NCBI GenBank assembly: GCA_964187785.1
Contig: OZ076409.1
Location: 46,254,001 to 46,318,000, forward strand
Direction of reading: 5' to 3'
From: Amphiscolops sp. MND2022
Taxonomy: Eukaryota
Length of the DNA stretch: 64,000 bases
Shown: piece by piece, positions 1-64,000 of the stretch
Position numbering within the stretch: the stretch's first letter is position 1
How the letters are laid out: every line of letters starts with the position of its first letter
Program-made: the position numbers and the translations under genes
The notes under the pieces: generated by a model
What the model was told of the DNA's origin: nothing
Seen by the model: the letters and a program-made list of their open reading frames with translations, nothing else
Database searches by the model: none

Positions 1-1354
1 GCCTATTGGAGCGTTTGCGGAAGATGCGGTTTAGAAGGAAAGAAAGGCAGGCGGAGAACCTGATTCTTTCGGCAGTACAGAAGGCAAGTTTGCAGGAGGA
101 GTTGCGATTTCTCGCGAAGCAGGAGGGCATTCAGCCTTCGAGAGTCAAAGAGCTTCGGCTTTTTCTATCAACGGACGGGTTGATAAGGTGTCAGACAAGG
201 TTGGCGGAGGCTCAGTTTTTGTCGTTCGATGCCAAAAATCCTATTCTTTTACCTGCAGGGGAGTACATAACAGACTTAATTATCATGCATTTTCATGAGA
301 GGGTCAATCATGGGTCGGAGCGGTGTACAGTCAGCATACTCAGGGAGAAGTTTTGGGTAGTCAAGGCAAGACAGCAGGTTCGACGGGTGATCAGGCAATG
401 TACGTTTTGCAAGCGTTACAATAGAAGAAGATACAGGGTTCCAGCAGAGGCAAATTTGCCTGTGGAGAGGTTGTCTCAAGCGGCAGCTTTCACTCACATC
501 GGGGTAGACTGGAAGCTGGAAGCAATAAGGCGTACATCTGTCTCTTCACCTGTGCGTCGTCAAGAGCAGTTCATTTGGAGGTCACACAAAGTCTCACGGT
601 GGTAGCTTTTTTGCGGGCTTTCAAAAGATTCGTGGCAAGAAGGGGCGCTCCAGTGACAATTTATTCCGACAACGGAAGGACTTTCAAAGGAGCGAGCGAA
701 GATGTCAAGGCTTTTGTGTCTTTCCTTTGCCAGAATTTTTCCCATCCTGGAGTTGACTGGAAGTTCAACGTGGAATTAGCACCCTGGTGGGGAGGTTTCT
801 GGGAACGACTAGTGAGATCGGTCGAGGAACCACTCAGAAAGGCGTTAGGTCGTAATGTTATTGGGTACGATGAACTGGTCACAGTAGTCACCGAAGTTGA
901 AGCAGTAGTCAACAGTTGACCACTAGGATACCTCTATATGGACGACCCATCAGAGTGTCTTCCTTTAACGCCTTCCCATCTCGTCAACGGCAGAAGTCTT
1001 TTGGGTTCAGCTGTCGAATTCCCTGAGAGCAGTCTGCAATCAATTCAACGACGACAACAATTTCTGAAAACACTGGTCGATCAATTTTGGGCAGTGTGGT
1101 CAAAAGAGTATTTGATAGAGCTGCGACAGTTTTTCAATTCTCCATCAAACAATTTGTCCAACCCGCTTCCAAAAGAAAATGACATAGTATTGTTGCATGA
1201 AAAACGCCCTCGTCATTGTTGGCGCATTGGAAAATTGTCAAAATTAATTATCGGACGAGATGGTCAAGCCAGAGCTGCTGAAGTGATTTCATCCGGGAAA
1301 ACTTTCCGGAGGCCACTGCAATTGATTTCACCTCTTGAAATAATTCAAGAATAA
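1..1354 (+). pseudogene. pol: Bel/Pao LTR retrotransposon pol, C-terminal part (integrase zinc finger, core, C-terminal domain); disrupted
   Basis: ORFs 6-605, 575-919 and 938-1354 carry Bel/Pao integrase motifs: H(FHERVN)H...CTFC, SDNGRTF, APWWGGFWERLV, PLTPSHL, QFWAVWSKEYL, GRDGQARAAEV. One frameshift (~510) and one stop (917-919). Continues off the left edge. Confidence 0.93.
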
Positions 1355-1523
1355 CAATTGTTGCTTTGAAAATTAAAACTAACTTGAAACAAGGTGAAAT
1401 CAATTGGTACGGTAAATTTGCTTTATCTTGCATTCATAACAACAAGTGGAATCTTCAACAACCTGCCGCGCCTTTCGTCAATGTGGCTTTGCACCCATCC
1501 CTTCTTTAATGCTGGCAGGAGGA

Positions 1524-2011
1524 TGTTGAATTTCATTCACTATTTCAAACTCGGACTGAAAACATTTAGTACTTCAAGCTCAGACTGAAAACTTTTCGTA
1601 CTTCAAGCTCGGACTGAAAACATTTGGATTGACTTTAGTATCTTTAGTATTCATTCGTTCCTGATTCATTATGTGATGTTACATTCATTCTTCTTACATT
1701 GAAAAGCTCTTACGAATAGAAGACATTAGGAATAAGATAGAGAACGATTATTCCCGAAAGCTAAAATTGCCCTAAAAGAAACCTTTTTTCTGAAACAGAG
1801 CTAAAGTACTTCCCACTACTGCTACTGGCCTAGTGGTTAACGCCAAGCCTCGTTGTTAGCGTGCGTGGCTGGGGAGCCGGAGCCAGTGGGTTCCAATCAC
1901 TCACTGGTACATTTTTTAAGCTTGTGCAGTACTTTCTTTACTAGGTCGAAGAGTATCCATCTATCGGTCTTTGGTAGTGTAACTTTTTACCAAGAAAGAT
2001 CATTTTCAACA
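1524..2011 (+). mobile_element. Probable 3' LTR of the Bel/Pao element (~488 bp)
   Basis: Purine tract GGCAGGAGGA directly precedes TGTTGAA at 1524; the matching inverted end TTCAACA finishes at 2011. The partner LTR is outside the window, so the right end is inferred. Confidence 0.65.
1544..1625. repeat. 29-bp tandem repeat, ~3 copies, inside the LTR
   Basis: TTCAA(A/G)CTC(G/A)GACTGAAAAC(A/T)TTT... repeated head to tail without spacers. Confidence 0.85.
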
Positions 2012-3149
2012 TACCCTTTGGTTTTTCAGTTATTCTTAGCAAAGAAAAAGGGTTTTGCGATCTTAAAAATCCCCTTCTTGGATTTTTGGCTCTGTGCAAC
2101 TTTCCCAAATTTGATTTTTCTGATGTTTTGAGTTAGGTAAATGCGTTTTCTGCGTCTCAAAGGTGCTCCCTTAGGTTGTTTTGAGGAAGCTGGGAACTGT
2201 GAGAACGAGCGTTTTCTCAAAATTTCTCTTTGAGCATATTCAAAACACTTTGCTCTTTCTCAGCCATACCAAACTTTTTAAGCATAGATATCAATTTTTG
2301 TCAAACAAATAAGACTGGTATGTTTTTTTTCAAAAGGTGTATAACTAGCATATACGTAAAATATCGTGCCACTCTTGTTTAACTTTTCAGTTAGCAAAAA
2401 GTGTTTTAAAGTCTATTGTGAGACTTTTCAGTAATTTCATAGAAACTGCTTTTTAACAAATTTCGGATGTTTTAAAAAACCTCTTTGAGACCAAAGAGTC
2501 CTCCCGAATATTTTTGCATTGTAAATTTGAAATTTAGACCGAACGCCGAACTAAGCCATTCCAGGCTTTTTACCACTTGCTATTCATTATAAAATTTTAT
2601 CGATTCAGTTTTGATACAAATATTTCCTTCCATTAAACGACGTGGCTGAAATTCACCTAATGAACTATTAATTGATCATCATAATGCAAATTTCAACAGA
2701 ATTTCCCGAGCGGGGAATGGGAGAAAAAATTCAAGAACATTGTAATGGCCTCACCTTTTTTCAAAAAGCGCTGACTAAAATTACAAAAGGAGTATGTTGT
2801 TCTGTTCCATTGAATGAACTTGGAAAGTGACAATGGAGACATCATGCACAGTGGACAAGAATAATTTCCCGCAAAATTCAAAGTTTTTATTTTCTGTCCA
2901 TATTTCATATGGAAAAGGAAAATATATAAATCAAACGTTTTTTTTTAACAAAATTTGCCAAGCACCAAATTTATATCAAAGATAGAGGGTTTGCCCCATC
3001 GAATTCAACTGACGTAAAATTAAAATCATGCAGCATGTATTTGTAGAGATTTTTGATTTTTTGGGTTGACAAAATGACCCCAAAAATAGTAAAAACTTTA
3101 AAATTTAAAAACTTACAATTTTTGTCAACTTTTCGATAAATTTTGTGGT

Positions 3150-5300
3150 TTACAATGTTGGAAACATTTAAAAAGAAAAATTTCGTTATCCAAGATGCTT
3201 TTTCAGAAGAAATAAATTCAATTTTTCAATGAAAATATGCCTCAAATTGCGACCGAAATTGAAAAAAATCCAAGTTTAGATTTTTGACTTTTTTTTGCAA
3301 TTTCTGTCAAATTTTTGATACACTTTCTAGCTTAGAAAACTAAAAACGTTCAACAAAAAAAATTGTTGTCCAAGAGGCTTCTGCGAAGAGATAAATGCAG
3401 TTTGTTTTGAAAAAACAGCTCAAATTCATACTTTCAGATTTTTGAAGTTTGCATGCACTTTTTGACCCATCTTTTGAGAAACTTGATGCCTTAGAATGTT
3501 GATGACGTTCAACAAAAAAACCATTCATTATCCAGGGGCCTTTGTTAAGATGTAAACGCAGTTTTTAAATGAAAATAGGGCTCAAAATGCGAGAAAAATG
3601 ACTCAAACTCAAAAATGAACGAATTTTTCACGTCTTCTGCAACTTTTGTCAACCTTTCGAGAAATTACATGACTCAGAACGTTGAAAACGTTTAACAACG
3701 AATGAATTTGTCGTCTAACAGGGTGGTTTGGGTAGATAAGTGCATCTATTTAAAAACAAATTGTCACAAGGATCACAAAATAGTCAAAAAGTCTCACTTT
3801 TTTGATAACAATTTTTAATTTTCCAACGCAGTTTGAAAAAAAATCAATGGATTAGAGCTCTAAGACCGTTGTTGGTCAAAAACAATGGAATGCGGTATTC
3901 ATTTGACTTTTTCAAGGGATGAATGCCGGTTTCTGATAAAAATGTGCTTTAATTTGACACAAAAAATTGTCTGAAAGTCCAAAAATTTCCAGTTTATGTA
4001 GTTTCTTCATTTTTTGAGTATAATTTTTGAGACTTTCTATGAGTGAGAAGGTTCAAAACAATCAAAAGCGAACAGTTCAGGTTTGTAATGTCGTTTTTTG
4101 ATGAGAAATTTACAGAGTTTTACATTAAAAATACTGCAAAACGACACAAATGAGTGATTGTTTGTGAGTGAAAGTGTTCTGGAACTAGAGGTCTCCAAAA
4201 TTTTATACGATTTGTCAAGCTGTGCAGAACGCCTTTTGAAGAAAAACGTTGTAGTTTTCTAGGTAGAACATTACCTCAGAATGAGCCATATGAGTCGAAA
4301 CTCCAAAAATTTTCCGAAAAAAATTCGTTGGAATTTTCCATTATTAGAAGAATGAAAACGTTCAACAGCAAACAACCGAAATGTTCGAAAATAGACTCAA
4401 AGTGATCCCAAAATAACCAAAAAGTGAAAAGCTTTCAAAATTTTTGCCGTTTTTATCCCAGTTTATTTTAAATTTTGAATTCTCTCGTGAATTAGAACTT
4501 TGAAACATTGAATTAGCTATTGAAAGAATTGTCCAGTATAGTTTTTGAAAAAATAAATTCAAGTTATCCTAGGAAATATGCCTAAGTTTCAACCCAAACT
4601 ATCGAAACGCAAATTTTTCCAGTTTGTCATTTTCCCTGCCGTTTGTCTACAAATTTTAAATGTTTTTGTGGCGAAGAAAGTTCAAAACAATGAAACACGA
4701 ATAAAATAGCTATGCGGTATGCTATTTTGAAGAAGGAAGGAATGGCAGCATTTTACTTCAAAAACACTTCAAAAATGACACTGGTGAGTCGGAAATGAAA
4801 AACTCTATATTCCACGTTTCTTATTCAAAGTTCCGAGTTTCCATTATTGGATGATTCAAAACGTTCAACAGCGAACAAATGCGGTATCCAGTAGGCTTTT
4901 CAAGATCAATTGCAGTTTCACGTTAGAGAAGAGCCTCAAAATGGCCCCAAACCAGTCGAAAAAAAAAACAAGTTTTGGCAGTTGCTTGACAAATTAGTAA
5001 AATTAGACAAGTTTGTAATTTTCAAAAACTCTAAGTTTTTTTAATAGGCATGCAGAATACTTTTTTGAAAGTTTACATTTTTGTGGGTAAAAAATTCGTC
5101 AGAACGACTTAAACTTAGTGAAAAATCTTTTTTTCTGTTTTCGAATTGTTTATACAGTTTTTTGTAAACCTTTCGAGCAATTTTGCAACTCAACATCGAC
5201 TGGGCCCGGTATCCAATAGGCGTTTTCAAAAAGACACCTGCAGTTTCTTGGAAAAAAACCTTAACATGACCAATAAGTTTTCCACAAAGTAAACTTTTCC
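3150..5300. repeat. Degenerate AT-rich repeat region with ~160-175 bp periodicity
   Basis: Recurrent ACGTTCAACA-like core near 3346, 3505, 3688, 4358 and 4861, each followed by a similar TATCCA..GG..TTTT segment; no credible ORFs. Confidence 0.4.
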
Positions 5301-6755
5301 AAATTTTCTCGTTCTTGGCGACTGCGCGCAAAAAAATTGATGTTAGGTTTTGGTATCCACTCAAGCCGACAAAAAAAACAAATAGGTGTTCAGTGTGTTC
5401 TTGAAGTGTTTCCTTCTGAAATGGAATGACATTTTTCAAAAAGTGCCAAAACTTTTTCCCTCAAGTTTTTATGCGTTTTCATAGTGCAATGGCTACTCTT
5501 GAGCCTCAAAAATATGTCTTTGCTAGAACATTTTGGACGGAACATATCCTGCTGGCCAGCGGGCGTCTTGGTTGATGAATTGTTCACACAGAGTTGAGAC
5601 TCAGTTTTCAGAGTTAATTGTAATACAATCTTGTAAAATCCAAAGATAAATCACTTCAGCAAATCTATATTTTCCTCAAAAAAACTTATGTTAGTTCATA
5701 TCAGTCATGTTCGTGTCAACTTCAGCCGTAGCACTTCTAAGTCTTGGTTGAAGAATGGTAGATAGATGCCCCAGGTAGTAAGAGTCCTTTTTCGAATTTT
5801 TGCATACTTTTCTAGTTGATACAACCCAAAATTTCGCAGAAAGCAGGCTGTGTGAACAATTTTTTTGACTTATCTCTGGGTACGTTCCAATTTTTAAGAC
5901 GCGAGATCAATAAGAGCATAGTGGCAAGTCTACGTATGAGGAATTATGATAATAGCGATTGGCTTTTTGCGGGAAATGATTTTTTGACGTAAGAAATTTA
6001 GAGTTGAGGCAGATTGGCAGCCAGGTATATGTTGGGGTGCTCGTGCGTCACAAGTGTTTAGAGCTTTTTGTAGCTGAATGTTCATTTCAAAATCAGTTGC
6101 GTATTTGTAAATATCATTCGAATCTATGAATGATCTTTTTGTTGAAAACAGAATACTTACAGTATTTGAGCTTAATATGGTTGAAATAGTCAGAGAACGT
6201 TTCAAACAAATTCGTTCCGAGGCACCCGTGAAATATTTTGAAAAACCAAATGACACAAAAACAAACCACTGCACGCCATTGAGTCAAAAAGGCCTTTTTT
6301 GTTCGACTTAAGTCAGAACGTTGACAAAGAGAAAATCCCTAGAAATCCAGCTCCGCAGAGCGCTTAATTGGTTGAAGTGGATGAATCTCATTCCCGAAAA
6401 GTTCGGCCGAGAAGATATTTAGCAATTTAGTCATTTGTATATTCTAGATAATAACCATTTTTCAATTTTCTTTCAAGTTTTCAGTTAAAGGTTTTGAGTC
6501 AAACTTGACTTTCGAGGGCACTTATGCTCCTTCTTCGTCCATTTTGGATGGTAAAAGTGTTAGGTAATATGTATGTTATACTGTGTAAAAAACCGAGCCG
6601 AATCTTTCGAAGAAAGTGCCAATCAAAACCAGAGACGACTTTAGACTAGCCATTAACAAAGGAGTCTTTATGTTTTGTTGTATTTGTGAACAACCCTTTT
6701 TGTCCGCATAAAATCTTGATACATTTTGTTACATTTGTTTGCTTGCATATGGATA

Positions 6756-9700
6756 GAAAAAGTCAAATACTACTTTGATACATAACTGTAAAGATTGTAT
6801 TTCTTATATCAAGTTCGTTTTTACTCAGTAGCCTTTAGAAAATATTACTTGGCGCAGTCAGCCTTCTTAATACGCAACTAATTTTACTGAAACAAAGAAA
6901 ATGAGCAAAGAAACAAGCCGAATTGAAGTACCGAATCTCGAGGCCACATCACCCAGGAAAAGAATATTCACACCGAAACAATGGCTGGAGAGATTCAGAC
7001 ATTATACAAAGAGAGAATACAAGATAGATATTGCCGAATTAATACGGGGAGCCGACGTAACACAAAACGGTTGGCCCAAAAAAGAAAACGAATTACAAGA
7101 AGATTTCATATGGGGTATCGGACATGAAGTCATATACCAAATGACACGGGCAGAGTACCAAACAAAACCGGACAAAAAAGACCAAAGATTTATCAGATTA
7201 TTCAATACTTTTTACCAAAAAGAAACTTTTACCACAACCGCGGGGGAATTCATCTGGACCAAACAGTCAGAAACCGAAACACCGGAAGACTTCTGACGGA
7301 GATTGATAGAAATCAAAAAAGAAGTTCGAACGATTAACAGCCGAAGACTTATTTCCAAATTCATGATCGCAACCACAGACGCAAAACTCTGAGATAAACT
7401 AATGAAAGAGAAGAAACTGGAACTGACGAAAACAATCGAAATGATTGAACAAAACACATATGAAAGAAACAAACGGAAAAACACCATACCGGAAGCTCTT
7501 ATCACGAACTGAGAAAAGAAAAAATAAAAGATGAACTAGTACAAAAAATGAAAAGATTCGGTACGAGACCGAAAAACAGAACAACAAAAGAAAACCGTGT
7601 AAACTCTGCAACGCACCAAACTGGAACCCTTCACATAAATGCCCGGCATTAGATAAATTATGCAACAACTGACAAAACAATGACCGACAAAAACAAAAAC
7701 TTGACGACATCAGTTAAAATAAACGGAACTGAAAAACTTCATAATTGATACCGGGTCACCAACTTCAATAATGCCGGCAGATTACAACATATCGAAGAAA
7801 ACTCAGCTCCAAAAAGTGAAACATCGATACCAAGACGTAAATAAAAACGAAGTGAAATTCATGGGGCAAACACCTGTAGATTTTGAATACGAGAATAACA
7901 AACAGAAGATGCAAATTTTGATTACCGAAAAAAATGACATAAAACTAAAACTCGGAATGGACTCGCTGAAGAAACTCAACTTAAAAATAGAAACATCCGA
8001 TTGGATGAGAATAACCAATCAGTAAAGAAACAAGTGATTGAACAGTTTCAGGATTTATTCAAGAACAAAACTCCTATAAAAGATACCGAAACAAACATAC
8101 AACTCAAACCGGGGCATTATCTGGTGAAACAAAACGCGAGACCGATACTACTACCTCTCCAACAAGTAGTAGGTAAAGAACAGGAGAAAATAATAAAAAC
8201 GGGACTTTTGGAAAAAAATAGACACGTAGACGAAGATTGTTTCGTATCCCCTGTAGTGATAAGGGTAAAAACCACAAGTCAATAACAATTGCATTAGATT
8301 CGAGAAGACTAAACGACAGCTGTATAGGAATCAGACCGCACATGCCAAACATGGAGGAGTTATTGAACCAATTTTGGTAGAAATCACGAAAGACCGAACA
8401 AACAGAATAATGATCTCGCAAATAGATCTAGACTACGCATACGGCCAGATGAAATTGTCAAAAGAAACAAGCCGGCAATGCGTATTCGCTATAACCGCGG
8501 GGAAATTCAGCGGATGCTATAGATTCAAGAGAAGCAATTACGGATTGGCAGATATCCCGACTATTTTCGCAGAAAAAATCGACCGAACACTAGAATATTC
8601 GACACCGGCCTGACTAAACAATATAATCGTCGTAACCCGAGGAAGCCGAGAAGTTCACAAAAAGAAACTATTCGACGTTTAAAAGAGTTTAGAAGATGCG
8701 GGATACCGGGCAAGTGAACAGAATTCCGAGTTCTTCTTAAACAAATCAAAATGACTGGGACACGAAATTGATAAGAACGGTAATAACCTGAACAAAGAAA
8801 AAGTGAAAGCAAACACCCGGAAAACTAAAAACAATCAAAACCATTCCTCGGAGCAATCCAATACCTTGCAAAATTTTTACCGAGACTATCGGAAAGAACT
8901 GGAAGAGTGCGAAGATTGATGAAGAAAGGTTCCAAATGGAATTGGGGAAGAGAACAAGAAGACGACTTCAATATTATAAAGAAATTATTAACCGAAGAAC
9001 CTTGGTTGACTCACTATGCGAAGGACCGGGAAAACATCGTACCAACCGACGCAAGCAAAACTAGTCTTGGAATAACATTATGGCAAAAACAATTGGACGG
9101 GAAACAAAACCGATAGCATTCGGTAGCAGATATTTGAATGAAAGTGAAACAAAGTACTCAATCGGAGAGTTGGAATTACTAGCCGTAGTATGGGGTTTTG
9201 AAAAATTCCGATTTTTTTATACGGGAAGAAAGTTTTTCTTTATACAGACCGCCAAGCACTTGAACTGTTGATTAATAGAAATCGGTGTAATAAACAATAC
9301 AGCGCAAGGCTGACAAGATGGTTAGATTGGCAATCTCACTTTGATATTGTCACTCAACACATTGCAGGAAGTAATTTAATGTTTACCGACTTTCTAACTA
9401 GAATTCTGGAAGAAGAAGCAACGGCCGGAGACTCATACGATGAGCAATACGTAATTATTGTCCTTTCCAAACAAGACGAACTGAACATCCTGTACGGCTT
9501 ACTTTTTGCTAATCAATCACAAAACGCTACCGAAATACGCAAAACGACCAAATTAAGCTCTCACAAACATTTAAAACGCAATAGAACATTCGAGAAAAAC
9601 CGAGACGTGAACAAAAAGCACATACCAGCGAAATATACATCGAATATATACCAAAAAAGTCTAAAGCGATTAATTTAACAGACAAAAGTTCAAAATCAAT

Positions 9701-11995
9701 TTTACCAATTTTATTTCCTTTTAGGAAAAACATGGACCGCGATTACTTCCACTGGGGATCCACAACCGAAATCATGAATATAATCAGACGAAGAACAAAA
9801 AGCACGGAGTCTTTGAGATTAGTGGAACGAAAGCTGGAATTACCACGCCCCTGAACGATGAGATAGAAATTTGATTCAAATGCTCAACGCCAAATTTGGG
9901 TCCCCCCACGACCAAACAAACAGAGCCGCGAAGAATTAGCGGAAATAGACGGAGAATTACACAACCGAGCAAACAGATTCGGCGGAAGTTATCAAATCAG
10001 AGAGATTAGAAGAGGAAAAGGCCTAGGAAAACGAACCGGAGAGCGAAGGCGAAAGCCAAATAATCAGAGGAGCCAACTTTCCCAATGTAGACCTAAAACT
10101 TACAGCACTGACGGGAAAGAAGCGCAATTCATCCGAATCAACCGAGTAATTGACAAAATTACCGGAGATAAAAAAGCCACCGGAGAGATCATAAAGAAAG
10201 CCGAATTCAAATTTATGCGCGAATCTCAAGACAGTACTTGCCAAATCTGCCACTGACGCGGAACTCAACTTGGTCAGAGATGCCATGAGACAGAGATGCC
10301 ATGAGGGGACAAGAATACGGCACCAGAACAATATCGACAGATATTCGAGAAATTGTCAAACAAGTGGGTGCTAACATTCAAGTACGAGAAGATTATCGTC
10401 CCAGCAGAACTAAGGAAGAAGTTATGGAAACATTACACTTCAGCCACGCCGAATCAACCAAAATGTTAGCCAAGCCCGAATCTTCTGGTGGCCAAACATC
10501 TAAAAAAACTGAAGATCGCACAAAAAACTCTGTAGCCTGCATGGCATCGGGTAAGAATTTACATTATCAAATACCGAAAAATGAAACTGGAAAGTAAAAA
10601 CATTAACCGAACGGGGACACGAAATACAAATTGATTTCTTCGGGAAACTGAACAACAGAATGTTAAACGGTGAATACCAACTATTAATAGCGGTAGATAG
10701 ATTCATTAAATGGCCGACTGTGAAAATTTATAAATCGTCAGAAAGAAAAGAAGTACTGAACGCTTTAAACCAAAAGTTTAACTGATACGGATTTCCCGAA
10801 AAAATCAAAACGGTGAAAGGTGGAGAGTTCATATCGAAAGAGTTGACGAATTTTGCAAATCACGAAATATTGAAAATGAATATAGCACACCGAGACTACA
10901 TACCGGCAGCTGCGCGGTAGAAGGCGCAATACAGACCATAATTTATCTAATGATAGCCAACCTGGAAGACAATCTGTGTCTCACTGAGTGCGTAAATAGA
11001 GCATTAAACGAGATGTGATTCAAAATACCCACGGGATTGAAAAAACTCCTTTTGAATTACATCACGGTCGAAAACCGAGAACCGAACTTCCATTCTAAAA
11101 AATGGCAGTAAATCATTCCTGTCTAAATGGTCGGAATTATCCAATCAACCAAAAGTAGACCGAAGATACCAATCTACGTTGCACACAATAGCGACGGAGA
11201 GGTATCTAATCATCTCGTCATGGCCCGGACGAAAACGGGAGAGAAGACAATGACGGAAAATTCCCCGAAAAAGTAAAGTTCGGTTAGTACATACCCTTTT
11301 AACTTCTTTGAAAAAACCATTAAAAAGGCTAGAAAGCAAATTTCAAAGAAAATTACAAACAGCAGTAAGCAGAACGGAACACACTGTGACCACCGAAACT
11401 GGAAAAACAATACCCCGAAATTGTATTTCGGACCCAATTATGTTTCAAGAAGAAAGAAAAACAGAACGCGCACCGAAGATCGGAGATACCATCACTCTGA
11501 AAAACCGACACTGTCCGAGAGGAGTTGACGGTAAATACATCCAATGAAATGAAATCCCGAGGGATGTATTGAACGGAAAACTCAAAACAGTGCAAAACTA
11601 AAAGTCCGAAACCGACACTGAGAGTGAGAAGTAGAGAAATAGAAAACGAAGAGAGCGACTTCGAAAATCATGGCACTTCCGAAAGAGACGGATACCGACC
11701 AATTACAACATCGCCGAAAGATGAGCTAAATCTCCACACGGACGGTGAGTTGATAACTAGTGAGAATAAAGAAATTATTATAACAACCGAAAATCAAAAA
11801 ACTAGACGGTCAAACCGGGAAAGTAAACAACCGAAAAGATACGGGGGGTAACATATACACGAAATTTCTGAATATGACATTATAGTCATATCATATGACA
11901 TAATGAAAAAGTCGAATACTACTTTGATACATAACTGTGAAGATATTTCTAATATCAAGTTCGTTTTTACACAGTAGCCTTTAGAAATTTTTACT
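6756..11995 (+). mobile_element. Decayed Ty3/Gypsy LTR retrotransposon (element G1)
   Basis: Diverged terminal direct repeats 6756-6849 and 11905-11995. PBS TGGCGCAGTCAGC at 6850 (tRNA-Ser-like). Fragments in order: gag (6901-), protease IIDTGSP (~7741), RT (MPNMEELL, IDLDYAYGQ), RNase H (TDASKT), integrase. Many stops and frameshifts. Confidence 0.88.
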
Positions 11996-13513
11996 ATGAA
12001 TTTTTCTGCATCCTTTGGTATCATCTAAGTAAATTAACTTTTGTTTCTATCTTTTTGCATCATTTTACCTGCAATTTGCAGGTAATTGGTTTCAAATGGC
12101 TCAACAAAATCAAAGATTTTGTAGTAAGTAGCCATATTTAGATGATACATATTTTGATCTTATTGCTCTTTGTACCTCAAAGGTCAAAGTAGCTTTGTTC
12201 CACAAAGGGGCGCATTGTTCATAATCTTGGCCAAAGTCGGTCTTGGAAGCATGTATTTTGAGGGGTGAAACTGGAGGGGCATTTTCTTTCCATGGTCTTT
12301 TCAGCCGGCGCATTTTGTAAGAAAGGTGTCCGACTATTACAACGACTAATTGTTTGAATTTTTTTGTGAGATCACAGAATGTATGCGAATTATCTACCTT
12401 TCAACATAGTTTGTTCACGCTGCCCTTAGTTAAGGTGTGCGCTTCCCAAGCAGTCGGCCATCGGTTCGGTGCCTGTTCCTGACTAAATGTCTTTCTTGTT
12501 TTTTGGCACTGTGCAACTTTTTTTTGATTTTGAAAATTTCACCAATGATCCCTTCTGCGATTTCCCGTGTTTCAACTTCTAAAAAGGCGTCTTCAAGCCT
12601 AAAGGGTCCATCTATGGGGATTTTGGCATTGTGTGACTTTTTTTCGAAAAAAAGTTTTTTCTTTTTTTGATGTTTTGCCCATGAGTTTTTATAAAAGAAA
12701 GTGAAATTTTTATTCACTGGTTGAGAAATTCTTATTGGAGGAATTTTTTGGCAAATAAATTTTCACTAGCAACGCTTATTCCATGCTTATTTCAAAAAAA
12801 CCTGCTCAAAAACTTTTATCTTAGGATGAAAAATTGAAACTACAACCTTAATCTAAACTGACCTTGATCTCACTGAAAAGATAAAATTGAAAATATTTGG
12901 ATTTTTTGAAAATTTCGAAAAGGATTTTTTGCCTTTTTTGGCACTTCAGAAAAATCCCGAATAGCACAAATGCTACGAAGTTTATTCGTTAGTAGTTTAA
13001 TTCTGTGGAAAAAACCTTTTTTAAAGAAATTATAAAATTAGATAATCGCAAAATTAGGTAAAAACACCGGTCGAGAGGAATATTTTCCTTTCCCAAGTTA
13101 ATAATAAGTTTCTCAAATCTTCGGTGTGAGGAAAAAGAAGTATTCGGTTGAGGTTAATTTATTAACTATTGTATATTCAGTTGAATTGTTTCTTTTGGAA
13201 CACATCAAAGATGATTATAGTGGAATGAATCAACTCAATGTACAATATTTAATAAAAGTCAAGTCTCCAGTCTTTTTTAAAATAAAGTAATCCAGTACAA
13301 CAAACATTTCTACATGAACGTAAAAGTTCACTGTTAGTCATGTAAGTATGAAGTGGAGTAAAAAGTGCTCTAAGATCTACTGTATTTTCTATAATTTCAA
13401 ATCGTCATCCGCGAAGCTGATTCGCCGATTCCCGAGTCTGTCAACACCGTTCCACAAGTGATGGAATCGTGATGACGTCACTTGGAAGAGGCAGTTGTGA
13501 GGTGATGGGAGTC

Positions 13514-15307
<1,794 letters not shown>

Positions 15308-15674
15308 CTACACAAAACATAAAGTGGAGTCTTGACCTGGAAAATTTGGTATCAGCTCAAAAAATTGAAATGTTAAGTACTTAATGTTCATTTTTCAATA
15401 GTTGTAAAATTATTGGACGTGAATTACAAAACAAAAAAGATCAACAAAATAGGATGAAAGTTAATCTACAGTTTAAAAAAAGTTTTTTTAAAAAAATAAA
15501 AATGTTATGTAATATATCCATATCAACGATGAGCCTCAAAATTGACGAGTAGTAGGATTCGTGTCAAAAATAGTTTGGTTAAAAGTTGAAACCTGTCAAT
15601 AAAAGAGCGGATACTCACTTTAAGTAAGGTTTGATGAGAATGAATGACCGAAATCCCAAAAGCATTCTTTTATA
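15308..15674 (-). promoter_or_regulatory. Probable cathepsin core promoter, short non-coding exon 1 and 5'UTR intron (15618-15308)
   Basis: TATAAAA at 15674-15668; TCATTC initiator-like motif about 25-30 nt downstream; GTGAGT donor at 15618; TGTGTAG acceptor immediately before the ATG. Confidence 0.6.
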
Positions 15675-16650
15675 TTGTTCCTTTATTTATTTGTTGGCTT
15701 TCAGAGGAAGTTTTAATCTGTGGAATGTGGTACCATTTACTCCCAAAAACAACATTTTTCTGCACTTTGATCACAATTGTTTGCTCAACAAAAGCCCACT
15801 CTTCGTTTCTTCATGAATCTCTTCAATGTCAATATTCACGATTTTGATCCACTCACTTCAACTGCATTAAATTTGGTAAACCGAAGCTGTTTACCATTTT
15901 GTAAGTTTTCATTTTTGCTGTAAGTCATTAGAAGCTAATGAAATTTGTCGATCAAGTCGAAAGAAATGACATTTGTTTTGTAATGGCTCTATCAAAACAT
16001 TCGAGTGATATATAATTCAACTAAGTTTGACCTCTATTGTGTCATTTTTGTGTAACATGGGAATTTCATCTTGCATAATAAAACAAAAAAGGTTTTTTCA
16101 AAAGCTACTTTGGAATTCACACAAAAATAGTTTACGAAATTCCATCAGCGTTAGTGTCAAAAAACTCTCAAATACAAAGAGTTTCCCGAAATACATTCGC
16201 CAAAAATGGAGGATTCATTTTGAACAATTCGTTAAGCATGTTGAGAACCTATTTGCATGCATCGCAAAAGTAGTAATAAATGTTGCAACTGAGATTTCTT
16301 AATGTTGAAAAGTGAGTGAATTTCGTCGAAATGAGGCTATGAAAGAATTAAATTACTTATTTGGTTAGTTTATGTGTCGCAATAAAATGCTATCTAATTT
16401 CGCTAAATTAGTAGGATTTAACAAAAACGTCAATGCGTTTTTCTTCGATTATGGTGTTATTTTCGGAAAAAGTGTCATAGTCAAAAGTAACCGCGAACGA
16501 TGGTTTGATTACAAACCAAGGTTTCTGAGATAACGCGTCAAGAATTTTTAATTATGGCTGAATTCTTCACAATTACAAACTGATGTGACTTTTGTAATCT
16601 AAATCCGATTCCAAAAGAAACCTTTTGTAATTCCGGTCAAAATTTGAGAT

Positions 16651-19600
16651 ATCTCCGCAGATCCAATAGGATAAAAGACGCTGAGCGAACTGAAAAATTA
16701 GGACGGGTAGAGTATTTTAAATTTAGTTAGGTTGTTTAGAGATCTCCAGTCCACTCCAACGATTTCTGCGGACTCCTTTCCCGAAGATAAAGAAAGACAA
16801 TGCGTAAGCTAAAGCCCCGGTCAAATGGGAACTCACCGAGAATCAACCATGGTTTTCCTGAACTACAGAGAGGCCAACGAGAGAAGATGCCACTATGGCG
16901 ATTAAGTTCACAGTACCTGTTAACATAAACCTCATTGTACGAACATTCTTTGTTGATGCTACATACGATACAGTCTAGCGATCAGTGTACATGATCATAC
17001 ATAAACTTTGTGTTTGAGATATCTTACTTTTAATTCACCTTCTTATCCAATTCTCCAGTCTATTACATGGCGCAGTCAGCAATCTAGTGGACAACAATTC
17101 AGACCCGAGTACCTCGGAACGATCGGGCCAACCGGCCGCGAATCAGACGATAATGAATCAGACAACAGCAGACCGACTGGAGAAGAACAAAAATAAAATT
17201 CCGATTTTATCGGACAGAGAGACGGACCTGACCAAAATAAACCCACGAATGTGGTGGGAGCAAAATTCTGAGTATATACACCTTACGTATAACCGAAATT
17301 TGGATAAACTGATGGATCAAGGCATCAATCAATTGGACCCACATACAGTGTATCACATCAAGGGAGACGTCATTTGGGCATTAGGTCAAAAGGCCAAACA
17401 CGAAATAATGAGATGCCAGTGGGGCAAAGAACTAAAAGACATTGATCTCCCAGAGCTACTGAAAGTATTAAAGAAGACGGTTATTCCTGCAAAAAATGTA
17501 TTACACAGTCGAGCACAATTCTTCAATATTAAACAAGAAGACAGTGAAACGTTGGATGAATATTGGAAAAGACTCGTGGATATTGAGAGAAAATGAAAAT
17601 TCAACAGCACTACACCAGAAGAAATTATCACTTACAAGTTTGCAGCAACTATCAATGACAAAAAAGCCAGAGACAAATTCATAAACGGACCACTGAAACT
17701 CCAAATGGTCCTCCTTGAAACCATCGAACAAGACAACTACAACCGCAAATACGGAGACAAGAAGACAAATGAAAAACACAGAAAACTTCATCTAGAAAAC
17801 TCGTCAAGCGAACAACAAGTCGCTTACACACACTCAGCACGGAAACGAAAAATAGCTGAAACGGGGGAAAAGAAAATGCCAAGCCGTAACTGTCACGCCT
17901 GTGGTAAATCAAACTGGTCATTGGAACACGTTTGCCCAGCACGCCGAGCACTGTGCAACAACTGCGAGAAAATGGAACATGTTTCCAAAGTGTGTAAATC
18001 CACAACTGTCAGCCGGGTACAAAAAGAACCATCAACGGACAGCAACACCGAGCCATGGCCCGAAATCGACCATATCCAATCCGTCAACGGCATCAATCGG
18101 ATTGATTTCTACAAAGCCATATTATTGGTCCAGGGACAACCAATAGAATTTATTAATGACACTGGTTCTCCGGTAACGATAATACCGCCTATAGTCAATA
18201 CAGCGGAAATACACAAAACCACGAAAAGCTTTGTAGACGTAAACAAAAATCCAATAAAACTCAAGGGCGAGGCCATGGTTGAAGTGAAAACGGAAAAAAG
18301 CAAAGTAACACTTCCCATTTTAATAACCGCAAACAAAAACACCCAACCCTTGCTGTGATTAGATTGGTTGGATAAACTAGAACTCGAGCTACAAGGAAAC
18401 AAAAACACAAATATCATCCGACACATTGAAACAGACGAAAGACGGCAAAAGATCGTAGACGAATACGAGGATCTATTCAAAAACAACCACACGATCAAAG
18501 ACCTAACCATCGACCTTCAATTGGAAAAGGACACAAAGCCGATACAACAGAAGGGACGACCAGTGCCGATACACTTCCAGCAGACAGTCAAGAAAGAGCT
18601 AGAAAAACTAATCGAAAGTGGACATCTAGAAAAAGCAGACAAAACTACGGAAAACTGTTTCGTCTCACCAGCGGTCATAACAATAAAGAAAGATAAACCC
18701 GAAAAATAGCGCTTGATTCGAGAAAAATGAACGAGGCATGTGTCAAGAGGAAACTGGCAATGCCAAGTATAGAAGAGCTAATCAGCAAAATATCGGCAGA
18801 AATTACCCGAAGTAGTGGAGAAATTTGGATGTCAAAGATTGACTTGGACTACGCTTACGGACAGGCAAAATTAACCGTGGAAGCAGCAAAACATTGTGTG
18901 TTTTCGATAATTGGCGGTGATTTCACCGGCCATTACCGATTCAAGAAAGGTTTTAACGGAGTGTCGGATATCCCGACCGTGTCCCAGGAGCACATTGACA
19001 AAGTGCTGGAATTTAAAACACCGGTCTGGTTAGACGACATTATTTGCGTAACCAACGGAACAATCGACGAATACGAACGTGAAGTTCGGGAAGTACTCAC
19101 CAAGTTACAAAACGCTGGATACAGAGCGAGTGAGAGGAAAACCGAATTCTTCAAACAAGAGATAACTTGGCTAGGCTACCACATCAATCAAAGCGGGGTA
19201 AAACCAATAAAAGACAAGACAGAGGCGATAACCAAACTGAAGGCCCCAAAGTACACTAAAGAGCTCAAATCCTTTCTGGGCTTAATACAACACCTGTCAA
19301 AATTCATCAATAAGCTATCCAAGAAGACCGATAGAATGAGAAGACTGCTGAAGAAAGAAACCCGTTGGGATTGGACGCCCGAAGTGAACGAAGATTTCGA
19401 AAACCTGAAAAAAGAGATAACCGAATCACTATGCTTGGCTCGCTTTGACCCGAAGAAGGACAACTATGTGACGACGGATGCTTGCAACACGAGACTTGGA
19501 GCAACCTTGTGGCAAAAAGAGGGAGAAATCTTTATACCAATTGCGTTCGCTAGTTGATTCATCACTGATTGTGAGAGGAAATATGGTTTTGATGAACCAG

Positions 19601-22600
19601 AATTACTAGGAGCGCAGTGGGGGTTCAAATACTTCAGGTATTACGTTTACGGAAAGAGGGTAAATCTGTTAGCGGACCACCAAGCACTACAACCGTTGTT
19701 AAAAAGAAATAGGGCGCACGAACAGTACAGTGCGAGATTAACACGGTGGCTAGACAGATTGAGCCATTTTGATGGAAATGTTCAATATACAGCTGGTAAA
19801 AACATTCCGTTGACGGACTACCTAAGCCGGCATCCAATCGTAAACACCGGTGAGAACGCAGCGGAGAACAACTTTAGCGGTCAAAACGAAGCGGAGTCCG
19901 AAGAAGAGTTCGTAATAAATCAAATACACGGTCTATTCGATTTCATTCAAACAAACGGAAGCAAAAAAAGATTCGCAGAACGAACCAAACCGAAACAAAA
20001 TATCGACCAATCACAGCGCGGCACATGCAAGCGTGAACAAAATAAACAAACTCATTCGCTCGAAGCCTCAATACCATTGAACGGTGTCAATCAAATCTCA
20101 TGGACAAACTTTCAAAAAAATCCACAACGACATCCAATATGGACAAATTCAACGGCATAGATATGCACTTCATTTACAAGAAAAGAGGACACTCACCAGA
20201 TACATACAGACTCTGGGCAGAAAGGAAGAGACTTCTGAAACCCGGAAAGACGAGAGTTGTCGGCAGAGGGACAGATAACGAGAGAATACAGGAGTATCGA
20301 CCTTCACAACAAGTTCGAAAAAGAATTGCGGAACTGAATATACAAATGTATAACAGATTTTTCAGCTACTGCGAGACACTGGGAACGACGCCGCTGAAGG
20401 AGTTTCAACAAAACAATCACGAATCATGGATTGTACAAAATTCGTCCGACACCGAAAGCCAAACAAGCAACGTTAGGCAAGCGAAATGCCCCACAAATGC
20501 CATCAAAAAGTTCCGCAAACACGAGACCGTCAATCTGATCCGGTTGAAACAAACCGTCAAAACAAATACCCTGGATGACGAACACAATGAGCGGACTGAA
20601 GAGACAATCAAAAGAGCAGAAAAGGATTATGCACTCGACCTACTTATGCTAGTAGAAGAAACAGCGAGAGATGTGAAAATTCTAAGCGCTTTTACTGCCA
20701 TCGAAAGAAACCAAACCGAAGAAATTTTTACCCTTACCGAACATATAGACATCACCTGACCACCCGATTCGGCTTACTCTTCTGTAACGACAAAATTGTT
20801 ATACCAGAAGCAATGCGAACAACGATCATCGCCATGGTCCATCAAGGACATCCCTCAGCGACTAAGTAGGATCAGTCAGCCGCAGCGTTCTGGTGGCCCG
20901 GCTTGTACCGGGAAATACGAGAAAAAGCTGAAAATTGCCCCAGCTGCAGGGCTTCAGGTAAGAACTTAACAACACAATTACCGTCAACAGAAAAAAAACA
21001 ATCTAGAAATTTTATCCGAACCGAACCAAGAAATCCAATTGGAATTCGCTGGTCCAAGAAAATCAAAGACTCGCGGCGATGCATATATTTTAGTCGCGGT
21101 CGACCGTTTTAGTAAATGGCCAACGGCTCAAATTTGTAAAAATACCGACTCACGGACAGTTTTAAAATTTTTAACGAAATTTTGCTCAGACAACGGAACA
21201 CCACGGAGTATACGTACCGACAACGGTAGTTGTTTTAAAAGTAACGAATATAAAGATTTTTGTAACCAAGAAAATATAAAGCGCATACGATGCACACCGA
21301 ATTTACATACGGGCACCGGCCAAGTGGAAAGAATAATACGGACAATTAAATCATTAACTAGAGCAAATATGGCGGACGAATTAACATTTGAAGAGAGTGT
21401 TAATTTAGCGATTAAAACGATCAGACAAAACCCGCAGAGTAAATTAAACATGACGCCATTCCAAATGCACTTTGGACGCAAACCACGCACGGCGATAACT
21501 AATTTAATCGGACAGCCAGAATGTCTTCTCTCTAATTGGAAAAAGACTTTGACCAATTACGTTTTAGCACAACACACTGAGCTCCAGATGTTTACAATCA
21601 ACGACTCACAAGGAGAAATGGCCGACTATATGGTCCTTAACTACTCAAAGAAAAGAGCTCGATTGGTAAGCCGGGAATTTAAACAATACCAGTTTTTTTG
21701 AAAAGGAAAACAAACCCAACGCCATGAAATGTAGATTCAAAACCAATAAAATGCTAACAGCTGTAAAAGAAACTAAACACACCGTAACTATGTCCGAAGG
21801 AAAAATAATGCACAAAAAACTAGCGTGAAAACTGATAAAACATCAGCTGCCAAAGAAATCGGAGGGGAAAAGAATACCAACAAACCGCTGCATCAGGTGC
21901 GGAAAGTTCAGTCAAGGAGACTATTGCGATACGCACAAAAAAGTGTATGGAGTCCCAAAGATACAGACCAACCGAGCAGCAGCTACACTCTCCCGACAAT
22001 GCCGCAAAAAAGATCAACCTACGGTGACATCACCGTAACCGCCACAGAGACGGACAGCCACGAAACACAAGATGAATCGCCAGCGGAGGGAAAAGAACAA
22101 CAGACGGACACAACAATCACTGCGACGGAAACACAGTCAACCGAAGAAGAAGACACGCCCGGAACGAACACGCCACTACCATCCACGCCGGTACAGTGCA
22201 GTACTAGCTACGGTACACGCCCGACACAACCGGAAGACAAATTACAGACGCCAATACGCGCAACCGTCAGCGCCGAAGTAGCCCCAAAAAAGGAGATAGC
22301 AAGCCCCGAAAATGGTAAATTAAAAATAATAGAGAAAAAGAAACCAAGAAACCATAAAGTACAATTTGAACCATCAGCGGATCTCCGCAGATCTAATAGG
22401 ATAAAAGACGCTGAGCGAACTGAAAAATTAGGACGGGTAGAGTATTTTAAATTTAGTTAGGTTGTTTAGAGATCTCCAGCCCACTCCAACGATTTCTGCG
22501 GACTCCTTTCCCGAAGATAAAGAAAGACAATGCGTAAGCTAAAGCCCCGGTCAAATGGGAACTCACCGAGAATCAACCATGGTTTTCCTGAACTACAGAG

Positions 22601-22797
22601 GGGGCAACGAGAGAAGATGCCACTATGGCGATTAAGTTAACAGTACCTGTTAACATAAACCTCATTGTACGAACATTCTTTGTTGATGCTACATACGATA
22701 CAGTCTAGCGATCAGTGTACATGATCATACATAAACTTTGTGTTTGAGATATCTTACTTTTAATTCACCTTCTTATCCAATTCTCCAGTCAATTACA
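16651..22797 (+). mobile_element. Ty3/Gypsy LTR retrotransposon (element G2), same family group as G1; several stops and frameshifts
   Basis: 417-bp direct repeats 16651-17067 and 22381-22797 (about 6 differences by eye), ending ATTACA. PBS TGGCGCAGTCAGC at 17068. Gag with Cys/His knuckles, protease NDTGSP, RT WLDD, RNase H TDAC, integrase (VDRFSKW, TDNGSCF, VERII). Confidence 0.93.
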
Positions 22798-22906
22798 ATC
22801 TATTTTCAGTTTTGAGACATCTGAGCTAACAATTCGAAAGAAAAACTTGCCCGAAAAAAAGAGGAACCATAAAAATTTTGACGTCAGTTTCAGACTAAAA
22901 TACAGC

Positions 22907-24870
22907 TGTCGCAGGCTGCCGCCTGCGATGGCACTAAGATCACGACAACAGCGGAAGGGCAAGAGACCGCGACCGGAACCTTACCAATCTACTGAGGAGA
23001 AAACATTTAAAATGCAAACTTCCATATTGTTCCGTTAATTACACTTGTTAATGTTGCTGACTCCATTTATATATATATATATACATATGTTTTGCTAGTA
23101 TTAGTCTGTTAGGGCCAATAACCAAAAGGCTCAAATGATATGTAGTTGTTTGCAAATTTGGAAATGCAGTACAACAACGCAATTGCAGTAATAAATAGAA
23201 GCAGCTAACGAGCGTAAAGGAAACGAGTTCAAGTAGACGTCACTCCAATTCCGGGGACGTCGCTTGAGCTTACTACGATTAGCCAATCACGTGCTGTAAT
23301 TCTTGCTGTACTATTGTTGTATTTGTTAATTGGCCGGTTAAGGCCGCCTGACGAAATTCCACTCTCACTGCTCACTACTTTGGTCAAACGGCCGGTTCCG
23401 GCCGTGAAGCAATAATGAAAAGGAACTAACTTATTACATCGGTACTTCATTAGTAATAATACAATTGTTCTTTCATGTAGTTTAAATGTTCATTGTTGAT
23501 AATATGAAGCTTTGTTTAGTATTTGGCCGAGTAAGGTCCATTGAACTAATATATATTGTTTCAACTGGTACTCTGGTCAAATGGCCGATTGTGGCCATTT
23601 CATGCATATTTGTGTTTTATTGTTCAGTTAACCAGATATTAACCCGGAACTAGCATGAATTCATCTCTGAAACAAATGAAGGTGCTTATGGTACTATATT
23701 ATCTGCGTGATCCAAGCATATGCAAAATAGACGAATAAGGCCATTTTCCTTCACTTCCCTATTGTGCTGTCTGTACTTACGGATTTAGGTCTATTTCGGT
23801 TTCAGCATGAAATGTATTTTCATGAATAGTGGATTCATACCACAGTCCTTATGTGCGGTTATACATTCCATTCTCAGTGTATTATATAATAAATCTTGTG
23901 TCGGCACGTGCCTCCACCTCACTTTGCGTGAGGTATGTAAACAAAGGTATTTGTTGACACTTTGATGTACATGCCTTAGTCGGCAGTTCGTTTGAAGCTA
24001 CTATTTTGACTATATGACCCATAAATGCCATTCCCTAGATGTCCCCGAAGATATGTGAATATCAGGGTTTTCATCAAGGAGCTAATGATCATATGATACT
24101 ATCAACCTAACTAGTTATGTAAGGAATGTGACTGTCATTCCCTAAAAGGTATAAATACTGTTATCCCATTGGGGAAATCATTAATTCCTTCCATTTTACT
24201 CTAGTTAAGTTTAATCTACAAACGGCACCGCTGTTATTTCCGTGTTCATTAATTCATTATTGATTCGGAACTGTTTCAATGCCAACCACTAGAAAGCAAA
24301 AGAAAGCTAGAAAGTCTAGAGGACTTGAGATGTTATCAGATATTGAAAATCTGGATATCATGTTAGGCGAAAACCATTTTGATAGAAATGAGAGAAATGA
24401 AAGTGTGAATAGTAATCAGGCCGGTAGGCCAGAAAGCTTATTTGGAGATGAACTTGGAGATGAGAATGAGAATGGGTTCCCAAACTCAAGAAATAATGGA
24501 CCAAGTCCAAATACCGAATTAGGCCATAATTCAATCAGAGAGTGTCCAAGCGTTGAGATCAATAGATTGTCAAGCGAGTTAAATTCACGTATATCTCGAG
24601 AGATGGACGAAATGATGAATAGTGTCAGTGTTCAGATTCAAAGAGCCATAAATGAGGCAATTAGTAGCCAAATTTTGCCTCAAATCCAAAATGTAGTTAT
24701 GGCCGGATCGGGACAATTGACCAAAGAGAGATGGAACGTTCCGGCCGAGAGACCGGAAGGATATTCTGAAGCACTGCAAAACTCAGAACTTAGGAACAAT
24801 TCTAAAAATAAACAGACCAACGACCGTCCCAAAGACGGAGTCACAAGCACGAACTCCCGTGCTTACGACA
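22907..24870 (+). repeat. 5' LTR of G3 (1964 bp)
   Basis: Near-identical to 37454-39419 (about 5 substitutions plus one TA-unit indel by eye); imperfect terminal inverted repeat TGTCGCAGGC / GCTTACGACA. Confidence 0.97.
24150..24182 (+). promoter_or_regulatory. Candidate LTR core promoter (TATA box and initiator)
   Basis: TATAAATA at 24150-24157 and TCATT at 24178, about 100 nt upstream of the gag ATG. Confidence 0.5.
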
Positions 24871-25997
24871 TGGTGACAGGAGAAAACGAATCTCCAATCG
24901 AAGTTCCTGAGTTTCTCACGGGACGAATCTCATCCAGAAACCATCTCGACAGGTCCTATGAGGATATTAACCTTGACACGACGATCCCAGCGCAAGAGAG
25001 AAATGCTCCGGCTGCTCAAACTGACCCTATTACTCGACTAGCAGATGTCTTGACAACGATGCAGAACAGGCCGACAGCCCAACAACTCACTATACGCCCA
25101 GTCAATTCAAACACAATGACTTTTGATGGCAAGAGTGAAAAATTCGAGCTGTTTGAGGACCTGTTCCACACGATGATCAAGATGCAACCGGAAATGACGG
25201 AACAGATGAAAATAAATCACTTCCACTCACTGCTGAGGAAGAATGCTCTCCAAACCTTCCGGAACATCAGCTCGAGCAATAGACAGACTTTAGAGGACGT
25301 ATTGGTAATATTCAGACGAAAATACGTCAAACCAGAATCACAGGCAACTGCCAAACATAAATGGCACCGTCTAGTTTTCGATCCTAACACGATGAAACTG
25401 CCAGATTTCCTTGAAGAATTAAATCAAGGGGCAGGAAAAGCATTCGGGGATCACGCACAGAAAATGATTGACAGTTTGCTCTACGCAAAACTGCCACCAA
25501 AACTGAAGCGGTCTGTAAACATGGCCAGACTCGAAAACGGCTCGTATGACGAAATAGTTGCTCATTTAGAGAGAGAGTTAGAACTAAATGCTCTTGAGGA
25601 ATCAGACGACCTACCAATGGCCACAATGACCTCCTCGACTACAAAACCTAAAACTCCTCTGTCCACAGGGCAACTGTCCGATATCACTTGCAATTACTGC
25701 AAGGAGAAGGGCCATATGGTCAAAGACTGTGAAAAATTGAAGAAGAAAAAGGAAAAAGATGCCCAACAAGGCAAACAAACTCAGAAAAAGACGTATCCGG
25801 AGTGTGGCACTTGTGGTAAAAAGAACCACCCGGAAGAAAGATGTTGGCAAGGTGCTGGTGCGCATCTCAAACCCAAACGCACCAGATCAGGTGACGCTAA
25901 TGACGGTAAACCCAATTCAAAGGCGCAGAAACCACAAAACAAACCAACATCTTCCAACTCACAGACCTCATCTTCCAATGATGAGTCAAAAAACTAA
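24279..25997 (+). CDS. gag: Gag of G3 (572 aa), starting inside the 5' LTR
   Basis: Capsid-like region (TFDGKSEKFELFE...) and two CCHC knuckles (CNYCKEKGHMVKDC, CGTCGKKNHPEERC); ends in the heptamer A AAA AAC followed by TAA. Confidence 0.93.
   Translation: MPTTRKQKKARKSRGLEMLSDIENLDIMLGENHFDRNERNESVNSNQAGRPESLFGDELGDENENGFPNSRNNGPSPNTELGHNSIRECPSVEINRLSSELNSRISREMDEMMNSVSVQIQRAINEAISSQILPQIQNVVMAGSGQLTKERWNVPAERPEGYSEALQNSELRNNSKNKQTNDRPKDGVTSTNSRAYDMVTGENESPIEVPEFLTGRISSRNHLDRSYEDINLDTTIPAQERNAPAAQTDPITRLADVLTTMQNRPTAQQLTIRPVNSNTMTFDGKSEKFELFEDLFHTMIKMQPEMTEQMKINHFHSLLRKNALQTFRNISSSNRQTLEDVLVIFRRKYVKPESQATAKHKWHRLVFDPNTMKLPDFLEELNQGAGKAFGDHAQKMIDSLLYAKLPPKLKRSVNMARLENGSYDEIVAHLERELELNALEESDDLPMATMTSSTTKPKTPLSTGQLSDITCNYCKEKGHMVKDCEKLKKKKEKDAQQGKQTQKKTYPECGTCGKKNHPEERCWQGAGAHLKPKRTRSGDANDGKPNSKAQKPQNKPTSSNSQTSSSNDESKN
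24871..24882 (+). promoter_or_regulatory. Primer binding site of G3 (tRNA-Leu-like)
   Basis: TGGTGACAGGAG abuts the LTR end; 11/12 match to the complement of a typical metazoan tRNA-Leu 3' end (TGGTGTCAGGAG), recalled from knowledge. Confidence 0.6.
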
Positions 25998-28900
25998 CTT
26001 CGCCACGACTCCAATACAACCAACTAATATCTGTCCGACAATACATCAGATCGGACCCTCCAACGCAAACTTTCCACCAATACAACCAACAATTGATGGG
26101 CTATCCCTCTGTTGTCTGGCAGCAGCAGATGGAAAAAGCTACCATTATTACTTACAATAATACCCATTTGTTCCAAAAACCAATTCCTGTATGGGATCCT
26201 GATTACACATCTGCTTTCAATAGCCGATTCAGGCCCATTCCCTTGGTAGACGATTACAACCCTACCTACATAGACCCCGATTATGGACGAGATCCCTATT
26301 GGGACACGGAACTCTACAACCAAGATCTGCTACAATTCCAATACGTCATTGATGATATCGAACTCTAAAATAAATCAGCCCATGAAAATCCTCCAATCAC
26401 CCACAACAAGAAAACTAGAGCATTGATTGAAACCTGGCAAATGAATGATGGCACAAGCCATCCGGTGTTCCCAAATCCTCTGGGGACCGAGAATACTGAA
26501 AACAGCGGTGAAATCACACCACAATCATTATTAGATGAAAAACAATTCCAAAATATACTCATCACCAGAGATGGTGAACCAGACTGTATACCCCTGTCAA
26601 CCAACATCAACCTCAAATGCAAGAAACGCATGCTTTATTTCCCAATGGACTTTGGGGAATTGACCATAGACGGACTTATCGACACTGGTGCATTATCCAG
26701 TGCAATCCCAGAGATGGACCTCCGGAAAATCAGACTCTTATCGCCACAATCAGTAATCCGGGAGGGTCCGCCTCCAAACTTCCAGATAATGGTCGCAAAT
26801 GGGCAACTAGAGACTCCCAAGAGTACAATAGAGCTCAAATTCGAAGTTGGTGACATAGAGTTCCATGAAATTTTTATAGTAATGGAACACCTAACAGGAC
26901 CGATTATAGGACTGATGTTTCTACAGAGAAACCATACAGTACTGGACATGAGACAAGGAATACTGAACTTTCCGTTCTTTTCAATGCAGCTTAAAACAGC
27001 TGATCATAAATACTCGAACGTGCTAGAGCCAATTCTAAACCCTACTGAAATAACCATGCCGCCAAACGACAGAGTCCTGATTAGGACCAATTCCTTATTA
27101 TACCCTGAAAACACCGTCACAGGAATTTTGCAACCGAGCGACCTTCTCCATGAAGAAGGCGACATCACATTCTGTCCAGCCTTGGTCACCTTGAATGACG
27201 GCAATATATTGATACCAGTGAATAACTTCACAGACCACCCTTACAAGCTCAAAAAGGGACTCCATATTGCTAGTTTTTCAGTTATGACGCCAGAACAAAT
27301 GAAATATGTCAAACCGGTAGACCCGGCATCAACCTGGCATTTGTTGCAAAACGACCAAGAGCAAGCAGCCCATTACGTCAGTAGCCTGATCAAGACGAAC
27401 AGAAATTCACAAAACCCCGAAAACTACTGGTTCCCAACTCCGGAAAATCCAGGGAATCCAGAAGAACACACTCCAATCCAGAAAAGAATCCTCCGCGAGC
27501 TACAAGCCCTACAGGACCTAGAATCCCTTGATCCCACGAAAGACGAGGAATCTAGGGAAAAATTCTTAAGAAATTTTGATTGGAAAGACTCCACCCTAAC
27601 CCTGGAAGAGAAAACCAAAATTGAAGAATTGCTAGTGGAATTTCACGACATTTTTGCGAGACACAGATTTGATATAGGCATGAATGAGGAATTCAAGGTG
27701 AAATTGACACCTAAGGACGATTCCCCAGCCTATAGCCAAAGCCTCCCTGCGCCAATAAACTTGAAAGAGGACATTTTAGTCGAATTAGCCATGCTCCACA
27801 AATATGGCATAATAACTACTTTACCGTTCTCGAAATACGCCAGCCCAATATTCGCCCAAAAGAAACCAAATGGGAAGCTACGACTTTTGGTTGACTTGAG
27901 GAAAATCAACAACCTTATCTCGGATGATTATATCAACAATAATCACCCTGTTAGCACCTTGGTTGATGCTGCCCAACACTTGGCAGGCAAAAAACTGTTC
28001 TGTAAATTAGACTGTTCGCAGGCATACCACTGCCTACCAATGGCCGACCAACGCTCAATTGAAATGTTGGCTTTCAATTTTGCCAGTCGTACATTCGCGT
28101 ACAGACGCTTGGCACAAGGCCTTAGTCGGTCACTATCCGCATTCTCGAGTTTCATGAGGGAATACCTCGACAAAGTCATTAAAGCGGATCAGTGCGCCCA
28201 GTATGTGGACGATATCGGCATCGCAGCCAATGATGTTGAACACCTCATAATGAACCTGAGAGCAACATTCAAATGCATTCAGGAAGCAGGCCTTAAGCTG
28301 ACAATGCACAAATGTCACTTTGGTGCAAAAGAAATTGATTTTCTCGGACGGACTATTACCCCGCAAGGCGTCAAACCTCAGAAACAGAACGTGCAAAACT
28401 TCCTGGAAAAGACTAAATTCCCAAAGTCGAAAAAGGCTTTGCAGCGCTACTTGGGATTCTTGAACTACTACAGAAATTATGTCCCAAGACTATCTGAACG
28501 CCTTGCTCCATTCTACAAGATGCTCAAAAGTGACGAAAAGGTCCTAGTATCGAAAGAATTAGTCCAACAATTCGAAGAAATCAACAAAGCACTTGACAAA
28601 TGTTGCGATTTGGCATTACAGCAACCCATTCCGAACAAACAAATCGCACTAATGACTGATGCAAGTTTTGGTGCAGCTGGATATGCGGTCTTAATAGAAG
28701 ACGATCCAAACCAGAAATTCACATCTCTCCGAAAATCCTACGCACCGGTGGCCTACGGATCAAAAACCTTCACCCCAGCCCAGATCAAAATGTCAATATA
28801 TGCCAAGGAATTTCTGGCAATTTACTTTGCATTCAAAGAATTTGGACATATATTCTGGGGTGCGCCCAAACCGGTCATTATCCTTACCGACAACAAAGCC

Positions 28901-31225
28901 GTCACGAGATTTTTCCAAACGAAAATAATACCCCCAGCCCTATGGAATGCATGCGATTATGTGATTCAGTTCAATTTTGTCATAGCGCATATTCCGGGAG
29001 CACAGAACACAGCAGCTGACTATTTGTCCCGATTGGAGGCAGATCCGAAGGATAAATTAGTCATGAAAATCCGTGAAGACGTGCAAACTTTACCCATTGA
29101 GATAAATGTTCAATCTGCGGGGGTATCACAGGAAGAACAAATATTCTATACGAATGATGATGACGAGACAGAGGAACAGTATTGGGCAAGAAAAGAAGCA
29201 ATCAGGAAAAATCCAATGACTGATGAGCCCACTGTTACCATAGAAACTCTGTCAACCAATTTGGTCAAACAACAACCAGATATCCAAGTCCGATTAAAGA
29301 AAACAAACCAGATAATCATCGAGCAGTCCAAAGATACAGTATTGCAACAATTGAAGGCAAAGCTCCTTCATGAAGACTATTCAGAAAACATACTGCAACA
29401 GGATGCCCGATATAGACACTACGCAAATAATCTGGAACGAATTGTACTCAAGGACGAAATCCTGACGAGGCAATATTTTGATGAAACAGGGAATGTTAAA
29501 TACCATCAAATTTTGCTACCACAACACCTACTTCGGGAATTGCTCCACTCCCTTCACGGGACAGCGCATAAACATCCCGGGATTTCAAAAATGTTGCAGG
29601 AAATCAGACAAAGGTATTACTACCCTAGCATGGCTAAACACGTCAAAAAGTGGGTAGAAGGGTGTGAACAATGTGCCAGAGACAAGAGAGTCCCTAACGC
29701 AACGATCACACCTGAGCTGCTCAACTTGCCCGAATGGGACCTTGGACCTGAAGACGCCATGCAGATTGACCTGTTACCGAATCTTCCCCCAAGTGGAGGG
29801 TATGAAAATGTCCTAACGGCAATCGACGTTTTCTCCAGATATTTATTCGCTTATCCCCTTACAGACGCATCAGCGATCAATGTGGCAAAAGCGCTCATTG
29901 ACATAATGACCAAGCACGCATATCTGCCAACGACTCTTATTACTGACAAGGGTACTGCATTCACTTCTACGATTATTGCGGAGGTTACGCAAATTTTGGG
30001 CATTACACTCAAATGTGCAACGACAAAGCACCCGCAAACAATTGGGAAATTAGAGCGGACCCATGTCTCATTAAAGACAAACCTCAAAATGGCATGTGGG
30101 GAATACCGCCGACAATGGCATAAATATCTGCCATTAGCAGTACTTAATCATAATACGAGTTATCATGCCAGTATCGGTTGTGAGCCAACGAGAGTATTCC
30201 ATGGCAGAATTCCCTACAACATCCTGGATCACAAGCTTGGAAATAATCCAAACGAAAAGATCAGCCCTACAACCGAATTTGCTGACAAATTCCAAAACCG
30301 GAAAAAAATCCTAATTGACAAAACGAAGCAGAACATTATGCAGTCGTATATCAAGTACAAAGAATATTACGACCGCAAAGCAAAAGCTGCTCCATTGAAA
30401 GAGAATGATTACTGTTTCGTCCTACAGCCGGAAGCGGATCATCAAGGATCAAAAATTCCATTCCGCGATTACCGTTGGGTTGGACCATTTGTAGTCCAAA
30501 AGGTTTTGCCAAATGAAAACTACATAATACGAAGAATCAATACGAACAAAACTCAAATTTTGCATCGCATTCGACTTAAAAAGTTTATTCCCAATCAACC
30601 GCTTGAGGACAATTTCCGAGAACAACGTCTGCAGCCAGACGAAGAAATTGTCATTCCGCAAGACGACTTATACGTCATAACGTGGGAAACAGACTTCGGC
30701 GAACAGCTAGTTACACGAGGCAACGAACCTATTCCGACTAGCTTGCCGAACGGCGAACGGCCGAGTACGGCAGAAAACACAAATGACGCAAACGAGAATG
30801 ACGTGGATTACATAATCACGCGAGAAGGATTAAACAACGACAACGCGGTACACAGTCGGAATGGCCGCTTAAGTCACGACGCAACGACAAGTAATGACGT
30901 CACCGAAGAAGCATCGAATGACGAACCTGATTGGCCGAACGAGGCCGGTTTACCGAAAGCTCACGAAACACATTCACCGAATACAGCAAATGACCTCAAA
31001 AAAGACAAAATTATTCCAGAAAGCCCAAAAGACAAGGAAATTTTCCCATATGAAAATTTGCGAACCGAAACTGATGCACAAAATTCTCCAAGAACGGGGG
31101 ATGATATTATCGTGCCCGAAATATCCGAAAACGATGCTAGAAATGAAAGCCTGAGCCCTAGAGGAGGGAAATATAATCTCAGGCCTAACCCTAACCCAAA
31201 CTACTCAGAAGACTTCAGATACTAA
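25988..31225 (+). CDS. pol: Pol of G3 (PR, dUTPase-like insert, RT, RNase H, integrase) in the -1 frame; one in-frame TAA at 26366-26368
   Basis: 1600-codon ORF 26423-31225 with LIDTGA (PR), YVDD (RT), MTDAS (RH), H..H/CEQC and IDLL/TDKG/LERTH (IN). The same frame is open back to the gag slippery site except for one TAA. Confidence 0.95.
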
Positions 31226-31459
31226 GAATTGAATTTCTTCCCGAAAATGGGAATTCTCTTCTTTTCATTCTTTTTATCTTTTTTCAGTCCCATGCAGCAG
31301 TATTTTTTGAATAAATAATGGGACATTTGAATGATCCCTTACAAGAAAATAAATACGGGATCAGGAAATCAAGGCAACAACGAACAAAACGAAAATAAAT
31401 ACGAAACAGAAAATGAACAAAAGATACAGTCTACAAGTACATAAATACATATGTACATA

Positions 31460-34400
31460 TTAGTTCTTAGAGGATCCCTGGACAAGTTTCTTGGAGGCGG
31501 ATGAGACAGTAGAACTACTGCTACCCATTCTTTTCCGTTGGGTCCGGGAAGGAAGCTTTACGGCAGAGTCATCCGGCACGGAAGAGGCAATTCCTTTCTC
31601 CAGACGAACAGACCGTGGGGGGGAAACAGCAGTGACGACCTTATAGGAGGCAAGAAGGCTCTTGTAGATTTTGGACCTCCCGAACTCATCCACAAAGGTC
31701 CATGGATCATAGTCAGGGGAGAAAGCGGAACGCTCGAAGGAAGAACTGAGAGCTGAAAACTTTTCTAAATTAGCATCAGAGCAACAATGTGGAATGGAAT
31801 CAGGCACGCAAGAAAGGTAACTCTGACAGGGCTCTATCAGGTCAGCAAAACGGCCTCGGTGTCCAGAAGTGTTAACACTCCCGAAAGATACTGGAGGATA
31901 TTGGGGACTTTGTCCTGTCAAACACAAGCAGCACAGCTTGAAGAGATGGAAAATGTGCTCATGAGTTTGAAAAAACTCGAGCTGCATCAGGAAGTCTATC
32001 AGGTCGGTGGAATTTTCCTTGAAATCGAAATCTGGAGGATAATTGACTCGCAGGTGATCTAACAAAGCCAAATACTCATCTCGACAGACGTTCTCATTCT
32101 CACTGGAAACCCAAGAGCGAAGCTGGAAGGTCGAGTACAACACCTCAAAGTGACGGAGTCCGACCTCACTTGGTCTCTTGAAGAGGACAAAAGGGTCAAA
32201 GGCGGCTAACCCCTTGATCACCTCGGAACTCAGGCCGGCTTGGTTGAGGACCTGCCTGATCAGGTACTGAATGAACTGTAGTCCCTCTTTGACGAAACTG
32301 CTGGTTGTTTCTGCAGCTGTCTTGTCAATGGCGGCCTTCTCGGACTTCTTGTTCAGATGAACAACATCGGCACACTGTTTGCTGGCAGTAGCTATCCGAT
32401 TTGTCAATCGGTGCCGGATAAGGAACTCTTCCTCGCTGATGAATTTTCCTTCGCTCACGTTGAAATTGAGGAGAAGGAACCACGAATTCTCGAGAGGGAT
32501 GGTTTCCGGCAAGTAGCATCTGGCACATAGCTTGGAGACGAAACGGCAGACTTCTCCACAGAGGAAAAATGACGCATCTCGTCGGCCTAGCAGATTGACA
32601 ACGAAACTGGAAACATCTGGAAAATACAACGGACAAGATCATGAAAGGAACAAAACGTTCACATGAACCCATACCAATATGCCTATTGTGCTAGTAGCCC
32701 AAGGAATCAAGGATCAAGGACCGTTCTGATAATGTCTTAAAGTACCGATATGGACATGTAGCGGTATACTCACAATCACTGATTATGCGTTGGAAGAGTT
32801 CCAACTTGACGACGAAGAAAGAGTCGCAGATAAGAGACCACTCGAAGCTCTGCACTTGATTGTGGAACCCCTGCATTCCTTGGTGTGGAGTATGTGACGT
32901 CAGGTACTGCCGGACTGCTTTCCAATGTTTCAGGAGTTCCCGGCAGAGGTTGGGTAAACTCGGTAAGTCCAGTTTGCAGGTATCAATGGCCTAAATGAAC
33001 CCGAATTGTCTTTTGTCCGAACCTACCCCCCTAACCTTTTACGCCTCATGTTTGAACTTAATATACTAACTCGTGCTAGTTCAGGGGATTGCAGGACCCA
33101 GTCTTCATCGGTAGCTGCTCCAAGTGAAACCATGAGGCACTTCAGAACAGAGAAGAAGTCTATTCTGCCAAACACACTGAAAGTGGGTTTGTGCATCATC
33201 TTCTGAGCTGCAGGTGCTCGAAGCGAAAGCAACTCTGGACAGCCCGAGGGAAGAAAGCATTGTAGTCGATAGTCCGAATCAGCTCCACTGGACATCCGGA
33301 ACAAGCGACTATATCGGCCTTGGTGGACACTACTGAGAGAAGTCGAGAGAGGGACCCCAACTCCCCAGTAAGATCAGAGGAAGGAAGCCCACTTCGGCAC
33401 ACGTAGATTCGGCAGAGGGTGTCGCCCTTCCAGAATTTGACAGACATGAGTCTGTTCACTCCCTGATCCTCAAACTCGATGGCAAAGTGCTGTGTGGTAG
33501 CAATCTGATTTGCTAAATCGTTCATTGCACAATTGAAAATATGCTGGAAGATGGCCTGAAAAGGAAAAGGAGAATTACGAAATGTGTGGAGGACTTTGGT
33601 TTCCCACGAGCAGTGCGCAACCCAATAGAGAACTTACCGAAATTCTTTCTTCGCCCCAATCGAAGTCGCAGTAGCTGGTCTGGTAATTGGTCAAAGAGCC
33701 TATTTGGGACCACAATTTGCGGAGCATTCCAATATCTCCAAGTTGCTGTATGAAGTTCCCAATGAGTTGAATCTGCGTCTTGGTTCTTGCTTCAGGGGTG
33801 ACGAATGTGGTGGTTGTTCCTTTTATGAAATCATCATAGAAAGGGAAGCGTTCTCCGATGTCCACCAGCTCAACGTGCATAAAGTGGCGCATCTCCTTAG
33901 CCAACTCAATCTCTGAGAGGATCTTCCCATTGCGGCCTCTCACTCGATGTTGCACCTTTCCGGACACGGGGTGGACACTTTTGAGGTGCTCGTAGCGCCA
34001 TCTTTGATCTCGTCGGAGGTGCTTCTCCGTCCTGTGGTGTCGCAGGATTTCCAAAGTGCCCTTCGTCTTCACGGAGATATTCTTTTTGCATAAATGGCAC
34101 CATACCATATACGGATTGTGAAGCGGATCTGCTGGTCCGGAAATGAACGAGCGCGTCCATCCGATTTTGGAGAAAAACTCCTCTTTCATAGGGACACCTC
34201 GAGTCTGCTTTCGTTGCTTCCGTCTTGGCGCTTTACCCGAACTCGAAACTAAAGGCGGGGCAGGAGAAGTTTGAGTCCGTAACTCGGAAAGAGTGGCATC
34301 AAGGCTTGACTGTTCTGCTGATTCGAAGCCTGCTTGGGAGGGATCATTTTGAGTAGTCCCGCAAGAAGTTGAAGCAGGTCTGAAAGGCTCCTTGAAGGCT

Positions 34401-35590
34401 TGTGAGATGAGAGCCATTTCTTCGGAACTATCTGTGTCATTGGAGGAGTCCAGCCCTCTGTCCTCTTGTCCTGAACTTGTTCCGACAGACGTATCAGTTC
34501 CTGACTCAGGAAAATTTTCAGAGCGTAGGCTGCCATCAGAATCACTATGAAGTCCAGGTCCGGGAGTTTGGGCTCTTGGCCTGATTCGGAAATGGTCAGT
34601 TCGAGAACTGGAAGTGACCGGCGCTCCGCGAACTGCCCCAATCACCATCTGTTCCATGGCAGTGAAGGACATCTTCAGGGTTTCATCTGTAAGAACCCTC
34701 AAAAGATGATACACTTGTGGCTCAGTAAAAGCCACTGTTCTATGGCCGAGAGGGAAATTGATGGTGGTAGCATCCTGATCAAAGTACTGTTTTAAAATGG
34801 CCCGGCTGCGACCGGAGAGCTCCCTGACGCCAGAATCTTGCCCTGCAGACGTTGATGTTGACGGACGCATGTTATCCGGACGATGAATAGGAGTGTCAAC
34901 TGACGACTCCCCTGCAGTTTCTGCCACATTTCCTACTGGCTGGAAACTGTATAGAGCTGGTCCACTTGCCTGGCTGGATGTATCACCGGCTTCCTCAGTC
35001 CCAGTCACGTCATCCAAATATACTACATCTGTGACTCCAGTCGGCAATTTAGGGGCATCACATACAGATGAACCTTCATCAGTCTCATGTTGAAGGAATG
35101 ATGCTGCTGACATGTTGGCAGAAGTTCCGCAAGTTGTCAACAATTCTGGCAATTCCGTCTGAGTGGAGGGAGCAATCGTGAGACCGGCTTCTAGCTGTGA
35201 TAAATCCAGCCCTGCAGATTCACTGGGCAAGTCCTTGGTTGGAGTGCTAGTTTGGAAGAGCAATGTAGAAGTTTGGGGTTCATTCCCAACAGTAGGCGAA
35301 CCTTCAGGGGCACTCTCTTCAACCTCCTGTTCCCCGATTTCAGAACTCTTGGCAATCTGTCTCTCTTCCTGTTCCTGGGCCCGTGCAAGAAGCAGAACTT
35401 TCTCATCAGCGTATGCCGTGACATCGAAATCACTATCAACACTGAAAGGAGAGGGAGTGACTGTATCCTGGGCTCCTTCTGTTACCGCTGCTGTTGACAT
35501 GACAATGGTGGTGGATGAAGTTGGAGAATACGGAGCAATTGGATCGGGACTAGACCTTGGCATAGTTATTGGAATAGGACGTCGGGGCAT
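31460..35590 (-). pseudogene. Antisense spliced accessory gene inside G3: ~1300-aa BED-zinc-finger, hAT-transposase-like protein; exons 35590-33638, 33555-33071, 32990-32675, 32616-31460; one frameshift (~33198) and one TAG (32693-32691)
   Basis: GT-AG introns of 82, 80 and 58 bp (GTAAGT..TTTCAG, GTTAGT..ATTTAG, GTATGG..TTCCAG) join the ORFs in matching phase. WCHLCKKNI...ILRHHRTEKH is a BED-like finger. Downstream segments resemble hAT transposase. Confidence 0.75.
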
Positions 35591-36753
35591 CTCGGTGAAA
35601 TTGTCTGAAGAAGTGGTGTTTCGAATCTGTGATTCGTCAATATTCTGGTTTTCTAAACAGAATGAGATGAAATTTGGCGGTGAGCTTCCTTGAAAAAAAT
35701 CCAATTTACCGCGTTAGAAAACTTCCGGAAGTGCTATGAAAATTCGAATGAAATGTGTTATCACGCATTTATTGATGGAAACAGGAAGCATTTTGTGAAC
35801 GAATTTAGCCCTGATCAAGTTAAATTTGAGTTCAAAAAAGAAACAAACCAACCTTCAGTTGAAGACATTCTGAGCTGGGACGAAACGGGAACTGCTCCAA
35901 TCGGATTGCCGCCACGAAGGAAATTGGCCGGACTCGGCTTGAAGGGGAGAAACAGAGATACTCTGAAGAGAAGACTGACTGGAGGGATTGGAGACAGAAA
36001 GGATAGTTTGACAATGAAGACTGACCGGATGAATATGGACGAGGAAATGCAATTAAAATAAAAGGAATTGGATTGGAATTCAAAATAAAGAATTGAAGAG
36101 TTGGAGTTCGTGGCTGAAGATTATTACCAGACTAATATTATGGATTATCTACATATTTATTCTGTACATGGAGTCTGCCAGCGAAGTGTACAATGGATTT
36201 TGTTATTTACAGCTTATTTAGTTAAAGGGCCGGTTATGGCCGTTTGCCCTGTTTTGTTTCGCCGTTTTGTCCAGTTACCCTAGTTACCCTTAGCTAGAAT
36301 TTTCGCCATCTTGAATTATTTAGATTTATTATTTTCGCCATTTTTATTATTTAATTTCACAATTTATCGAAGCTTGACGCTGATTGGTTGAAGCCATTTT
36401 GAAAGAATTCCGCGTCGCATGCTGTTAATTGCTATCAGGCAGACTGTTAATTACCCACTTGAAACGGGTGAAGATGATATTTACAACTCAAGCGTCGTTA
36501 ACACCTCTCAGAGTGATGGTGCTGATAGAGGGTAAACAGTGAGTTATCAAAGGATGCCGAATAATTATAAAATTCCATTCAGGAATGTTTACGTCGGATC
36601 AGGACGATTTACCAATAGCTCAACCGCCAAAAACGAATTGCCGGGAAAAGGCCCGACTTGGCCAAATTCTTGAACTGGTGAATTCATTCCACTTTGAAAC
36701 TTTAAGCAAACCAGTCAACTCCTCTGCTTAGCAAGATTGCGAAAAAACTAATA

Positions 36754-37542
36754 ATGCAAAGATATAACTTAACCAAGAAGCCCTTCGACTTTGAAGAAGA
36801 GGATTCAGAAAGTTCAACAAATTCGATAATCTACATATCCAGCGACAGTGAGGATGAGGCTTCAAGCGATTGGGACTCAGACTGGTCTACTGATACGGAG
36901 GCTATAATAGACAGGATTGAACGGGAAGTTAAAGCGACACCAATTCCTATTGCCGGACGGGGAATGACAATGGAAAGCTCAGATGACGAAAGGGCGGCAG
37001 GACCCAGCTACATTCAGTCTGTTCCGCCTTCTACCCCGAAATTGGGATTTGAGTACTTCAACAGGGAAATGTGTCTAGCGCCGTCCAAAAGGCAGAAGAA
37101 GACGAGGGTTGAGCTCTGCACTACTGTTTTGCCTGTTTTGGAATCTCCATTATCTCCTCCCGACCATGAGAGAGGACCAAGTATTGATACTCCTCCTGTA
37201 CAGTCGACTTCAGGGACTTTCTACGCCTCGTATCATGTGCAAAATATCAAGCCTTACCAGAACGTCAGTGAAAGTCTACACACGGGCTGTATGGTATGTG
37301 GTAAATCGAGAGAGCAGATAAAAGAGGAAAAGATCAACTGGTATATGGAGAGATCGACGCCCAAGAGTGAACCAGCCTATATCACCGCATTACGACGAGA
37401 AGCATACTCTAATGGTTTAAATGCAGGTAGTCTACTTTTCCTAACACCCGCAGTGTCGCAGGCTGCCGCCTGCGATGGCACTAAGATCACGACAACAGCG
37501 GAAGGGCAAGAGACCGCGACCGGAACCTTACCAATCTACTGA
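36754..37542 (+). CDS. Accessory ORF of G3, 262 aa, acidic N-terminus, unknown function; last ~29 codons lie in the 3' LTR
   Basis: ATG-initiated uninterrupted ORF with IIYISSDSEDE (SIM-like), PSKRQKKTR (NLS-like) and CMVC; AATAAA downstream at ~37739. Confidence 0.7.
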   Translation: MQRYNLTKKPFDFEEEDSESSTNSIIYISSDSEDEASSDWDSDWSTDTEAIIDRIEREVKATPIPIAGRGMTMESSDDERAAGPSYIQSVPPSTPKLGFEYFNREMCLAPSKRQKKTRVELCTTVLPVLESPLSPPDHERGPSIDTPPVQSTSGTFYASYHVQNIKPYQNVSESLHTGCMVCGKSREQIKEEKINWYMERSTPKSEPAYITALRREAYSNGLNAGSLLFLTPAVSQAAACDGTKITTTAEGQETATGTLPIY

Positions 37543-39419
37543 GGAGAAAACATTTAAAATGCAAACTTCCATATTGTTCCGTTAATTACACTTGTTAATG
37601 TTGCTGACTCCATTTATATATATATATATATACATATGTTTTGCTAGTATTAGTCTGTTAGGGCCAATAACCAAAAGGCTCAAATGATATGTAGTTGTTT
37701 GCAAATTTGGAAATGCAGTACAACAACGCAATTGCAGTAATAAATAGAAGCAGCTAACGAGCGTAAAGGAAACGAGTTCAAGTAGACGTCACTCCAATTC
37801 CGGGGACGTCGCTTGAGCTTACTACGATTAGCCAATCACGTGCTGTAATTCTTGCTGTACTATTGTTGTATTTGTTAATTGGCCGGTTAAGGCCGCCTGA
37901 CGAAATTCCACTCTCACTGCTCACTACTTTGGTCAAACGGCCGGTTCCGGCCGTGAAGCAATAATGAAAAGGAACTAACTTATTACATCGGTACTTCATT
38001 AGTAATAATACAATTGTTCTTTCATGTAGTTTAAATGTTCATTGTTGATAATATGAAGCTTTGTTTAGTATTTGGCCGAGTAAGGTCCATTGAACTAATA
38101 TATATTGTTTCAACTGGTACTCTGGTCAAATGGCCGATTGTGGCCATTTCATGCATATTTGTGTTTTATTGTTCAGTTAACCAGATATTAACCCGGAACT
38201 AGCATGAATTCATCTCTGAAACAAATGAAGGTGCTTATGGTACTATATTATCTGCGTGATCCAAGCATATGCAAAATAGACGAATAAGGCCATTTTCCTT
38301 CACTTCCCTATTGTGCTGTCTGTACTTACGGATTTAGGCCTATTTCGGTTTCAGCATGAAATGTATTTTCATGAATAGTGGATTCATACCACAGTCCTTA
38401 TGTGCGGTTATACATTCCATTCTCAGTGTGTTATATAATAAATCTTGTGTCGGCACGTGCCTCCACCTCACTTTGCGTGAGGTATGTAAACAAAGGTATT
38501 TGTTGACACTTTGATGTACATGCCTTAGTCGGCAGTTCGTTTGAAGCTACTATTTTGACTATATGACCCATAAATGCCATTCCCTAGATGTCCCCGAAGA
38601 TATGTGAATATCAGGGTTTTCATCATGGAGCTAATGATCATATGATACTATCAACCTAACTAGTTATGTAAGGAATGTGACTGTCATTCCCTAAAAGGTA
38701 TAAATACTGTTATCCCATTGGGGAAATCATTAATTCCTTCCATTTTACTCTAGTTAAGTTTAATCTACAAACGGCACCGCTGTTATTTCCGTGTTGATTA
38801 ATTCATTATTGATTCGGAACTGTTTCAATGCCAACCACTAGAAAGCAAAAGAAAGCTAGAAAGTCTAGAGGACTTGAGATGTTATCAGATATTGAAAATC
38901 TGGATATCATGTTAGGCGAAAACCATTTTGATAGAAATGAGAGAAATGAAAGTGTGAATAGTAATCAGGCCGGTAGGCCAGAAAGCTTATTTGGAGATGA
39001 ACTTGGAGATGAGAATGAGAATGGGTTCCCAAACTCAAGAAATAATGGACCAAGTCCAAATACCGAATTAGGCCATAATTCAATCAGAGAGTGTCCAAGC
39101 GTTGAGATCAATAGATTGTCAAGCGAGTTAAATTCACGTATATCTCGAGAGATGGACGAAATGATGAATAGTGTCAGTGTTCAGATTCAAAGAGCCATAA
39201 ATGAGGCAATTAGTAGCCAAATTTTGCCTCAAATCCAAAATGTAGTTATGGCCGGATCGGGACAATTGACCAAAGAGAGATGGAACGTTCCGGCCGAGAG
39301 ACCGGAAGGATATTCCGAAGCACTGCAAAACTCAGAACTTAGGAACAATTCTAAAAATAAACAGACCAACGACCGTCCCAAAGACGGAGTCACAAGCACG
39401 AACTCCCGTGCTTACGACA
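37454..39419 (+). repeat. 3' LTR of G3 (1966 bp); contains a copy of the gag N-terminal ORF (38828-39448) that terminates in flanking DNA
   Basis: Direct repeat of 22907-24870, followed by the TSD ACAGC. Confidence 0.97.
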
Positions 39420-40100
39420 ACAGCCTACGAAACTCGTTTATAATTTAAGAAACACAGGACTCCGTATTTGGTCTCGGTTCTGAGATCTTTACAAAACCAC
39501 TTTAAACAAAAACATGGTTTCAATATAACTATCGGTTCCGCGAAAGTTGCCTGATAACGTTGAAATTCTTCCACATGTCTCGACAATCGAGGAAAAAAAA
39601 TCTTTCAGGAAAATGATTGAAACTTTTAGTATTTGTAAACGCCTATTTCGCGGTGAAAGAATTTCGCAAAATAACGAAATTGACAGTAATAAACGCAAAC
39701 CATGCTGCCGCGTCGGTTAGTGTCTTTTTGGGTCATTTTCAAGTGTTCCTGGTAGTGAAATTTAAAATTAGCGAAAACCCTTATAAGGCTCAAGCAAAAC
39801 GTTTCTCAGTATTTTTATATCGTTAGATTTGCGTAGGTTTCAGCGGCAACATGGATGGTCTGCGATGAAAAAGTTTCCAGAAAGTTTCCAGGCTAAGCTC
39901 GAAGCCTCAAAACTCAGCTTAAAAACCAACACTTTGCCAATAACAGAAAACTCATTTTCAACCTCATATTAATTAGACTAACATATGAAAATAGACTCGT
40001 TTGCCTGGTTTTCTGAACAATTCTTTAAATTTGTAATATTGGATTCAGACCTCATATCAATGACACATTCAATTATACACTGTATAAATATAATTCCAAA

Positions 40101-40369
40101 AGGTTCTAAGACATTACACTTAAAGCTGATAATACGCCCAACTTTGAAAGCGGGTATGACTCAACCTTCCTCCTTGCGGGGCACTTCGCGTCCTTCCAGG
40201 TCGGCCTTCGTCGAAACCAGCCGGTAGACCTGTAAAAGCGTGTCGCTCCTGCGTTTAGGGCACTAGAGATATGTGGACGTGGCAGATAACGATTGCCTTC
40301 TTTGGACGTAATTTACGTTGACAATTTTTGAACATTATTTACCGTCCCCATTATTATTGAGTGTAAGTC
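40101..40369. mobile_element. ~270-bp non-autonomous (MITE-like) element, copy 1
   Basis: Homologous to 60790-61059 (shared TAGGGCACTAGAG...GTGGCAGATAACGATTGCCTTCTTTG); flanked by 8-bp direct repeat ATTCCAAA. Confidence 0.6.
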
Positions 40370-40387
40370 ATTCCAAACATGATTTAT

Positions 40388-40514
40388 TTTTCTACTTCGA
40401 TTCGCAGTAACCACCAATTGAGATTCAACAACAACGACCTCTGATTGTCATATTTTCTACTTCGATTCGCAGTAACCACCAATTGAGATTCAACAACAAC
40501 GACCTCTGATTGTC
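40388..40514. repeat. 63-bp tandem duplication (2 copies)
   Basis: TTTTCTACTTCGATTCGCAGTAACCACCAATTGAGATTCAACAACAACGACCTCTGATTGTC occurs twice. Confidence 0.9.
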
Positions 40515-41550
40515 CTTTTCCAAGCAAGACGTTAGAACAACAGTTCCAACATTTACCATCATTTATTCTTCACGAAATCGACCACAGCTGATTAGAGCTA
40601 TCAATTTTCTTCCAATTGTCAATTTGAATTTTTTTCCTCATAACTTAGTACTTTTTCAGCTGCTTCAAATGCCAAAGTCTGATTTTAGTCGGCGCTTCTA
40701 TGTAATAAACGAGCCCCTCGATTATTACAGTCACTCGTTTTTTTTGGTTTTTTTTAAGACAGACAAAATGCGACAAAATTTTTGTTCAGTTTGTTCAACT
40801 AAACGAAAACCTGGGAAACGCATCTAAGTTATTGCAAAGGGTCCTCATTCATTTTTTACTTTTTAAGCGCAACAAACAAAACCGACTAAACGAGACTAAA
40901 AGGTCACCCCTTTTTTCGTCACTGTGAGACGTTTTTTCCGAACCGCTTTTAATGTTTCCAAAAGATCCCTTTCATTTTTTTTTCATATTTTGTAACAGAT
41001 TGGATGTTAAAAATCTCAAAAAGTCCTCCCTTTCAACTTTTTCAGCACTATGAAACTGTTCAAAATTCTCACTTTTTGTCTGATATTTGGTTTTGTCAAT
41101 ATATATCCAACTATTTTTTCCAATACTATCGGAATTTTCGACGTAATATCCGAAGTAAAGCGCTATATCCGATTTTTTGACGTTATATTCGAACTACATT
41201 GTATTTTGCATTTACCAAAGAGGAGGCCGAGGTTCGTAAACAAACGCTCCTTGTTGTTCCAGCACGCTATATCCGATTTTGTGAAGCGTTTTCGGAGTAC
41301 AAAAGCCACTTTTTTGGTGTTTCGTAACGTCCTGAGCATATCAATTTTTTTGAGCGTTTTGAGCCTTAGGTATAGCGTCGACTTCAGACGTTCTCGTCTT
41401 GTTGTTTTTAGTCGGCGCTTTTCTAGAGAAAAGAGTCGACTATAGTCATGGCTTTTCGTCAGTGTTTTTTTTGAATTTTTTTTCGATACACCTGAATTGA
41501 CCAAAATAGTTCTACCCCAAAAGTTCTACAAAATTTTAAGAAGACGCCAT

Positions 41551-41770
41551 GGGGTACTCGTCGATAGACGACTCAAATGGGATGAACATGCTTTTCAAAA
41601 ATTACCAAGTGCACCAGAACTTATCATCTTCTACACCGAAATTTTCCATACTTAACCACTAAATTAACAAAACTAAGACTCACTAAAACCCTCATTCTCT
41701 CGAACTTACTTTATTGCTCGCCTGTGTGGTATGCTAACATTACTTGTCTCACAGCCTTGGAACAGTTTCA
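41551..41770 (+). mobile_element. Degenerate non-LTR retrotransposon (CR1/L2-like) RT C-terminal fragment
   Basis: Translates to GVLVDRRLKWDEH and LILSNLLYCSPVWY, typical post-RT motifs of CR1/L2-type LINEs; frameshifted. Confidence 0.65.
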
Positions 41771-44261
41771 GTACAAAACCTTGGTCAAATTGTATTCACC
41801 ATTCAATGATCTACTGGAGGAATTTAATCTCCTACCTAGATCCTACTTGGTAGTGAAAAATTACTTCATTTTGTTGTGGAAGGTGGAAAAATCTATGTTG
41901 AAGGTGATATTAGTTTTTCAACAGCAGGTGTCAATACGCGCTCTGCCTCTTTTACATCATTTCAGGTTCCAAATCGAGTGAAGCTTAAATCCAAAAATGT
42001 TTTTATGTCAGAGCCCCACGACTAGACAACCACCCCATCTCTGCTGGAATTATTGACTTCTCATGGCCCCTTCAGAAATGCAAGAAAGCATAGCACAGTA
42101 TCTTGAAAGAAAAAGGAAAAAGTTTCGATGAAAACGTGTCCTGTACTTTTTATTTGAAATTTTTGTCCTACTTGTAGGTGTTAAGTAATACATTTCTAAA
42201 AACCAATTTTATTTCATACTTACAATTTTGATTGTATGCCTTTCCTTATTTTGGAATTGAGTCTTCCTAATCTAATCTAAAGAACATCGTGCACGTATTT
42301 CGTTAGAAAGGAAATGACTTCAGTGACCCGGAAGACACATTAAGTTTCCTGTCAATCAAAACAAACTGTTCAAAGAAACTTCTCTAGTTTTCTAACGAAT
42401 AGGGGGATACTGTTTTTCCTTTGCCCAATTGTTTTCAGCAATGTCTCATTGATTGTTTCGTTTCATCTTCTGGCCTGTCTGCAAACTTCCTCGCAACTTC
42501 CTCAAATTTTAAACATCTTATCACTAAACGAGGTAAGCTGTTTCGAAAGCATAGACTACATAGGATTTTTGGCTCATGGTCGTTATAGCGAACATTTTCC
42601 GAAAAATATCATTTTTTAGACTTTATAGTTTTGAACACGAAAATGGAGTTACAAATCGATGCAGTGTTTATAGTTATATGTTTCTCAACTGAAATTTTGA
42701 GTGTGATTATTCACTGGTTTTTCAGGCAATTTCATTGCACATTTTTAAGGATCTCAAAAAATTAGTGGATGATCATTTTGGTGTTGCGCAAACGTATAGG
42801 TCAACGTTGAGTGTGAAAAATCTGCAGAATTTTGGCAAAATATTTTTTCTAAGCAGCCTGTTTTGATTTTCAACGTTCTGTTTCTCCAGGGCAATTTTTG
42901 TTGAAATGTGGAAAAAAAGGAAATAACGAGAAATTAGTTACCTACTAATCGAAACAGAAAGAAGGCAGCTATGTAAATAAGAACCATTTCATACCTTCAT
43001 GATTTTCACATTGACGCTTTTTTGAGCCAATTTTTCCAAAAATTCTTAATAAAACTTCATCAGGAAGTAGACACTTTGAGTTCGACATTTTGCTTTTTCC
43101 ATTCGGAAAAGGATTTCAACAAGCGGGGTACAGCCTAGTCAACGTCCCGCTAAAAAGAGTGAAACAAAAATAGTTGTTCCAAAAATTTTCAAACTCAATG
43201 CCGAAAAAAAACCCAGAAGGGAGAACCCATAGGACTAAAAAGGCTTTTCTTGCCAGAAATAAAAAAACCAACACTTTTTCCGTTTCGTCACCAGAAACAT
43301 CAAAGAATCAAAGCAAGAATCTTTTTGTGAAATGAAATTTTCCCAAAAATTTGCATAATGCCAACAAAACCCAAAATTCTCCGAGCTTGAAAAGTCTTTC
43401 ATTATCCAAAAATATCAAAAAACCGAAAAATGAAAACTTGGATTTTTTCGAATAGTCGCACAATTCCGAAAACAACAATCAAATTCCATTTAATCCGAAT
43501 AAGTATGTCAAAATACGAATTCAGCATTTTGGCAGTCACTTCGACCGGATTGAAAAAAAAACAAAAAACATGGGAGGAAGAGAGCTTTGCGCAAGGCTAA
43601 ATAGATAAGCGAAAGGGTAGAAATCATAGGAGAATAAGTATCTTACAGCGAATCAATTTTCCTCAGAAAGCTATTCAATTTTCGGAATATGAACGGCCCA
43701 TTTCTCCGTAATGGAACTTTTTCAAGACACAACTGACATGAAAATTCGCAGGGTCTTTTGTTCTACCGATTCATAGAACTTTCACGCTCACTGGCTTATG
43801 TTAAAGACCTTAATTTGACTAAAACAAAACTTACCCTCTCAAAATTATCATTTTTCAAATTTTCGTCGAAGAAAAAACTATCGAAAAACTTTCCGACAAC
43901 TAAAAGTTACACCATGGTGAATTCCAACCTTGTGTATATTTTTTTCAAAAAGTAGAACGCTTCGATAATTGCGCTGAAATAAAACGCTTCGAATAAAACA
44001 ATTGAGAGGGATATCACACTCTCAGACGGGAAGATTTTAAGTGTTAGAAAAGATGTCTATCAAGGCGGGATATATTCAATCTTTTCTTCTCAAAATTATG
44101 TAATCCAGTGAATCATACATTTAAAAGTCAATGTGTTTCAGTTAGTTCATATAGTAGTTTGATGAGTCATTTATGACAGGCTCCACCCCCCCCACGCTGC
44201 AAGAAGGAGAGAGGGGCAAGGCGACTATGTGGTGAAGAAAAATGATTGAGCGAGCGAACCG

Positions 44262-47200
44262 TTACGGGGCGAAAACAGGGGAAAGCGAGACGGCCGGGCG
44301 TTCGAAAGTTCCGTATGCTGTTTTAACAGTGCACACTCGGGTAACTCCATCTTTCCCAGGGTGGGTGGCTGTTATTTTTCCCAGTGGCCATATGCCTCGA
44401 GGAGTGAAGTCTTGCAGCAACCATACAATATCGTTAACTTTGAGAGGGGACGTTGCTTTGTTCCATTTCTGTCGTCGATCCAAAGTTGGCAAGTACTCCT
44501 TCAAGAATCGTTTCCAAAAGTGGTTTGAAACTTTTTGGACTTCTTTCCAGGAATTGAAAAAGAGCGGTTTATCTGTTTCTTCAAAAACAATCGGTGGTAT
44601 GTTTGCGAATGGGCGGTGTAGAAGGAAGTGGTTTGGTGTTAGAGGTTCTTCATTTTCTGGCTGGTCGTTGACATGGGTGAGTGGTCGCGAATTCAACATC
44701 AGCTCGGTTTCGGCTAAAATTGTCGTGAAAAATTTGAGCGTCAGTTTTTGGGATCCAAGGATAATCAGAAGTGTTCGTTTTGCGGTCTGGATCATCCTTT
44801 CCCAGGGACCACCAAAATGAGGCGCAGAAGGAGGATTAAAATCCCAACAGATTTCTTCTGCGTGAGGAATTTTATTCTGAACAGCGGCGATCCCATCGTT
44901 CAGACAGGCTTGCAGTTCACGGCGCGCTCCGACAAAGTTCTTGCCGTTATCGGAACGCAGTAGACGCGGTTGTCCTCGTCTGGCAATGAAGCGGCGGAAT
45001 GCATTCAGGAAGCTGTCAGTAGTCATGCTAGAGCAGGATTCGAGGTGGCAGGCGCGGGTGACGAGACAGTTGAAAATGATGCCGTAATGCTTTTCAGTCT
45101 TACGGCCGTTGACAATGAAGAAGGGACCGAAGAGGTCAACTCCAGTTTTTTTGAACAGGAACGGTGATTTCGGGCTGGGAAAGCGTAGTTGTGGTAACGG
45201 AGCCATTTCTGGTTGGACGTTTTCAGCACGAAAACGGCGGCAGATAAAACAGCGATAATTGATTGAGCGCAACGCGGCTCGGATACCGAGAACTTTGAAT
45301 CGTTGTTCGACAAAAGCTTTAACGAATTCGGGTCCGGCATGACAACAGATTTCATGAGCGTGCTTCAAGTAGAGTTTTGTTATGGGCTCCTTCGATTCAA
45401 GGAGTACAGGAGTACGAATTGCTTGAGCGAGCGGTGCGTATACGAGACGGCCATGAGAGCGCAAGAGGGAATCTTGATCGATGAACGGTCGGAAAGGTAT
45501 GAGTTTGTCGCGCGAGGTTGGATCCAGATTTCGACGCAGCTGATGAAAAGTAGAGGCAAACGACAAAGATTGCGATTGTTTGATAAGCGCATGATTGGCT
45601 TTGCGAAAGTCTTCAGAGATCAGTGTTGAAGGTGAAGTCGGTGAACGAAGGCGACGGACGAAACGAAAAACGTTGGCGACGACTTTTAGTAGGTTGCTCC
45701 AGGTGGAAAAACGTTCAGTGTCGAAAAGGACTGACTTTTGATCAATAACGATGGCTGTACAGGTTGTTTGCGGTCGTTTGGGCCATTTTTCGGCCGATTC
45801 ATTGAGAAAGGATGGACCTTCGATCCATTTGGCGGGAATTTCGTCGGGTCTGAGACCACGGGTACCGTGATCTGCAGGGTTTTGTTTGGTTGGAACGTAT
45901 TTCCAGTCCAGCGGGTCAGAATGTAGAGTAATTTCATTGACTCTGTGGGCGACAAAACTCTTGAGTTTGTTCTGTCGCTGTATCCAGTCCAAAACGACAC
46001 AACTGTCGGTCCAGAACTTCACAACTGGGAAGGAGCAAGAGAAGGCGTTACGGACGAATCGGAGCAGACGGACTCCAAGAACGGCGGCTTCAAGTTCCAG
46101 TTTTGGAATGCTTTTTTGCTTAATCGGGGAGACACGGCTCTTTCCGATGACGAAAGTTTGTTGAGCTGACGTATGCGAAAAAGTTGGTTGACGAGCATAA
46201 ATGACAGCGGCGAAAGCGGAATTGGATGCGTCTGTAAAGACGTGGAGTTCCACGGTTGTGGCTGATCGGAAAGCACGGCGAGGTACGGAGACAGTCGGCA
46301 TTGCGCGGTAACAATCAGTGAGTTTGTTCACGGAGGTTTGGATGTGATCGGGAATGGCCTGGTCCCAAGTTTGACCAAGTTTCCAGAGAGATTGAAGGAT
46401 TATCTTGAATTGGATCACTAGCGGTGATAGTAAACCGATTGGGTCGAATGTTGATGAAACTAGGCTGAACAGTTGTCTGAGCGTGGCCGGATTATCAACG
46501 GACTTAGGTGGCGGTGCGGTGTAAGAGTCAGTGCGAAGACACCACGTTTGACCCAAAACCTTGGTTTCGGATGCAGATTTTTCACGGTCTTCGGTGGGAA
46601 TGGAGGACAGGGCATCACTGTTATTGGAGATAAACTTTGTAAGACGGAAACCTCCACGCTGGAGGACGGTACGTAGATCGTTTGTCAATTGACGGGCGGC
46701 GGCTGGTGTTGAAAAGGATTGGATGAAGTTATCCATGTAAAAATTGTTAAGCACGGCTTGCAATACGTCGGGGAATTGGGAAGCGAGATTTTGGGCGCAA
46801 CGGCGGAGTACGAATATGGCGCAAAACGGAGAGCAGTTGGCACCAAAGATGAGGCGGATGTATTGGTATTGGACTACGTAATTATCGGATATCCAAAGGA
46901 AGCGGAGGGCTGATTGATCTTCAGGGCGGATTGCGATTTGCATGAACATTCCTTCAATGTCGGCTAGGACACCAACGGCGTGTTCACGGAAATGGAGGAT
47001 GAGTTCGAGCAGGTTTGCAAGAAGATCAGGTCCTGCGAGAAGATTGGAGTTCAAAGATTTATTTTTGTACTTCGAGGCAGCATTTGCTACACGACGGACT
47101 TTCCCGGGTTTGTTAGGGTTTTCTACGGGATGAGTTGGTAAGTACCAAATTTTTTCAGGCGGCGGATTCTGCATTACAACGGGCGTAACGTACTGTTTCT

Positions 47201-50200
47201 GAAGATCTGTGGTAAAAGTTTCGTCGAATTTTTTCTTCAGTTCGGGATTGCGAGTTAAACGTTTTTCGAGAGAACGGACACGGTTGAGAGCGGCGTAGTA
47301 ATTGTTCGGTAGCTGAACGTCAGTTTTCCACGGAAGACCAATTTCATAACGTTCGCCGTTGTGGCGACACGTTCGTTCAAGTGTTTGGAGGGCTTCTTTG
47401 TCGACATCGGAGAGAAAGGATTCGGCGGGTTCACTGGCTGTTTTTTCAATTGACCAATATTGTTCAAGCATGTCAGGTGGAAAGTGATCGGGATCGTTTC
47501 GGTGGATTTCGGTTGCGGCGAAAAGGACGAAGTTTTTTCGAAAGGACGATTTAGTTCGTTTACGATGCATGAACTCGCCGGCGATGGTCCAGCCGAGTTC
47601 AGTGCGGAGACCGGCAGGTCGGTTGGGAGATCCTCGGATCCATTCTAAAGCGTGTGTAAACTGTACGCACGATGTTCCAAGAAGAACGCCGATGCCTCCT
47701 TGTCAATGTCGGCGAATTTGATGTGGCGGAGTATTGAGTTCGATTGGCAGATGCTATTCAGATCGGAGATATTTGCCGGGGGAATGTTGAGGCAAGTGGT
47801 TGTATAGGCGTTTTTAACTTCGAATTGTGTTTCATTGTCGGCGTAGGGGGCAATTTTGAATGCGGTGGGACGGACGGAAAAGGAACGAGACAAGTTCATG
47901 AACTGAACATCTAAATCAAATTGTTGTCCAGTTTCTAAATCCAGAGAGCGGCTGATGCTATCGAGGACGTATGTTCCTGTGCTTCCGAAGTCGATCAAGG
48001 CATAAGTTTCAAAAACTTTGTCTCCATTGAGTAGGGACACGGGAATGACTTGAAGTAGGGCAAAAAGCGTTTTCGGAAACTGTTTATTCTCTGGGTCAAC
48101 ACTTGCGGTAGCATTGAACTGTGAGGGGTTGAACTGATGTTGGCGAGAGTTGTTGTGAGAACTTTTTTGAATTGCTGGGGCAGCATTTGTGGCGTTGGGG
48201 CGGTTTTCGGGAGCTTGTGTGGATGCTGGAGCAGGCTGTGGTTTGTTCGGATAAGTGTTTTTCACGTTGGGGCGTTTGTTTTAGTAATCAGAGGTGTGGA
48301 GGGACGTGTGGTGCAGAGCACCGCAGTTAGGTTTGAAGCAGCGGTTGGACGAGGGGCAGTCTTTTCTCAAATGTCTCTGACCGAGGCAGTTGAAACAGAG
48401 ATGCAAACTTTGAACATGGTGTATCCGATCTTGGATGGAAGAGTCAAGATATTGCGGACAGCGAGTGATCGAATGATGTTGGTGGCAGAGAGGACATTCA
48501 TTTTGTTTCTTTTGGGTATATTGCGAGGGAGAAGATGATCCCGGGAGCGGGACAGATGGTTTGTTTGGTCGGGGGAGGTTCGGTTCGACAGCTTCGAGAA
48601 CTCTGGCTTGAGTCTCCAGCCATTGCAGAAAATCAAGCAAAGTCGGTGGAAGGATGTTGTTTTTGACGGTGTGTTCTGTCCATTTGAGAAGGAGATTATG
48701 CGGAAGTTTCTCTTTAGCAATAGTGAGTACTGTTGATGATTGAAGGTCGGCGGTGAATCGGAGGTTGATGAATGTTTGGACGAGTTGTTTTAGGAATGTA
48801 AAGAAGGAAACAAGTGTATGAGGGTTCTGGGATGAGATGTGGGCCCAGTTTTCAAGGCGGTGTATGTAGACAGTGACGATGTGTTGTGGAGAACCAAAGC
48901 GAGATTCTAGTTCAGCCAAGGCAACGTTGTAAAATGCAGGGTTACAAGAATAACCTCGAATAAGGTCTTTAGCTTTGCCACTGACTGAGTTCTGAAGATA
49001 GGTAATTCGGTGTGTTTGGGATATGGAAGTGTTGTCGTGGACGGAGGCCTTGAAAATATTAATCCAATCGTGGAAAGCGAGTGGATCACCATCGAATTTG
49101 GGTATTTGGATTGGCGGTAGTTTGATGCAGGCGTTACTCACATACTGCGGAGGTGGATGGGAGCGCCAGTGTGATGTGAGCATTTCAGGCTGTGATACTG
49201 GTTGAGCGGTAGTATATATGTTTGAGTTCGGTTGAACAGGAAAAGCAAGCGAAGTAGTAGCTGGCGTATATGGAGACGGAGCAGTTGGGCGGCTGGCATG
49301 AACGGAATGGAGAGAAGCTTGAGCAGTCTGTGTCGGACGGAAAACAGATCCTACTAGATTGTGTGGTGTGAGAAACTGTTGGACGAGTGGCGCTGAAACG
49401 ATAGGTTGTGACGAGATCAGGTTTGATTGCTCTAGTGGGAATTGTTGATTGGCATCTGAGCCTTGATGAAGAGAGTGGTTCTGTGTTGTCGGCATTGCTG
49501 GCACGGTATGGTTGATGGCAAACACTGAAGAGTTTGAAGGGCATTGGTGGTAGTTGTTAGTGTAGGCGATGTGACTTTTGGTGTAGTATGGGTCAACTGT
49601 TGTAGAGAGTTGTAGCGGTTGCGTTGGATTCGCGGGAAGAATGGTTTGGTGTTCTGTGGGCGGCAGAGTGGGTGTTTCTTGGTATTCGTCGCAATAGGAC
49701 TGCTGAGGTCGGCTTTGACGTACTTGTGAAGTATCAGTCATTTCCATGTTGAACGTTTGAGCAGGAGGTTCATCAGCACAAAAGTTACTACGGTCAGCAG
49801 ATTGTGCTAAGTGACGAGAAAGTTGTTCGGCAGTAATATCGAGAATGTTGGCATTCGGGTTGTCATGTGAAGAGGCAGAAGGATTCTGTTGATGTGGGTG
49901 GTCGACAGCTTCTGTTGGTCGTCGTGTCGTTTCTTCTTCGAAGTGGCGATGAGATCCTGGAACTGAGTCTGACAGATGGCTTCGGAGGGAAATATTGTCT
50001 CTTTGCATTTGTCGAGAGCTTATTTTGTCTGCGTAATGAAGGACAAGGATTGATGCGTCAGCTGATTTCTGCAAGTATGGCTCTAAGTCATCAAGAGTCA
50101 TGTGAGCTGACAGCTGCTCAGCAAGGTTTTCAAGTTTTGAAGCAACTGTTTTGAGTGCTGCAAGAATCTCATTCAGCTGAGTTGGAGTACTATTGAGATC

Positions 50201-50293
50201 CAGTTGAGATGCTAGATAATTGGATGAGTTCGTGAATTTGATGTCGTGCAGCTTGAATTGATTCTGCAGGGTCTGCTGTTTCGGGTTGATCAT
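44262..50293 (-). pseudogene. gag-pol: Bel/Pao gag-pol polyprotein of B2, broken by a stop at 48281-48283 and a frameshift near 47700
   Basis: KLPPIQIPKFDGD gag motif, triple Cys/His knuckles, ALIDFGS protease, RT (ADIEGMFMQI; YMDN instead of YMDD), RH (VFTDAS), IN (SDNGKNF, PWERMI). Confidence 0.92.
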
Positions 50294-51054
50294 CTTCGTT
50301 GTTCTGTGGTTAGTTGTAGAAAGAAAACAGCACACGGAACTTGCTTTATCCGTTCGTAAACGCGTGAATGGCGAACACACCTTTGAATCTAAGAGAAACT
50401 ATCTCGGAGCGCTAGTTTTTTTGGGTGTTAGCGGAACAGAGACGAAGCGTGCGAACCGTAATTCGATCACAAAGACGCTAGCGAGAGCCGAAAAAGGAAT
50501 TGAAGATCTGGACGAATCAGGACGCACCTAGACCTGAAAGACCAGCAGTGTATGCTGTGGTAGAGCTACGGCGACGGACGCAACTTTTTGGTTCCTACCG
50601 ACTTTATGAGAATGTGACTATCTACGATATTGACTTTACACTCTAAGATACTTCAAGTAAACTTTCTTGCCTAGGGGAAGACTTAGTTTGTTATTTCCAG
50701 AAGTTTCCTTTCTGAGACAACCACTTGAAACTATATCTCCTAATCAGAGAAGTGAGGAACGAAGGTCAAGAAAAAAACGCAAATATTGTGCTTTTTGTCG
50801 AGGAAAGCTGAGAAAAAGGTTTACAAAAACTACCCAAGCACTCTCCTTAGTGCAGCAAGGGTTAGGGTGAAAAGAGTTTTTTGGGAGTTGTCATTCGGCG
50901 TAGATCCCATTAGTCAGCAGAAAGGGTCTTTAGTAGAAAACTGTAGGCGTCAAAAACTCGGATCGTAAAAAAGTGGCATCAAATCGTGTTCAGGATTCTG
51001 GCAAAAAGTCGGTAGAGAGCGTTCATAACCACTAGTCGTTGCAAAAAGCAGTCT

Positions 51055-51152
51055 TGAAAAACACTTCGTAGAAGGGGCCTTGAAAAAAAAGGCTTCGTAG
51101 AAGGGGCCTCGAAAAAAAGGCTTCGGAGAAGGGGTCTTGTAGAAAAAAAGGT
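51055..51152. repeat. ~28-29-bp tandem repeat x3 in the B2 leader
   Basis: AAAAAAGGCTTCG(T/G)AGAAGGGG(C/T)CT(T/C)G units. Confidence 0.8.
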
Positions 51153-53380
51153 TTCTCTGACAAGGAACGAACTAACAGGGTTTTGCAGGATGAGAAGAAA
51201 GCGGGGTCCAGTTCCAATCCAATAAAGTTCTTTTCCCAGGAGCGCCAATTGTTAGAAAAGATGTCTATCAAGGCGGGATATATTCAATCTTTTCTTCTCA
51301 AAATTATGTAATCCAGTGAATCATACATTTAAAAGTCAATGTGTTTCAGTTAGTTCATATAGTAGTTTGATGAGTCATTTATCAATAAAACGCTTCGAAT
51401 AAAACAATTGAGAGGGATATCACACTCTCAGACGGGAAGATTTTAAGAAACCCGTCAGTTCAATCAAGTTTCAGTGTGATTCGTCGCGAAAGGCTTGCTT
51501 CGCTTACACTACTCCCTCGACGGAAAGTCAATAAATAGTCGCGTTCTAAAAAGCGCCAACTAAAAAGGGTTCAAAGCAAGGAAACTAATTTTGAACGTTT
51601 TGAGATATCAAATCATAGTTTCTGCTTCAATATTGATTTCTCCAATACTTTAAAATGTTTCGTCAGACGAGGGAATTTTACAAGTTGACTATTAATACTA
51701 TTAGTAACGCGGACAGTCACCTTTTTGCAACCAGATTACCTACAGTTTGTTCATTATGTGTAATTTGATTTCCTCTCTTACTTTCAGCAGCTAGCAAAGG
51801 TCTTCATAGTCCACGTTTTTGGAGAAAAAGCACGACTTTTTCTTGAGACTTTTCCACGTTTTCTTGAGAAACCCTGTTCCTTCCTCTTTTACGGAGAACA
51901 GATGGAGCGTAACTATTAGTCATGCGGTAAGACCATTCGGCCTAGCCAGCACACTGTCTTTGAATCGTTGACGTTATATCGGATGTAAGTTGCGTTTCAC
52001 ACTAGAGGAGGTGGGGAAAATATTGCGCTACATCAAGAACTCAACGTTAAATGATTCGACCCACGCTGAAAAACGCACTATTGAATTCCAGTTTTTTTGT
52101 TTTCATAGAAGAATATCCGAAGATTTAGAAAACTTTATTTAGAAAGATCACTCTATGTGATGTCTGTGGCCAAAATTAATGGAAGATATTTTTTTCAGGA
52201 AACCCGGAACAACATAAGTCGGTGCCCCGCCTAGGGCTCAAGAAGCACTAAGCGGTTGAATTCGTTAAGGAACTGTTCCTGAAACAAAATTTCATACTCA
52301 CAGCGCCAAAAACACTCAAAAGGGACCCTATAGGCTCAAAACTTTCAAACTCAAAATGGGAGAAACATCAAACGGTGACTTTTTAGTGGAATGAAAAAAT
52401 TCAAAGAAAGTAACACATTGCCGGAAAAAAAACAAGGGAGGGACTTTTTCGTCTCCTACGAATATTTTTTTGAATTCTAAAAATGAGGCAAAGAAAGCCT
52501 TTGGCAATTCTGGATGCACTTTACAGTTTTCTCCACAGAACCAGAATCGCATGTGCGGTAAAGGAGTCGGAAAAGGATTAAAATATTCAAAAACAAAGTA
52601 CTTTATTATCATTCGATCATTTAGGAATAATTTTGGCCATGATCCCAGTCATTCGATTTTGATGCCATTGCGCACACAGGAGCACCTTTGGGTGTGTTGA
52701 AGGTTCTGACAAGCAGCGTCGAAAACAAATTATGAAAGGACAGGAACAAATAACAAAAAACTGTCCTCCGCTTGAAATTTAGTGTTGTACGACTACTCTT
52801 GGCAAAAATCAGCCTTCTAGAGAGCAATTTAGGAGTTCAAACTAAAACGATAATTGCTTACTGTGTTCGTCTGGTTCGTTAGATCCCTCAATTCGCTGAA
52901 TCGAACAAACATTATTGAAGCCGAGCCAGGAACGCCATACTAGCCCCCCTCAAGGCTCAAACCGCGCAAAGTACTTTAAATTGCTTCAAGCTTTTCCTCC
53001 AAAAATCTGAGCTCAATTATAATTCAACGAGGACTTAAAAAAATTATTTCTAAATGAAAACACAAAACAAAACGAAGAACTGAGAAAAACTCGTACAGTT
53101 CAAAACGCTCGGTGTCGAAAAAGCGCATGAATCAATTTGAGTGAATAATGTCAAAAAAAATCAAATCTTTTGTAACTTATGGAGCCTTTCGATTTTAGAG
53201 GTTGCAAAGATGTTTTTTTTGTTGATTTTGAAAAAAAACCAGAGCCGCATATGTGGTAAAGGAGCCGGCTTAGGTCTGTTTCCTTCTGACTCGCTCGAAT
53301 CCCAGTCATACTATTTTGATGAAATTGCACACCCTAATACGGTGTAGAATGACTGTAGAAAACTTGTTCGAATCGTATGG

Positions 53381-56300
53381 TATAAGAGAAAAGGTGGGTC
53401 TTTCATTCTTATATTCTCATTTATCAATGGTTCTCATTCTCAAAGAGAACACAACATTATGAAAGTCAAGAAGTAGTAATACATTGATGAGTCACTTCAG
53501 TTTAGTTGTTATGAGTCACTTCAGTGACATGCTCCACCCCCTTAGCTGCAAAGAAGAAAAAGGGGGCGCGTAACTGCTGAGGAGAAAAAGATGATGCGTA
53601 GCGTTGCGGAGCGAACCGTCACGGGGCAAAAACGCGAGACAGCGAAACGGCGGGCCGATCGAAGGTTCCGTAGGCTGTCTTGACTGTGCAGACACGGACA
53701 ATTCCATTTCGCCCAGGGTGGGTAGCTGCGATTCGTCCAAGAGGCCATATTCCACGAGGCGTAAAATCGTGTAGAATACAAACAAGATCACCTACTCGTA
53801 GCGGAGGTTGGGCAGTCGACCACTTCCCTCGAGGATGAAGAGTGGGGAGGTATTCTTTCAGCAACCTCTTCCATATGTGGTTTGTCACTTTCTGAATTTC
53901 TTTCCATGATTTAAATGAAAGCGGCTGCTCAGAGCTGTCAAAAACTCCAGGAGGTAAGTTGGCATAGGGTCGATGCAGTAGGAAGTGGTTGGGCGTCAGT
54001 GGTTCTTCAATCTCTGGCTGATCGGCAACATGAGTGAGTTGCGGGAATTGAGCATCAGCTCTGTTTCTGCTAAAATAGTCGTGAAGAAATCCAAAGTGAT
54101 CTTCTGCGATCCCAGGATGATCAGAAGTGTTCGCTTGGCTGTCTGGATCATCCTCTCCCAAGCTCCACCAAAATGCGGAGCTGACGGTGGGTTGAAATCC
54201 CATTGTATATCGGCAGCTTGCGAGATTTTTTCTTTGGATTAACGAATCCCTTCGTTCAAGCTGTCCTGGAGGGAACGACGGGCACCAATAAAGTGTTCTA
54301 AAACGATCGGATTGCGTGTCAAAGAGGGAAGAGGAGCGTACTGGAGGCGACCGGCGGAACGCAGAACGGCGTGTTCGTCCAAAACTGGGCTGCATGGTAA
54401 AAGTTTGTCTTTCGAAGAAAGACTTTCCTTGTTGTGCAATTGAGCTAATGTGGAGGGAAAAGATTCAATTTGCGATTGTCGGAAAAGCAGGTGCTGGGCG
54501 CATTGAAAGTCATCGGTGTTCAGAATGCGGTCAAACGAGCGGTTCCGGAGGCAGCGGACGAAACGGCAGACTTGAGCGGTTGAGCGAAGGAGACGAATCC
54601 AAGATGAAAAACGATTGACATTTAGAAGAGCGGATTGAAGTTTAATTTTTGCGGCGGCGCAAATACTATTGGCGTGCGGAAGAGGGCGGCGTTGTGGCCA
54701 CTTATGCGGTGGCTGGGTTAAAAATGGAGGGGGTCGAGTCCATTTTTGTTCGATAGCGTCGGGTTTCAAACCTCTCGTGCCATAATCGGCTGGGTTTGAT
54801 TCGGTGGGTACGTATATCCAGTCAGCTGGAGATGTCGATTGTCTGATTTCGTCGACTCTGTTGGCGACAAAACTTTTCAATTTGTTGCGGGATTGGATCC
54901 AATCGAGGACAACACAACTGTCAGTCCAAAGGGTAACTGATTGAAATTGTGTGGCGAAGGCTTTACGGAGGATTTGGAGTAAACGGACTCCTAGAACGGC
55001 GGCTTGAAGTTCCAGCTTGGGAACACTTTGTTGTTTGATGGGAGCAACGCGGCTCTTTCCTAGGACGAAGTTGAGATTGGCGGTGTTGGCGGAGGCATCC
55101 AGTTGACGGGCAAAAATGACGACGGCAAAAGCGGAAATAGAGGCGTCCGTAAAAACGTGCAGAACAACTGGTGTCGTTGATCGAAAAATGCGGCGTGGAA
55201 CGGCGATGTGAGGAATTTGACGGTACTGTGCGACGAGTTTATCAACGATCGGCTGAATGTCATCTGGAATCTGTTGATCCCAGCTTTGGCCACGTTTCCA
55301 GAGTGACTGAATGATTATTTTGAGTTTAATGACGAAAGGTGCGAGTAGGCCAATGAGTCGAAAATAGAAGAAACGAGACTAAACAGCTGGCGTAACGTTG
55401 ACGGTGTCGGTACGGGTTCCGGCGGCGGTGCGTTGTAAGTGTCGTCTTTCAATGACCAGTTTTGACCAAGGACTCGTATGGTCTCAACAGGTGATTCATT
55501 TTCGGTTTCGGGAAGGTGATCTAGGGCTGAAGGATTGTTGGATGCGAACTTAGTGAGGCGGAAGCCACCTCTAGCTAAGACGGTTCGTAGGTGGGGTGTA
55601 AGTTGTCGGGCATCTGCAACTGTTCGGAATGACTTAATGAAGTCATCCATGTAGAAATCTTTGAGTACACTGGTATGTACGTGCGGGAACTGATCAGAAC
55701 TGTCAAGGGAACATTTCCGGAGGGTGAAAATTGCACAACATGGGGAACAATTGGCACCAAATATCAATCGGGTGTATTGATATTGGCGGACGAGGTCGTC
55801 CTTCAGCCAAAGGAAACGCAAGGCTGATTGATCTTCTGGTCGGATGGCGATTTGCATAAACATGCCTTCGATATCTGCTAAGACGCCGATAGCGTGTTCG
55901 CGGAATCGAAGAATCAGCTCAAGGAGATCTGTGAGCAGGTCTGGTCCGGTGAGGAGATTGTCATTTAGAGACGTTCCTTTGAAGATCGATGCTGCGTTGG
56001 CTACGCGGCGCACTTTTTCTGGCTTGTTGTGGTTTTCGACGGGATGGGTTGGAAGGTACCAAATGTGTTCAGGTTGTGGGTGGGTCATGGTGACTGTTGC
56101 GATGTAGTTTTTTTGTAAATCGCTTTCGATTGTCAAGTTGAACGTCTGTAGGGTATCTGGTTTTTCTTTCAAGCGCTTATGAAGGCTGCGAAGCTGGTTC
56201 AAGGCAGCGAAGTAGTTGTTTGCGAGGGAGGCGTCAGGTTTCCAAGGGAGACCAATTTCGTAACGTTCTCCTGTATGTCGAATCGTGGCTTGAAGAGTTC

Positions 56301-56932
56301 GAAGAGCTTGCTGCTCTTTTTCGTTCAGTGTTCGATGAACTCGCGGTTCAACGGCTGTTTTTTCTATGTCCCAGAATTGTTGAAGAAAATCGGGAGATGT
56401 GGAGAGCGATTGCTCGGGACTAAGATTAATGGTTGCGTAAAAAATGAGAGAATTTATTTGACGGCTTTTCTTTCTTCGGGGAATATGGAACTCGCCAGCA
56501 ATGGTCCATCCAAGTTCGGTTCGGATCCCAGAGGGGTGGTTGGTAGAACCTCGGATCCATTCAAGGGCATAGGTGAAGGCTATACAGGTAGTTCCGAGTA
56601 GAACTCCAATGTTTCCGTTATTGATATTCGGGAACTTGATGTGTCGCAAGTGAGGTGAGGATTGGCAAATGGTTTTAAGTTCGTCGACGTCAGCTGGGGG
56701 GAGACTGATTTGGTCGGTACAGAATGCATTCTGAACCGAAAATGTCTTTTCGTTGTCAGCGTATGGGGCAATTGTGAAATTTGTGCGAGAAACAGGCAGT
56801 GATTTAGAGGCACTCAAGAACTGAACGTTCATGTTGAACTTCCTATCGGTCTTCAGATCTATAGATTTTGCTATAGTCTCAATACATTTATGAGTCACTT
56901 CAGTTTAGTTGTTATGAGTCACTTCAGTGACA
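53381..56932 (-). mobile_element. Internally deleted Bel/Pao element (B3), a diverged relative of B2
   Basis: TSD TATGG (53376-53380 and 56933-56937). 3' LTR 53381-53529 with PPT; only ~44 bp of the 5' LTR remains, fused to protease sequence. RT YMDD intact; integrase partly deleted; frameshifts. Confidence 0.88.
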
Positions 56933-57657
56933 TATGGAGTTTTTGGAGAAAATCGAAAAAGTCCAAAAATGGCTGCTTTTGGTCTTTTTTGGGCTAAATT
57001 TGGCTATGTTTCTCACATTCCAGTCATACGATTTTGATGCCGTTGCGCGCGGAGGCACCTTTGGGTATAGAATGACTGTGGAAAATTTTATGGAAATCGT
57101 ATGCAGTTTTAGAGAAATTGGAAATTTTCATTGGTCGGGAGAAAACGTCACGTTTACAAAAGTAGTCGAATTTTTTTCTGACTCCTAAAAAAACAGCGAA
57201 AACCATTGTATTAGTCGGTCTGAATTAAAAACATTACAAAAAGAAACGTTTAATTCAAAGCGTATTCGAAAACGAAATAGTTTAGCATACGACTGAGGGT
57301 TTCCTTGACAATTGATTGTTTGCCATAAGAATTTACTGCTATCCAAAAAAGTTGACTGTTTTTCAAAGAGTTGTCGCCTCAAAATGAGAATTTTCCAAAA
57401 ACTTTCTTCGAAACATTCCCTTTAAACATCAGACGTTTGTCAAAAATTCAAACTTACAAAAAACGCTCGAATATCGTTCAAGAATTGCAATACGCTTAGT
57501 TACTGTAGATTTCCGGCAACGTTACGAAGGACGATACTGGAAAAATCAAGGTAAAGTAAAACAAGCCGGGAACGGCATAAATCGGCGCCATATCTAAGGC
57601 TCAAAAATAGCGAAAGGACATGAAAGTGTAAAAAAACTCAAAGTATCAAACTCACAA

Positions 57658-59282
57658 AAAGAGTATCAAACTCGCAAAAAACCCAAACGATCGAACTGGC
57701 GCGCCAGGTGTCCGCTAGCGTGGGACCCTTTCGCATTTTCAACATCCATTGTTGCAAAACATCAAAAAATTGAAACGGAACTCTTTAGCCTCTCCCGGTA
57801 TTGTATATTACGCGGAAAAAGAGGAAAAACCTTTTCGGTTCAGTTAGGCTAGGCCAAATTATTCAATTTGGGACCATAAAATTTCGTAGACCTTTCAAGA
57901 ACTATTTTGGTCAGTTCGTGTGGATTGAAAAAAAGTCACTATAAATAGTCGCGTTTCACTTCATGAAGCGCCGACTAAAAAGGTCTTTAATCGTATACTG
58001 GATTAATAAATATCCTTCATTCAATGGCGTCTCCGCGTCTCTATTGCTTACTTTTTGACCATAATTTTATAAAAACATGGCGCCCAAGTCAGAAAATTGG
58101 TGTGAGCTTTTCGTAATCTATTTTCAACTGACTTAAATTTAGTTACAAAACAACTGCTTAATTGTCAGCAACTAATCAGTCGCTTTCTTCGCATACGAAC
58201 ATTTATTTACCTCAAGTAAACGTAGACACCAAACTACTCTACCTCTCAACGAGCGCCAAGTTAAGGGATCGAACCTTACTCTGTCTCATCCTGGAAAACT
58301 CAGTGGAAAAACAGCATTGAAATGGTGTTAATTTACTTCACTAATTGAGCTATTCTAGGGAAATTGCATTACCAAAAATGGAATTGAATATTTGAAGCAT
58401 CTAAAGAGAGAGAGACATTTGAAAGCTAATTTAATCTAAAGTAATCAATCTTCCAGTCCACTACTGACATTCCCACTATTAACGGACTGGTCTGACAGTT
58501 GTCTGCTGCCTTGGAAGGCGCCAGAGTTTTGTAGATCACTAAAACAGTAATGAAGGTCAAAGGGCCTCATTGCATTCCATTTGTGATAACTATTCGATAG
58601 TTATTACAAAAATATATGCAAGATATTGAAAGGTTTGGCAACCCCTTAGTTGTATTGAATTATGTATGGAATTGAATTTTATGCGTAATTTTTGATCGCA
58701 AAACATTTTCACTTGATATACTTTCGTTAGCTTGAAGCCTTCTCAAAGAAAAATTGATATTAAATTCTGCGTTGATTTAAAACATTGAATATTTTTAAGT
58801 TTTGACACGACTAATAAGGAATTTGGAGTTAGCGGCAGCACGAGAAATTTTCAGCCGTGCCATTACCGCTTCAAATAAGCAGCAACTAATAGAATTCCAA
58901 AATCAAAAATTTCCTGTATATACACGGGATTTTAAAATGAATTTTCAAAAAAAACTCCAACCAATGAGCGATTAGCGAAATAACGATTTAAATCAACCAT
59001 TAAGACTACAGTAGCGTTTTAAAATATCACAACGTCATTGCTTAAAATGGCAAAATGGCCCACTTTGTGATTTTTGGCGCAGAAATTTCAAACAAACTTT
59101 TTGTGAACTAGATAAAATTCTAAGAAACTTTTGTAGCTGGCAATTCTTTGTATTTGTGAAGAACTCGAACTAAATGCCAAGAATAATTTAGCAAATTTCT
59201 AGTCAGAAGTTTTTGACCCAACCTTATAGTTTGCAGAACGACTGAATTGTGTGAAAGATAATTGTCCGTTTGAATGAGCTCT
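57658..59282. repeat. Copy 1 of a near-identical direct duplication of at least 1.6 kb (copy 2 = 62376-64000+)
   Basis: Base-by-base match at offset ~4718 with only a few substitutions and small indels. Confidence 0.95.
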
Positions 59283-59816
59283 TTTGATATCTCCTTCACA
59301 CTAAACATTCAAAAATAACGTTTAACTAAGTTATCAAAACTGTCCATAATTGTCTGGGTAAGTATTGAGAACAATGAGTCCAAATTTTGACAGAAAAAAT
59401 ATGGAAAAGGACAGTCGGTTTCAGACCATAAAACGATATCTTCAGATAAAATTGAATTAAATTAAATTCAAAACATTAGAGGCTTGGGTGACGTCACCTT
59501 TTGCGCAGACGTTTCTGTTCCTCTTTCATTCTCGAAAACATCTTGCCCATTGAAGGCATGAAAGAGCTCTCAAATATTTCTTGGTACTTTTCTCGTGCCT
59601 GTAAAATAATCAAAAATAATTCAACAGAAAAGCAACTCAAAAACGAAAAAAGGTCAGACGACCAACCTCGACTATGTCTTTGGTGAGACTCTGGAACTCT
59701 TTGTGGAGATCGGAAAGTTGTCTGTTCAGCTCACTCGTTTCCTTATTCACCTCGACTATGTCCAAAAACAAATTTCCAGCGTGTTCGTGCCAATCTCTGA
59801 AATTCTGTTTGAAAGG
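58445..59816 (-). CDS. 3' exons of an unknown, probably coiled-coil protein gene: 59816-59667, 59598-59498, 59300-59223, 58538-58445 (5' exons not resolved)
   Basis: Four AG/GT-bounded segments join in consistent phase (0,2,2) into an open frame: PFKQNFRDWHEH...ELNRQLSDLHKEFQSLTKDIVE|AREKYQEIF...EEQKRLRK|SVKEISKELIQ...|SDLQNSG...SGLED*. Confidence 0.62.
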
Positions 59817-60789
59817 CTGAAACATGCACACTCATCGGTTAACGTTAAAAGTATTCATTATAATTGTTACTGAAACCTCAATTGAAAAGACGTTGACCTA
59901 TTCAGACAAAAATCGATAACTTTAATGTATCGATTAAAGCCGAACCCTTCGTTTTGGCTCTCAGTAATATTCCTACGATGAAGAAATTGCAAATGAATAT
60001 CAAATAGTAGTTTATGTATCATGCACATGTAGATTTTTGGAGCGTTACTTCATTGAACTTCACAAATAAATATTTTTTCCAGAAAAGGTATCTTTTCGAA
60101 TTTTGATGCAGACGTGCAAGTTAATAAGGTTTCATTGAAAGTAACCAAATTTTGAAATATGAACCCTTTACTTGAGTAAAGAAGAATAGACGGGCAAGTT
60201 GGAATTTATCAGCACTGGGAAATATTAAACAAAATATTGGCAACTATCCCTATCATTTTCCTTTCCTTCTGTCCGCTTAATCACAGGATAAGGAGGAGGA
60301 GGCAATGATTCAGGTATGCCCGGAAATTTAAACTAGTCATTGCTCCAGAGAAACTATTAAACATGGAACTATTTGCATTTCGCACTTCTAGAGGCTCAAT
60401 TTCAATGCTGAAGGATTTGACTTTGAAAGCTACATCCATAATTTTAACAAACAAAATCGGTATATACTAACATGCATCAAAAGTATGGCTTCGTTGTACA
60501 AACTAATCATTTTCTGCCTGCAACGAAATCACTATAATCAGTCCGATGAAAATATGGAAATTTTTTCTATTAAATTTTTCTCACTTTACCTGTAATGTTT
60601 TTGATCCATGTTTTCAAATTGACACTGCGCTGAAACAAACGTATGGCTATCCATCAACATTCAATGATGCAATCGCTTTCCACAGATGACACAACAGAGG
60701 TTATAATATTTCAAGTTCCCGCTCTGAGTAGTTCATTGAGAAATGTTCTCAAGCAACGGAAAGAGTAGCCGAAAATGGTTCCACATTAT

Positions 60790-61059
60790 CGGTTCTAGGA
60801 TATTACGTCCAAAGACATTACGCCCAAAGTGGACATAACAAAATTTTGAATTTTTTTGTATTACTAGGCCTTCCTTCTTCGGCAAATCCCACCGCTAAAC
60901 CGGTAATGGCACGTCGCTCCGCTTCGCGTCTGCGCTTAGGGCACTAGAGGTATGCGGCCGTGGCAGATAACGATTGCCTTCTTTGAACGTTATTTACTTT
61001 CACAACTTTTGCACGTTATTAACCGTCAGCATAATTATTGGGCGTAATGTCCAGACACT
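60790..61059. mobile_element. ~270-bp non-autonomous (MITE-like) element, copy 2
   Basis: Subterminal inverted repeat GACATTACGCCCAA / TTGGGCGTAATGTC; flanked by 8-bp direct repeat CACATTAT. Confidence 0.6.
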
Positions 61060-62239
61060 CACATTATTATAATTCTTGATGACATACAGTCTTGTGATTA
61101 AAAATGGAACCCCTAATTGATAGTAATGTTTGGAACACCTAATTTTTCTGCCCATATATCTGAAACTTGATTTGCAAAAGAAATGTCTTTGATAAAAGTT
61201 TCTCGAAATTTGATCTTGTTTATATTAGTGTTTGTTTGAAACTTCTATGACAAATATTGGGGAAATTAGCTCTCAATACCTCTCTACGTAATATTTGGTT
61301 TGCAAACCACGTTTTTCATTTTTGTCTAATTTACAAACAATTTTGATCAATTTTTGTTTATCAACAGGTTTATCGCTGTTCACTGATGGCGATTGAGCTG
61401 TCAAATTTTGGATACTTAGTATTTACACGTCTTACGAAAATCTATAAACCTCACTCAATTATTTCCGGTACATGTATTAAGATTGGGTATAGATTTAAGA
61501 CTTATAGTTGTGATTATCCCTTTACATGAACAGTAACGTTCTAAAATACCGCAACTCCATTGGTTGAAATTGAGATTTTCAGAGCCAAATATCTTTGAAA
61601 CTGTCACACCCAAAAAATTGTCAGCTACAAAAGAGTCTTAGAATTTTATCAAGTTCACAAAAATGATCGTTTGAAATTTCTGCGACAAAAATTACAAAAG
61701 TTAGAAATTGGAAATTTTGGCAAATTTTCATCAAATTTCCACTTTTTCTTGATTTTCACAAAGTTCCAATCATTTGCCCCCAAATCTTCCGAGGATGATG
61801 ATATGATTTGATTGAAAAACTTTTTCGACTTCAAATGAAAATCAATTTTCTAAATGCAATTCTTATAGCCTTTCTTAATACATGTACTTCAGTGCTTATA
61901 GACAGAAAATACAGTGCATTTTTCTGATTCGAAAGAAATTCTGTAGAAAGAAATCAAAACAATTCAGTAGGTTCGGGAGATTATAGGGAGTCTCCGAATG
62001 AAAAAAAATCCAAAAATTTTAATTCTAAGCCACTCAATTTTCGAAAACTCAAATTTCAATTGAAAATTTGCATTTTGTAGCTTTTTCAGTATGGGTCACA
62101 GAAATTTCAAACAATTTTGTAAACTGGAAAAATTCTAAGAAACTTTTGTAGCTGGCAAATTTTTGTATTCGTGTTAGTTTACGAGATATTTGGTTTTGAA
62201 TTTTGCCATTTTAAGGAATCGTGACCACATCGGAAGGTC

Positions 62240-62355
62240 ACGAAGACTAGCTGAAAACTTATGGAAACTGAGCCGCACACCATCGCCCATGTGTACTTGT
62301 GGAACGTCAGAGCAGAACAGCTACCACTATTTTTTCTATTGTCCAAATTATTGTA
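62240..62355 (+). mobile_element. Non-LTR retrotransposon C-terminal CCHC zinc-knuckle fragment
   Basis: LAENLWKLSRTPSPMCTCGTSEQNSYHYFFYCPNY matches the SPxCxCG..E...H....CP motif found at LINE ORF2 C-termini. Confidence 0.65.
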
Positions 62356-62375
62356 ATTTCAGACCCTTTCATCTC

Positions 62376-64000
62376 AAAGAGTATCAAACTCGCAAAAAAC
62401 CCAAACGATCGAACTGGCGCGCCAGGTGTCCGCTAGCGTGGGACCCTTTCGCATTTTCAACATCCATTGTTGCAAAACATCAAAAAACTGAAACGGAACT
62501 CTTTAGCCTCTCCCGGTATTGTATATTACGCGGAAAAAGAGGAAAAACCTTTTCGGTTCAGTTAGGCTAGGCCAAATTATTCAATTTGGGACCATAAAAT
62601 TTCGTAGACCTTTCAAGAACTATTTTGGTCAGTTCGTGTGGATTGAAAAAAAGTCACTATAAATAGTCGCGTTTCAGTTCATGAAGCGCCGACTAAAAAG
62701 GTCTTTAATCGTATACTGGATTAATAAATATCCTTCATTCAATGGCGTCTCCGCGTCTCTATTGCTTACTTTTTGACCATAATTTTATAAAAACATGGCG
62801 CCCAAGTCAGAAAATTGGTGTGAGCTTTTCGTAATCTATTTTCAACTGACTTAAATTTAGTTACAAAACAACTGCTTAATTGTCAGCAACTACTCAGTCG
62901 CTTTCTTCGCATACGAACATTTATTTACCTCAAGTAAACGTAGACACCAAACTACTCTACCTCTCAACGAGCGCCAAGTTAAGGGATCGAACCTTACTCT
63001 GTCTCATCCTGGAAAACTCAGTGGAAAAACAGCATTGAAATGGTGTTAATTTACTTCACTAATTGAGCTATTCTAGGGAAATTGCATTACCAAAAATGGA
63101 ATTGAATATTTGAAGCATCTAAAGAGAGAGAGAGACATTTGAAAGCTAATTTAATCTAAAGTAATCAATCATCCAGTCCACTACTGACATTCCCACTATT
63201 AACGGACTGGTCTGACAGTTGTCTGCTGCCTTGGAAGGCGCCAGAGTTTTGTAGATCACTAAAACAGTAATGAAGGTCAAAGGGCCTCATTGCATTCCAT
63301 GTGATAACTATTCGATAGTTATTACAAAAATATATGCAAGATATTGAAAGGTTTGGCAACCCCTTAGTTGTATTGAATTATGTATGGAATTGAATTTTAT
63401 GCGTAATTTTTGATCGCAAAACATTTTCACTTGATATACTTTCGTTAGCTTGAAGCCTTCTCAAAGAAAAATTGATATTAAATTCTGCGTTGATTTAAAA
63501 CATTGAATATTTTTAAGTTTTGACACGACTAATAAGGAATTTGGAGTTAGCGGCAGCACGAGAAATTTTCAGCCGTGCCATTACCGCTTCAAATAAGCAG
63601 CAACTAATAGAATTCCAAAATCAAAAATTTCCTGTATATACACGGGATTTTAAAATGAATTTTCAAAAAAAACTCCAACCAATGAGCGATTAGCGAAATA
63701 ACGATTTAAATCAACCATTAAGACTACAGTAGCGTTTTAAAATATCACAACGTCATTGCTTAAAATGGCAAAATGGCCCACTTTGTGATTTTTGGCGCAG
63801 AAATTTCAAACAAACTTTTTGTGAACTAGATAAAATTCTAAGAAACTTTTGTAGCTGGCAATTCTTTGTATTTGTGAAGAACTCGAACTAAATGCCAAGA
63901 ATAATTTAGCAAATTTCTAGTCAGAAGTTTTTGACCCAACCTTATAGTTTGCAGAACGACTGAATTGTGTGAAAGATAATTGTCCGTTTGAATGAGCTCT
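62376..64000. repeat. Copy 2 of the direct duplication; contains paralogous last exon (63258-63165) and partial penultimate exon (64000-63941) on the minus strand
   Basis: Matches 57658-59282; terminal peptide SGLDD* versus SGLED*. Extends beyond the window. Confidence 0.93.

Follow-up and report, generated by a model that had tools for sequence, protein, structure and literature searches.

The window, a 64,000-nt stretch of DNA, contains a Ty3/Gypsy element of 16,513 bp (22907-39419) bounded by direct LTRs (Table 1). The LTRs begin with TG and end with CA, are 99.64% identical by blastn and differ by 5 substitutions and a 2-nt indel within a TA run; ACAGC flanks the element on both sides as a target-site duplication inside the 4-6-bp range. 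The gag gene is followed by PR-RT-RH-IN in the order required of a Ty3/Gypsy LTR retrotransposon. The size, near-identical LTRs and duplication given in the preliminary description are thus confirmed, and the LTR identity together with the duplication supports its view of one recently inserted unit. The epithet 'giant' is overstated, as the bar given in the available text of PMC6431247 is an internal region of 20 kb.

Table 1. Positions of the features of the element and its flanks within the window.
Feature	Position	Strand	Description
Target-site duplication (ACAGC)	left 22902..22906, right 39420-39424	n/a	5 bp
5′ LTR	22907..24870	+	1,964 bp
GGCC-N6-GGCC cluster	23332..23596	.	exact 23332, 23390, 23583; one mismatch 23525
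gag	24279..25997	+	572 aa, DUF1759 and CCHC knuckle; begins 197 codons within LTR
Primer-binding-site candidate	24871..24882	+	TGG start, abuts 5′ LTR
pol frame	25985..31225	+	PR-RT-RNase H-IN, GPY/F-type tail
GGCC-N6-GGCC site in variable integrase tail	30933..30946	.	5/5 copies listed
Antisense last exon	31460..32616	-	helical domain (model aligns with Hermes transposase C-terminal half), basic tail
Antisense exon 4	32774..32990	-	217 nt
Antisense exon 3	33071..33555	-	RNase H-like core without DDE aspartates (placed by eye)
Antisense exon 2	33638..35652	-	long acidic S/T-rich region, 75-aa island, NLS-like stretch, zinc finger
CxxC...H...H zinc finger with the helical domain after it (exon 2)	33638-34225	-	
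Conserved 75-aa island (exon 2)	34595-34819	-	
Antisense first intron	35653..35852	-	88% identity between subfamilies
Antisense exon 1	35853..35868	-	predicted 16-nt first coding exon
Divergent spacer	35869..36753	.	conserved non-coding blocks, CCAAT-type site, GGCC-N6-GGCC at 36228 and 36650
Sense accessory ORF	36754..37542	+	262 aa, ends within 3′ LTR
3′ LTR	37454..39419	+	1,966 bp

Within the 5′ LTR lie the last part of the sense ORF, the opening 197 codons of gag and four sites of the GGCC-N6-GGCC type; the TATA-like site of this LTR, near 24151, is retained across three LTR classes. An A-AAA-AAC heptamer at 25988-25994 lies ahead of the gag stop codon, at which pol, being in the -1 frame, would be expressed by frameshifting. 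The PR-RT-RH-IN domains lie within 26369-31225, and each of the 120 best-matching Pol relatives listed is an ENA protein without a name. The TGG-starting primer-binding-site candidate resembles a Leu primer-binding site. No polypurine tract adjoins the 3′ LTR in 8/8 copies; a pyrimidine tract ending in CAG lies upstream of the LTR in all eight, and the closest purine run is at 37320-37333. The hairpins seen where the LTR begins and just behind the gag stop codon are weak (z -0.9 to -2.2), and an Rfam search gave no matches.

Pol and the 3′ LTR are 6,228 bp apart, and this region bears out the earlier claim of about 6.2 kb with an antisense spliced gene of about 1300 codons and a sense ORF of 262 aa. 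Five exons are predicted for the antisense gene, which comprises 1,296 codons in unbroken copies; its four introns, read from DNA alone, are GT-AG in 25/25 aligned copies. Between subfamilies the first intron retains 88% identity, against 68-78% for the exons, and may contain a cis-element; a search for RNA structure in it yielded 1 compensatory pair out of 54. The sense ORF has an acidic N-terminus with a SIM-like IIYISSDSEDE, a basic stretch and an H...CxxC pattern, and matched no family in Pfam or HMMER-PDB. SIM-like motifs are present in both accessory products, and exon 2 of the antisense gene also encodes a basic NLS-like stretch; such nuclear-type motifs are consistent with the nuclear character proposed at the outset. 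The spacer between the two start codons, a candidate bidirectional promoter, is about 885 nt from ATG to ATG and not about 1.1 kb as first described, because the 16-nt first antisense exon falls inside the stretch claimed. A 125-aa plus-strand ORF at 35684-36061 was rejected as a gene because it contains stops in 3/6 copies shown.

As had been suggested, neither accessory ORF is env-like. There was no transmembrane-grade segment among the 7 segments tested (top 19-residue Kyte-Doolittle mean 1.42) and no Pfam env family, and the sense ORF3 with signal peptide and transmembrane segment that marks errantiviruses was not found. Pfam assigned no family to the antisense gene or the sense ORF among the ORFs of the window.

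The accessory region is heritable and common to the family, so that the earlier proviso of a one-off insertion fails: 23 of the 24 scored candidates matched it at full length, the last exon of the antisense gene occurs at 108 or more loci, and this exon adjoins 22/24 best pol matches when the two lists are compared by eye. Related antisense genes, their membership defined by gene similarity and not by pol linkage, extend down to approximately 27% identity and comprise 474 representatives at 50% clustering; one tested member apparently comes from another organism. Two queries of JGI metagenome scans returned no relative. Lineages with the antisense gene reach high copy numbers and show recent activity (LTR p-distance 0.25%, many identical copies), and tandem periods of 13.5-15.1 kb recur. 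The antisense gene is unbroken in 19/25 copies, and the sense ORF is at least 255 aa long in 21/25. The dN/dS check called for in the preliminary description gave purifying selection on both ORFs. The folded parts of the antisense gene are under purifying selection at dN/dS 0.02-0.13 (last exon 0.02-0.13; zinc-finger region 0.07-0.11, with dS saturated in 3/6 pairs), compared with 0.02-0.10 for the integrase core, and the sense ORF is under selection too (0.03-0.14). The copy in the window is a mosaic in which neither pol nor the antisense gene is intact: its exon 3 has 485 nt versus 486 in 24/24 others, with the break near 33204, and its pol is interrupted at 26366-26368 by an in-frame stop, across which 12/16 related Pol proteins align.

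The antisense product is probably a derivative of a hAT transposase that has lost catalysis. Four collinear signals, each weak alone, point to this origin. The nearest atlas clusters of the zinc-finger region were GTF2IRD2/FAM200/zf-C2H2_12/zf-BED (0.87-0.90), and those of the last exon were Dimer_Tnp_hAT (0.92; the family is on 53-60% of members and recognition is under threshold), where scores of 0.90-0.92 are also attained by 4-10% of shuffled proteins. The CxxC...H...H pattern, present in 112/120 homologues, corresponds to the N-terminal BED/C2H2 finger by which hAT transposases are defined. Against host hATs the zinc-finger profile scored 24.9, exceeding 40/40 column shuffles, at an hhalign probability of 2.7%. 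The AlphaFold model of the last exon (pLDDT 88) aligned with Hermes 367-608 over 163 residues, the longest of 50 rows shown (next 91, most 41-76); in VIA-align this match ranked 14 with Z 5.1 and rmsd 6.2, values of a kind that the tool itself describes as common among helical models. Agreement of four methods on one superfamily, reached from both ends of the protein and in the expected order, counts against chance.

Direct searches were negative. Pfam hAT families were found in 0/73 members of the last-exon alignment and 0/31 selected proteins, Foldseek against PDB and viral structures returned nothing at E <= 0.001, a second look by VIA at 226 Foldseek chains was without clear match, and HMMER searches of PDB with three alignments gave no meaningful match. 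The exon 3 and last-exon profiles were equalled by 23/40 and 8/40 shuffles, respectively, against three host Ac-type hATs, to which sequence similarity is limited to the weak zinc-finger match. No full-length relatives of the last exon (665-2000 aa) were found, which is weak evidence, and single-sequence fold prediction was unsuccessful (pLDDT 36). We assigned the catalytic positions on the assumption that hAT motif order holds. At the sites so placed by eye, the first position of the DDE triad is Glu in 5/5 covering sequences, the second is non-acidic and the CxxH His is not conserved; within model residues 209-258, no column reaches 60% D/E. Among the 25 longest of 58 inverted pairs, none encloses the antisense gene, and the 8-bp duplication with terminal inverted repeats typical of a hAT transposon was not seen around it.

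The palindrome GGCC-N6-GGCC occurs at 6 exact sites per unit versus 0.08 expected, a count made in the very element where the motif was first spotted. Its enrichment is restricted to the 6-nt spacer, and no site was found in the rest of the window outside the element. The cluster in the 5′ LTR recurs in the 3′ LTR at 37881-38145, and the sites keep their places in three LTR classes whose remaining sequence is about 50-60% alike; they lie 400-700 bp into the LTR and in the divergent spacer, while the LTR tips are free of them. Conservation of the palindrome extends to the spacer. The palindromes are candidate binding sites for the antisense protein, or could instead serve a host factor. According to the available text of PMC10368747, the BED domains of Hermes engage subterminal repeats at a quasi-palindrome with 2:1 stoichiometry.

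The reading that we favor, with a probability of roughly 0.45, is that a Gypsy lineage has domesticated a DNA transposase to regulate its own LTRs. A hAT DNA transposon, pointing the opposite way, would have entered a Ty3/Gypsy ancestor between its pol and its 3′ LTR. Because the gene is antisense to the genomic RNA, its four introns would be left in that RNA and persist through rounds of reverse transcription, as we infer from established retroelement biology; the retained introns fit the insertion of a DNA element. The transposon ends and catalytic residues would have been lost, the zinc finger, oligomerisation scaffold and overall fold kept, and an acidic disordered N-terminal region gained. 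The protein would then be a nuclear sequence-specific regulator of its own element, most likely an activator or anti-silencer, whose oligomer would bind the palindromes in the LTR and in an internal divergent promoter driving both the antisense gene and the small sense protein. The latter would be a likely cofactor, its SIM-like motif engaging the SUMO-dependent silencing machinery. Transposases are described in the available text of bioRxiv 10.64898/2026.08.24.746577 as activating cognate copies and losing DDE upon co-option. It is doubtful, though conceivable, that the success of an entire superfamily of animal Gypsy elements, represented in two or more organisms, is due to this domesticated transposase acting as a GGCC-N6-GGCC-reading anti-silencer, paired with a SUMO-pathway antagonist on a shared bidirectional promoter. 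Such elements would also replicate without a canonical polypurine tract.

The same hAT origin and sites would accommodate the opposite sign, a self-imposed brake for copy-number control in which the SIM-like protein recruits repressors. Such a brake would parallel the antisense HBZ of HTLV-1 and domesticated hAT repressors. It is also in line with the SIM-like motifs in both products and with the nuclear regulators encoded by antisense accessory genes of retroviruses (PMC11963269, available text), and the palindrome evidence applies to it equally. We consider it improbable, as the lineages carrying the gene are abundant and recently active and a trans-acting pure brake would fall to cheaters, yet 19/25 copies are intact. 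The protein might act on the DNA side, binding cDNA or LTR DNA for nuclear import, LTR pairing, target choice or plus-strand priming, and so offset the missing polypurine tract and favor head-to-tail arrays. The lack of an adjoining tract in 8/8 copies, the recurring tandem periods, the one motif site within pol and the bridging of DNA ends by hAT scaffolds (PMC10368747, available text) speak for such a role, but the sites lie away from the tips, as for promoter elements, the element already has a complete integrase, and the long acidic disordered region suits a transcriptional effector; there is little likelihood of it.

Were the antisense product instead a novel fold or a chromatin protein acquired from the host, with hAT signals due to chance and a motif for a host factor, the negative Pfam, HMMER-PDB, Foldseek and hhalign results would be explained, and plant accessory proteins derived from host genes are described in the available text of PMC13547354. 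We hold this origin unlikely in view of the agreement of four methods at both protein ends and the antisense introns, which suit insertion of a DNA element. That the accessory region is a one-off nested insertion or neutral cargo might be suggested by the broken window copy, but is already refuted by its family-wide sharing and strong purifying selection at saturated synonymous sites; the 474 representatives and the lack of terminal inverted repeats among the inverted pairs shown also argue against it, leaving its probability close to nil.

Where the antisense accessory genes of LTR retrotransposons come from, and what they do, is called unknown in the available text of plant reviews (PMC11963269; PMC7264820), and plant DNA transposons provide documented cases of sequence-specific anti-silencing (PMC5735166; bioRxiv 10.64898/2026.08.24.746577; available text). 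With a proposed origin by capture of a hAT transposase, a candidate target motif and natural variants in the hundreds, the present family makes escape of an animal retrotransposon from host silencing directly testable. A transposase domesticated by another transposon class would carry the route from transposase to transcription factor past host genes. The literature covered, including that on acoel repeats, yielded no LTR element with a hAT-derived gene; a catalogue entry may exist in sources beyond that scope (subscription journals, Repbase Reports, GyDB, Dfam).

In the plant Gypsy elements Retand, Grande and RIRE2, 2.9-6.6 kb likewise separate pol from the LTR and every copy carries antisense ORFs there; their product is nuclear, with an own internal promoter (Grande gene23) and a function not known (PMC11963269; PMC7264820; available text). 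Retand, with an antisense ORF after pol, is the closest parallel (PMC11963269, available text). The Retand-type domain TRP28 (PF04195) is said, in the text seen, to be confined to flowering plants and has no match in the proteins of the present element; the antisense position of the gene does agree. A TE origin of the plant antisense ORFs is without similarity support in the available text of PMC7264820. The element described here differs from this group in its non-plant-type host context, five exons, hAT-like architecture and second divergent gene, and has a palindromic motif rather than tandem arrays.

VANC of VANDAL/Mutator and TnpA of Spm/CACTA are also element-encoded sequence-specific regulators with motifs in their own non-coding DNA (PMC5735166; bioRxiv 10.64898/2026.08.24.746577; available text), and TnpA is transposase-derived, like the proposed antisense product (bioRxiv 10.64898/2026.08.24.746577, available text). 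Both serve plant DNA transposons, whereas here the transposase would have moved from class II to class I; the words 'retrotransposon' and 'LTR' have 0 occurrences in the available text of bioRxiv 10.64898/2026.08.24.746577. If the broader proposal is true, the superfamily would be the animal counterpart of these systems. With hAT transposases such as Hermes and with GTF2IRD2, FAM200 and ZBED, the antisense product shares an N-terminal C2H2-type finger and possibly a collinear C-terminal helical fold, but it has apparently no DDE, about 480 extra N-terminal residues and neither terminal inverted repeats nor an 8-bp duplication, and its domesticator would be a retrotransposon, not the host as for GTF2IRD2, FAM200 and ZBED. 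Planarian Burro, LTR elements of bdelloid rotifers and complex retroviruses are similarly enlarged by captured ORFs 3′ of pol, and foamy-like ERVs reach up to 17 kb via accessory ORFs (PMC6431247; PMC5408684; available text). In contrast to the gene proposed here, the cargo of Burro, rotifer and retroviral elements described in the available text of these papers consists of env, GDSL esterase, DEDDy exonuclease, apoptosis and SUMO/ubiquitin domains, with no transposase-derived gene among them (PMC6431247; PMC5408684).

The element is a member of the Ty3/Gypsy group, and the boundaries assigned to it in the preliminary description held. The two LTRs differ at five substitutions and one 2-nt indel, their termini are TG...CA, and the target-site duplication ACAGC lies on either flank. 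The start of gag is within the LTR, the order of the pol domains is of Ty3/Gypsy type, and the interval between pol and the 3′ LTR measures 6,228 bp. The same description saw nothing resembling env in this region, in agreement with the absence of a transmembrane-grade stretch from all seven segments tested by hydropathy. The related Pol proteins P0021 and P0034 carry a dUTPase domain (PF00692) in precomputed annotation, and the Pol of the window has no such match.

Coordinates of features in the window and of match runs in the host assembly (G000)
Feature	Position	Strand	Observation
Large Ty3/Gypsy element	22907-39419		LTRs 22907-24870 and 37454-39419
Antisense gene	31460-35868	antisense	last exon 31460-32616
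First intron of antisense gene	35653-35852	antisense	88% identical between subfamilies, their exons 68-78%; plus strand not coding; structure support weak
Divergent spacer	35869-36753
Sense ORF	36754-37542	sense	262 aa
Exchanged segment	36126-37830		modular swaps between subfamilies, involving spacer, start of LTR and sense ORF
Region at 3′ LTR edge	37409-37473		pyrimidine tract ending in CAG in 8/8 copies; tract and CAG resemble a splice acceptor placed right at LTR edge; small hairpin follows; also coding sequence
Decayed Gypsy element	16651-22797		smaller; 417-bp repeats (98.6%); ends 110 bp before large element; RT 25% identical to that of large element
Two BEL/Pao elements	43978-51447; 53478-56933	minus	66-72% alike
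1.6-kb direct repeat	57658-59282; 62376-64000		99.5% identical; continues past window end
Old LTR element	6756-11995		short direct repeats (90%) with 5.15 kb from one to the other; A-rich stretch with RNase H remnant between
Gene-match runs	C5:3368637-3397971; C7:62498579-62528842; C9:14580513-14623146		three or four matches ~14 kb apart, suggesting head-to-tail arrays

The accessory region is shared across the element's family. Of 24 candidates scored in a DNA search of the host assembly (1.07 Gb, 1,929 contigs), 23 matched over the full length at 92-100% identity and one was an interrupted copy. The last exon alone matched at 108 of 108 scored loci (84-100% identity; 7,758 first-look candidates), and for the sense ORF 150 scored candidates yielded 151 matches, with identities of 64-100% among those listed; these copy figures are lower bounds. 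When the lists were compared by eye, 22 of the 24 pol matches ranked best had the last exon directly downstream, and the other two fall outside the scored last-exon list. Two Pol clusters, formed at 98% identity, contain 850 and 1,547 ORFs, sizes that take in fragments and are not copy numbers.

We aligned 25 copies, namely the 23 full-length matches, a further copy from the 93% class and another from the 84% class. The four predicted introns retain GT-AG in all 25, and with predicted splicing the phases close to give 1,296 codons, against ~1300 in the preliminary description; database protein P0173 reads naturally in frame from exon 2 into exon 3. Of the 25 copies, 19 have an unbroken antisense gene, counted with exon ends one codon off and frames unaffected, and 21 have a sense ORF of at least 255 aa. 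Pairwise dN/dS among four copies (six pairs) was 0.02-0.13 in the last exon, 0.07-0.11 in the zinc-finger region, 0.03-0.20 in the 5′ part of exon 3, 0.12-0.39 in the disordered region and 0.03-0.14 in the sense ORF, compared with 0.02-0.10 in the integrase core of the same copies; small segments were noisier, reaching 0.74 in the linker, and for several pairs saturation left no value. The copy in the window carries breaks in exon 3 and pol and is a mosaic: its pol and antisense gene are 95-100% like one subfamily, its spacer is 93-95% like another, and its sense ORF is closest to that second class.

The zinc-finger region retrieved 237 clusters (120 listed, at 65-98%). With the last-exon profile and clustering at 50%, 474 representatives were retrieved, of which 150 were listed; the 71 that were aligned show 26-64% identity to the window. 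Three diverged members were searched against this genome; two are native, at 100% and 97%. The third, P0274, matches this genome at no more than 41%, and a 32-row tree puts it in a starred clade of five rows, so that the antisense gene is probably present in a second organism as well. Close pairs among the matches of the three members, chosen by eye from the match lists, lie at distances of 13.5-15.1 kb (6, 3 and 3 such spacings, one of them shared; ~0.02 expected per list). The LTR-to-LTR period of the window's element is 14,547 bp, and one pair among the last-exon matches is 14,548 bp apart. Given this similarity, the diverged native families, known from gene matches and spacing, probably consist of equally sized units arranged head to tail.

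No family was found for the sense protein in Pfam or HMMER-PDB. Six copies from two classes ~61% identical share unchanged IYISS followed by acids, a Pro-rich block and H...CMVCG. We take its IIYISSDSEDE to resemble the SUMO-interacting motifs of PML and Daxx; SUMO has a role in transposon silencing. A candidate target motif, GGCC-N6-GGCC, occurs six times in one LTR plus the internal region (0.08 expected) and is absent from the rest of the window, and other spacers from 2 to 10 occur at most once each. Allowing one mismatch gave 29 matches against 2.9 expected, a number reached in 0 of 100 shuffles. These counts are post hoc, the motif having first been noticed in the element; as an independent test, it was found at matching positions in three LTR classes otherwise ~50-60% alike, with further conserved sites in the spacer and the variable integrase tail. 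The half-sites lie one helical turn apart, a spacing suited to a dimer; the motif may also serve a host factor. In Hermes, a hAT transposase, the BED domains bind a quasi-palindrome 2:1 (PMC10368747).

Sequence libraries (Pfam, HMMER-PDB) returned no family for the antisense protein, and Foldseek no match. In the atlas of protein clusters, the zinc-finger region neighbours GTF2IRD2/FAM200/zf-C2H2_12/zf-BED clusters and the last exon Dimer_Tnp_hAT clusters. The last-exon model, a confident one (pLDDT 88, from 73 sequences), mostly gave two-helix matches of 41-76 residues among 48,161 chains; its sole long match was to Hermes 367-608 (163 residues, Z 5.1, rmsd 6.2, rank 14). Against three host hATs, the zinc-finger profile scored above 40 of 40 shuffles, and the exon 3 and last-exon profiles did not beat shuffles. 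By eye, the strands of exon 3 follow the pattern of an RNase H-like core. Of the catalytic positions, placed by the usual hAT motif order and guided by the host hATs, the first is Glu (5/5) and the second is not acidic; His is not conserved where CxxH is expected. No column of conserved acidic residues occurs in the stretch expected to hold the catalytic Glu, and no TIRs were found bracketing the gene. The host genome also has ORFs for hAT transposases (L043-L045; 610-685 aa) in which DDE-type motifs can be recognised. Its BEL/Pao, Gypsy and hAT content, together with the atlas neighbours, suggests an animal host. Four individually weak signals agree on hAT, and we consider a hAT origin likely, regarding the protein as a derivative rather than a member of the family; an origin outside hAT, despite the blank library searches, is unlikely.

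Our preferred reading, at a probability of roughly 0.45, is that a hAT gene was captured and became a regulator. It would have entered in reverse orientation, which puts its introns antisense to the genomic RNA and would thereby have preserved them. Catalysis would have been lost and DNA binding kept and directed at the LTR and internal promoter of the element itself, where the antisense protein may act as an activator or an anti-silencer, the sense protein serving as its cofactor. Self-repression by the antisense protein is doubtful. It is equally doubtful that this protein takes part in integration or the handling of cDNA, a reading kept alive by the absence of a polypurine tract beside the 3′ LTR in 8 of 8 copies. 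That the region is neutral cargo, a view to be set beside the dN/dS values of both genes, is scarcely credible.

The literature searched, which lay outside Repbase, GyDB, Dfam, subscription papers and supplements, yielded no LTR element with a hAT-derived gene. Burro and rotifer elements have different cargo (PMC6431247, PMC5408684), and the plant elements Retand, Grande and RIRE2 share this layout but carry TRP28, the origin of their accessory ORFs being called unknown (PMC11963269, PMC7264820). The capture and regulator reading has a functional parallel in VANC and TnpA, which serve plant DNA transposons instead (PMC5735166; bioRxiv 10.64898/2026.08.24.746577; PMC13547354).

Follow-up and report, generated by a model that had tools for sequence, protein, structure and literature searches.

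Long terminal repeats (LTRs) are usually regarded as non-coding. In a retrotransposon of Amphiscolops sp. MND2022, the gag open reading frame begins deep inside the 5' LTR, which raises the question of whether the repeat encodes a part of the main structural protein, or whether the open frame is incidental and Gag starts elsewhere. The element occupies positions 22907-39419 of the window, that is, the whole stretch of 64,000 nucleotides analysed here (contig OZ076409.1 of assembly GCA_964187785.1), inside a 1.07-Gb genome. The comparison of related copies and families argues strongly for one long LTR-initiated Gag of 572 residues, the N-terminal third of which is very probably encoded by the repeat.

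Architecture of the element and its Gag frame

The element is bounded by two LTRs that are 99.6% identical (five substitutions and one 2-nt indel), begin with TGT and end with ACA, and it is flanked by a 5-bp target-site duplication that is also present in most relatives (Table 1). The TG...CA repeats with their duplication, the PR-RT-RH-IN order of pol, a gag with capsid and CCHC regions ahead of pol and a tRNA primer-binding site (PBS) mark it as a Ty3/gypsy-type element (Metaviridae type). Copia elements have the pol domain order PR-IN-RT-RH, and this Ty1/copia (Pseudoviridae) order is not the one recovered by Pfam. A polypurine tract abutting the 3' LTR is a general hallmark of LTR elements that does not separate the superfamilies; none was found at the 3' LTR, the last 20 nt holding 5-10 purines in all ten elements examined from two families, and the element is therefore gypsy-type by domain order and non-canonical at its 3' LTR boundary. 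A clear polypurine tract is retained by the relative L193/L222. Compared with solved structures, the reverse transcriptase is closest to a foamy-virus-type enzyme, Ty3 and one other reverse transcriptase (E 1e-29 to 4e-24). The pol frame of the window copy is interrupted by an in-frame stop at 26366-26368 that is absent from most relatives, and the antisense open frames downstream of pol are probably a spliced accessory gene, for which they stand as candidates.

Table 1. Features of the retrotransposon, in window coordinates
Feature	Position	Strand	Basis
5' target-site duplication ACAGC	22902-22906	+	second copy 39420-39424
5' LTR, 1964 nt, TG...CA	22907-24870	+	direct-repeat comparison
TATA box candidate TATAAA, 129 nt before gag ATG	24150-24155	+	sequence
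Putative 5' leader, ATG-free, AATTCA-like motif 20-50 nt before ATG	24180-24278	+	ATG depletion
gag ORF, 572 aa, ends in AAAAAAC slippery site	24279-25997	+	ORF list, Pfam
N-terminal part of Gag encoded in the LTR (197 codons): a basic start, then a helix between two linkers, the first disordered	24279-24870	+	sequence, conservation
Predicted continuous helix, Gag residues 90-142, 53 residues	24546-24704	+	AlphaFold2
AATAAA (Lys-Asn-Lys codons)	24807-24812	+	not conserved
PBS, 12 nt, abuts LTR, complementary to host tRNA-Leu(CAG)	24871-24882	+	tRNA 3' end plus CCA
pol frame, PR-RT-RH-IN order	25985-31225	+	Pfam; -1 relative to gag
Antisense open frames, several segments	31460-35713	-	ORF listing
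262-aa ORF, reads 29 codons into U3 of 3' LTR	36754-37542	+	pN 0.25, pS 0.83-0.85 vs other subfamilies
3' LTR, 1966 nt	37454-39419	+	direct-repeat comparison

Gag matches DUF1759 (E 1.1e-5) and zf-CCHC (E 0.003) in Pfam, with capsid-like helices at about residues 288-438 and a CCHC knuckle at 470-484; a fold search returned weak capsid matches, none at E<=0.001. Gag-Pol would arise through a -1 frameshift on the AAAAAAC ahead of the gag stop, a site present in 28 of 30 loci. The part of the frame that lies inside the 5' LTR amounts to 592 nt (197 1/3 codons), and the closest in-frame stop upstream is at 24261. The frame leaves the repeat as TAC GAC A/TG GTG ACA GGA (the slash marks the LTR end), where the last A of the LTR and the PBS read Met-Val-Thr-Gly and form an in-frame ATG at 24870. 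The tRNA 3'-end pattern that matches the PBS occurs at 999 places in the genome (control 0); ARAGORN called tRNA-Leu(CAG) in two of eight such loci, and the sequence of L064 fits.

In the 30 best DNA-matched 5' copies the gag ATG is always kept, at 592 nt (27 copies) or 586 nt (three copies) before the LTR end, and the frame is open across the junction in 29. These counts confirm what the initial annotation had described, namely an ATG at 24279 that opens about 197 LTR codons, and a frame that passes through the att end and the PBS by way of an in-frame junction ATG. The peptide features that it had quoted (basic, acidic/Asn-rich and predicted helical stretches) are present, and its view that the att end and the PBS are protein-coding is supported, as the LTR segment behaves like genuine Gag coding sequence.

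Probable initiation in the LTR and the junction ATG

The region ahead of the gag ATG is strikingly poor in start codons. In 39 elements with a recognisable family start, the 100 nt before this ATG hold a single out-of-frame ATG against 34 expected, the lowest of 300 shuffles having 18. On sequence grounds, such depletion points to a leader that is scanned by ribosomes, which would meet the LTR ATG as the first AUG. A TATA box lies at -116 to -172 from the ATG in 23 of the 39 elements, and 16 have none in the -200 to -100 window. The ATG-free leader and the TATA box together suggest that transcription starts upstream of the gag ATG. TATA-driven transcription would begin near 24180, about 100 nt upstream of the ATG, and would be followed by cap-dependent scanning to the first AUG at 24279. 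R plus U5 would then span ~690 nt, and minus-strand strong-stop DNA of equal length would copy the coding segment.

The U3/R/U5 borders themselves require RNA data, as the accessible text of PMC3601003 indicates. The R/U5 border may lie just before the ATG, where the AATTCA-like motif recurs; a search for A-tailed retrocopies ending directly past this motif found none and was uninformative. The same motif with its pyrimidines was rejected as a splice acceptor, there being no consistent AG ahead of the ATG, and the leader folds no better than its shuffles (z 0.2). A conserved RNA structure at the junction was likewise rejected: the junction in the window has a z of -3.7, but values below -2 occur in 2 of 23 relatives, no more than in control windows.

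The AATAAA at 24807, previously put forward as a candidate poly(A) signal, did not hold up in that role. It occurs in 24 of 30 subfamily-A copies, whereas the copies examined from three other groups (13, 9 and 8) lack any A(A/T)TAAA within 120 nt of the end of the repeat. Across the 39 elements a conserved poly(A) signal was not found, only two of them having AATAAA in the 100 nt next to the LTR end, and the motif at 24807 is probably incidental.

The alternative that survives best is the earlier suggestion of two isoforms, in which the long Gag would be accompanied by a short one begun at 24870 by way of splicing, an additional promoter or internal ribosome entry. All families sampled have the junction ATG in frame with Gag; G follows at +4 in all 39 elements, position -3 is a purine in 27 of them, and a short Gag would retain the capsid and the zinc knuckle; moreover, a truncated Gag has a precedent in Ty1, the p22 protein made from an internal transcript (in the accessible text of PMC8458377). 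The junction ATG is, however, forced, because the CA of the att end abuts the TGG of the PBS, and since att and PBS fix its three letters and the G at +4, this invariance says nothing on translation. The scanning ribosome would meet 16 ATGs in the window copy between 24279 and 24870, and a median of three in-frame and five out-of-frame ATGs precedes the junction in the 39 elements, which makes leaky scanning to 24870 implausible. A short Gag would therefore need its own transcript, as p22 does; no internal promoter was seen, and an RNA that begins beside the PBS could not serve as a packaged genome. The two-isoform proposal is thus not supported and we consider it quite unlikely, and the junction ATG most likely encodes an internal residue of the long Gag.

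A TGA inside the PBS closes the +1 frame, which leaves just two possible phases, and every family sampled uses the same one. A single origin would account for this shared phase without being proved by it; the ancestral start may have been at the junction and have been extended into U5 later.

Conservation, spread and probable exchange of the LTR-coded segment

If the LTR codons belong to Gag, they should be constrained as codons, and the initial annotation had proposed to look at codon-level conservation of 24279-24870 across subfamilies. Pairwise dN/dS of codons 1-197 is 0.08-0.14 in three subfamilies (0.14, with a bootstrap interval of 0.09-0.22, 0.11 and 0.08), calculated on the intact unique frames of 38 of 54 loci, and the intervals are too narrow because only intact frames entered and the copies are related. 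Further families, again represented by intact frames only (11 of 16 in the MGNKR family), have values of 0.11-0.29 for the LTR codons in six of seven cases, the seventh being saturated. The direction of dN/dS is not in doubt and indicates purifying selection on the LTR codons. Between subfamilies, synonymous sites in these codons are saturated (pS 0.72-0.73) and the pN of the helix is 0.11. The 120 Gag homologs listed are 78-92% identical overall, and 114 of them begin with MPTTRK; their identity is 89% in residues 1-20, 40-45% in 41-80, 80-85% in 101-140 and 33-39% in 161-200, a rise and fall of the kind shown by proteins.

The helix ranks among the best-conserved portions of the LTR-coded segment and is, with block pLDDT values of 81-94 and disorder on either side, the most confident portion of the whole AlphaFold2 model. 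It is likely an oligomerisation coil that would serve self-association at the matrix position. This role is a guess, as the peptide has no database relative: Pfam gave no convincing family and one sub-threshold match (YpjP), the best Atlas score was 0.75 and a fold search returned nothing at E<=0.001. A simple heptad score failed to detect the helix of the window copy, and it may therefore be a plain helix or have a repeat other than the heptad.

The layout extends far beyond this family. The exact junction 14-mer occurs 7,527 times in the genome (control 1), and in a sample made of the first 70 occurrences by position on contig 1, the Gag frame is open for at least 100 codons upstream of the junction in 51, compared with 0 of 70 in each of the other two frames; most of the remaining 19 junctions look decayed. 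The 39 elements with a recognisable family start carry 103-216 LTR codons and fall into nine clusters at E<1e-20 and six at E<1e-4, most of which share, by eye, a plan in which a basic start is followed by an amphipathic helix set between an acidic linker and a second linker. That the junction coincides with the LTR end was verified by a second LTR in subfamilies B and C, where five of the six fetched elements were informative and one (L093-L096) was left out for want of a family start on the strand examined. The same holds for all six elements checked in a family whose Gag is 42% identical and for 9 of 10 elements of further families, eight of them exactly at the junction; for L130 no second LTR was found within 20 kb. 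Two distant Gags (P0132 and P0152) had no match in the genome at strict cut-offs. Judged from these comparisons of sequence, the layout is clade-wide and common to at least nine sequence clusters, which had not been part of the initial annotation.

The LTR-coded third has a history of its own. Between the window copy and L097, identity is about 63-86% (gapped) over the LTR and 96-100% within a few bases past the LTR end; pol averages 92%, and after 31471 identity is about 65-70%. For subfamilies A and B, the LTR codons have a pS of 0.73 and the capsid region one of 0.11. The trees of 21 copies differ as well: the stem of subfamily A measures 0.57 in that of the LTR part and 0.006 in that of the remaining gag. 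A synonymous-site contrast of such size points to recombination, to which faster LTR evolution contributes as well, and the LTR-coded third appears to have been swapped as a block between subfamilies. Reverse transcription regenerates both LTRs from the ends of the RNA, so that one template switch at the pol end would produce this pattern. As the LTR is regenerated as a unit, the segment would share its inheritance with the promoter and the 3' accessory region instead of the capsid domain, and the fixed att/PBS phase would keep recombinant Gags in frame.

The 197 codons recur in the 3' LTR, from where their frame continues for nine codons into host DNA (ORF 38828-39448). All 16 of the 3'/solo copies (29 of 30 loci could be parsed) end at the same final base, which again fixes the LTR end, and beyond it their LTR frame stays open for 2-56 codons of host DNA. 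It could accordingly be proposed that the LTR frame yields a separate small protein, from 3'/solo LTRs or by splicing, and that its continuity with gag is incidental. The LTR part does evolve faster than the capsid part and recombines separately, six clusters of LTR peptides remain without alignment at E<1e-4, and 3'/solo copies retain the frame. Nevertheless, the phase with gag is preserved through length changes from 103 to 216 codons, and the products of 3'/solo LTRs would carry random tails, because the frame has no stop before the LTR end; we regard this reading as very improbable. A chance origin of the open frame in a single young family that amplified recently, as the 99.6% identity of the LTRs and the 96-100% identity of the closest copies could suggest, can practically be dismissed in view of the saturated synonymous sites set against the low pN of the helix, of the restriction of open junctions to the Gag frame and of the low dN/dS in further families.

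The second coding boundary and the relation to known elements

The opposite end of the LTR is coding as well. Purifying selection has conserved the ORF that enters U3 in subfamilies B and C, and a distant family has a counterpart that crosses in the same phase. Together with the gag frame, this makes both LTR boundaries coding in these families. The coding U3 boundary was absent from the initial annotation. Coding LTRs as such have precedents in HIV nef and MMTV sag, which are separate accessory genes with ORFs in U3 that place protein-coding selection on the LTR. The 262-aa ORF enters U3 as nef does; here, in addition, the R/U5 side codes for a part of the main structural protein.

A bolder proposal, which we hold to be rather doubtful, would see the LTR as a swappable cassette of promoter and Gag assembly domain, coding at both ends and re-paired by recombination with other capsids. 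In such a scheme, the thousands of 3'/solo LTRs would make free coil fragments with host-derived tails, which would poison capsid assembly, as an N-terminal counterpart of the Ty1 p22 copy-number control, or seed host-gene fusions.

The closest parallel to the long LTR-initiated Gag is Ty1 of S. cerevisiae, in which, according to the accessible text of PMC5454406, GAG starts within the 5' LTR after a 53-nt UTR and the PBS (RNA nt 95-104) lies inside the coding sequence. Arithmetic from the same source gives about 14 Ty1 codons before the PBS, compared with 197 in the window and 103-216 across the elements studied here, which supports the earlier remark that the LTR-coded stretch is unusually long, and a whole predicted structural element sits in the LTR. 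Furthermore, Ty1 combines a 334-bp LTR with tRNA-iMet (PMC5454406, accessible text), whereas the present elements have LTRs of 1.1-2.0 kb and a PBS for tRNA-Leu(CAG). By its sequence features the element works like the Ty1 layout without being copia, and would be transcribed from a start upstream of the LTR AUG and translated from this AUG.

Steamer-type gypsy elements of bivalves, as far as the accessible part of PMC8905726 describes them, share an LTR ending in ...ACA, the lack of a spacer, a 12-nt Leu-tRNA PBS (TGGTGTCAGAAG) and the junction ATG. Their reference LTR of 177 bp and recognisable polypurine tract (same part of PMC8905726) have no equivalent here; the Leu-tRNA PBS directly after the LTR is present, the short LTR and the clear polypurine tract are not, and the element was not filed in that clade. 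Ty3 resembles it in the pol domain order, the frameshifted gag-pol and a capsid followed by nucleocapsid; its capsid takes up Gag3 residues 1-207, with no long N-terminal segment in the accessible text (PMC6525542), whereas about 280 residues precede the capsid helices here, 197 of them LTR-derived. Ogre and Burro are likewise gypsy elements with kilobase LTRs and extra ORFs; in the accessible text of PMC6431247, however, these ORFs lie in the internal region and the long repeats are treated as non-coding. A literature search of incomplete coverage returned no report of at least 100 gag codons in an LTR. The basic layout is known from Ty1; its scale, the selection and the block exchange were not found in print.

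What sets these elements apart is that 100-216 codons of the main structural protein reside in the repeat, and that in at least two families a second gene extends into the repeat from the opposite side. If the reading is true, R plus U5 of about 0.7 kb would be coding and would give rise to an unusually long strong-stop DNA, and each solo or 3' LTR would be a promoter with a ready start codon, able to form protein fusions with host DNA because its frame has no stop of its own. In addition, the N-terminal third of Gag would track the genealogy of the promoter instead of that of the capsid, and the match between LTR and Gag would thus be measurable in thousands of natural copies. Annotation that seeks gag solely past the PBS would truncate these proteins. 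Finally, tRNA fragments repress through PBS sites in 5' UTRs (as stated in the accessible text of PMC12853362), and one may speculate that a coding PBS escapes such repression.

Possible signals around the gag start

Upstream of the gag ATG, at a distance of 20-50 nt (window 24225-24260), lies an AATTCA-like motif followed by a pyrimidine-rich stretch, an arrangement that recurs across families. In the 39 elements of the LTR/PBS junction sample with a recognisable family start, 31 matches to the motif fall between -50 and -21, and it could serve as an initiator or as a non-canonical poly(A) signal. Beyond the PBS, codons 199-270 (window 24873-25088) show roughly half the synonymous divergence seen in the capsid region (pS 0.037 versus 0.084, and 0.35 versus 0.71), and this low pS hints that an RNA signal, for example for packaging, may be embedded in the coding sequence after the PBS. 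Concerning the tRNA that matches this site, tRNA-Leu(CAG)-like 3' ends form a tandem array from G000:C8:35587099 onward with spacings of mostly 180-500 nt, and the 3'-end pattern has 999 matches genome-wide, nearly all of them on one strand.

Coding frames and the 3' LTR boundary

In the window copy the -1 (pol) frame meets an in-frame stop (26366-26368) 126 codons from its start; among 30 close loci, this frame is open to the locus end in 22. The long antisense frames further downstream (see the table) probably constitute one spliced gene, and the two antisense segments scanned against Pfam gave no match. The start of this putative gene is separated by about 1 kb from the start of the sense ORF at 36754, and the gap is a possible two-way promoter. 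The sense ORF itself, which enters U3, is under purifying selection (pN 0.25, pS 0.83-0.85 against other subfamilies). Within the 20 nt upstream of the 3' LTR (window 37434-37453) a purine tract was not found in any of 10 elements from two families, while the relative L222 has a clear polypurine tract and the relative L210 a partial one; judging from these two sequences, a graded decay of the tract is suggested.

Features of the studied element and its surroundings (window coordinates)
Feature	Position	Strand	Remarks
Neighbouring gypsy-type element	16651-22797		417-nt LTRs, 98.6% identical
BEL/Pao-like fragments and elements	24-1354, 44262-50293, 53619-56832		judged by eye from ORF translations
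Looks like first exon of cathepsin-type protease	14903-15307	-	
Several long antisense open frames	31460-35713	-	lengths between stops: 712, 116 and 392 codons
262-aa ORF	36754-37542	+	CxxC motif; last 29 codons within U3

Related and neighbouring elements

Two loci, L024 (G000:C3:80083869) and L025 (G000:C3:80097963), provide two LTR/PBS junctions 14.1 kb apart, and are probably tandem elements with one LTR in common. Their LTR differs from the window LTR upstream of ~24210 and matches it downstream, and this switch near the inferred R start might represent a crossover during first-strand transfer. In the neighbouring gypsy-type element the PBS adjoins the LTR, as in the studied element, and the ORF at 21999-22460 terminates within its own 3' LTR.

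Follow-up and report, generated by a model that had tools for sequence, protein, structure and literature searches.

How does a gene with introns come to lie inside an LTR retrotransposon, where did its protein come from, and what might it do for the element that carries it? These questions are raised by the window (i.e., the whole 64,000-nucleotide stretch of Amphiscolops sp. analysed here), for which the initial annotation had proposed an antisense, intron-containing gene for a hAT-transposase-like protein. The gene is real: it is a multi-exon gene on the minus strand of an LTR retrotransposon, between pol and the 3' LTR, although the five open reading frame pieces first linked together reduce to four exons. 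Taken jointly, its membership of the element, its exon structure as established by comparison and its maintenance by purifying selection are, in our judgement, nearly certain.

The host element

The host element is a Ty3/Gypsy LTR retrotransposon, because it carries gag and a pol with domains in the order PR-RT-RH-IN (Table 1). It is bounded by two TG...CA LTRs, 99.64% identical over 1,966 columns (self-BLAST of the window element), and by a short TSD, and LTRs with TSDs likewise delimit 7/7 divergent full elements. The gag frame starts within the 5' LTR, which holds its first ~590 nt, and the pol of the window copy is broken by a stop at 26366-26368 (frame survey). Directly after the 5' LTR a conserved stretch starting with TGG occupies the position of a candidate primer-binding site, and no primer tRNA was identified for it; self-priming was rejected, as the complement was searched for and not found. 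The bases before the 3' LTR do not form a purine-rich tract. The antisense gene and a plus-strand ORF3 share the interval from the pol stop (31225) up to the 3' LTR.

Table 1 Features of the retrotransposon and its antisense gene (window positions)
Feature	Position	Strand	Description
Whole LTR element	22907-39419		16.5 kb, 5-bp TSD
TSD ACAGC	22902-22906 (left), 39420-39424 (right)	+	5 bp
5' LTR	22907-24870	+	TG...CA, ~1,965 bp; self-BLAST vs 3' LTR
gag	24279-25997	+	CCHC knuckle, DUF1759-like; both under Pfam cut-offs
pol	25985-31225	+	PR-RT-RH-IN; RVT_1 (E 7.6e-23), RT_RNaseH, rve, Integrase_H2C2 (Pfam)
Spacer between convergent pol and antisense-gene stops	31226-31459	+	AATAAA at 31310, 31348, 31394
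Exon 4	31460-32616	-	All-helical insertion-domain-like and hAT-C-terminal-like region, then basic serine-rich tail
Intron 3	32617-32773	-	GT-AG, phase 1, 157 nt; holds TAG
Exon 3	32774-32990	-	217 nt
Intron 2	32991-33070	-	GT-AG, phase 0
Exon 2	33071-33555	-	Predicted RNase H-like alpha/beta core; private frameshift
Intron 1	33556-33637	-	GT-AG, phase 0
Exon 1	33638-35704	-	2,067 nt; acidic S/T/P-rich N-terminus, basic stretch, CCHH finger, helical region
BED-like CCHH finger	34019-34102	-	W-C-x2-C ... H-x4-H; ligands in 31-32/32 rows
Basic NLS-like stretch	34199-34234	-	KAPRRKQRKQTR
Conserved non-coding blocks	35722-36464	n/a	Between head-to-head antisense gene and ORF3
ORF3	36754-37542	+	262 aa; acidic N-terminus, CxxC; extends into 3' LTR
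3' LTR	37454-39419	+	Self-BLAST vs 5' LTR

Exon structure and introns

A 561-bp DNA probe run against the 1.07-Gb assembly gave 929 candidates, among which 40 copies at 96-100% were scored, and the window copy was aligned with 39 close sisters; a protein probe yielded 150 scored loci among 7,693 candidates, and gene models were built for 19 of 20 divergent families (L065 was left out, its third exon not being placeable). The corrected four-exon model encodes 1,308 aa, and 18 of the 39 sisters retain this frame unbroken. Introns 1 and 2 are confirmed as annotated, with GT-AG ends in 40/40 close copies. Intron 3 had been given the wrong donor (32674): GT is found at 32773 in 19/19 divergent families, L107 reads across the resulting junction, and the gene therefore has four exons. 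The TAG at 32693-32691, initially taken for a lesion, is a stop in 39/39 sisters and falls within intron 3, and is thus no lesion. Nor does the gene begin at 35590, where the ATG is private to the window copy (1/40); 38 of the 39 sisters have a start codon at 35704, which the window copy has lost. The one frameshift reported for this copy is genuine, located near 33206; in the suggested comparison with sister copies, all 39 lack the frameshift and all 39 share the TAG.

Comparison of relatives indicates that the introns are real. Among the 19 modelled divergent families, in which some boundaries were picked with GT/AG as a guide, 72/74 introns are GT-AG and the other two end in GG; where boundaries followed from protein alignment alone, GT or AG was again found (intron-1 acceptor 19/19, intron-3 donor 19/19). 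Introns measure 67-230 nt and do not vary in phase, and frames stay open for >1,250 aa in 11/19 families (two of the 11 via a GG acceptor). Indel sites in close copies number 28 per kb in introns vs 6 per kb in exons. Three junctions are corroborated by natural intron-less relatives: intron 1 is absent from a related clade recovered from other contigs (P0324, P0326, P0406-8), which apparently also lacks the long N-terminal arm and whose reading frame crosses the junction; intron 3 is naturally absent from L107, which reads straight over it; and an extra intron that splits exon 3 into 135+82 in 17/19 divergent families has no trace in the window copy, its sisters, L077 and L079, where the exon is exactly continuous. 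The nested position of the clade formed by L077 and L079 points to loss.

A fixed part of the element under purifying selection

The antisense gene is a fixed part of its element. It lies beside pol on the opposite strand in 66/67 of the loci examined (top matches), down to ~30% protein identity, i.e., in 39/39 close loci, 20/20 divergent ones (~45% identity in exon 1) and 7/8 deep ones (~30% in exon 4), the single deep exception being an inverted duplication. The family has very many copies and was active recently, with LTR pairs 98-99.9% identical, and the 7/7 divergent elements retrieved in full span 16.0-16.2 kb and show young LTR pairs and 5-bp TSDs. Selection against amino acid change is strong: the core gives dN/dS values of 0.03-0.07 and the disordered arm values of 0.07-0.22, vs 1.7-3.3 in shifted frames.

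Trees were drawn from 25/29 loci (4 were left out for missing INT, RH or ORF3 matches; the INT tree is a quick version), and the deepest split is common to the gene and the integrase, with support 100. The gene is nevertheless about six times more diverged than the integrase. In some families near-identical ORF3 or pol is paired with strongly diverged versions of the antisense gene, and because near-identical ORF3 goes with different gene versions, modules appear to have been exchanged between families.

These data bear on the proposal that the gene belongs to a nested hAT transposon, is a neutral passenger, or encodes a still-active transposase mobilising something in trans. In its favour are the introns, the promoter-like region of the gene's own and the clade without intron 1 and apparently without the long arm. 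It is nonetheless very improbable and largely refuted by the identical position at nearly every locus, the split shared with integrase and dN/dS far below 1, while the putative catalytic positions (see below) are not D, D and E, as an active transposase would have. The terminal inverted repeats that had been suggested as a test of nesting were not found around the window copy, where the best flanking inverted repeat (11 nt, 1 mismatch) is equalled or bettered in 78/100 shuffles.

A profile search returned 802 cluster representatives at E <= 0.001. Among the 150 matches listed, P0317 has a best identity of only 39% in the host genome, and the family is therefore probably present in at least one other genome; no relative turned up when JGI metagenomes were scanned with P0324.

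Origin of the encoded protein

Several features attributed to the protein at the outset are borne out. The N-terminus is acidic and S/T/P-rich (S+T+P 33%, D+E 15%, K+R 6% over 484 aa), and of the two basic stretches in the protein the one described as NLS-like is present, keeps its basic character in relatives and may serve as a nuclear localisation signal. The ligands of the BED-like finger are conserved (first C in 31/32 rows, then C, H and H in 32/32); no Pfam zf-BED score was obtained for it, and the match to a hAT-style BED finger rests on the pattern, such fingers using CCHH or CCHC ligands in hAT proteins (PMC10368747, excerpts).

As predicted, the succession of parts (finger, helical region, RNase H-like core, helical insertion-like part, hAT-C-terminal-like part) follows the hAT order. 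The Atlas points to hAT-type families for two separate parts of the protein, with Dimer_Tnp_hAT (PF05699) at the C-terminus reaching 0.93 (23/30 matches) and giving no HMMER match in 44 members, and in fold searches parts of the protein map to consecutive parts of Hermes. The hAT-like ancestry claimed initially thus retains the domain order, the Atlas result and the Hermes-pointing folds, but it gained no significant profile match: Pfam gave no BED or hAT match for pieces of the window, for alignments A5 and A2 or for 11 distant relatives. The structure search that had been proposed likewise placed parts of the protein near Hermes below significance, with nothing from Foldseek at E <= 0.001 for either predicted model. 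A repeat fold search with exon 4 did not list Hermes, PDB sequence searches gave 0 matches in one case and a lone chance match (E 0.48) in another, and a complex prediction for exon 2 with exon 4 yielded nothing usable (score 0.00).

We consider a hAT origin likely. The alternative, an element-borne accessory gene whose finger, alpha/beta and helical parts stem from a different family of RNase H-like or host proteins, draws on the missing significant matches, on DegV-type folds that score above Hermes for exon 2 and on the absence of DDE and CxxH; two separate parts indicating hAT-type families, the consecutive Hermes parts and the shared domain order make it distinctly improbable.

If hAT-derived, the protein is very probably catalytically dead, in keeping with the earlier remark that DDE residues are not evident. 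With the catalytic positions located approximately, from known hAT motifs and coarse fold ranges, the putative first position (33471-33469) is E in the window copy and in 30/32 rows, the second (33300-33298) is S in the window copy and in 28/32, and no conserved acidic residue occurs at exon-4 positions 226-256 in 44 rows; a conserved D at exon-4 position 257 lies outside the expected spot. In active hAT transposases CxxH follows the second Asp (PMC3285750, excerpts). The segment CFRFEHLQL had been compared with this motif, a likeness that does not hold: its H occurs in 3/32 rows, C of the motif is present in 17/32, and the position equivalent to the motif's H is F in 29/32.

Neighbouring regions

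The ~1-kb gap between the antisense gene and ORF3 holds many non-coding blocks conserved in at least 7/10 families, with motifs that we take to be ETS-, E-box-, CCAAT- and YY1-like. Conserved non-coding blocks with promoter-type motifs suggest a candidate bidirectional internal promoter. A coding reading of the blocks was rejected, as they are separated by 1-2 nt indels and share no ORF. ORF3 has no Pfam match, and its identification as env was rejected for want of a transmembrane segment (maximum 19-residue hydropathy 1.2-1.3). In the spacer at the other end of the gene, AATAAA on the pol strand is found in 24/25 families vs 41% of shuffles (25 of 27 families counted, 2 without a pol end left out), and may end the gag-pol mRNA ahead of an overlap with the antisense mRNA.

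A possible regulator of the element

Antisense introns stay in the genomic RNA and survive reverse transcription, an established principle by which this gene is copied whole. We propose that an ancestral transposase lost its terminal repeats and catalytic residues, retained the zinc finger and an oligomer-forming scaffold, and came to bear a long acidic disordered N-terminus. The gene, which we infer to be expressed, would be transcribed from the internal promoter shared head-to-head with ORF3, and host splicing of the antisense transcript would give a nuclear DNA-binding protein of ~1,300 aa. This protein would bind the element's own conserved motifs and hold copies transcriptionally open, acting most likely as a trans-activator or anti-silencing factor. 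The finger, the oligomer-like scaffold, the basic stretches and the acidic disordered arm together favour a regulator of transcription or chromatin, and the fast but constrained divergence between families fits family-specific recognition; this combination is why a self-activating or anti-silencing factor is preferred. The best overall explanation, with a probability of roughly 55%, is that the gene encodes a domesticated, dead hAT-derived protein that binds DNA and regulates transcription or chromatin of the element itself. The regulatory role alone we rate at even odds.

Two other roles are the main rivals. With the same origin, the protein could be an integration or nuclear-import factor that, bound to element cDNA, anchors the pre-integration complex on chromatin or at specific sites. 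In favour of this are the retained DNA-binding and oligomer-like parts, the two basic stretches, a pol in which the Pfam search saw no chromodomain, and the precedent of hAT BED domains, which bind subterminal repeats in building the transposition complex (PMC10368747, excerpts). We regard this as unlikely, given that the eight TSDs seen share no obvious common motif and that distances of the gene track those of integrase weakly (Spearman 0.18 in the shallow clade), which is unexpected for a tight partner. A repressor or immunity factor, limiting the element's own copy number or blocking competing families or active hAT elements as a dominant-negative subunit, seems to us slightly less likely still. 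Acidic disordered arms are more typical of activators, and the arm here speaks against repression, as do the abundance and recent activity of the family. In its favour, strongly diverged gene versions beside near-identical pol or ORF3 are as expected of family-specific recognition, and antisense transcription itself can damp an element (PMC7264820, excerpts).

More tentatively, and at somewhat less than even odds, the locus may represent a domestication between transposable elements that crosses transposon classes, in which the dead hAT protein and ORF3 form a swappable two-gene anti-silencing cassette and introns were lost via reverse-transcribed spliced mRNA.

Comparison with known systems

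HBZ of HTLV-1, which is spliced, and APH-2 of HTLV-2 are bZIP-type proteins. They are antisense nuclear regulators of an LTR retroelement (PMC11963269, excerpts), as we propose here, and are small and driven by the 3' LTR (PMC7264820, excerpts); no homology with the antisense protein is claimed. Closer in arrangement are antisense ORFs between pol and the 3' LTR of plant elements (Grande gene23, RIRE2, Retand TRP28) and one fungal element (Boty), whose origin and function are unknown according to excerpts of PMC7264820 and PMC11963269. The plant ORFs resemble the present gene in position, orientation, presence in nearly all copies and proposed DNA-binding regulatory role; that of Grande has its own internal promoter and a nuclear product, whereas the promoter here is a candidate only. 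Unlike them, our gene resides in an animal, has 3-4 conserved spliceosomal introns and ~1,300 aa, and combines a CCHH finger with a hAT-like domain order. In the Retand paper the word "intron" occurs 0 times, in contrast to the multi-intron gene described here. The Retand ORFs carry a domain named Transposase_28, with role unknown (PMC11963269, excerpts), and profile searches for it (PF04195) gave no match in the window pieces, alignments or distant relatives.

Both hAT transposases (Hermes) and domesticated ZBED and FAM200/GTF2IRD2-like proteins resemble the antisense protein in its predicted domain order, and domesticated hAT proteins have lost DDE, as here (PMC3285750, excerpts). Unlike domesticated hAT genes, each at a single host locus, this gene is maintained by a retrotransposon and numbers at least hundreds of copies, and unlike hAT elements it shows no TIR, no CxxH and similarity under profile significance. 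VANC proteins of VANDAL elements are likewise TE-encoded, sequence-specific and fast-evolving accessory proteins (PMC13547354, excerpts), but they belong to plant DNA transposons and have a MAIN-like origin, and the proposed analogy is functional only. Third genes captured by animal LTR elements are known from bdelloids (GDSL, DEDDy; PMC5408684, excerpts) and an internal promoter from the env of Oikopleura Tor (PMC4402516, excerpts); these extras are enzymes or env, unlike the transposase-like gene here. The available text of the bdelloid paper reports no departure from neutrality and contains "transposase" and "intron" 0 times (PMC5408684), and excerpts of PMC12477816 show accessory genes only in DNA transposons.

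Implications

A class of antisense accessory genes is thus known, and a spliced, probably transposase-derived animal version appears to be new to it. Searches of mostly open-access full texts turned up no LTR retrotransposon described as carrying a hAT-derived gene spliced from its antisense strand, nor any multi-intron, transposase-derived antisense gene of an animal element. According to reviews, the source of the plant antisense ORFs cannot be traced, no known TE is like them, and a nested-TE origin is rejected for want of similarity (PMC7264820 and PMC11963269, excerpts). In the present family the source can probably be traced, to a class II transposase, and one class of transposon has probably domesticated an enzyme from another. 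Its function is directly testable owing to that source, to purifying selection, to diverged natural variants and to candidate target motifs nearby. The family also shows a retroelement stably carrying a gene with several introns, and the losses of such introns can be placed on a tree. If the proposed cassette is real, it would recognise the promoter motifs of each family and counter host silencing, which would help explain the expansion of the lineage, and the recurrent, exact removal of introns would be the trace of its reverse transcriptase having recopied spliced antisense mRNA into the element.

Termini of the retrotransposon and the adjoining ORF3

The first ~590 nt of the gag frame of the 16.5-kb Ty3/Gypsy element lie inside its 5' LTR (window 24279-24870), from where the frame continues across the primer-binding position. 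Because gag begins within the LTR, the 3' LTR holds a second, truncated gag start (38828-39419), and the same arrangement, duplicate included, was seen in the seven divergent relatives that were fetched whole. The stretch directly ahead of the 3' LTR (window 37430-37453) is no purine tract; it is conserved in all seven relatives, falls within the coding frame of ORF3, the plus-strand neighbour of the antisense hAT-transposase-like gene, and resembles a splice acceptor. ORF3 itself (see table) retains ~30% identity in the deep families of the element, and near-identical copies of it are adjoined by very different antisense genes.

Features of the window besides the main element's LTRs and antisense gene
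Feature	Window position	Strand	Remarks
ORF3	36754-37542		conserved protein; acidic N-terminus, CxxC motif
Second, degraded Gypsy-like element	16651-22797		417-bp LTRs, 98.6% identical
BEL/Pao elements	43978-51447 and 53490-56904	minus	Peptidase_A17, DUF5641, DUF1759
Host papain-family (cathepsin L-like) gene	13400-15100	minus	several exons
1.6-kb direct repeat	57658-59282 and 62376-64000		99.5% identity; second copy cut by window end

The degraded Gypsy-like element stops 110 bp ahead of the main element, one of the two BEL/Pao elements carries ~200-bp terminal repeats, and the 1.6-kb direct repeat possibly represents the LTRs of a further element.

Unusual copies elsewhere in the genome

At one locus matching the antisense gene (L102, G000:C2:92177736-92187726), an inverted duplication comprises ORF3 together with the first part of the antisense gene, and pol is absent from the 10 kb fetched. 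Three further matches on G000:C7 (62497428, 62512101 and 62526774) are spaced by exactly 14,673 bp, which suggests a tandem array of elements with common LTRs.

The 3' end and distant relatives of the antisense gene

Immediately past the antisense stop codon lies a 21-nt near-palindromic block (window 31437-31457), conserved across 10 families, that may act as a 3'-end or hairpin signal. Among the protein relatives, a distant clade (P0324, P0326, P0406-P0408 and P0420-P0427; ~27-33% identity), found on contigs of 4-29 kb, is devoid of intron 1, and the N-terminus of its members appears to be short. We consider this clade a candidate for the donor or basal lineage.

Follow-up and report, generated by a model that had tools for sequence, protein, structure and literature searches.

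The accessory ORF and its host element

The accessory ORF is carried at the 3' end of a young Ty3/Gypsy LTR retrotransposon of 16.5 kb, within the 64,000-nucleotide stretch of DNA that was analysed as a whole and is referred to here as the window. The features of the element are as follows.

22902..22906 (left) and 39420-39424 (right), no strand: target-site duplication ACAGC, 5 bp
22907..24870, plus strand: 5' LTR, 1964 nt, TG..CA ends
24279..25997, plus strand: gag, 572 aa, starting inside the 5' LTR and reading through the primer-binding site
24871..24882, plus strand: primer-binding-site-like sequence TGGTGACAGGAG, abutting the end of the 5' LTR
26441..31225, plus strand: pol, with protease, RT, RNase H and integrase, in Ty3/Gypsy order by Pfam
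31460..35713, minus strand: antisense intron-bearing gene, GT-AG intron at 33637-33556
36331..36387, plus strand: candidate internal promoter block, with an inverted CCAAT box at its end (ATTGG, 36383-36387)
36733..36747, plus strand: leader motif, in-frame KIAKK just before the ATG, with an acceptor-like AG at 36731
36754..37542, plus strand: accessory ORF, 262 aa, pI 4.8, intact, N-terminal two thirds mostly disordered
37424..37453, plus strand: place of the polypurine tract, coding, pyrimidine-rich and without a purine run
37454..39419, plus strand: 3' LTR, 1966 nt, TG..CA ends

An alignment of the two LTRs has 5 mismatched and 2 gapped positions. The order of the pol domains, the TG..CA LTRs, the short target duplication and the primer-binding site after the 5' LTR are those of a Ty3/Gypsy element, and the best PDB match of pol is the Ty3 Gag-Pol (E 1.8e-46). 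A polypurine tract before the 3' LTR is missing, which makes the element atypical, and the family assignment was kept. No tRNA genes were found within the 64-kb window. In Pfam, gag matched DUF1759 above the cut-off and zf-CCHC below it. An A-AAA-AAC heptamer, which we take to be a slippery site, lies at the end of gag (25988-25994). The pol frame after gag contains one in-frame stop near 26.37 kb, ahead of an ORF of 1594 aa, and given this stop the window copy of the element may be defective. The 5' LTR holds the last 89 nt of the accessory ORF at its start and ~197 codons of gag at its end. With gag starting ~590 nt into the LTR, an ORF for the N-terminal part of Gag is found in the 3' LTR and would be in any solo LTR as well; in the 3' LTR this frame (38828-39448, 206 aa) extends into the flank.

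From the sequence alone, an intact 262-aa ORF had been described here, with IIYISSDSEDE, an acidic tract containing Trp, a basic patch and a CxxC. The ORF is indeed intact, and IIYISSDSEDE (residues 25-35), SSDWDSDWSTD (38-47), PSKRQKKTR (110-118) and CMVC (179-182) are all present. Its end had been placed inside the 3' LTR, and the LTR start at 37454 splits codon V234 (G|TG), so that 89 nt of the ORF including the stop codon are LTR. The ORF had also been said to occupy the env position. This holds for the position alone, 5.5 kb beyond pol and behind the antisense gene. The ORF is not env, since the protein contains no transmembrane or signal segment; its N-terminus is acidic, and its maximal 19-residue hydropathy is 1.18, while the threshold for a transmembrane segment is ~1.6. 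Furthermore, no env family was matched in Pfam.

Relatives, LTR junction and antisense neighbour

A single-sequence search with the accessory protein returned relatives in 170 clusters (E<=1e-3), clustering at 50% gave 235 representatives and a profile search gave 303 relatives; the matches listed from the single-sequence and profile searches were all unnamed and without a Pfam domain. The 369 proteins collected include 210 fragments or extended forms, which were dropped before counting, and 159 distinct full-length relatives (235-300 aa, covering the profile), which were used in the counts and comprise 110 close (at least 45% identity to the query) and 49 distant (~25-35%) sequences. Lack of conservation across copies had been named beforehand as grounds for abandoning the sequence-only reading; the identity of these 159 relatives extends down to 25%. 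In many subfamilies with the ORF, a 90% cluster contains 40 to 136 members. In metagenomes the protein occurred at one locus, and no relatives were found in the viral contigs or prokaryote genomes searched. Judged by its sequence, the protein belongs to a family without a described counterpart, encoded by a separate gene of a large Ty3/Gypsy clade.

For one relative, L001, the DNA was also compared (tblastn, 28% identity). Outside the LTR edge the window and L001 use the same codon at only 15 of 64 identical residues, some of these 64 identities being chance alignment, and the pattern is one of selection at the protein level, the synonymous sites being saturated. The LTR edge itself behaves differently. 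The first bases of the 3' LTR encode VSQAAACDG, followed by an ORF tail of 28-31 residues, and at VSQAAAC the window and L001 agree in 7 of 9 codons. Among 203 sequences, the residue whose codon supplies the first TG of the LTR is V in 180 and L in 23, and never I. The invariance of VSQAAAC thus appears to be largely a DNA-level constraint, and C240 within it could therefore not be counted as a zinc ligand. VSQAAAC was located in 150 full-length relatives, and in 144 of these the ORF stops 28-31 residues past it; a GTLP-like C-terminal end is present in 135/159, so the overlap between ORF and LTR is old.

These features of the junction are what would be expected if the frame had no function and were kept by the DNA constraints there or by recent copying. 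However, the DNA constraint spans ~9 of 262 codons and synonymous sites are saturated elsewhere, the length and the Cys/His positions persist down to 25% identity, and the longest antisense frame that overlaps the accessory ORF is just 68 aa. A functionless frame is hardly credible on these grounds, and the accessory ORF almost certainly encodes a real protein.

No polypurine tract was found before the 3' LTR in the window or in L001 (1159-1188), with 6 of 15 positions being purines in each. With both LTR ends coding and the tract missing, the priming of plus-strand DNA in this element calls for an explanation. Directly upstream of the element lies a second, degraded Gypsy element (16651-22797, with repeats at 16651-17067 and 22381-22797) with the primer-binding-site-like sequence TGGCGCAG; its last ORF (21999-22460) likewise extends into its 3' repeat.

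The antisense gene between pol and the accessory ORF encodes a protein with a conserved WCxxC...H...H zinc-finger-like region and has a family of 209 related clusters; no Pfam or PDB match was found for it. To us the protein recalls a BED finger with a hAT-like C-terminus, and the idea of a hAT-transposase origin was dropped, being without Pfam or PDB support. A nested DNA transposon was also rejected as an explanation of the region from pol to the ORF, as only 9-nt chance inverted matches were found and as the family of the antisense gene itself goes with the element. Among 120 listed antisense relatives, 16, picked by eye and not systematically, lie on contigs whose size equals that of an accessory ORF relative's contig, including one contig of 14,233 bp and one clade-B member (clade B is defined below), which suggests that the two genes travel together. 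The window copy of the antisense gene shows an apparent frame change near 33.2 kb, either a frameshift or an unrecognised intron. In its protein (33629-35590, minus strand), many relatives have KVRF or KVRW at residues ~185-195 where the window copy has VVYLDD, and the window copy carries RTVAF within a well conserved block at residues ~283-288; both presumably fit the RVxF docking pattern of phosphatase-1.

The candidate promoter block is common to the window and L001 with a score of 44, a marginal result in that none of 300 shuffles reached 44 and the best reached 43. Two copies of TTTTCGCCAT, which we take to resemble YY1 or E2F sites, lie upstream of the CCAAT box (36296-36345). Among predictions that extend upstream of the ATG, the leader contains KIAK in 6 of 10 close relatives and IAKK in 4 of 4 members of clade B. 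For the acceptor-like AG of 36731, which might serve a spliced env-like mRNA, a pattern search found no splice donor in the LTR or gag, and L001 does not have the AG at this position. The leader and the CCAAT block are most simply explained by an internal promoter, and a CCAAT-type promoter probably lies between the accessory ORF and the divergent antisense gene.

LTR retrotransposons with additional ORFs downstream of pol, before the 3' LTR, are already known. Plant Ty3/Gypsy elements (Retand/Grande) carry antisense extra ORFs with an internal promoter of their own, for example gene23 of Grande (PMC7264820; PMC11963269), bdelloid elements encode ORF3 enzymes between pol and the 3' LTR (PMC5408684), and Drosophila elements have env and sORF2 (PMC13486581). 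The element in the window is like such Ty3/Gypsy elements in its extra genes between pol and the 3' LTR, its long region there, its antisense gene and its internal promoter, here a candidate. It differs in that a sense ORF is paired divergently with a spliced antisense gene, the LTR contains both the end of the ORF and the start of gag, and a polypurine tract is lacking. In contrast to env and FAST-like sORF2, the accessory ORF is without a signal peptide or transmembrane segment, and neither the ORF nor 24 relatives matched TRP28, GDSL, DEDDy or env above the Pfam cut-off. By these sequence comparisons, the accessory protein belongs to none of the families compared.

The SIM-like motif and the other protein segments

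We divided the accessory protein into the following segments.

36826..36858, plus strand: phospho-SIM-like motif I25-I26-Y27-I28 + SSDSEDE, with CK2-type sites S30 and S32
36865..36894, plus strand: acidic W tract, not conserved outside the close clade
37081..37107, plus strand: basic patch PSKRQKKTR, NLS pattern not conserved
37117..37299, plus strand: candidate single zinc site C122...H161...C179-x2-C182
37144..37161, plus strand: SPLSPP, proline-directed phosphosite cluster (SPxSP at 131-135)
37309..37425, plus strand: helical hairpin 186-201 / 208-224, the sole confidently predicted fold, pLDDT above 90

The sequence-only reading rested on a SIM pattern, and IIYI-SSDSEDE does match the published consensus of (V/I/L)(V/I/L)x(V/I/L) followed by Ser/acidic residues (PMC3174244). 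It had also named conservation of the motif among family members as a check, and the motif passes it. Using a search pattern of the core followed by S, [SDG] and [DES] within the first 80 residues, we found the motif in 96 of 110 close relatives, compared with 0.9 expected from shuffles, and in 22 of 22 distant relatives outside clade B; the distant sequences first grouped as A numbered 25, and the three misses proved to be clade B. Since 13 of the 22 distant carriers are near-copies of one lineage, a fairer count is that of representatives at 70% identity outside clade B, in which 18 of 19 carry the motif, including all 8 distant lineages. L001 also carries it. In these representatives a mean of 6.7 of the 8 residues after the core are D/E/S, and position x of the core is Y in 13, C in 2, and N, W or I in one each, while the three other core positions stay V/I/L/P. 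Residues flanking the motif turn over across the distant lineages while the core pattern persists. As a control, the SIM-like word VVYLDD in a disordered part of the antisense protein was matched in 13 of 120 of its relatives.

In a quick tree of 33 rows, the SIM is present in 18 rows and has been lost in clade B, which comprises 13 rows with a support of 100. Instead, 12 of the 13 clade-B rows carry a reverse acidic-psi-x-psi-psi motif (DSDIEVI type) ~20 residues downstream of the SIM place, and none of the 33 rows carries both. A count of 21/24 for the reverse motif is partly circular, as that group had been chosen by a similar pattern, and the tree count was used. The reverse motif fits a compensation for the lost SIM; the switch is a single event on the tree and therefore not an independent replication. 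The site of the reverse motif aligns with a segment of the query that is predicted as helix. Residues 24-36 around the SIM have pLDDT values below 50 and no predicted secondary structure, low confidence being only a proxy for disorder. A SUMOylation-type site of the psi-K-x-E form, IKEE, is kept in 83/110 close and 10/49 distant relatives.

The acidic N-terminus might instead be an activation domain or the site of some other partner, the function of the protein then lying in its Cys/His-helical domain. Acidic tracts with Trp resemble activation domains. The acidic W tract that had been pointed out from sequence is real in the close relatives, 109 of 110 of which keep W40, and has disappeared from the distant ones. 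Clade B, which no longer has the SIM, still has the C-terminal domain and the SPxSP cluster, as do all other clades. SIM-like words are also often non-binding, only one of seven in ICP0 being strongly identified as functional (PMC3174244). In contrast, the fixed hydrophobics, the free x and the SS-acidic tail persist across 8 distant lineages and L001, and the reverse pattern is present in clade B. Weighing these, we consider it unlikely that the motif is something other than a SIM, and from its pattern and conservation it can reasonably be expected to bind SUMO.

The basic patch had been proposed as an NLS, and this did not hold up in the family. The classical monopartite pattern K[KR]x[KR] occurs at that place in 32/110 close and 0/49 distant full-length relatives, and clade B has a mean of 0.8 K/R there. 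The CxxC noted earlier is present as CMVC (179-182) and turned out to be just part of a larger Cys/His-helical domain, the most conserved part of the protein. C122, H161, C179 and C182 are all four kept in 146/159 full-length relatives and form a candidate zinc site, which is based on conservation, the structure model being confident at the helical hairpin alone. The SPxSP cluster is similarly conserved (S134 154/159, P132 151/159, P135 154/159).

In the case of the fold, a first AlphaFold model had a pLDDT of 50, and a second, built with 84 sequences, had a mean pLDDT of 64 and was confident only at 186-224; a predicted homodimer with 2 Zn scored 0.02. No Pfam family was found above the cut-off for the accessory ORF or 24 relatives, and a Rad50 zinc-hook match in one of 25 family members (E 0.023) was not accepted. 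A PDB profile search with the accessory protein returned Gfi-1 only (E 5.4), the ESM Atlas gave no usable match for the whole protein or residues 100-262, and Foldseek against PDB and BFVD found nothing at E<=0.001, the best hits (Z 4.5) being generic helix pairs for a model with a pLDDT of only 64. A RING finger, which has 8 zinc ligands, is absent, as the conserved Cys/His residues are just C122, H161, C179, C182 and C240, and Pfam gave no RING match.

Possible roles of the accessory protein

Considering the SIM-like motif and its conservation, we tentatively favour a SUMO-docking regulator that raises the transcription of its own element, and we give this reading as a whole a little less than an even chance. 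Of the three chained odds behind it, that of a real protein and that of SUMO binding have been given above, and the last, that the role is to raise transcription of the element, is somewhat better than even. The gene would be transcribed from the internal CCAAT-type promoter, with a transcript ending in the 3' LTR, and its product would be a small, mostly disordered, phospho-regulated adaptor. By its pattern and conservation, the N-terminal hydrophobic core with its Ser/acidic tail would dock SUMO after phosphorylation by CK2, and the Cys/His-helical C-terminal domain would bind a second partner. Engaging SUMOylated chromatin or silencing factors in this way would lead to more transcription of the element, either by recruitment of activators, as by HCMV IE2, or by competition with SIM-bearing silencing effectors. 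What the sequences establish is the gene, the purifying selection on it and the conservation of its motifs; the expression route, the SUMO and zinc binding, the nuclear location and the direction of effect of the protein are inferred.

The most plausible functional likeness is with HCMV IE2, HSV-1 ICP0 and DAXX-type phospho-SIMs, where a disordered region likewise contains a hydrophobic core and, after it, CK2-type serines and acidic residues. In the IE2 SIM (core CIVI), CK2 phosphorylation of the adjacent serines is reported to give an 8-fold gain in affinity (bioRxiv 10.1101/655282), and the ICP0 SIM IVISDS contributes to the derepression of quiescent genomes (PMC3174244). By this analogy the accessory protein most plausibly works like IE2 or ICP0, though it is a member of neither family: no sequence or fold homology to them was found, it has no RING and no recognised DNA-binding domain, position x of its SIM is mostly Tyr where IE2 and ICP0 have Val, and its gene belongs to a retrotransposon without env. 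An N-terminal SIM together with a C-terminal Cys/His domain is also present in SUMO-targeted ubiquitin ligases (RNF4, Slx5/8, ICP0). The accessory protein differs from them in having four conserved candidate ligands (five with the DNA-constrained C240), one SIM and no RING.

VANC of the Arabidopsis VANDAL DNA transposons is also a transposon-encoded accessory protein, and it is the best-documented protein anti-silencing factor (PMC6719617; PMC12859917). However, VANC comes from a plant DNA transposon and works on DNA methylation by way of a tandem DNA motif; no similarity to the accessory protein was found, and no link of VANC to SUMO is given in the accessible parts of these sources (PMC6719617; PMC12859917). 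As the accessory protein has no recognisable RING or DNA-binding domain, the mechanisms of ICP0 and VANC cannot be transferred to it directly. The lack of a conserved NLS also counts against a SUMO-docking transcription regulator, as does the point that a broad SUMO antagonist would derepress all transposons, whereas the counter-defences described for transposons are narrow (PMC6719617).

The antisense zinc-finger protein could supply the specificity for which the accessory protein has no recognisable RING or DNA-binding domain. The two genes would then form a cassette with a shared internal promoter, in which the antisense protein recognises the DNA of the element and the phospho-SIM adaptor intercepts SUMO-dependent (piRNA-type) silencing. 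We regard this extension as doubtful. If true, it would be a protein-based, family-specific counter-silencing at the SUMO step, with a SIM function rebuilt once in reverse orientation during evolution.

SUMO docking might also serve a late step of the life cycle, nuclear entry or target choice, in which the protein would hold the particle or the pre-integration complex to SUMOylated chromatin or to nuclear pores. Conservation of the SIM is equally compatible with this, and the integrase has no chromodomain match in Pfam, so that a targeting module could sit elsewhere. A role in nuclear import of the complex has in fact been proposed for accessory ORFs (PMC7264820). The accessory protein, however, has its own start codon and a candidate promoter, outside Gag-Pol, and late-step docking seems to us rather improbable.

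The direction of the effect could also be reversed, the protein recruiting SUMO-dependent repressors to its own family and so limiting copy number. The motifs do not tell the direction of effect, the IE2 SIM supports auto-repression as well as transactivation (bioRxiv 10.1101/655282), and self-control strategies have been described for transposons (PMC6719617). On the other hand, many ORF-bearing subfamilies are large, as given by their cluster sizes above, and the LTRs differ at only 7 of ~1965 positions, which fits a successful, recently active family. Self-restraint seems distinctly improbable.

Few protein counter-defences encoded by transposons have been documented, the clearest being VANC (PMC6719617). 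In piRNA-guided silencing, SUMO and effectors with SIMs make up a hub, which in Drosophila is a scaffold for the silencing of transposons by Piwi (PMC8490990). Herpesviral regulators use a motif of this kind to exploit SUMO. A SIM-like motif kept to 25% identity would offer a direct way to find out whether transposons of animals counter silencing at the SUMO step. Among the papers that the literature searches listed, none describes a retrotransposon accessory protein with a SIM, while Repbase, supplementary repeat libraries or subscription papers may hold the family, and the accessory family is not described in the accessible parts of PMC9911081, PMC11410931, PMC12859917 and PMC13534243. Apart from any link to SUMO, the protein family is itself undescribed and has a candidate zinc site that would be new.

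The spliceosomal introns of the window and its BEL/Pao and Gypsy content suggest an animal host, perhaps an acoel. The remainder of the window contains several further features. Two related elements, ~71-81% alike and by their motifs presumably of BEL/Pao type, lie at 43978-51447 and 53600-56800 (minus strand), the first with long intact ORFs of 1102 and 670 aa. Host-gene exons with a signal peptide, which we take to look like a papain-family propeptide, are found at 14544-15307 (minus strand). A near-identical direct repeat with internal inverted arms (57658-59158 and 62376-63876, spaced by 4718 nt) is possibly another LTR pair or a local duplication.
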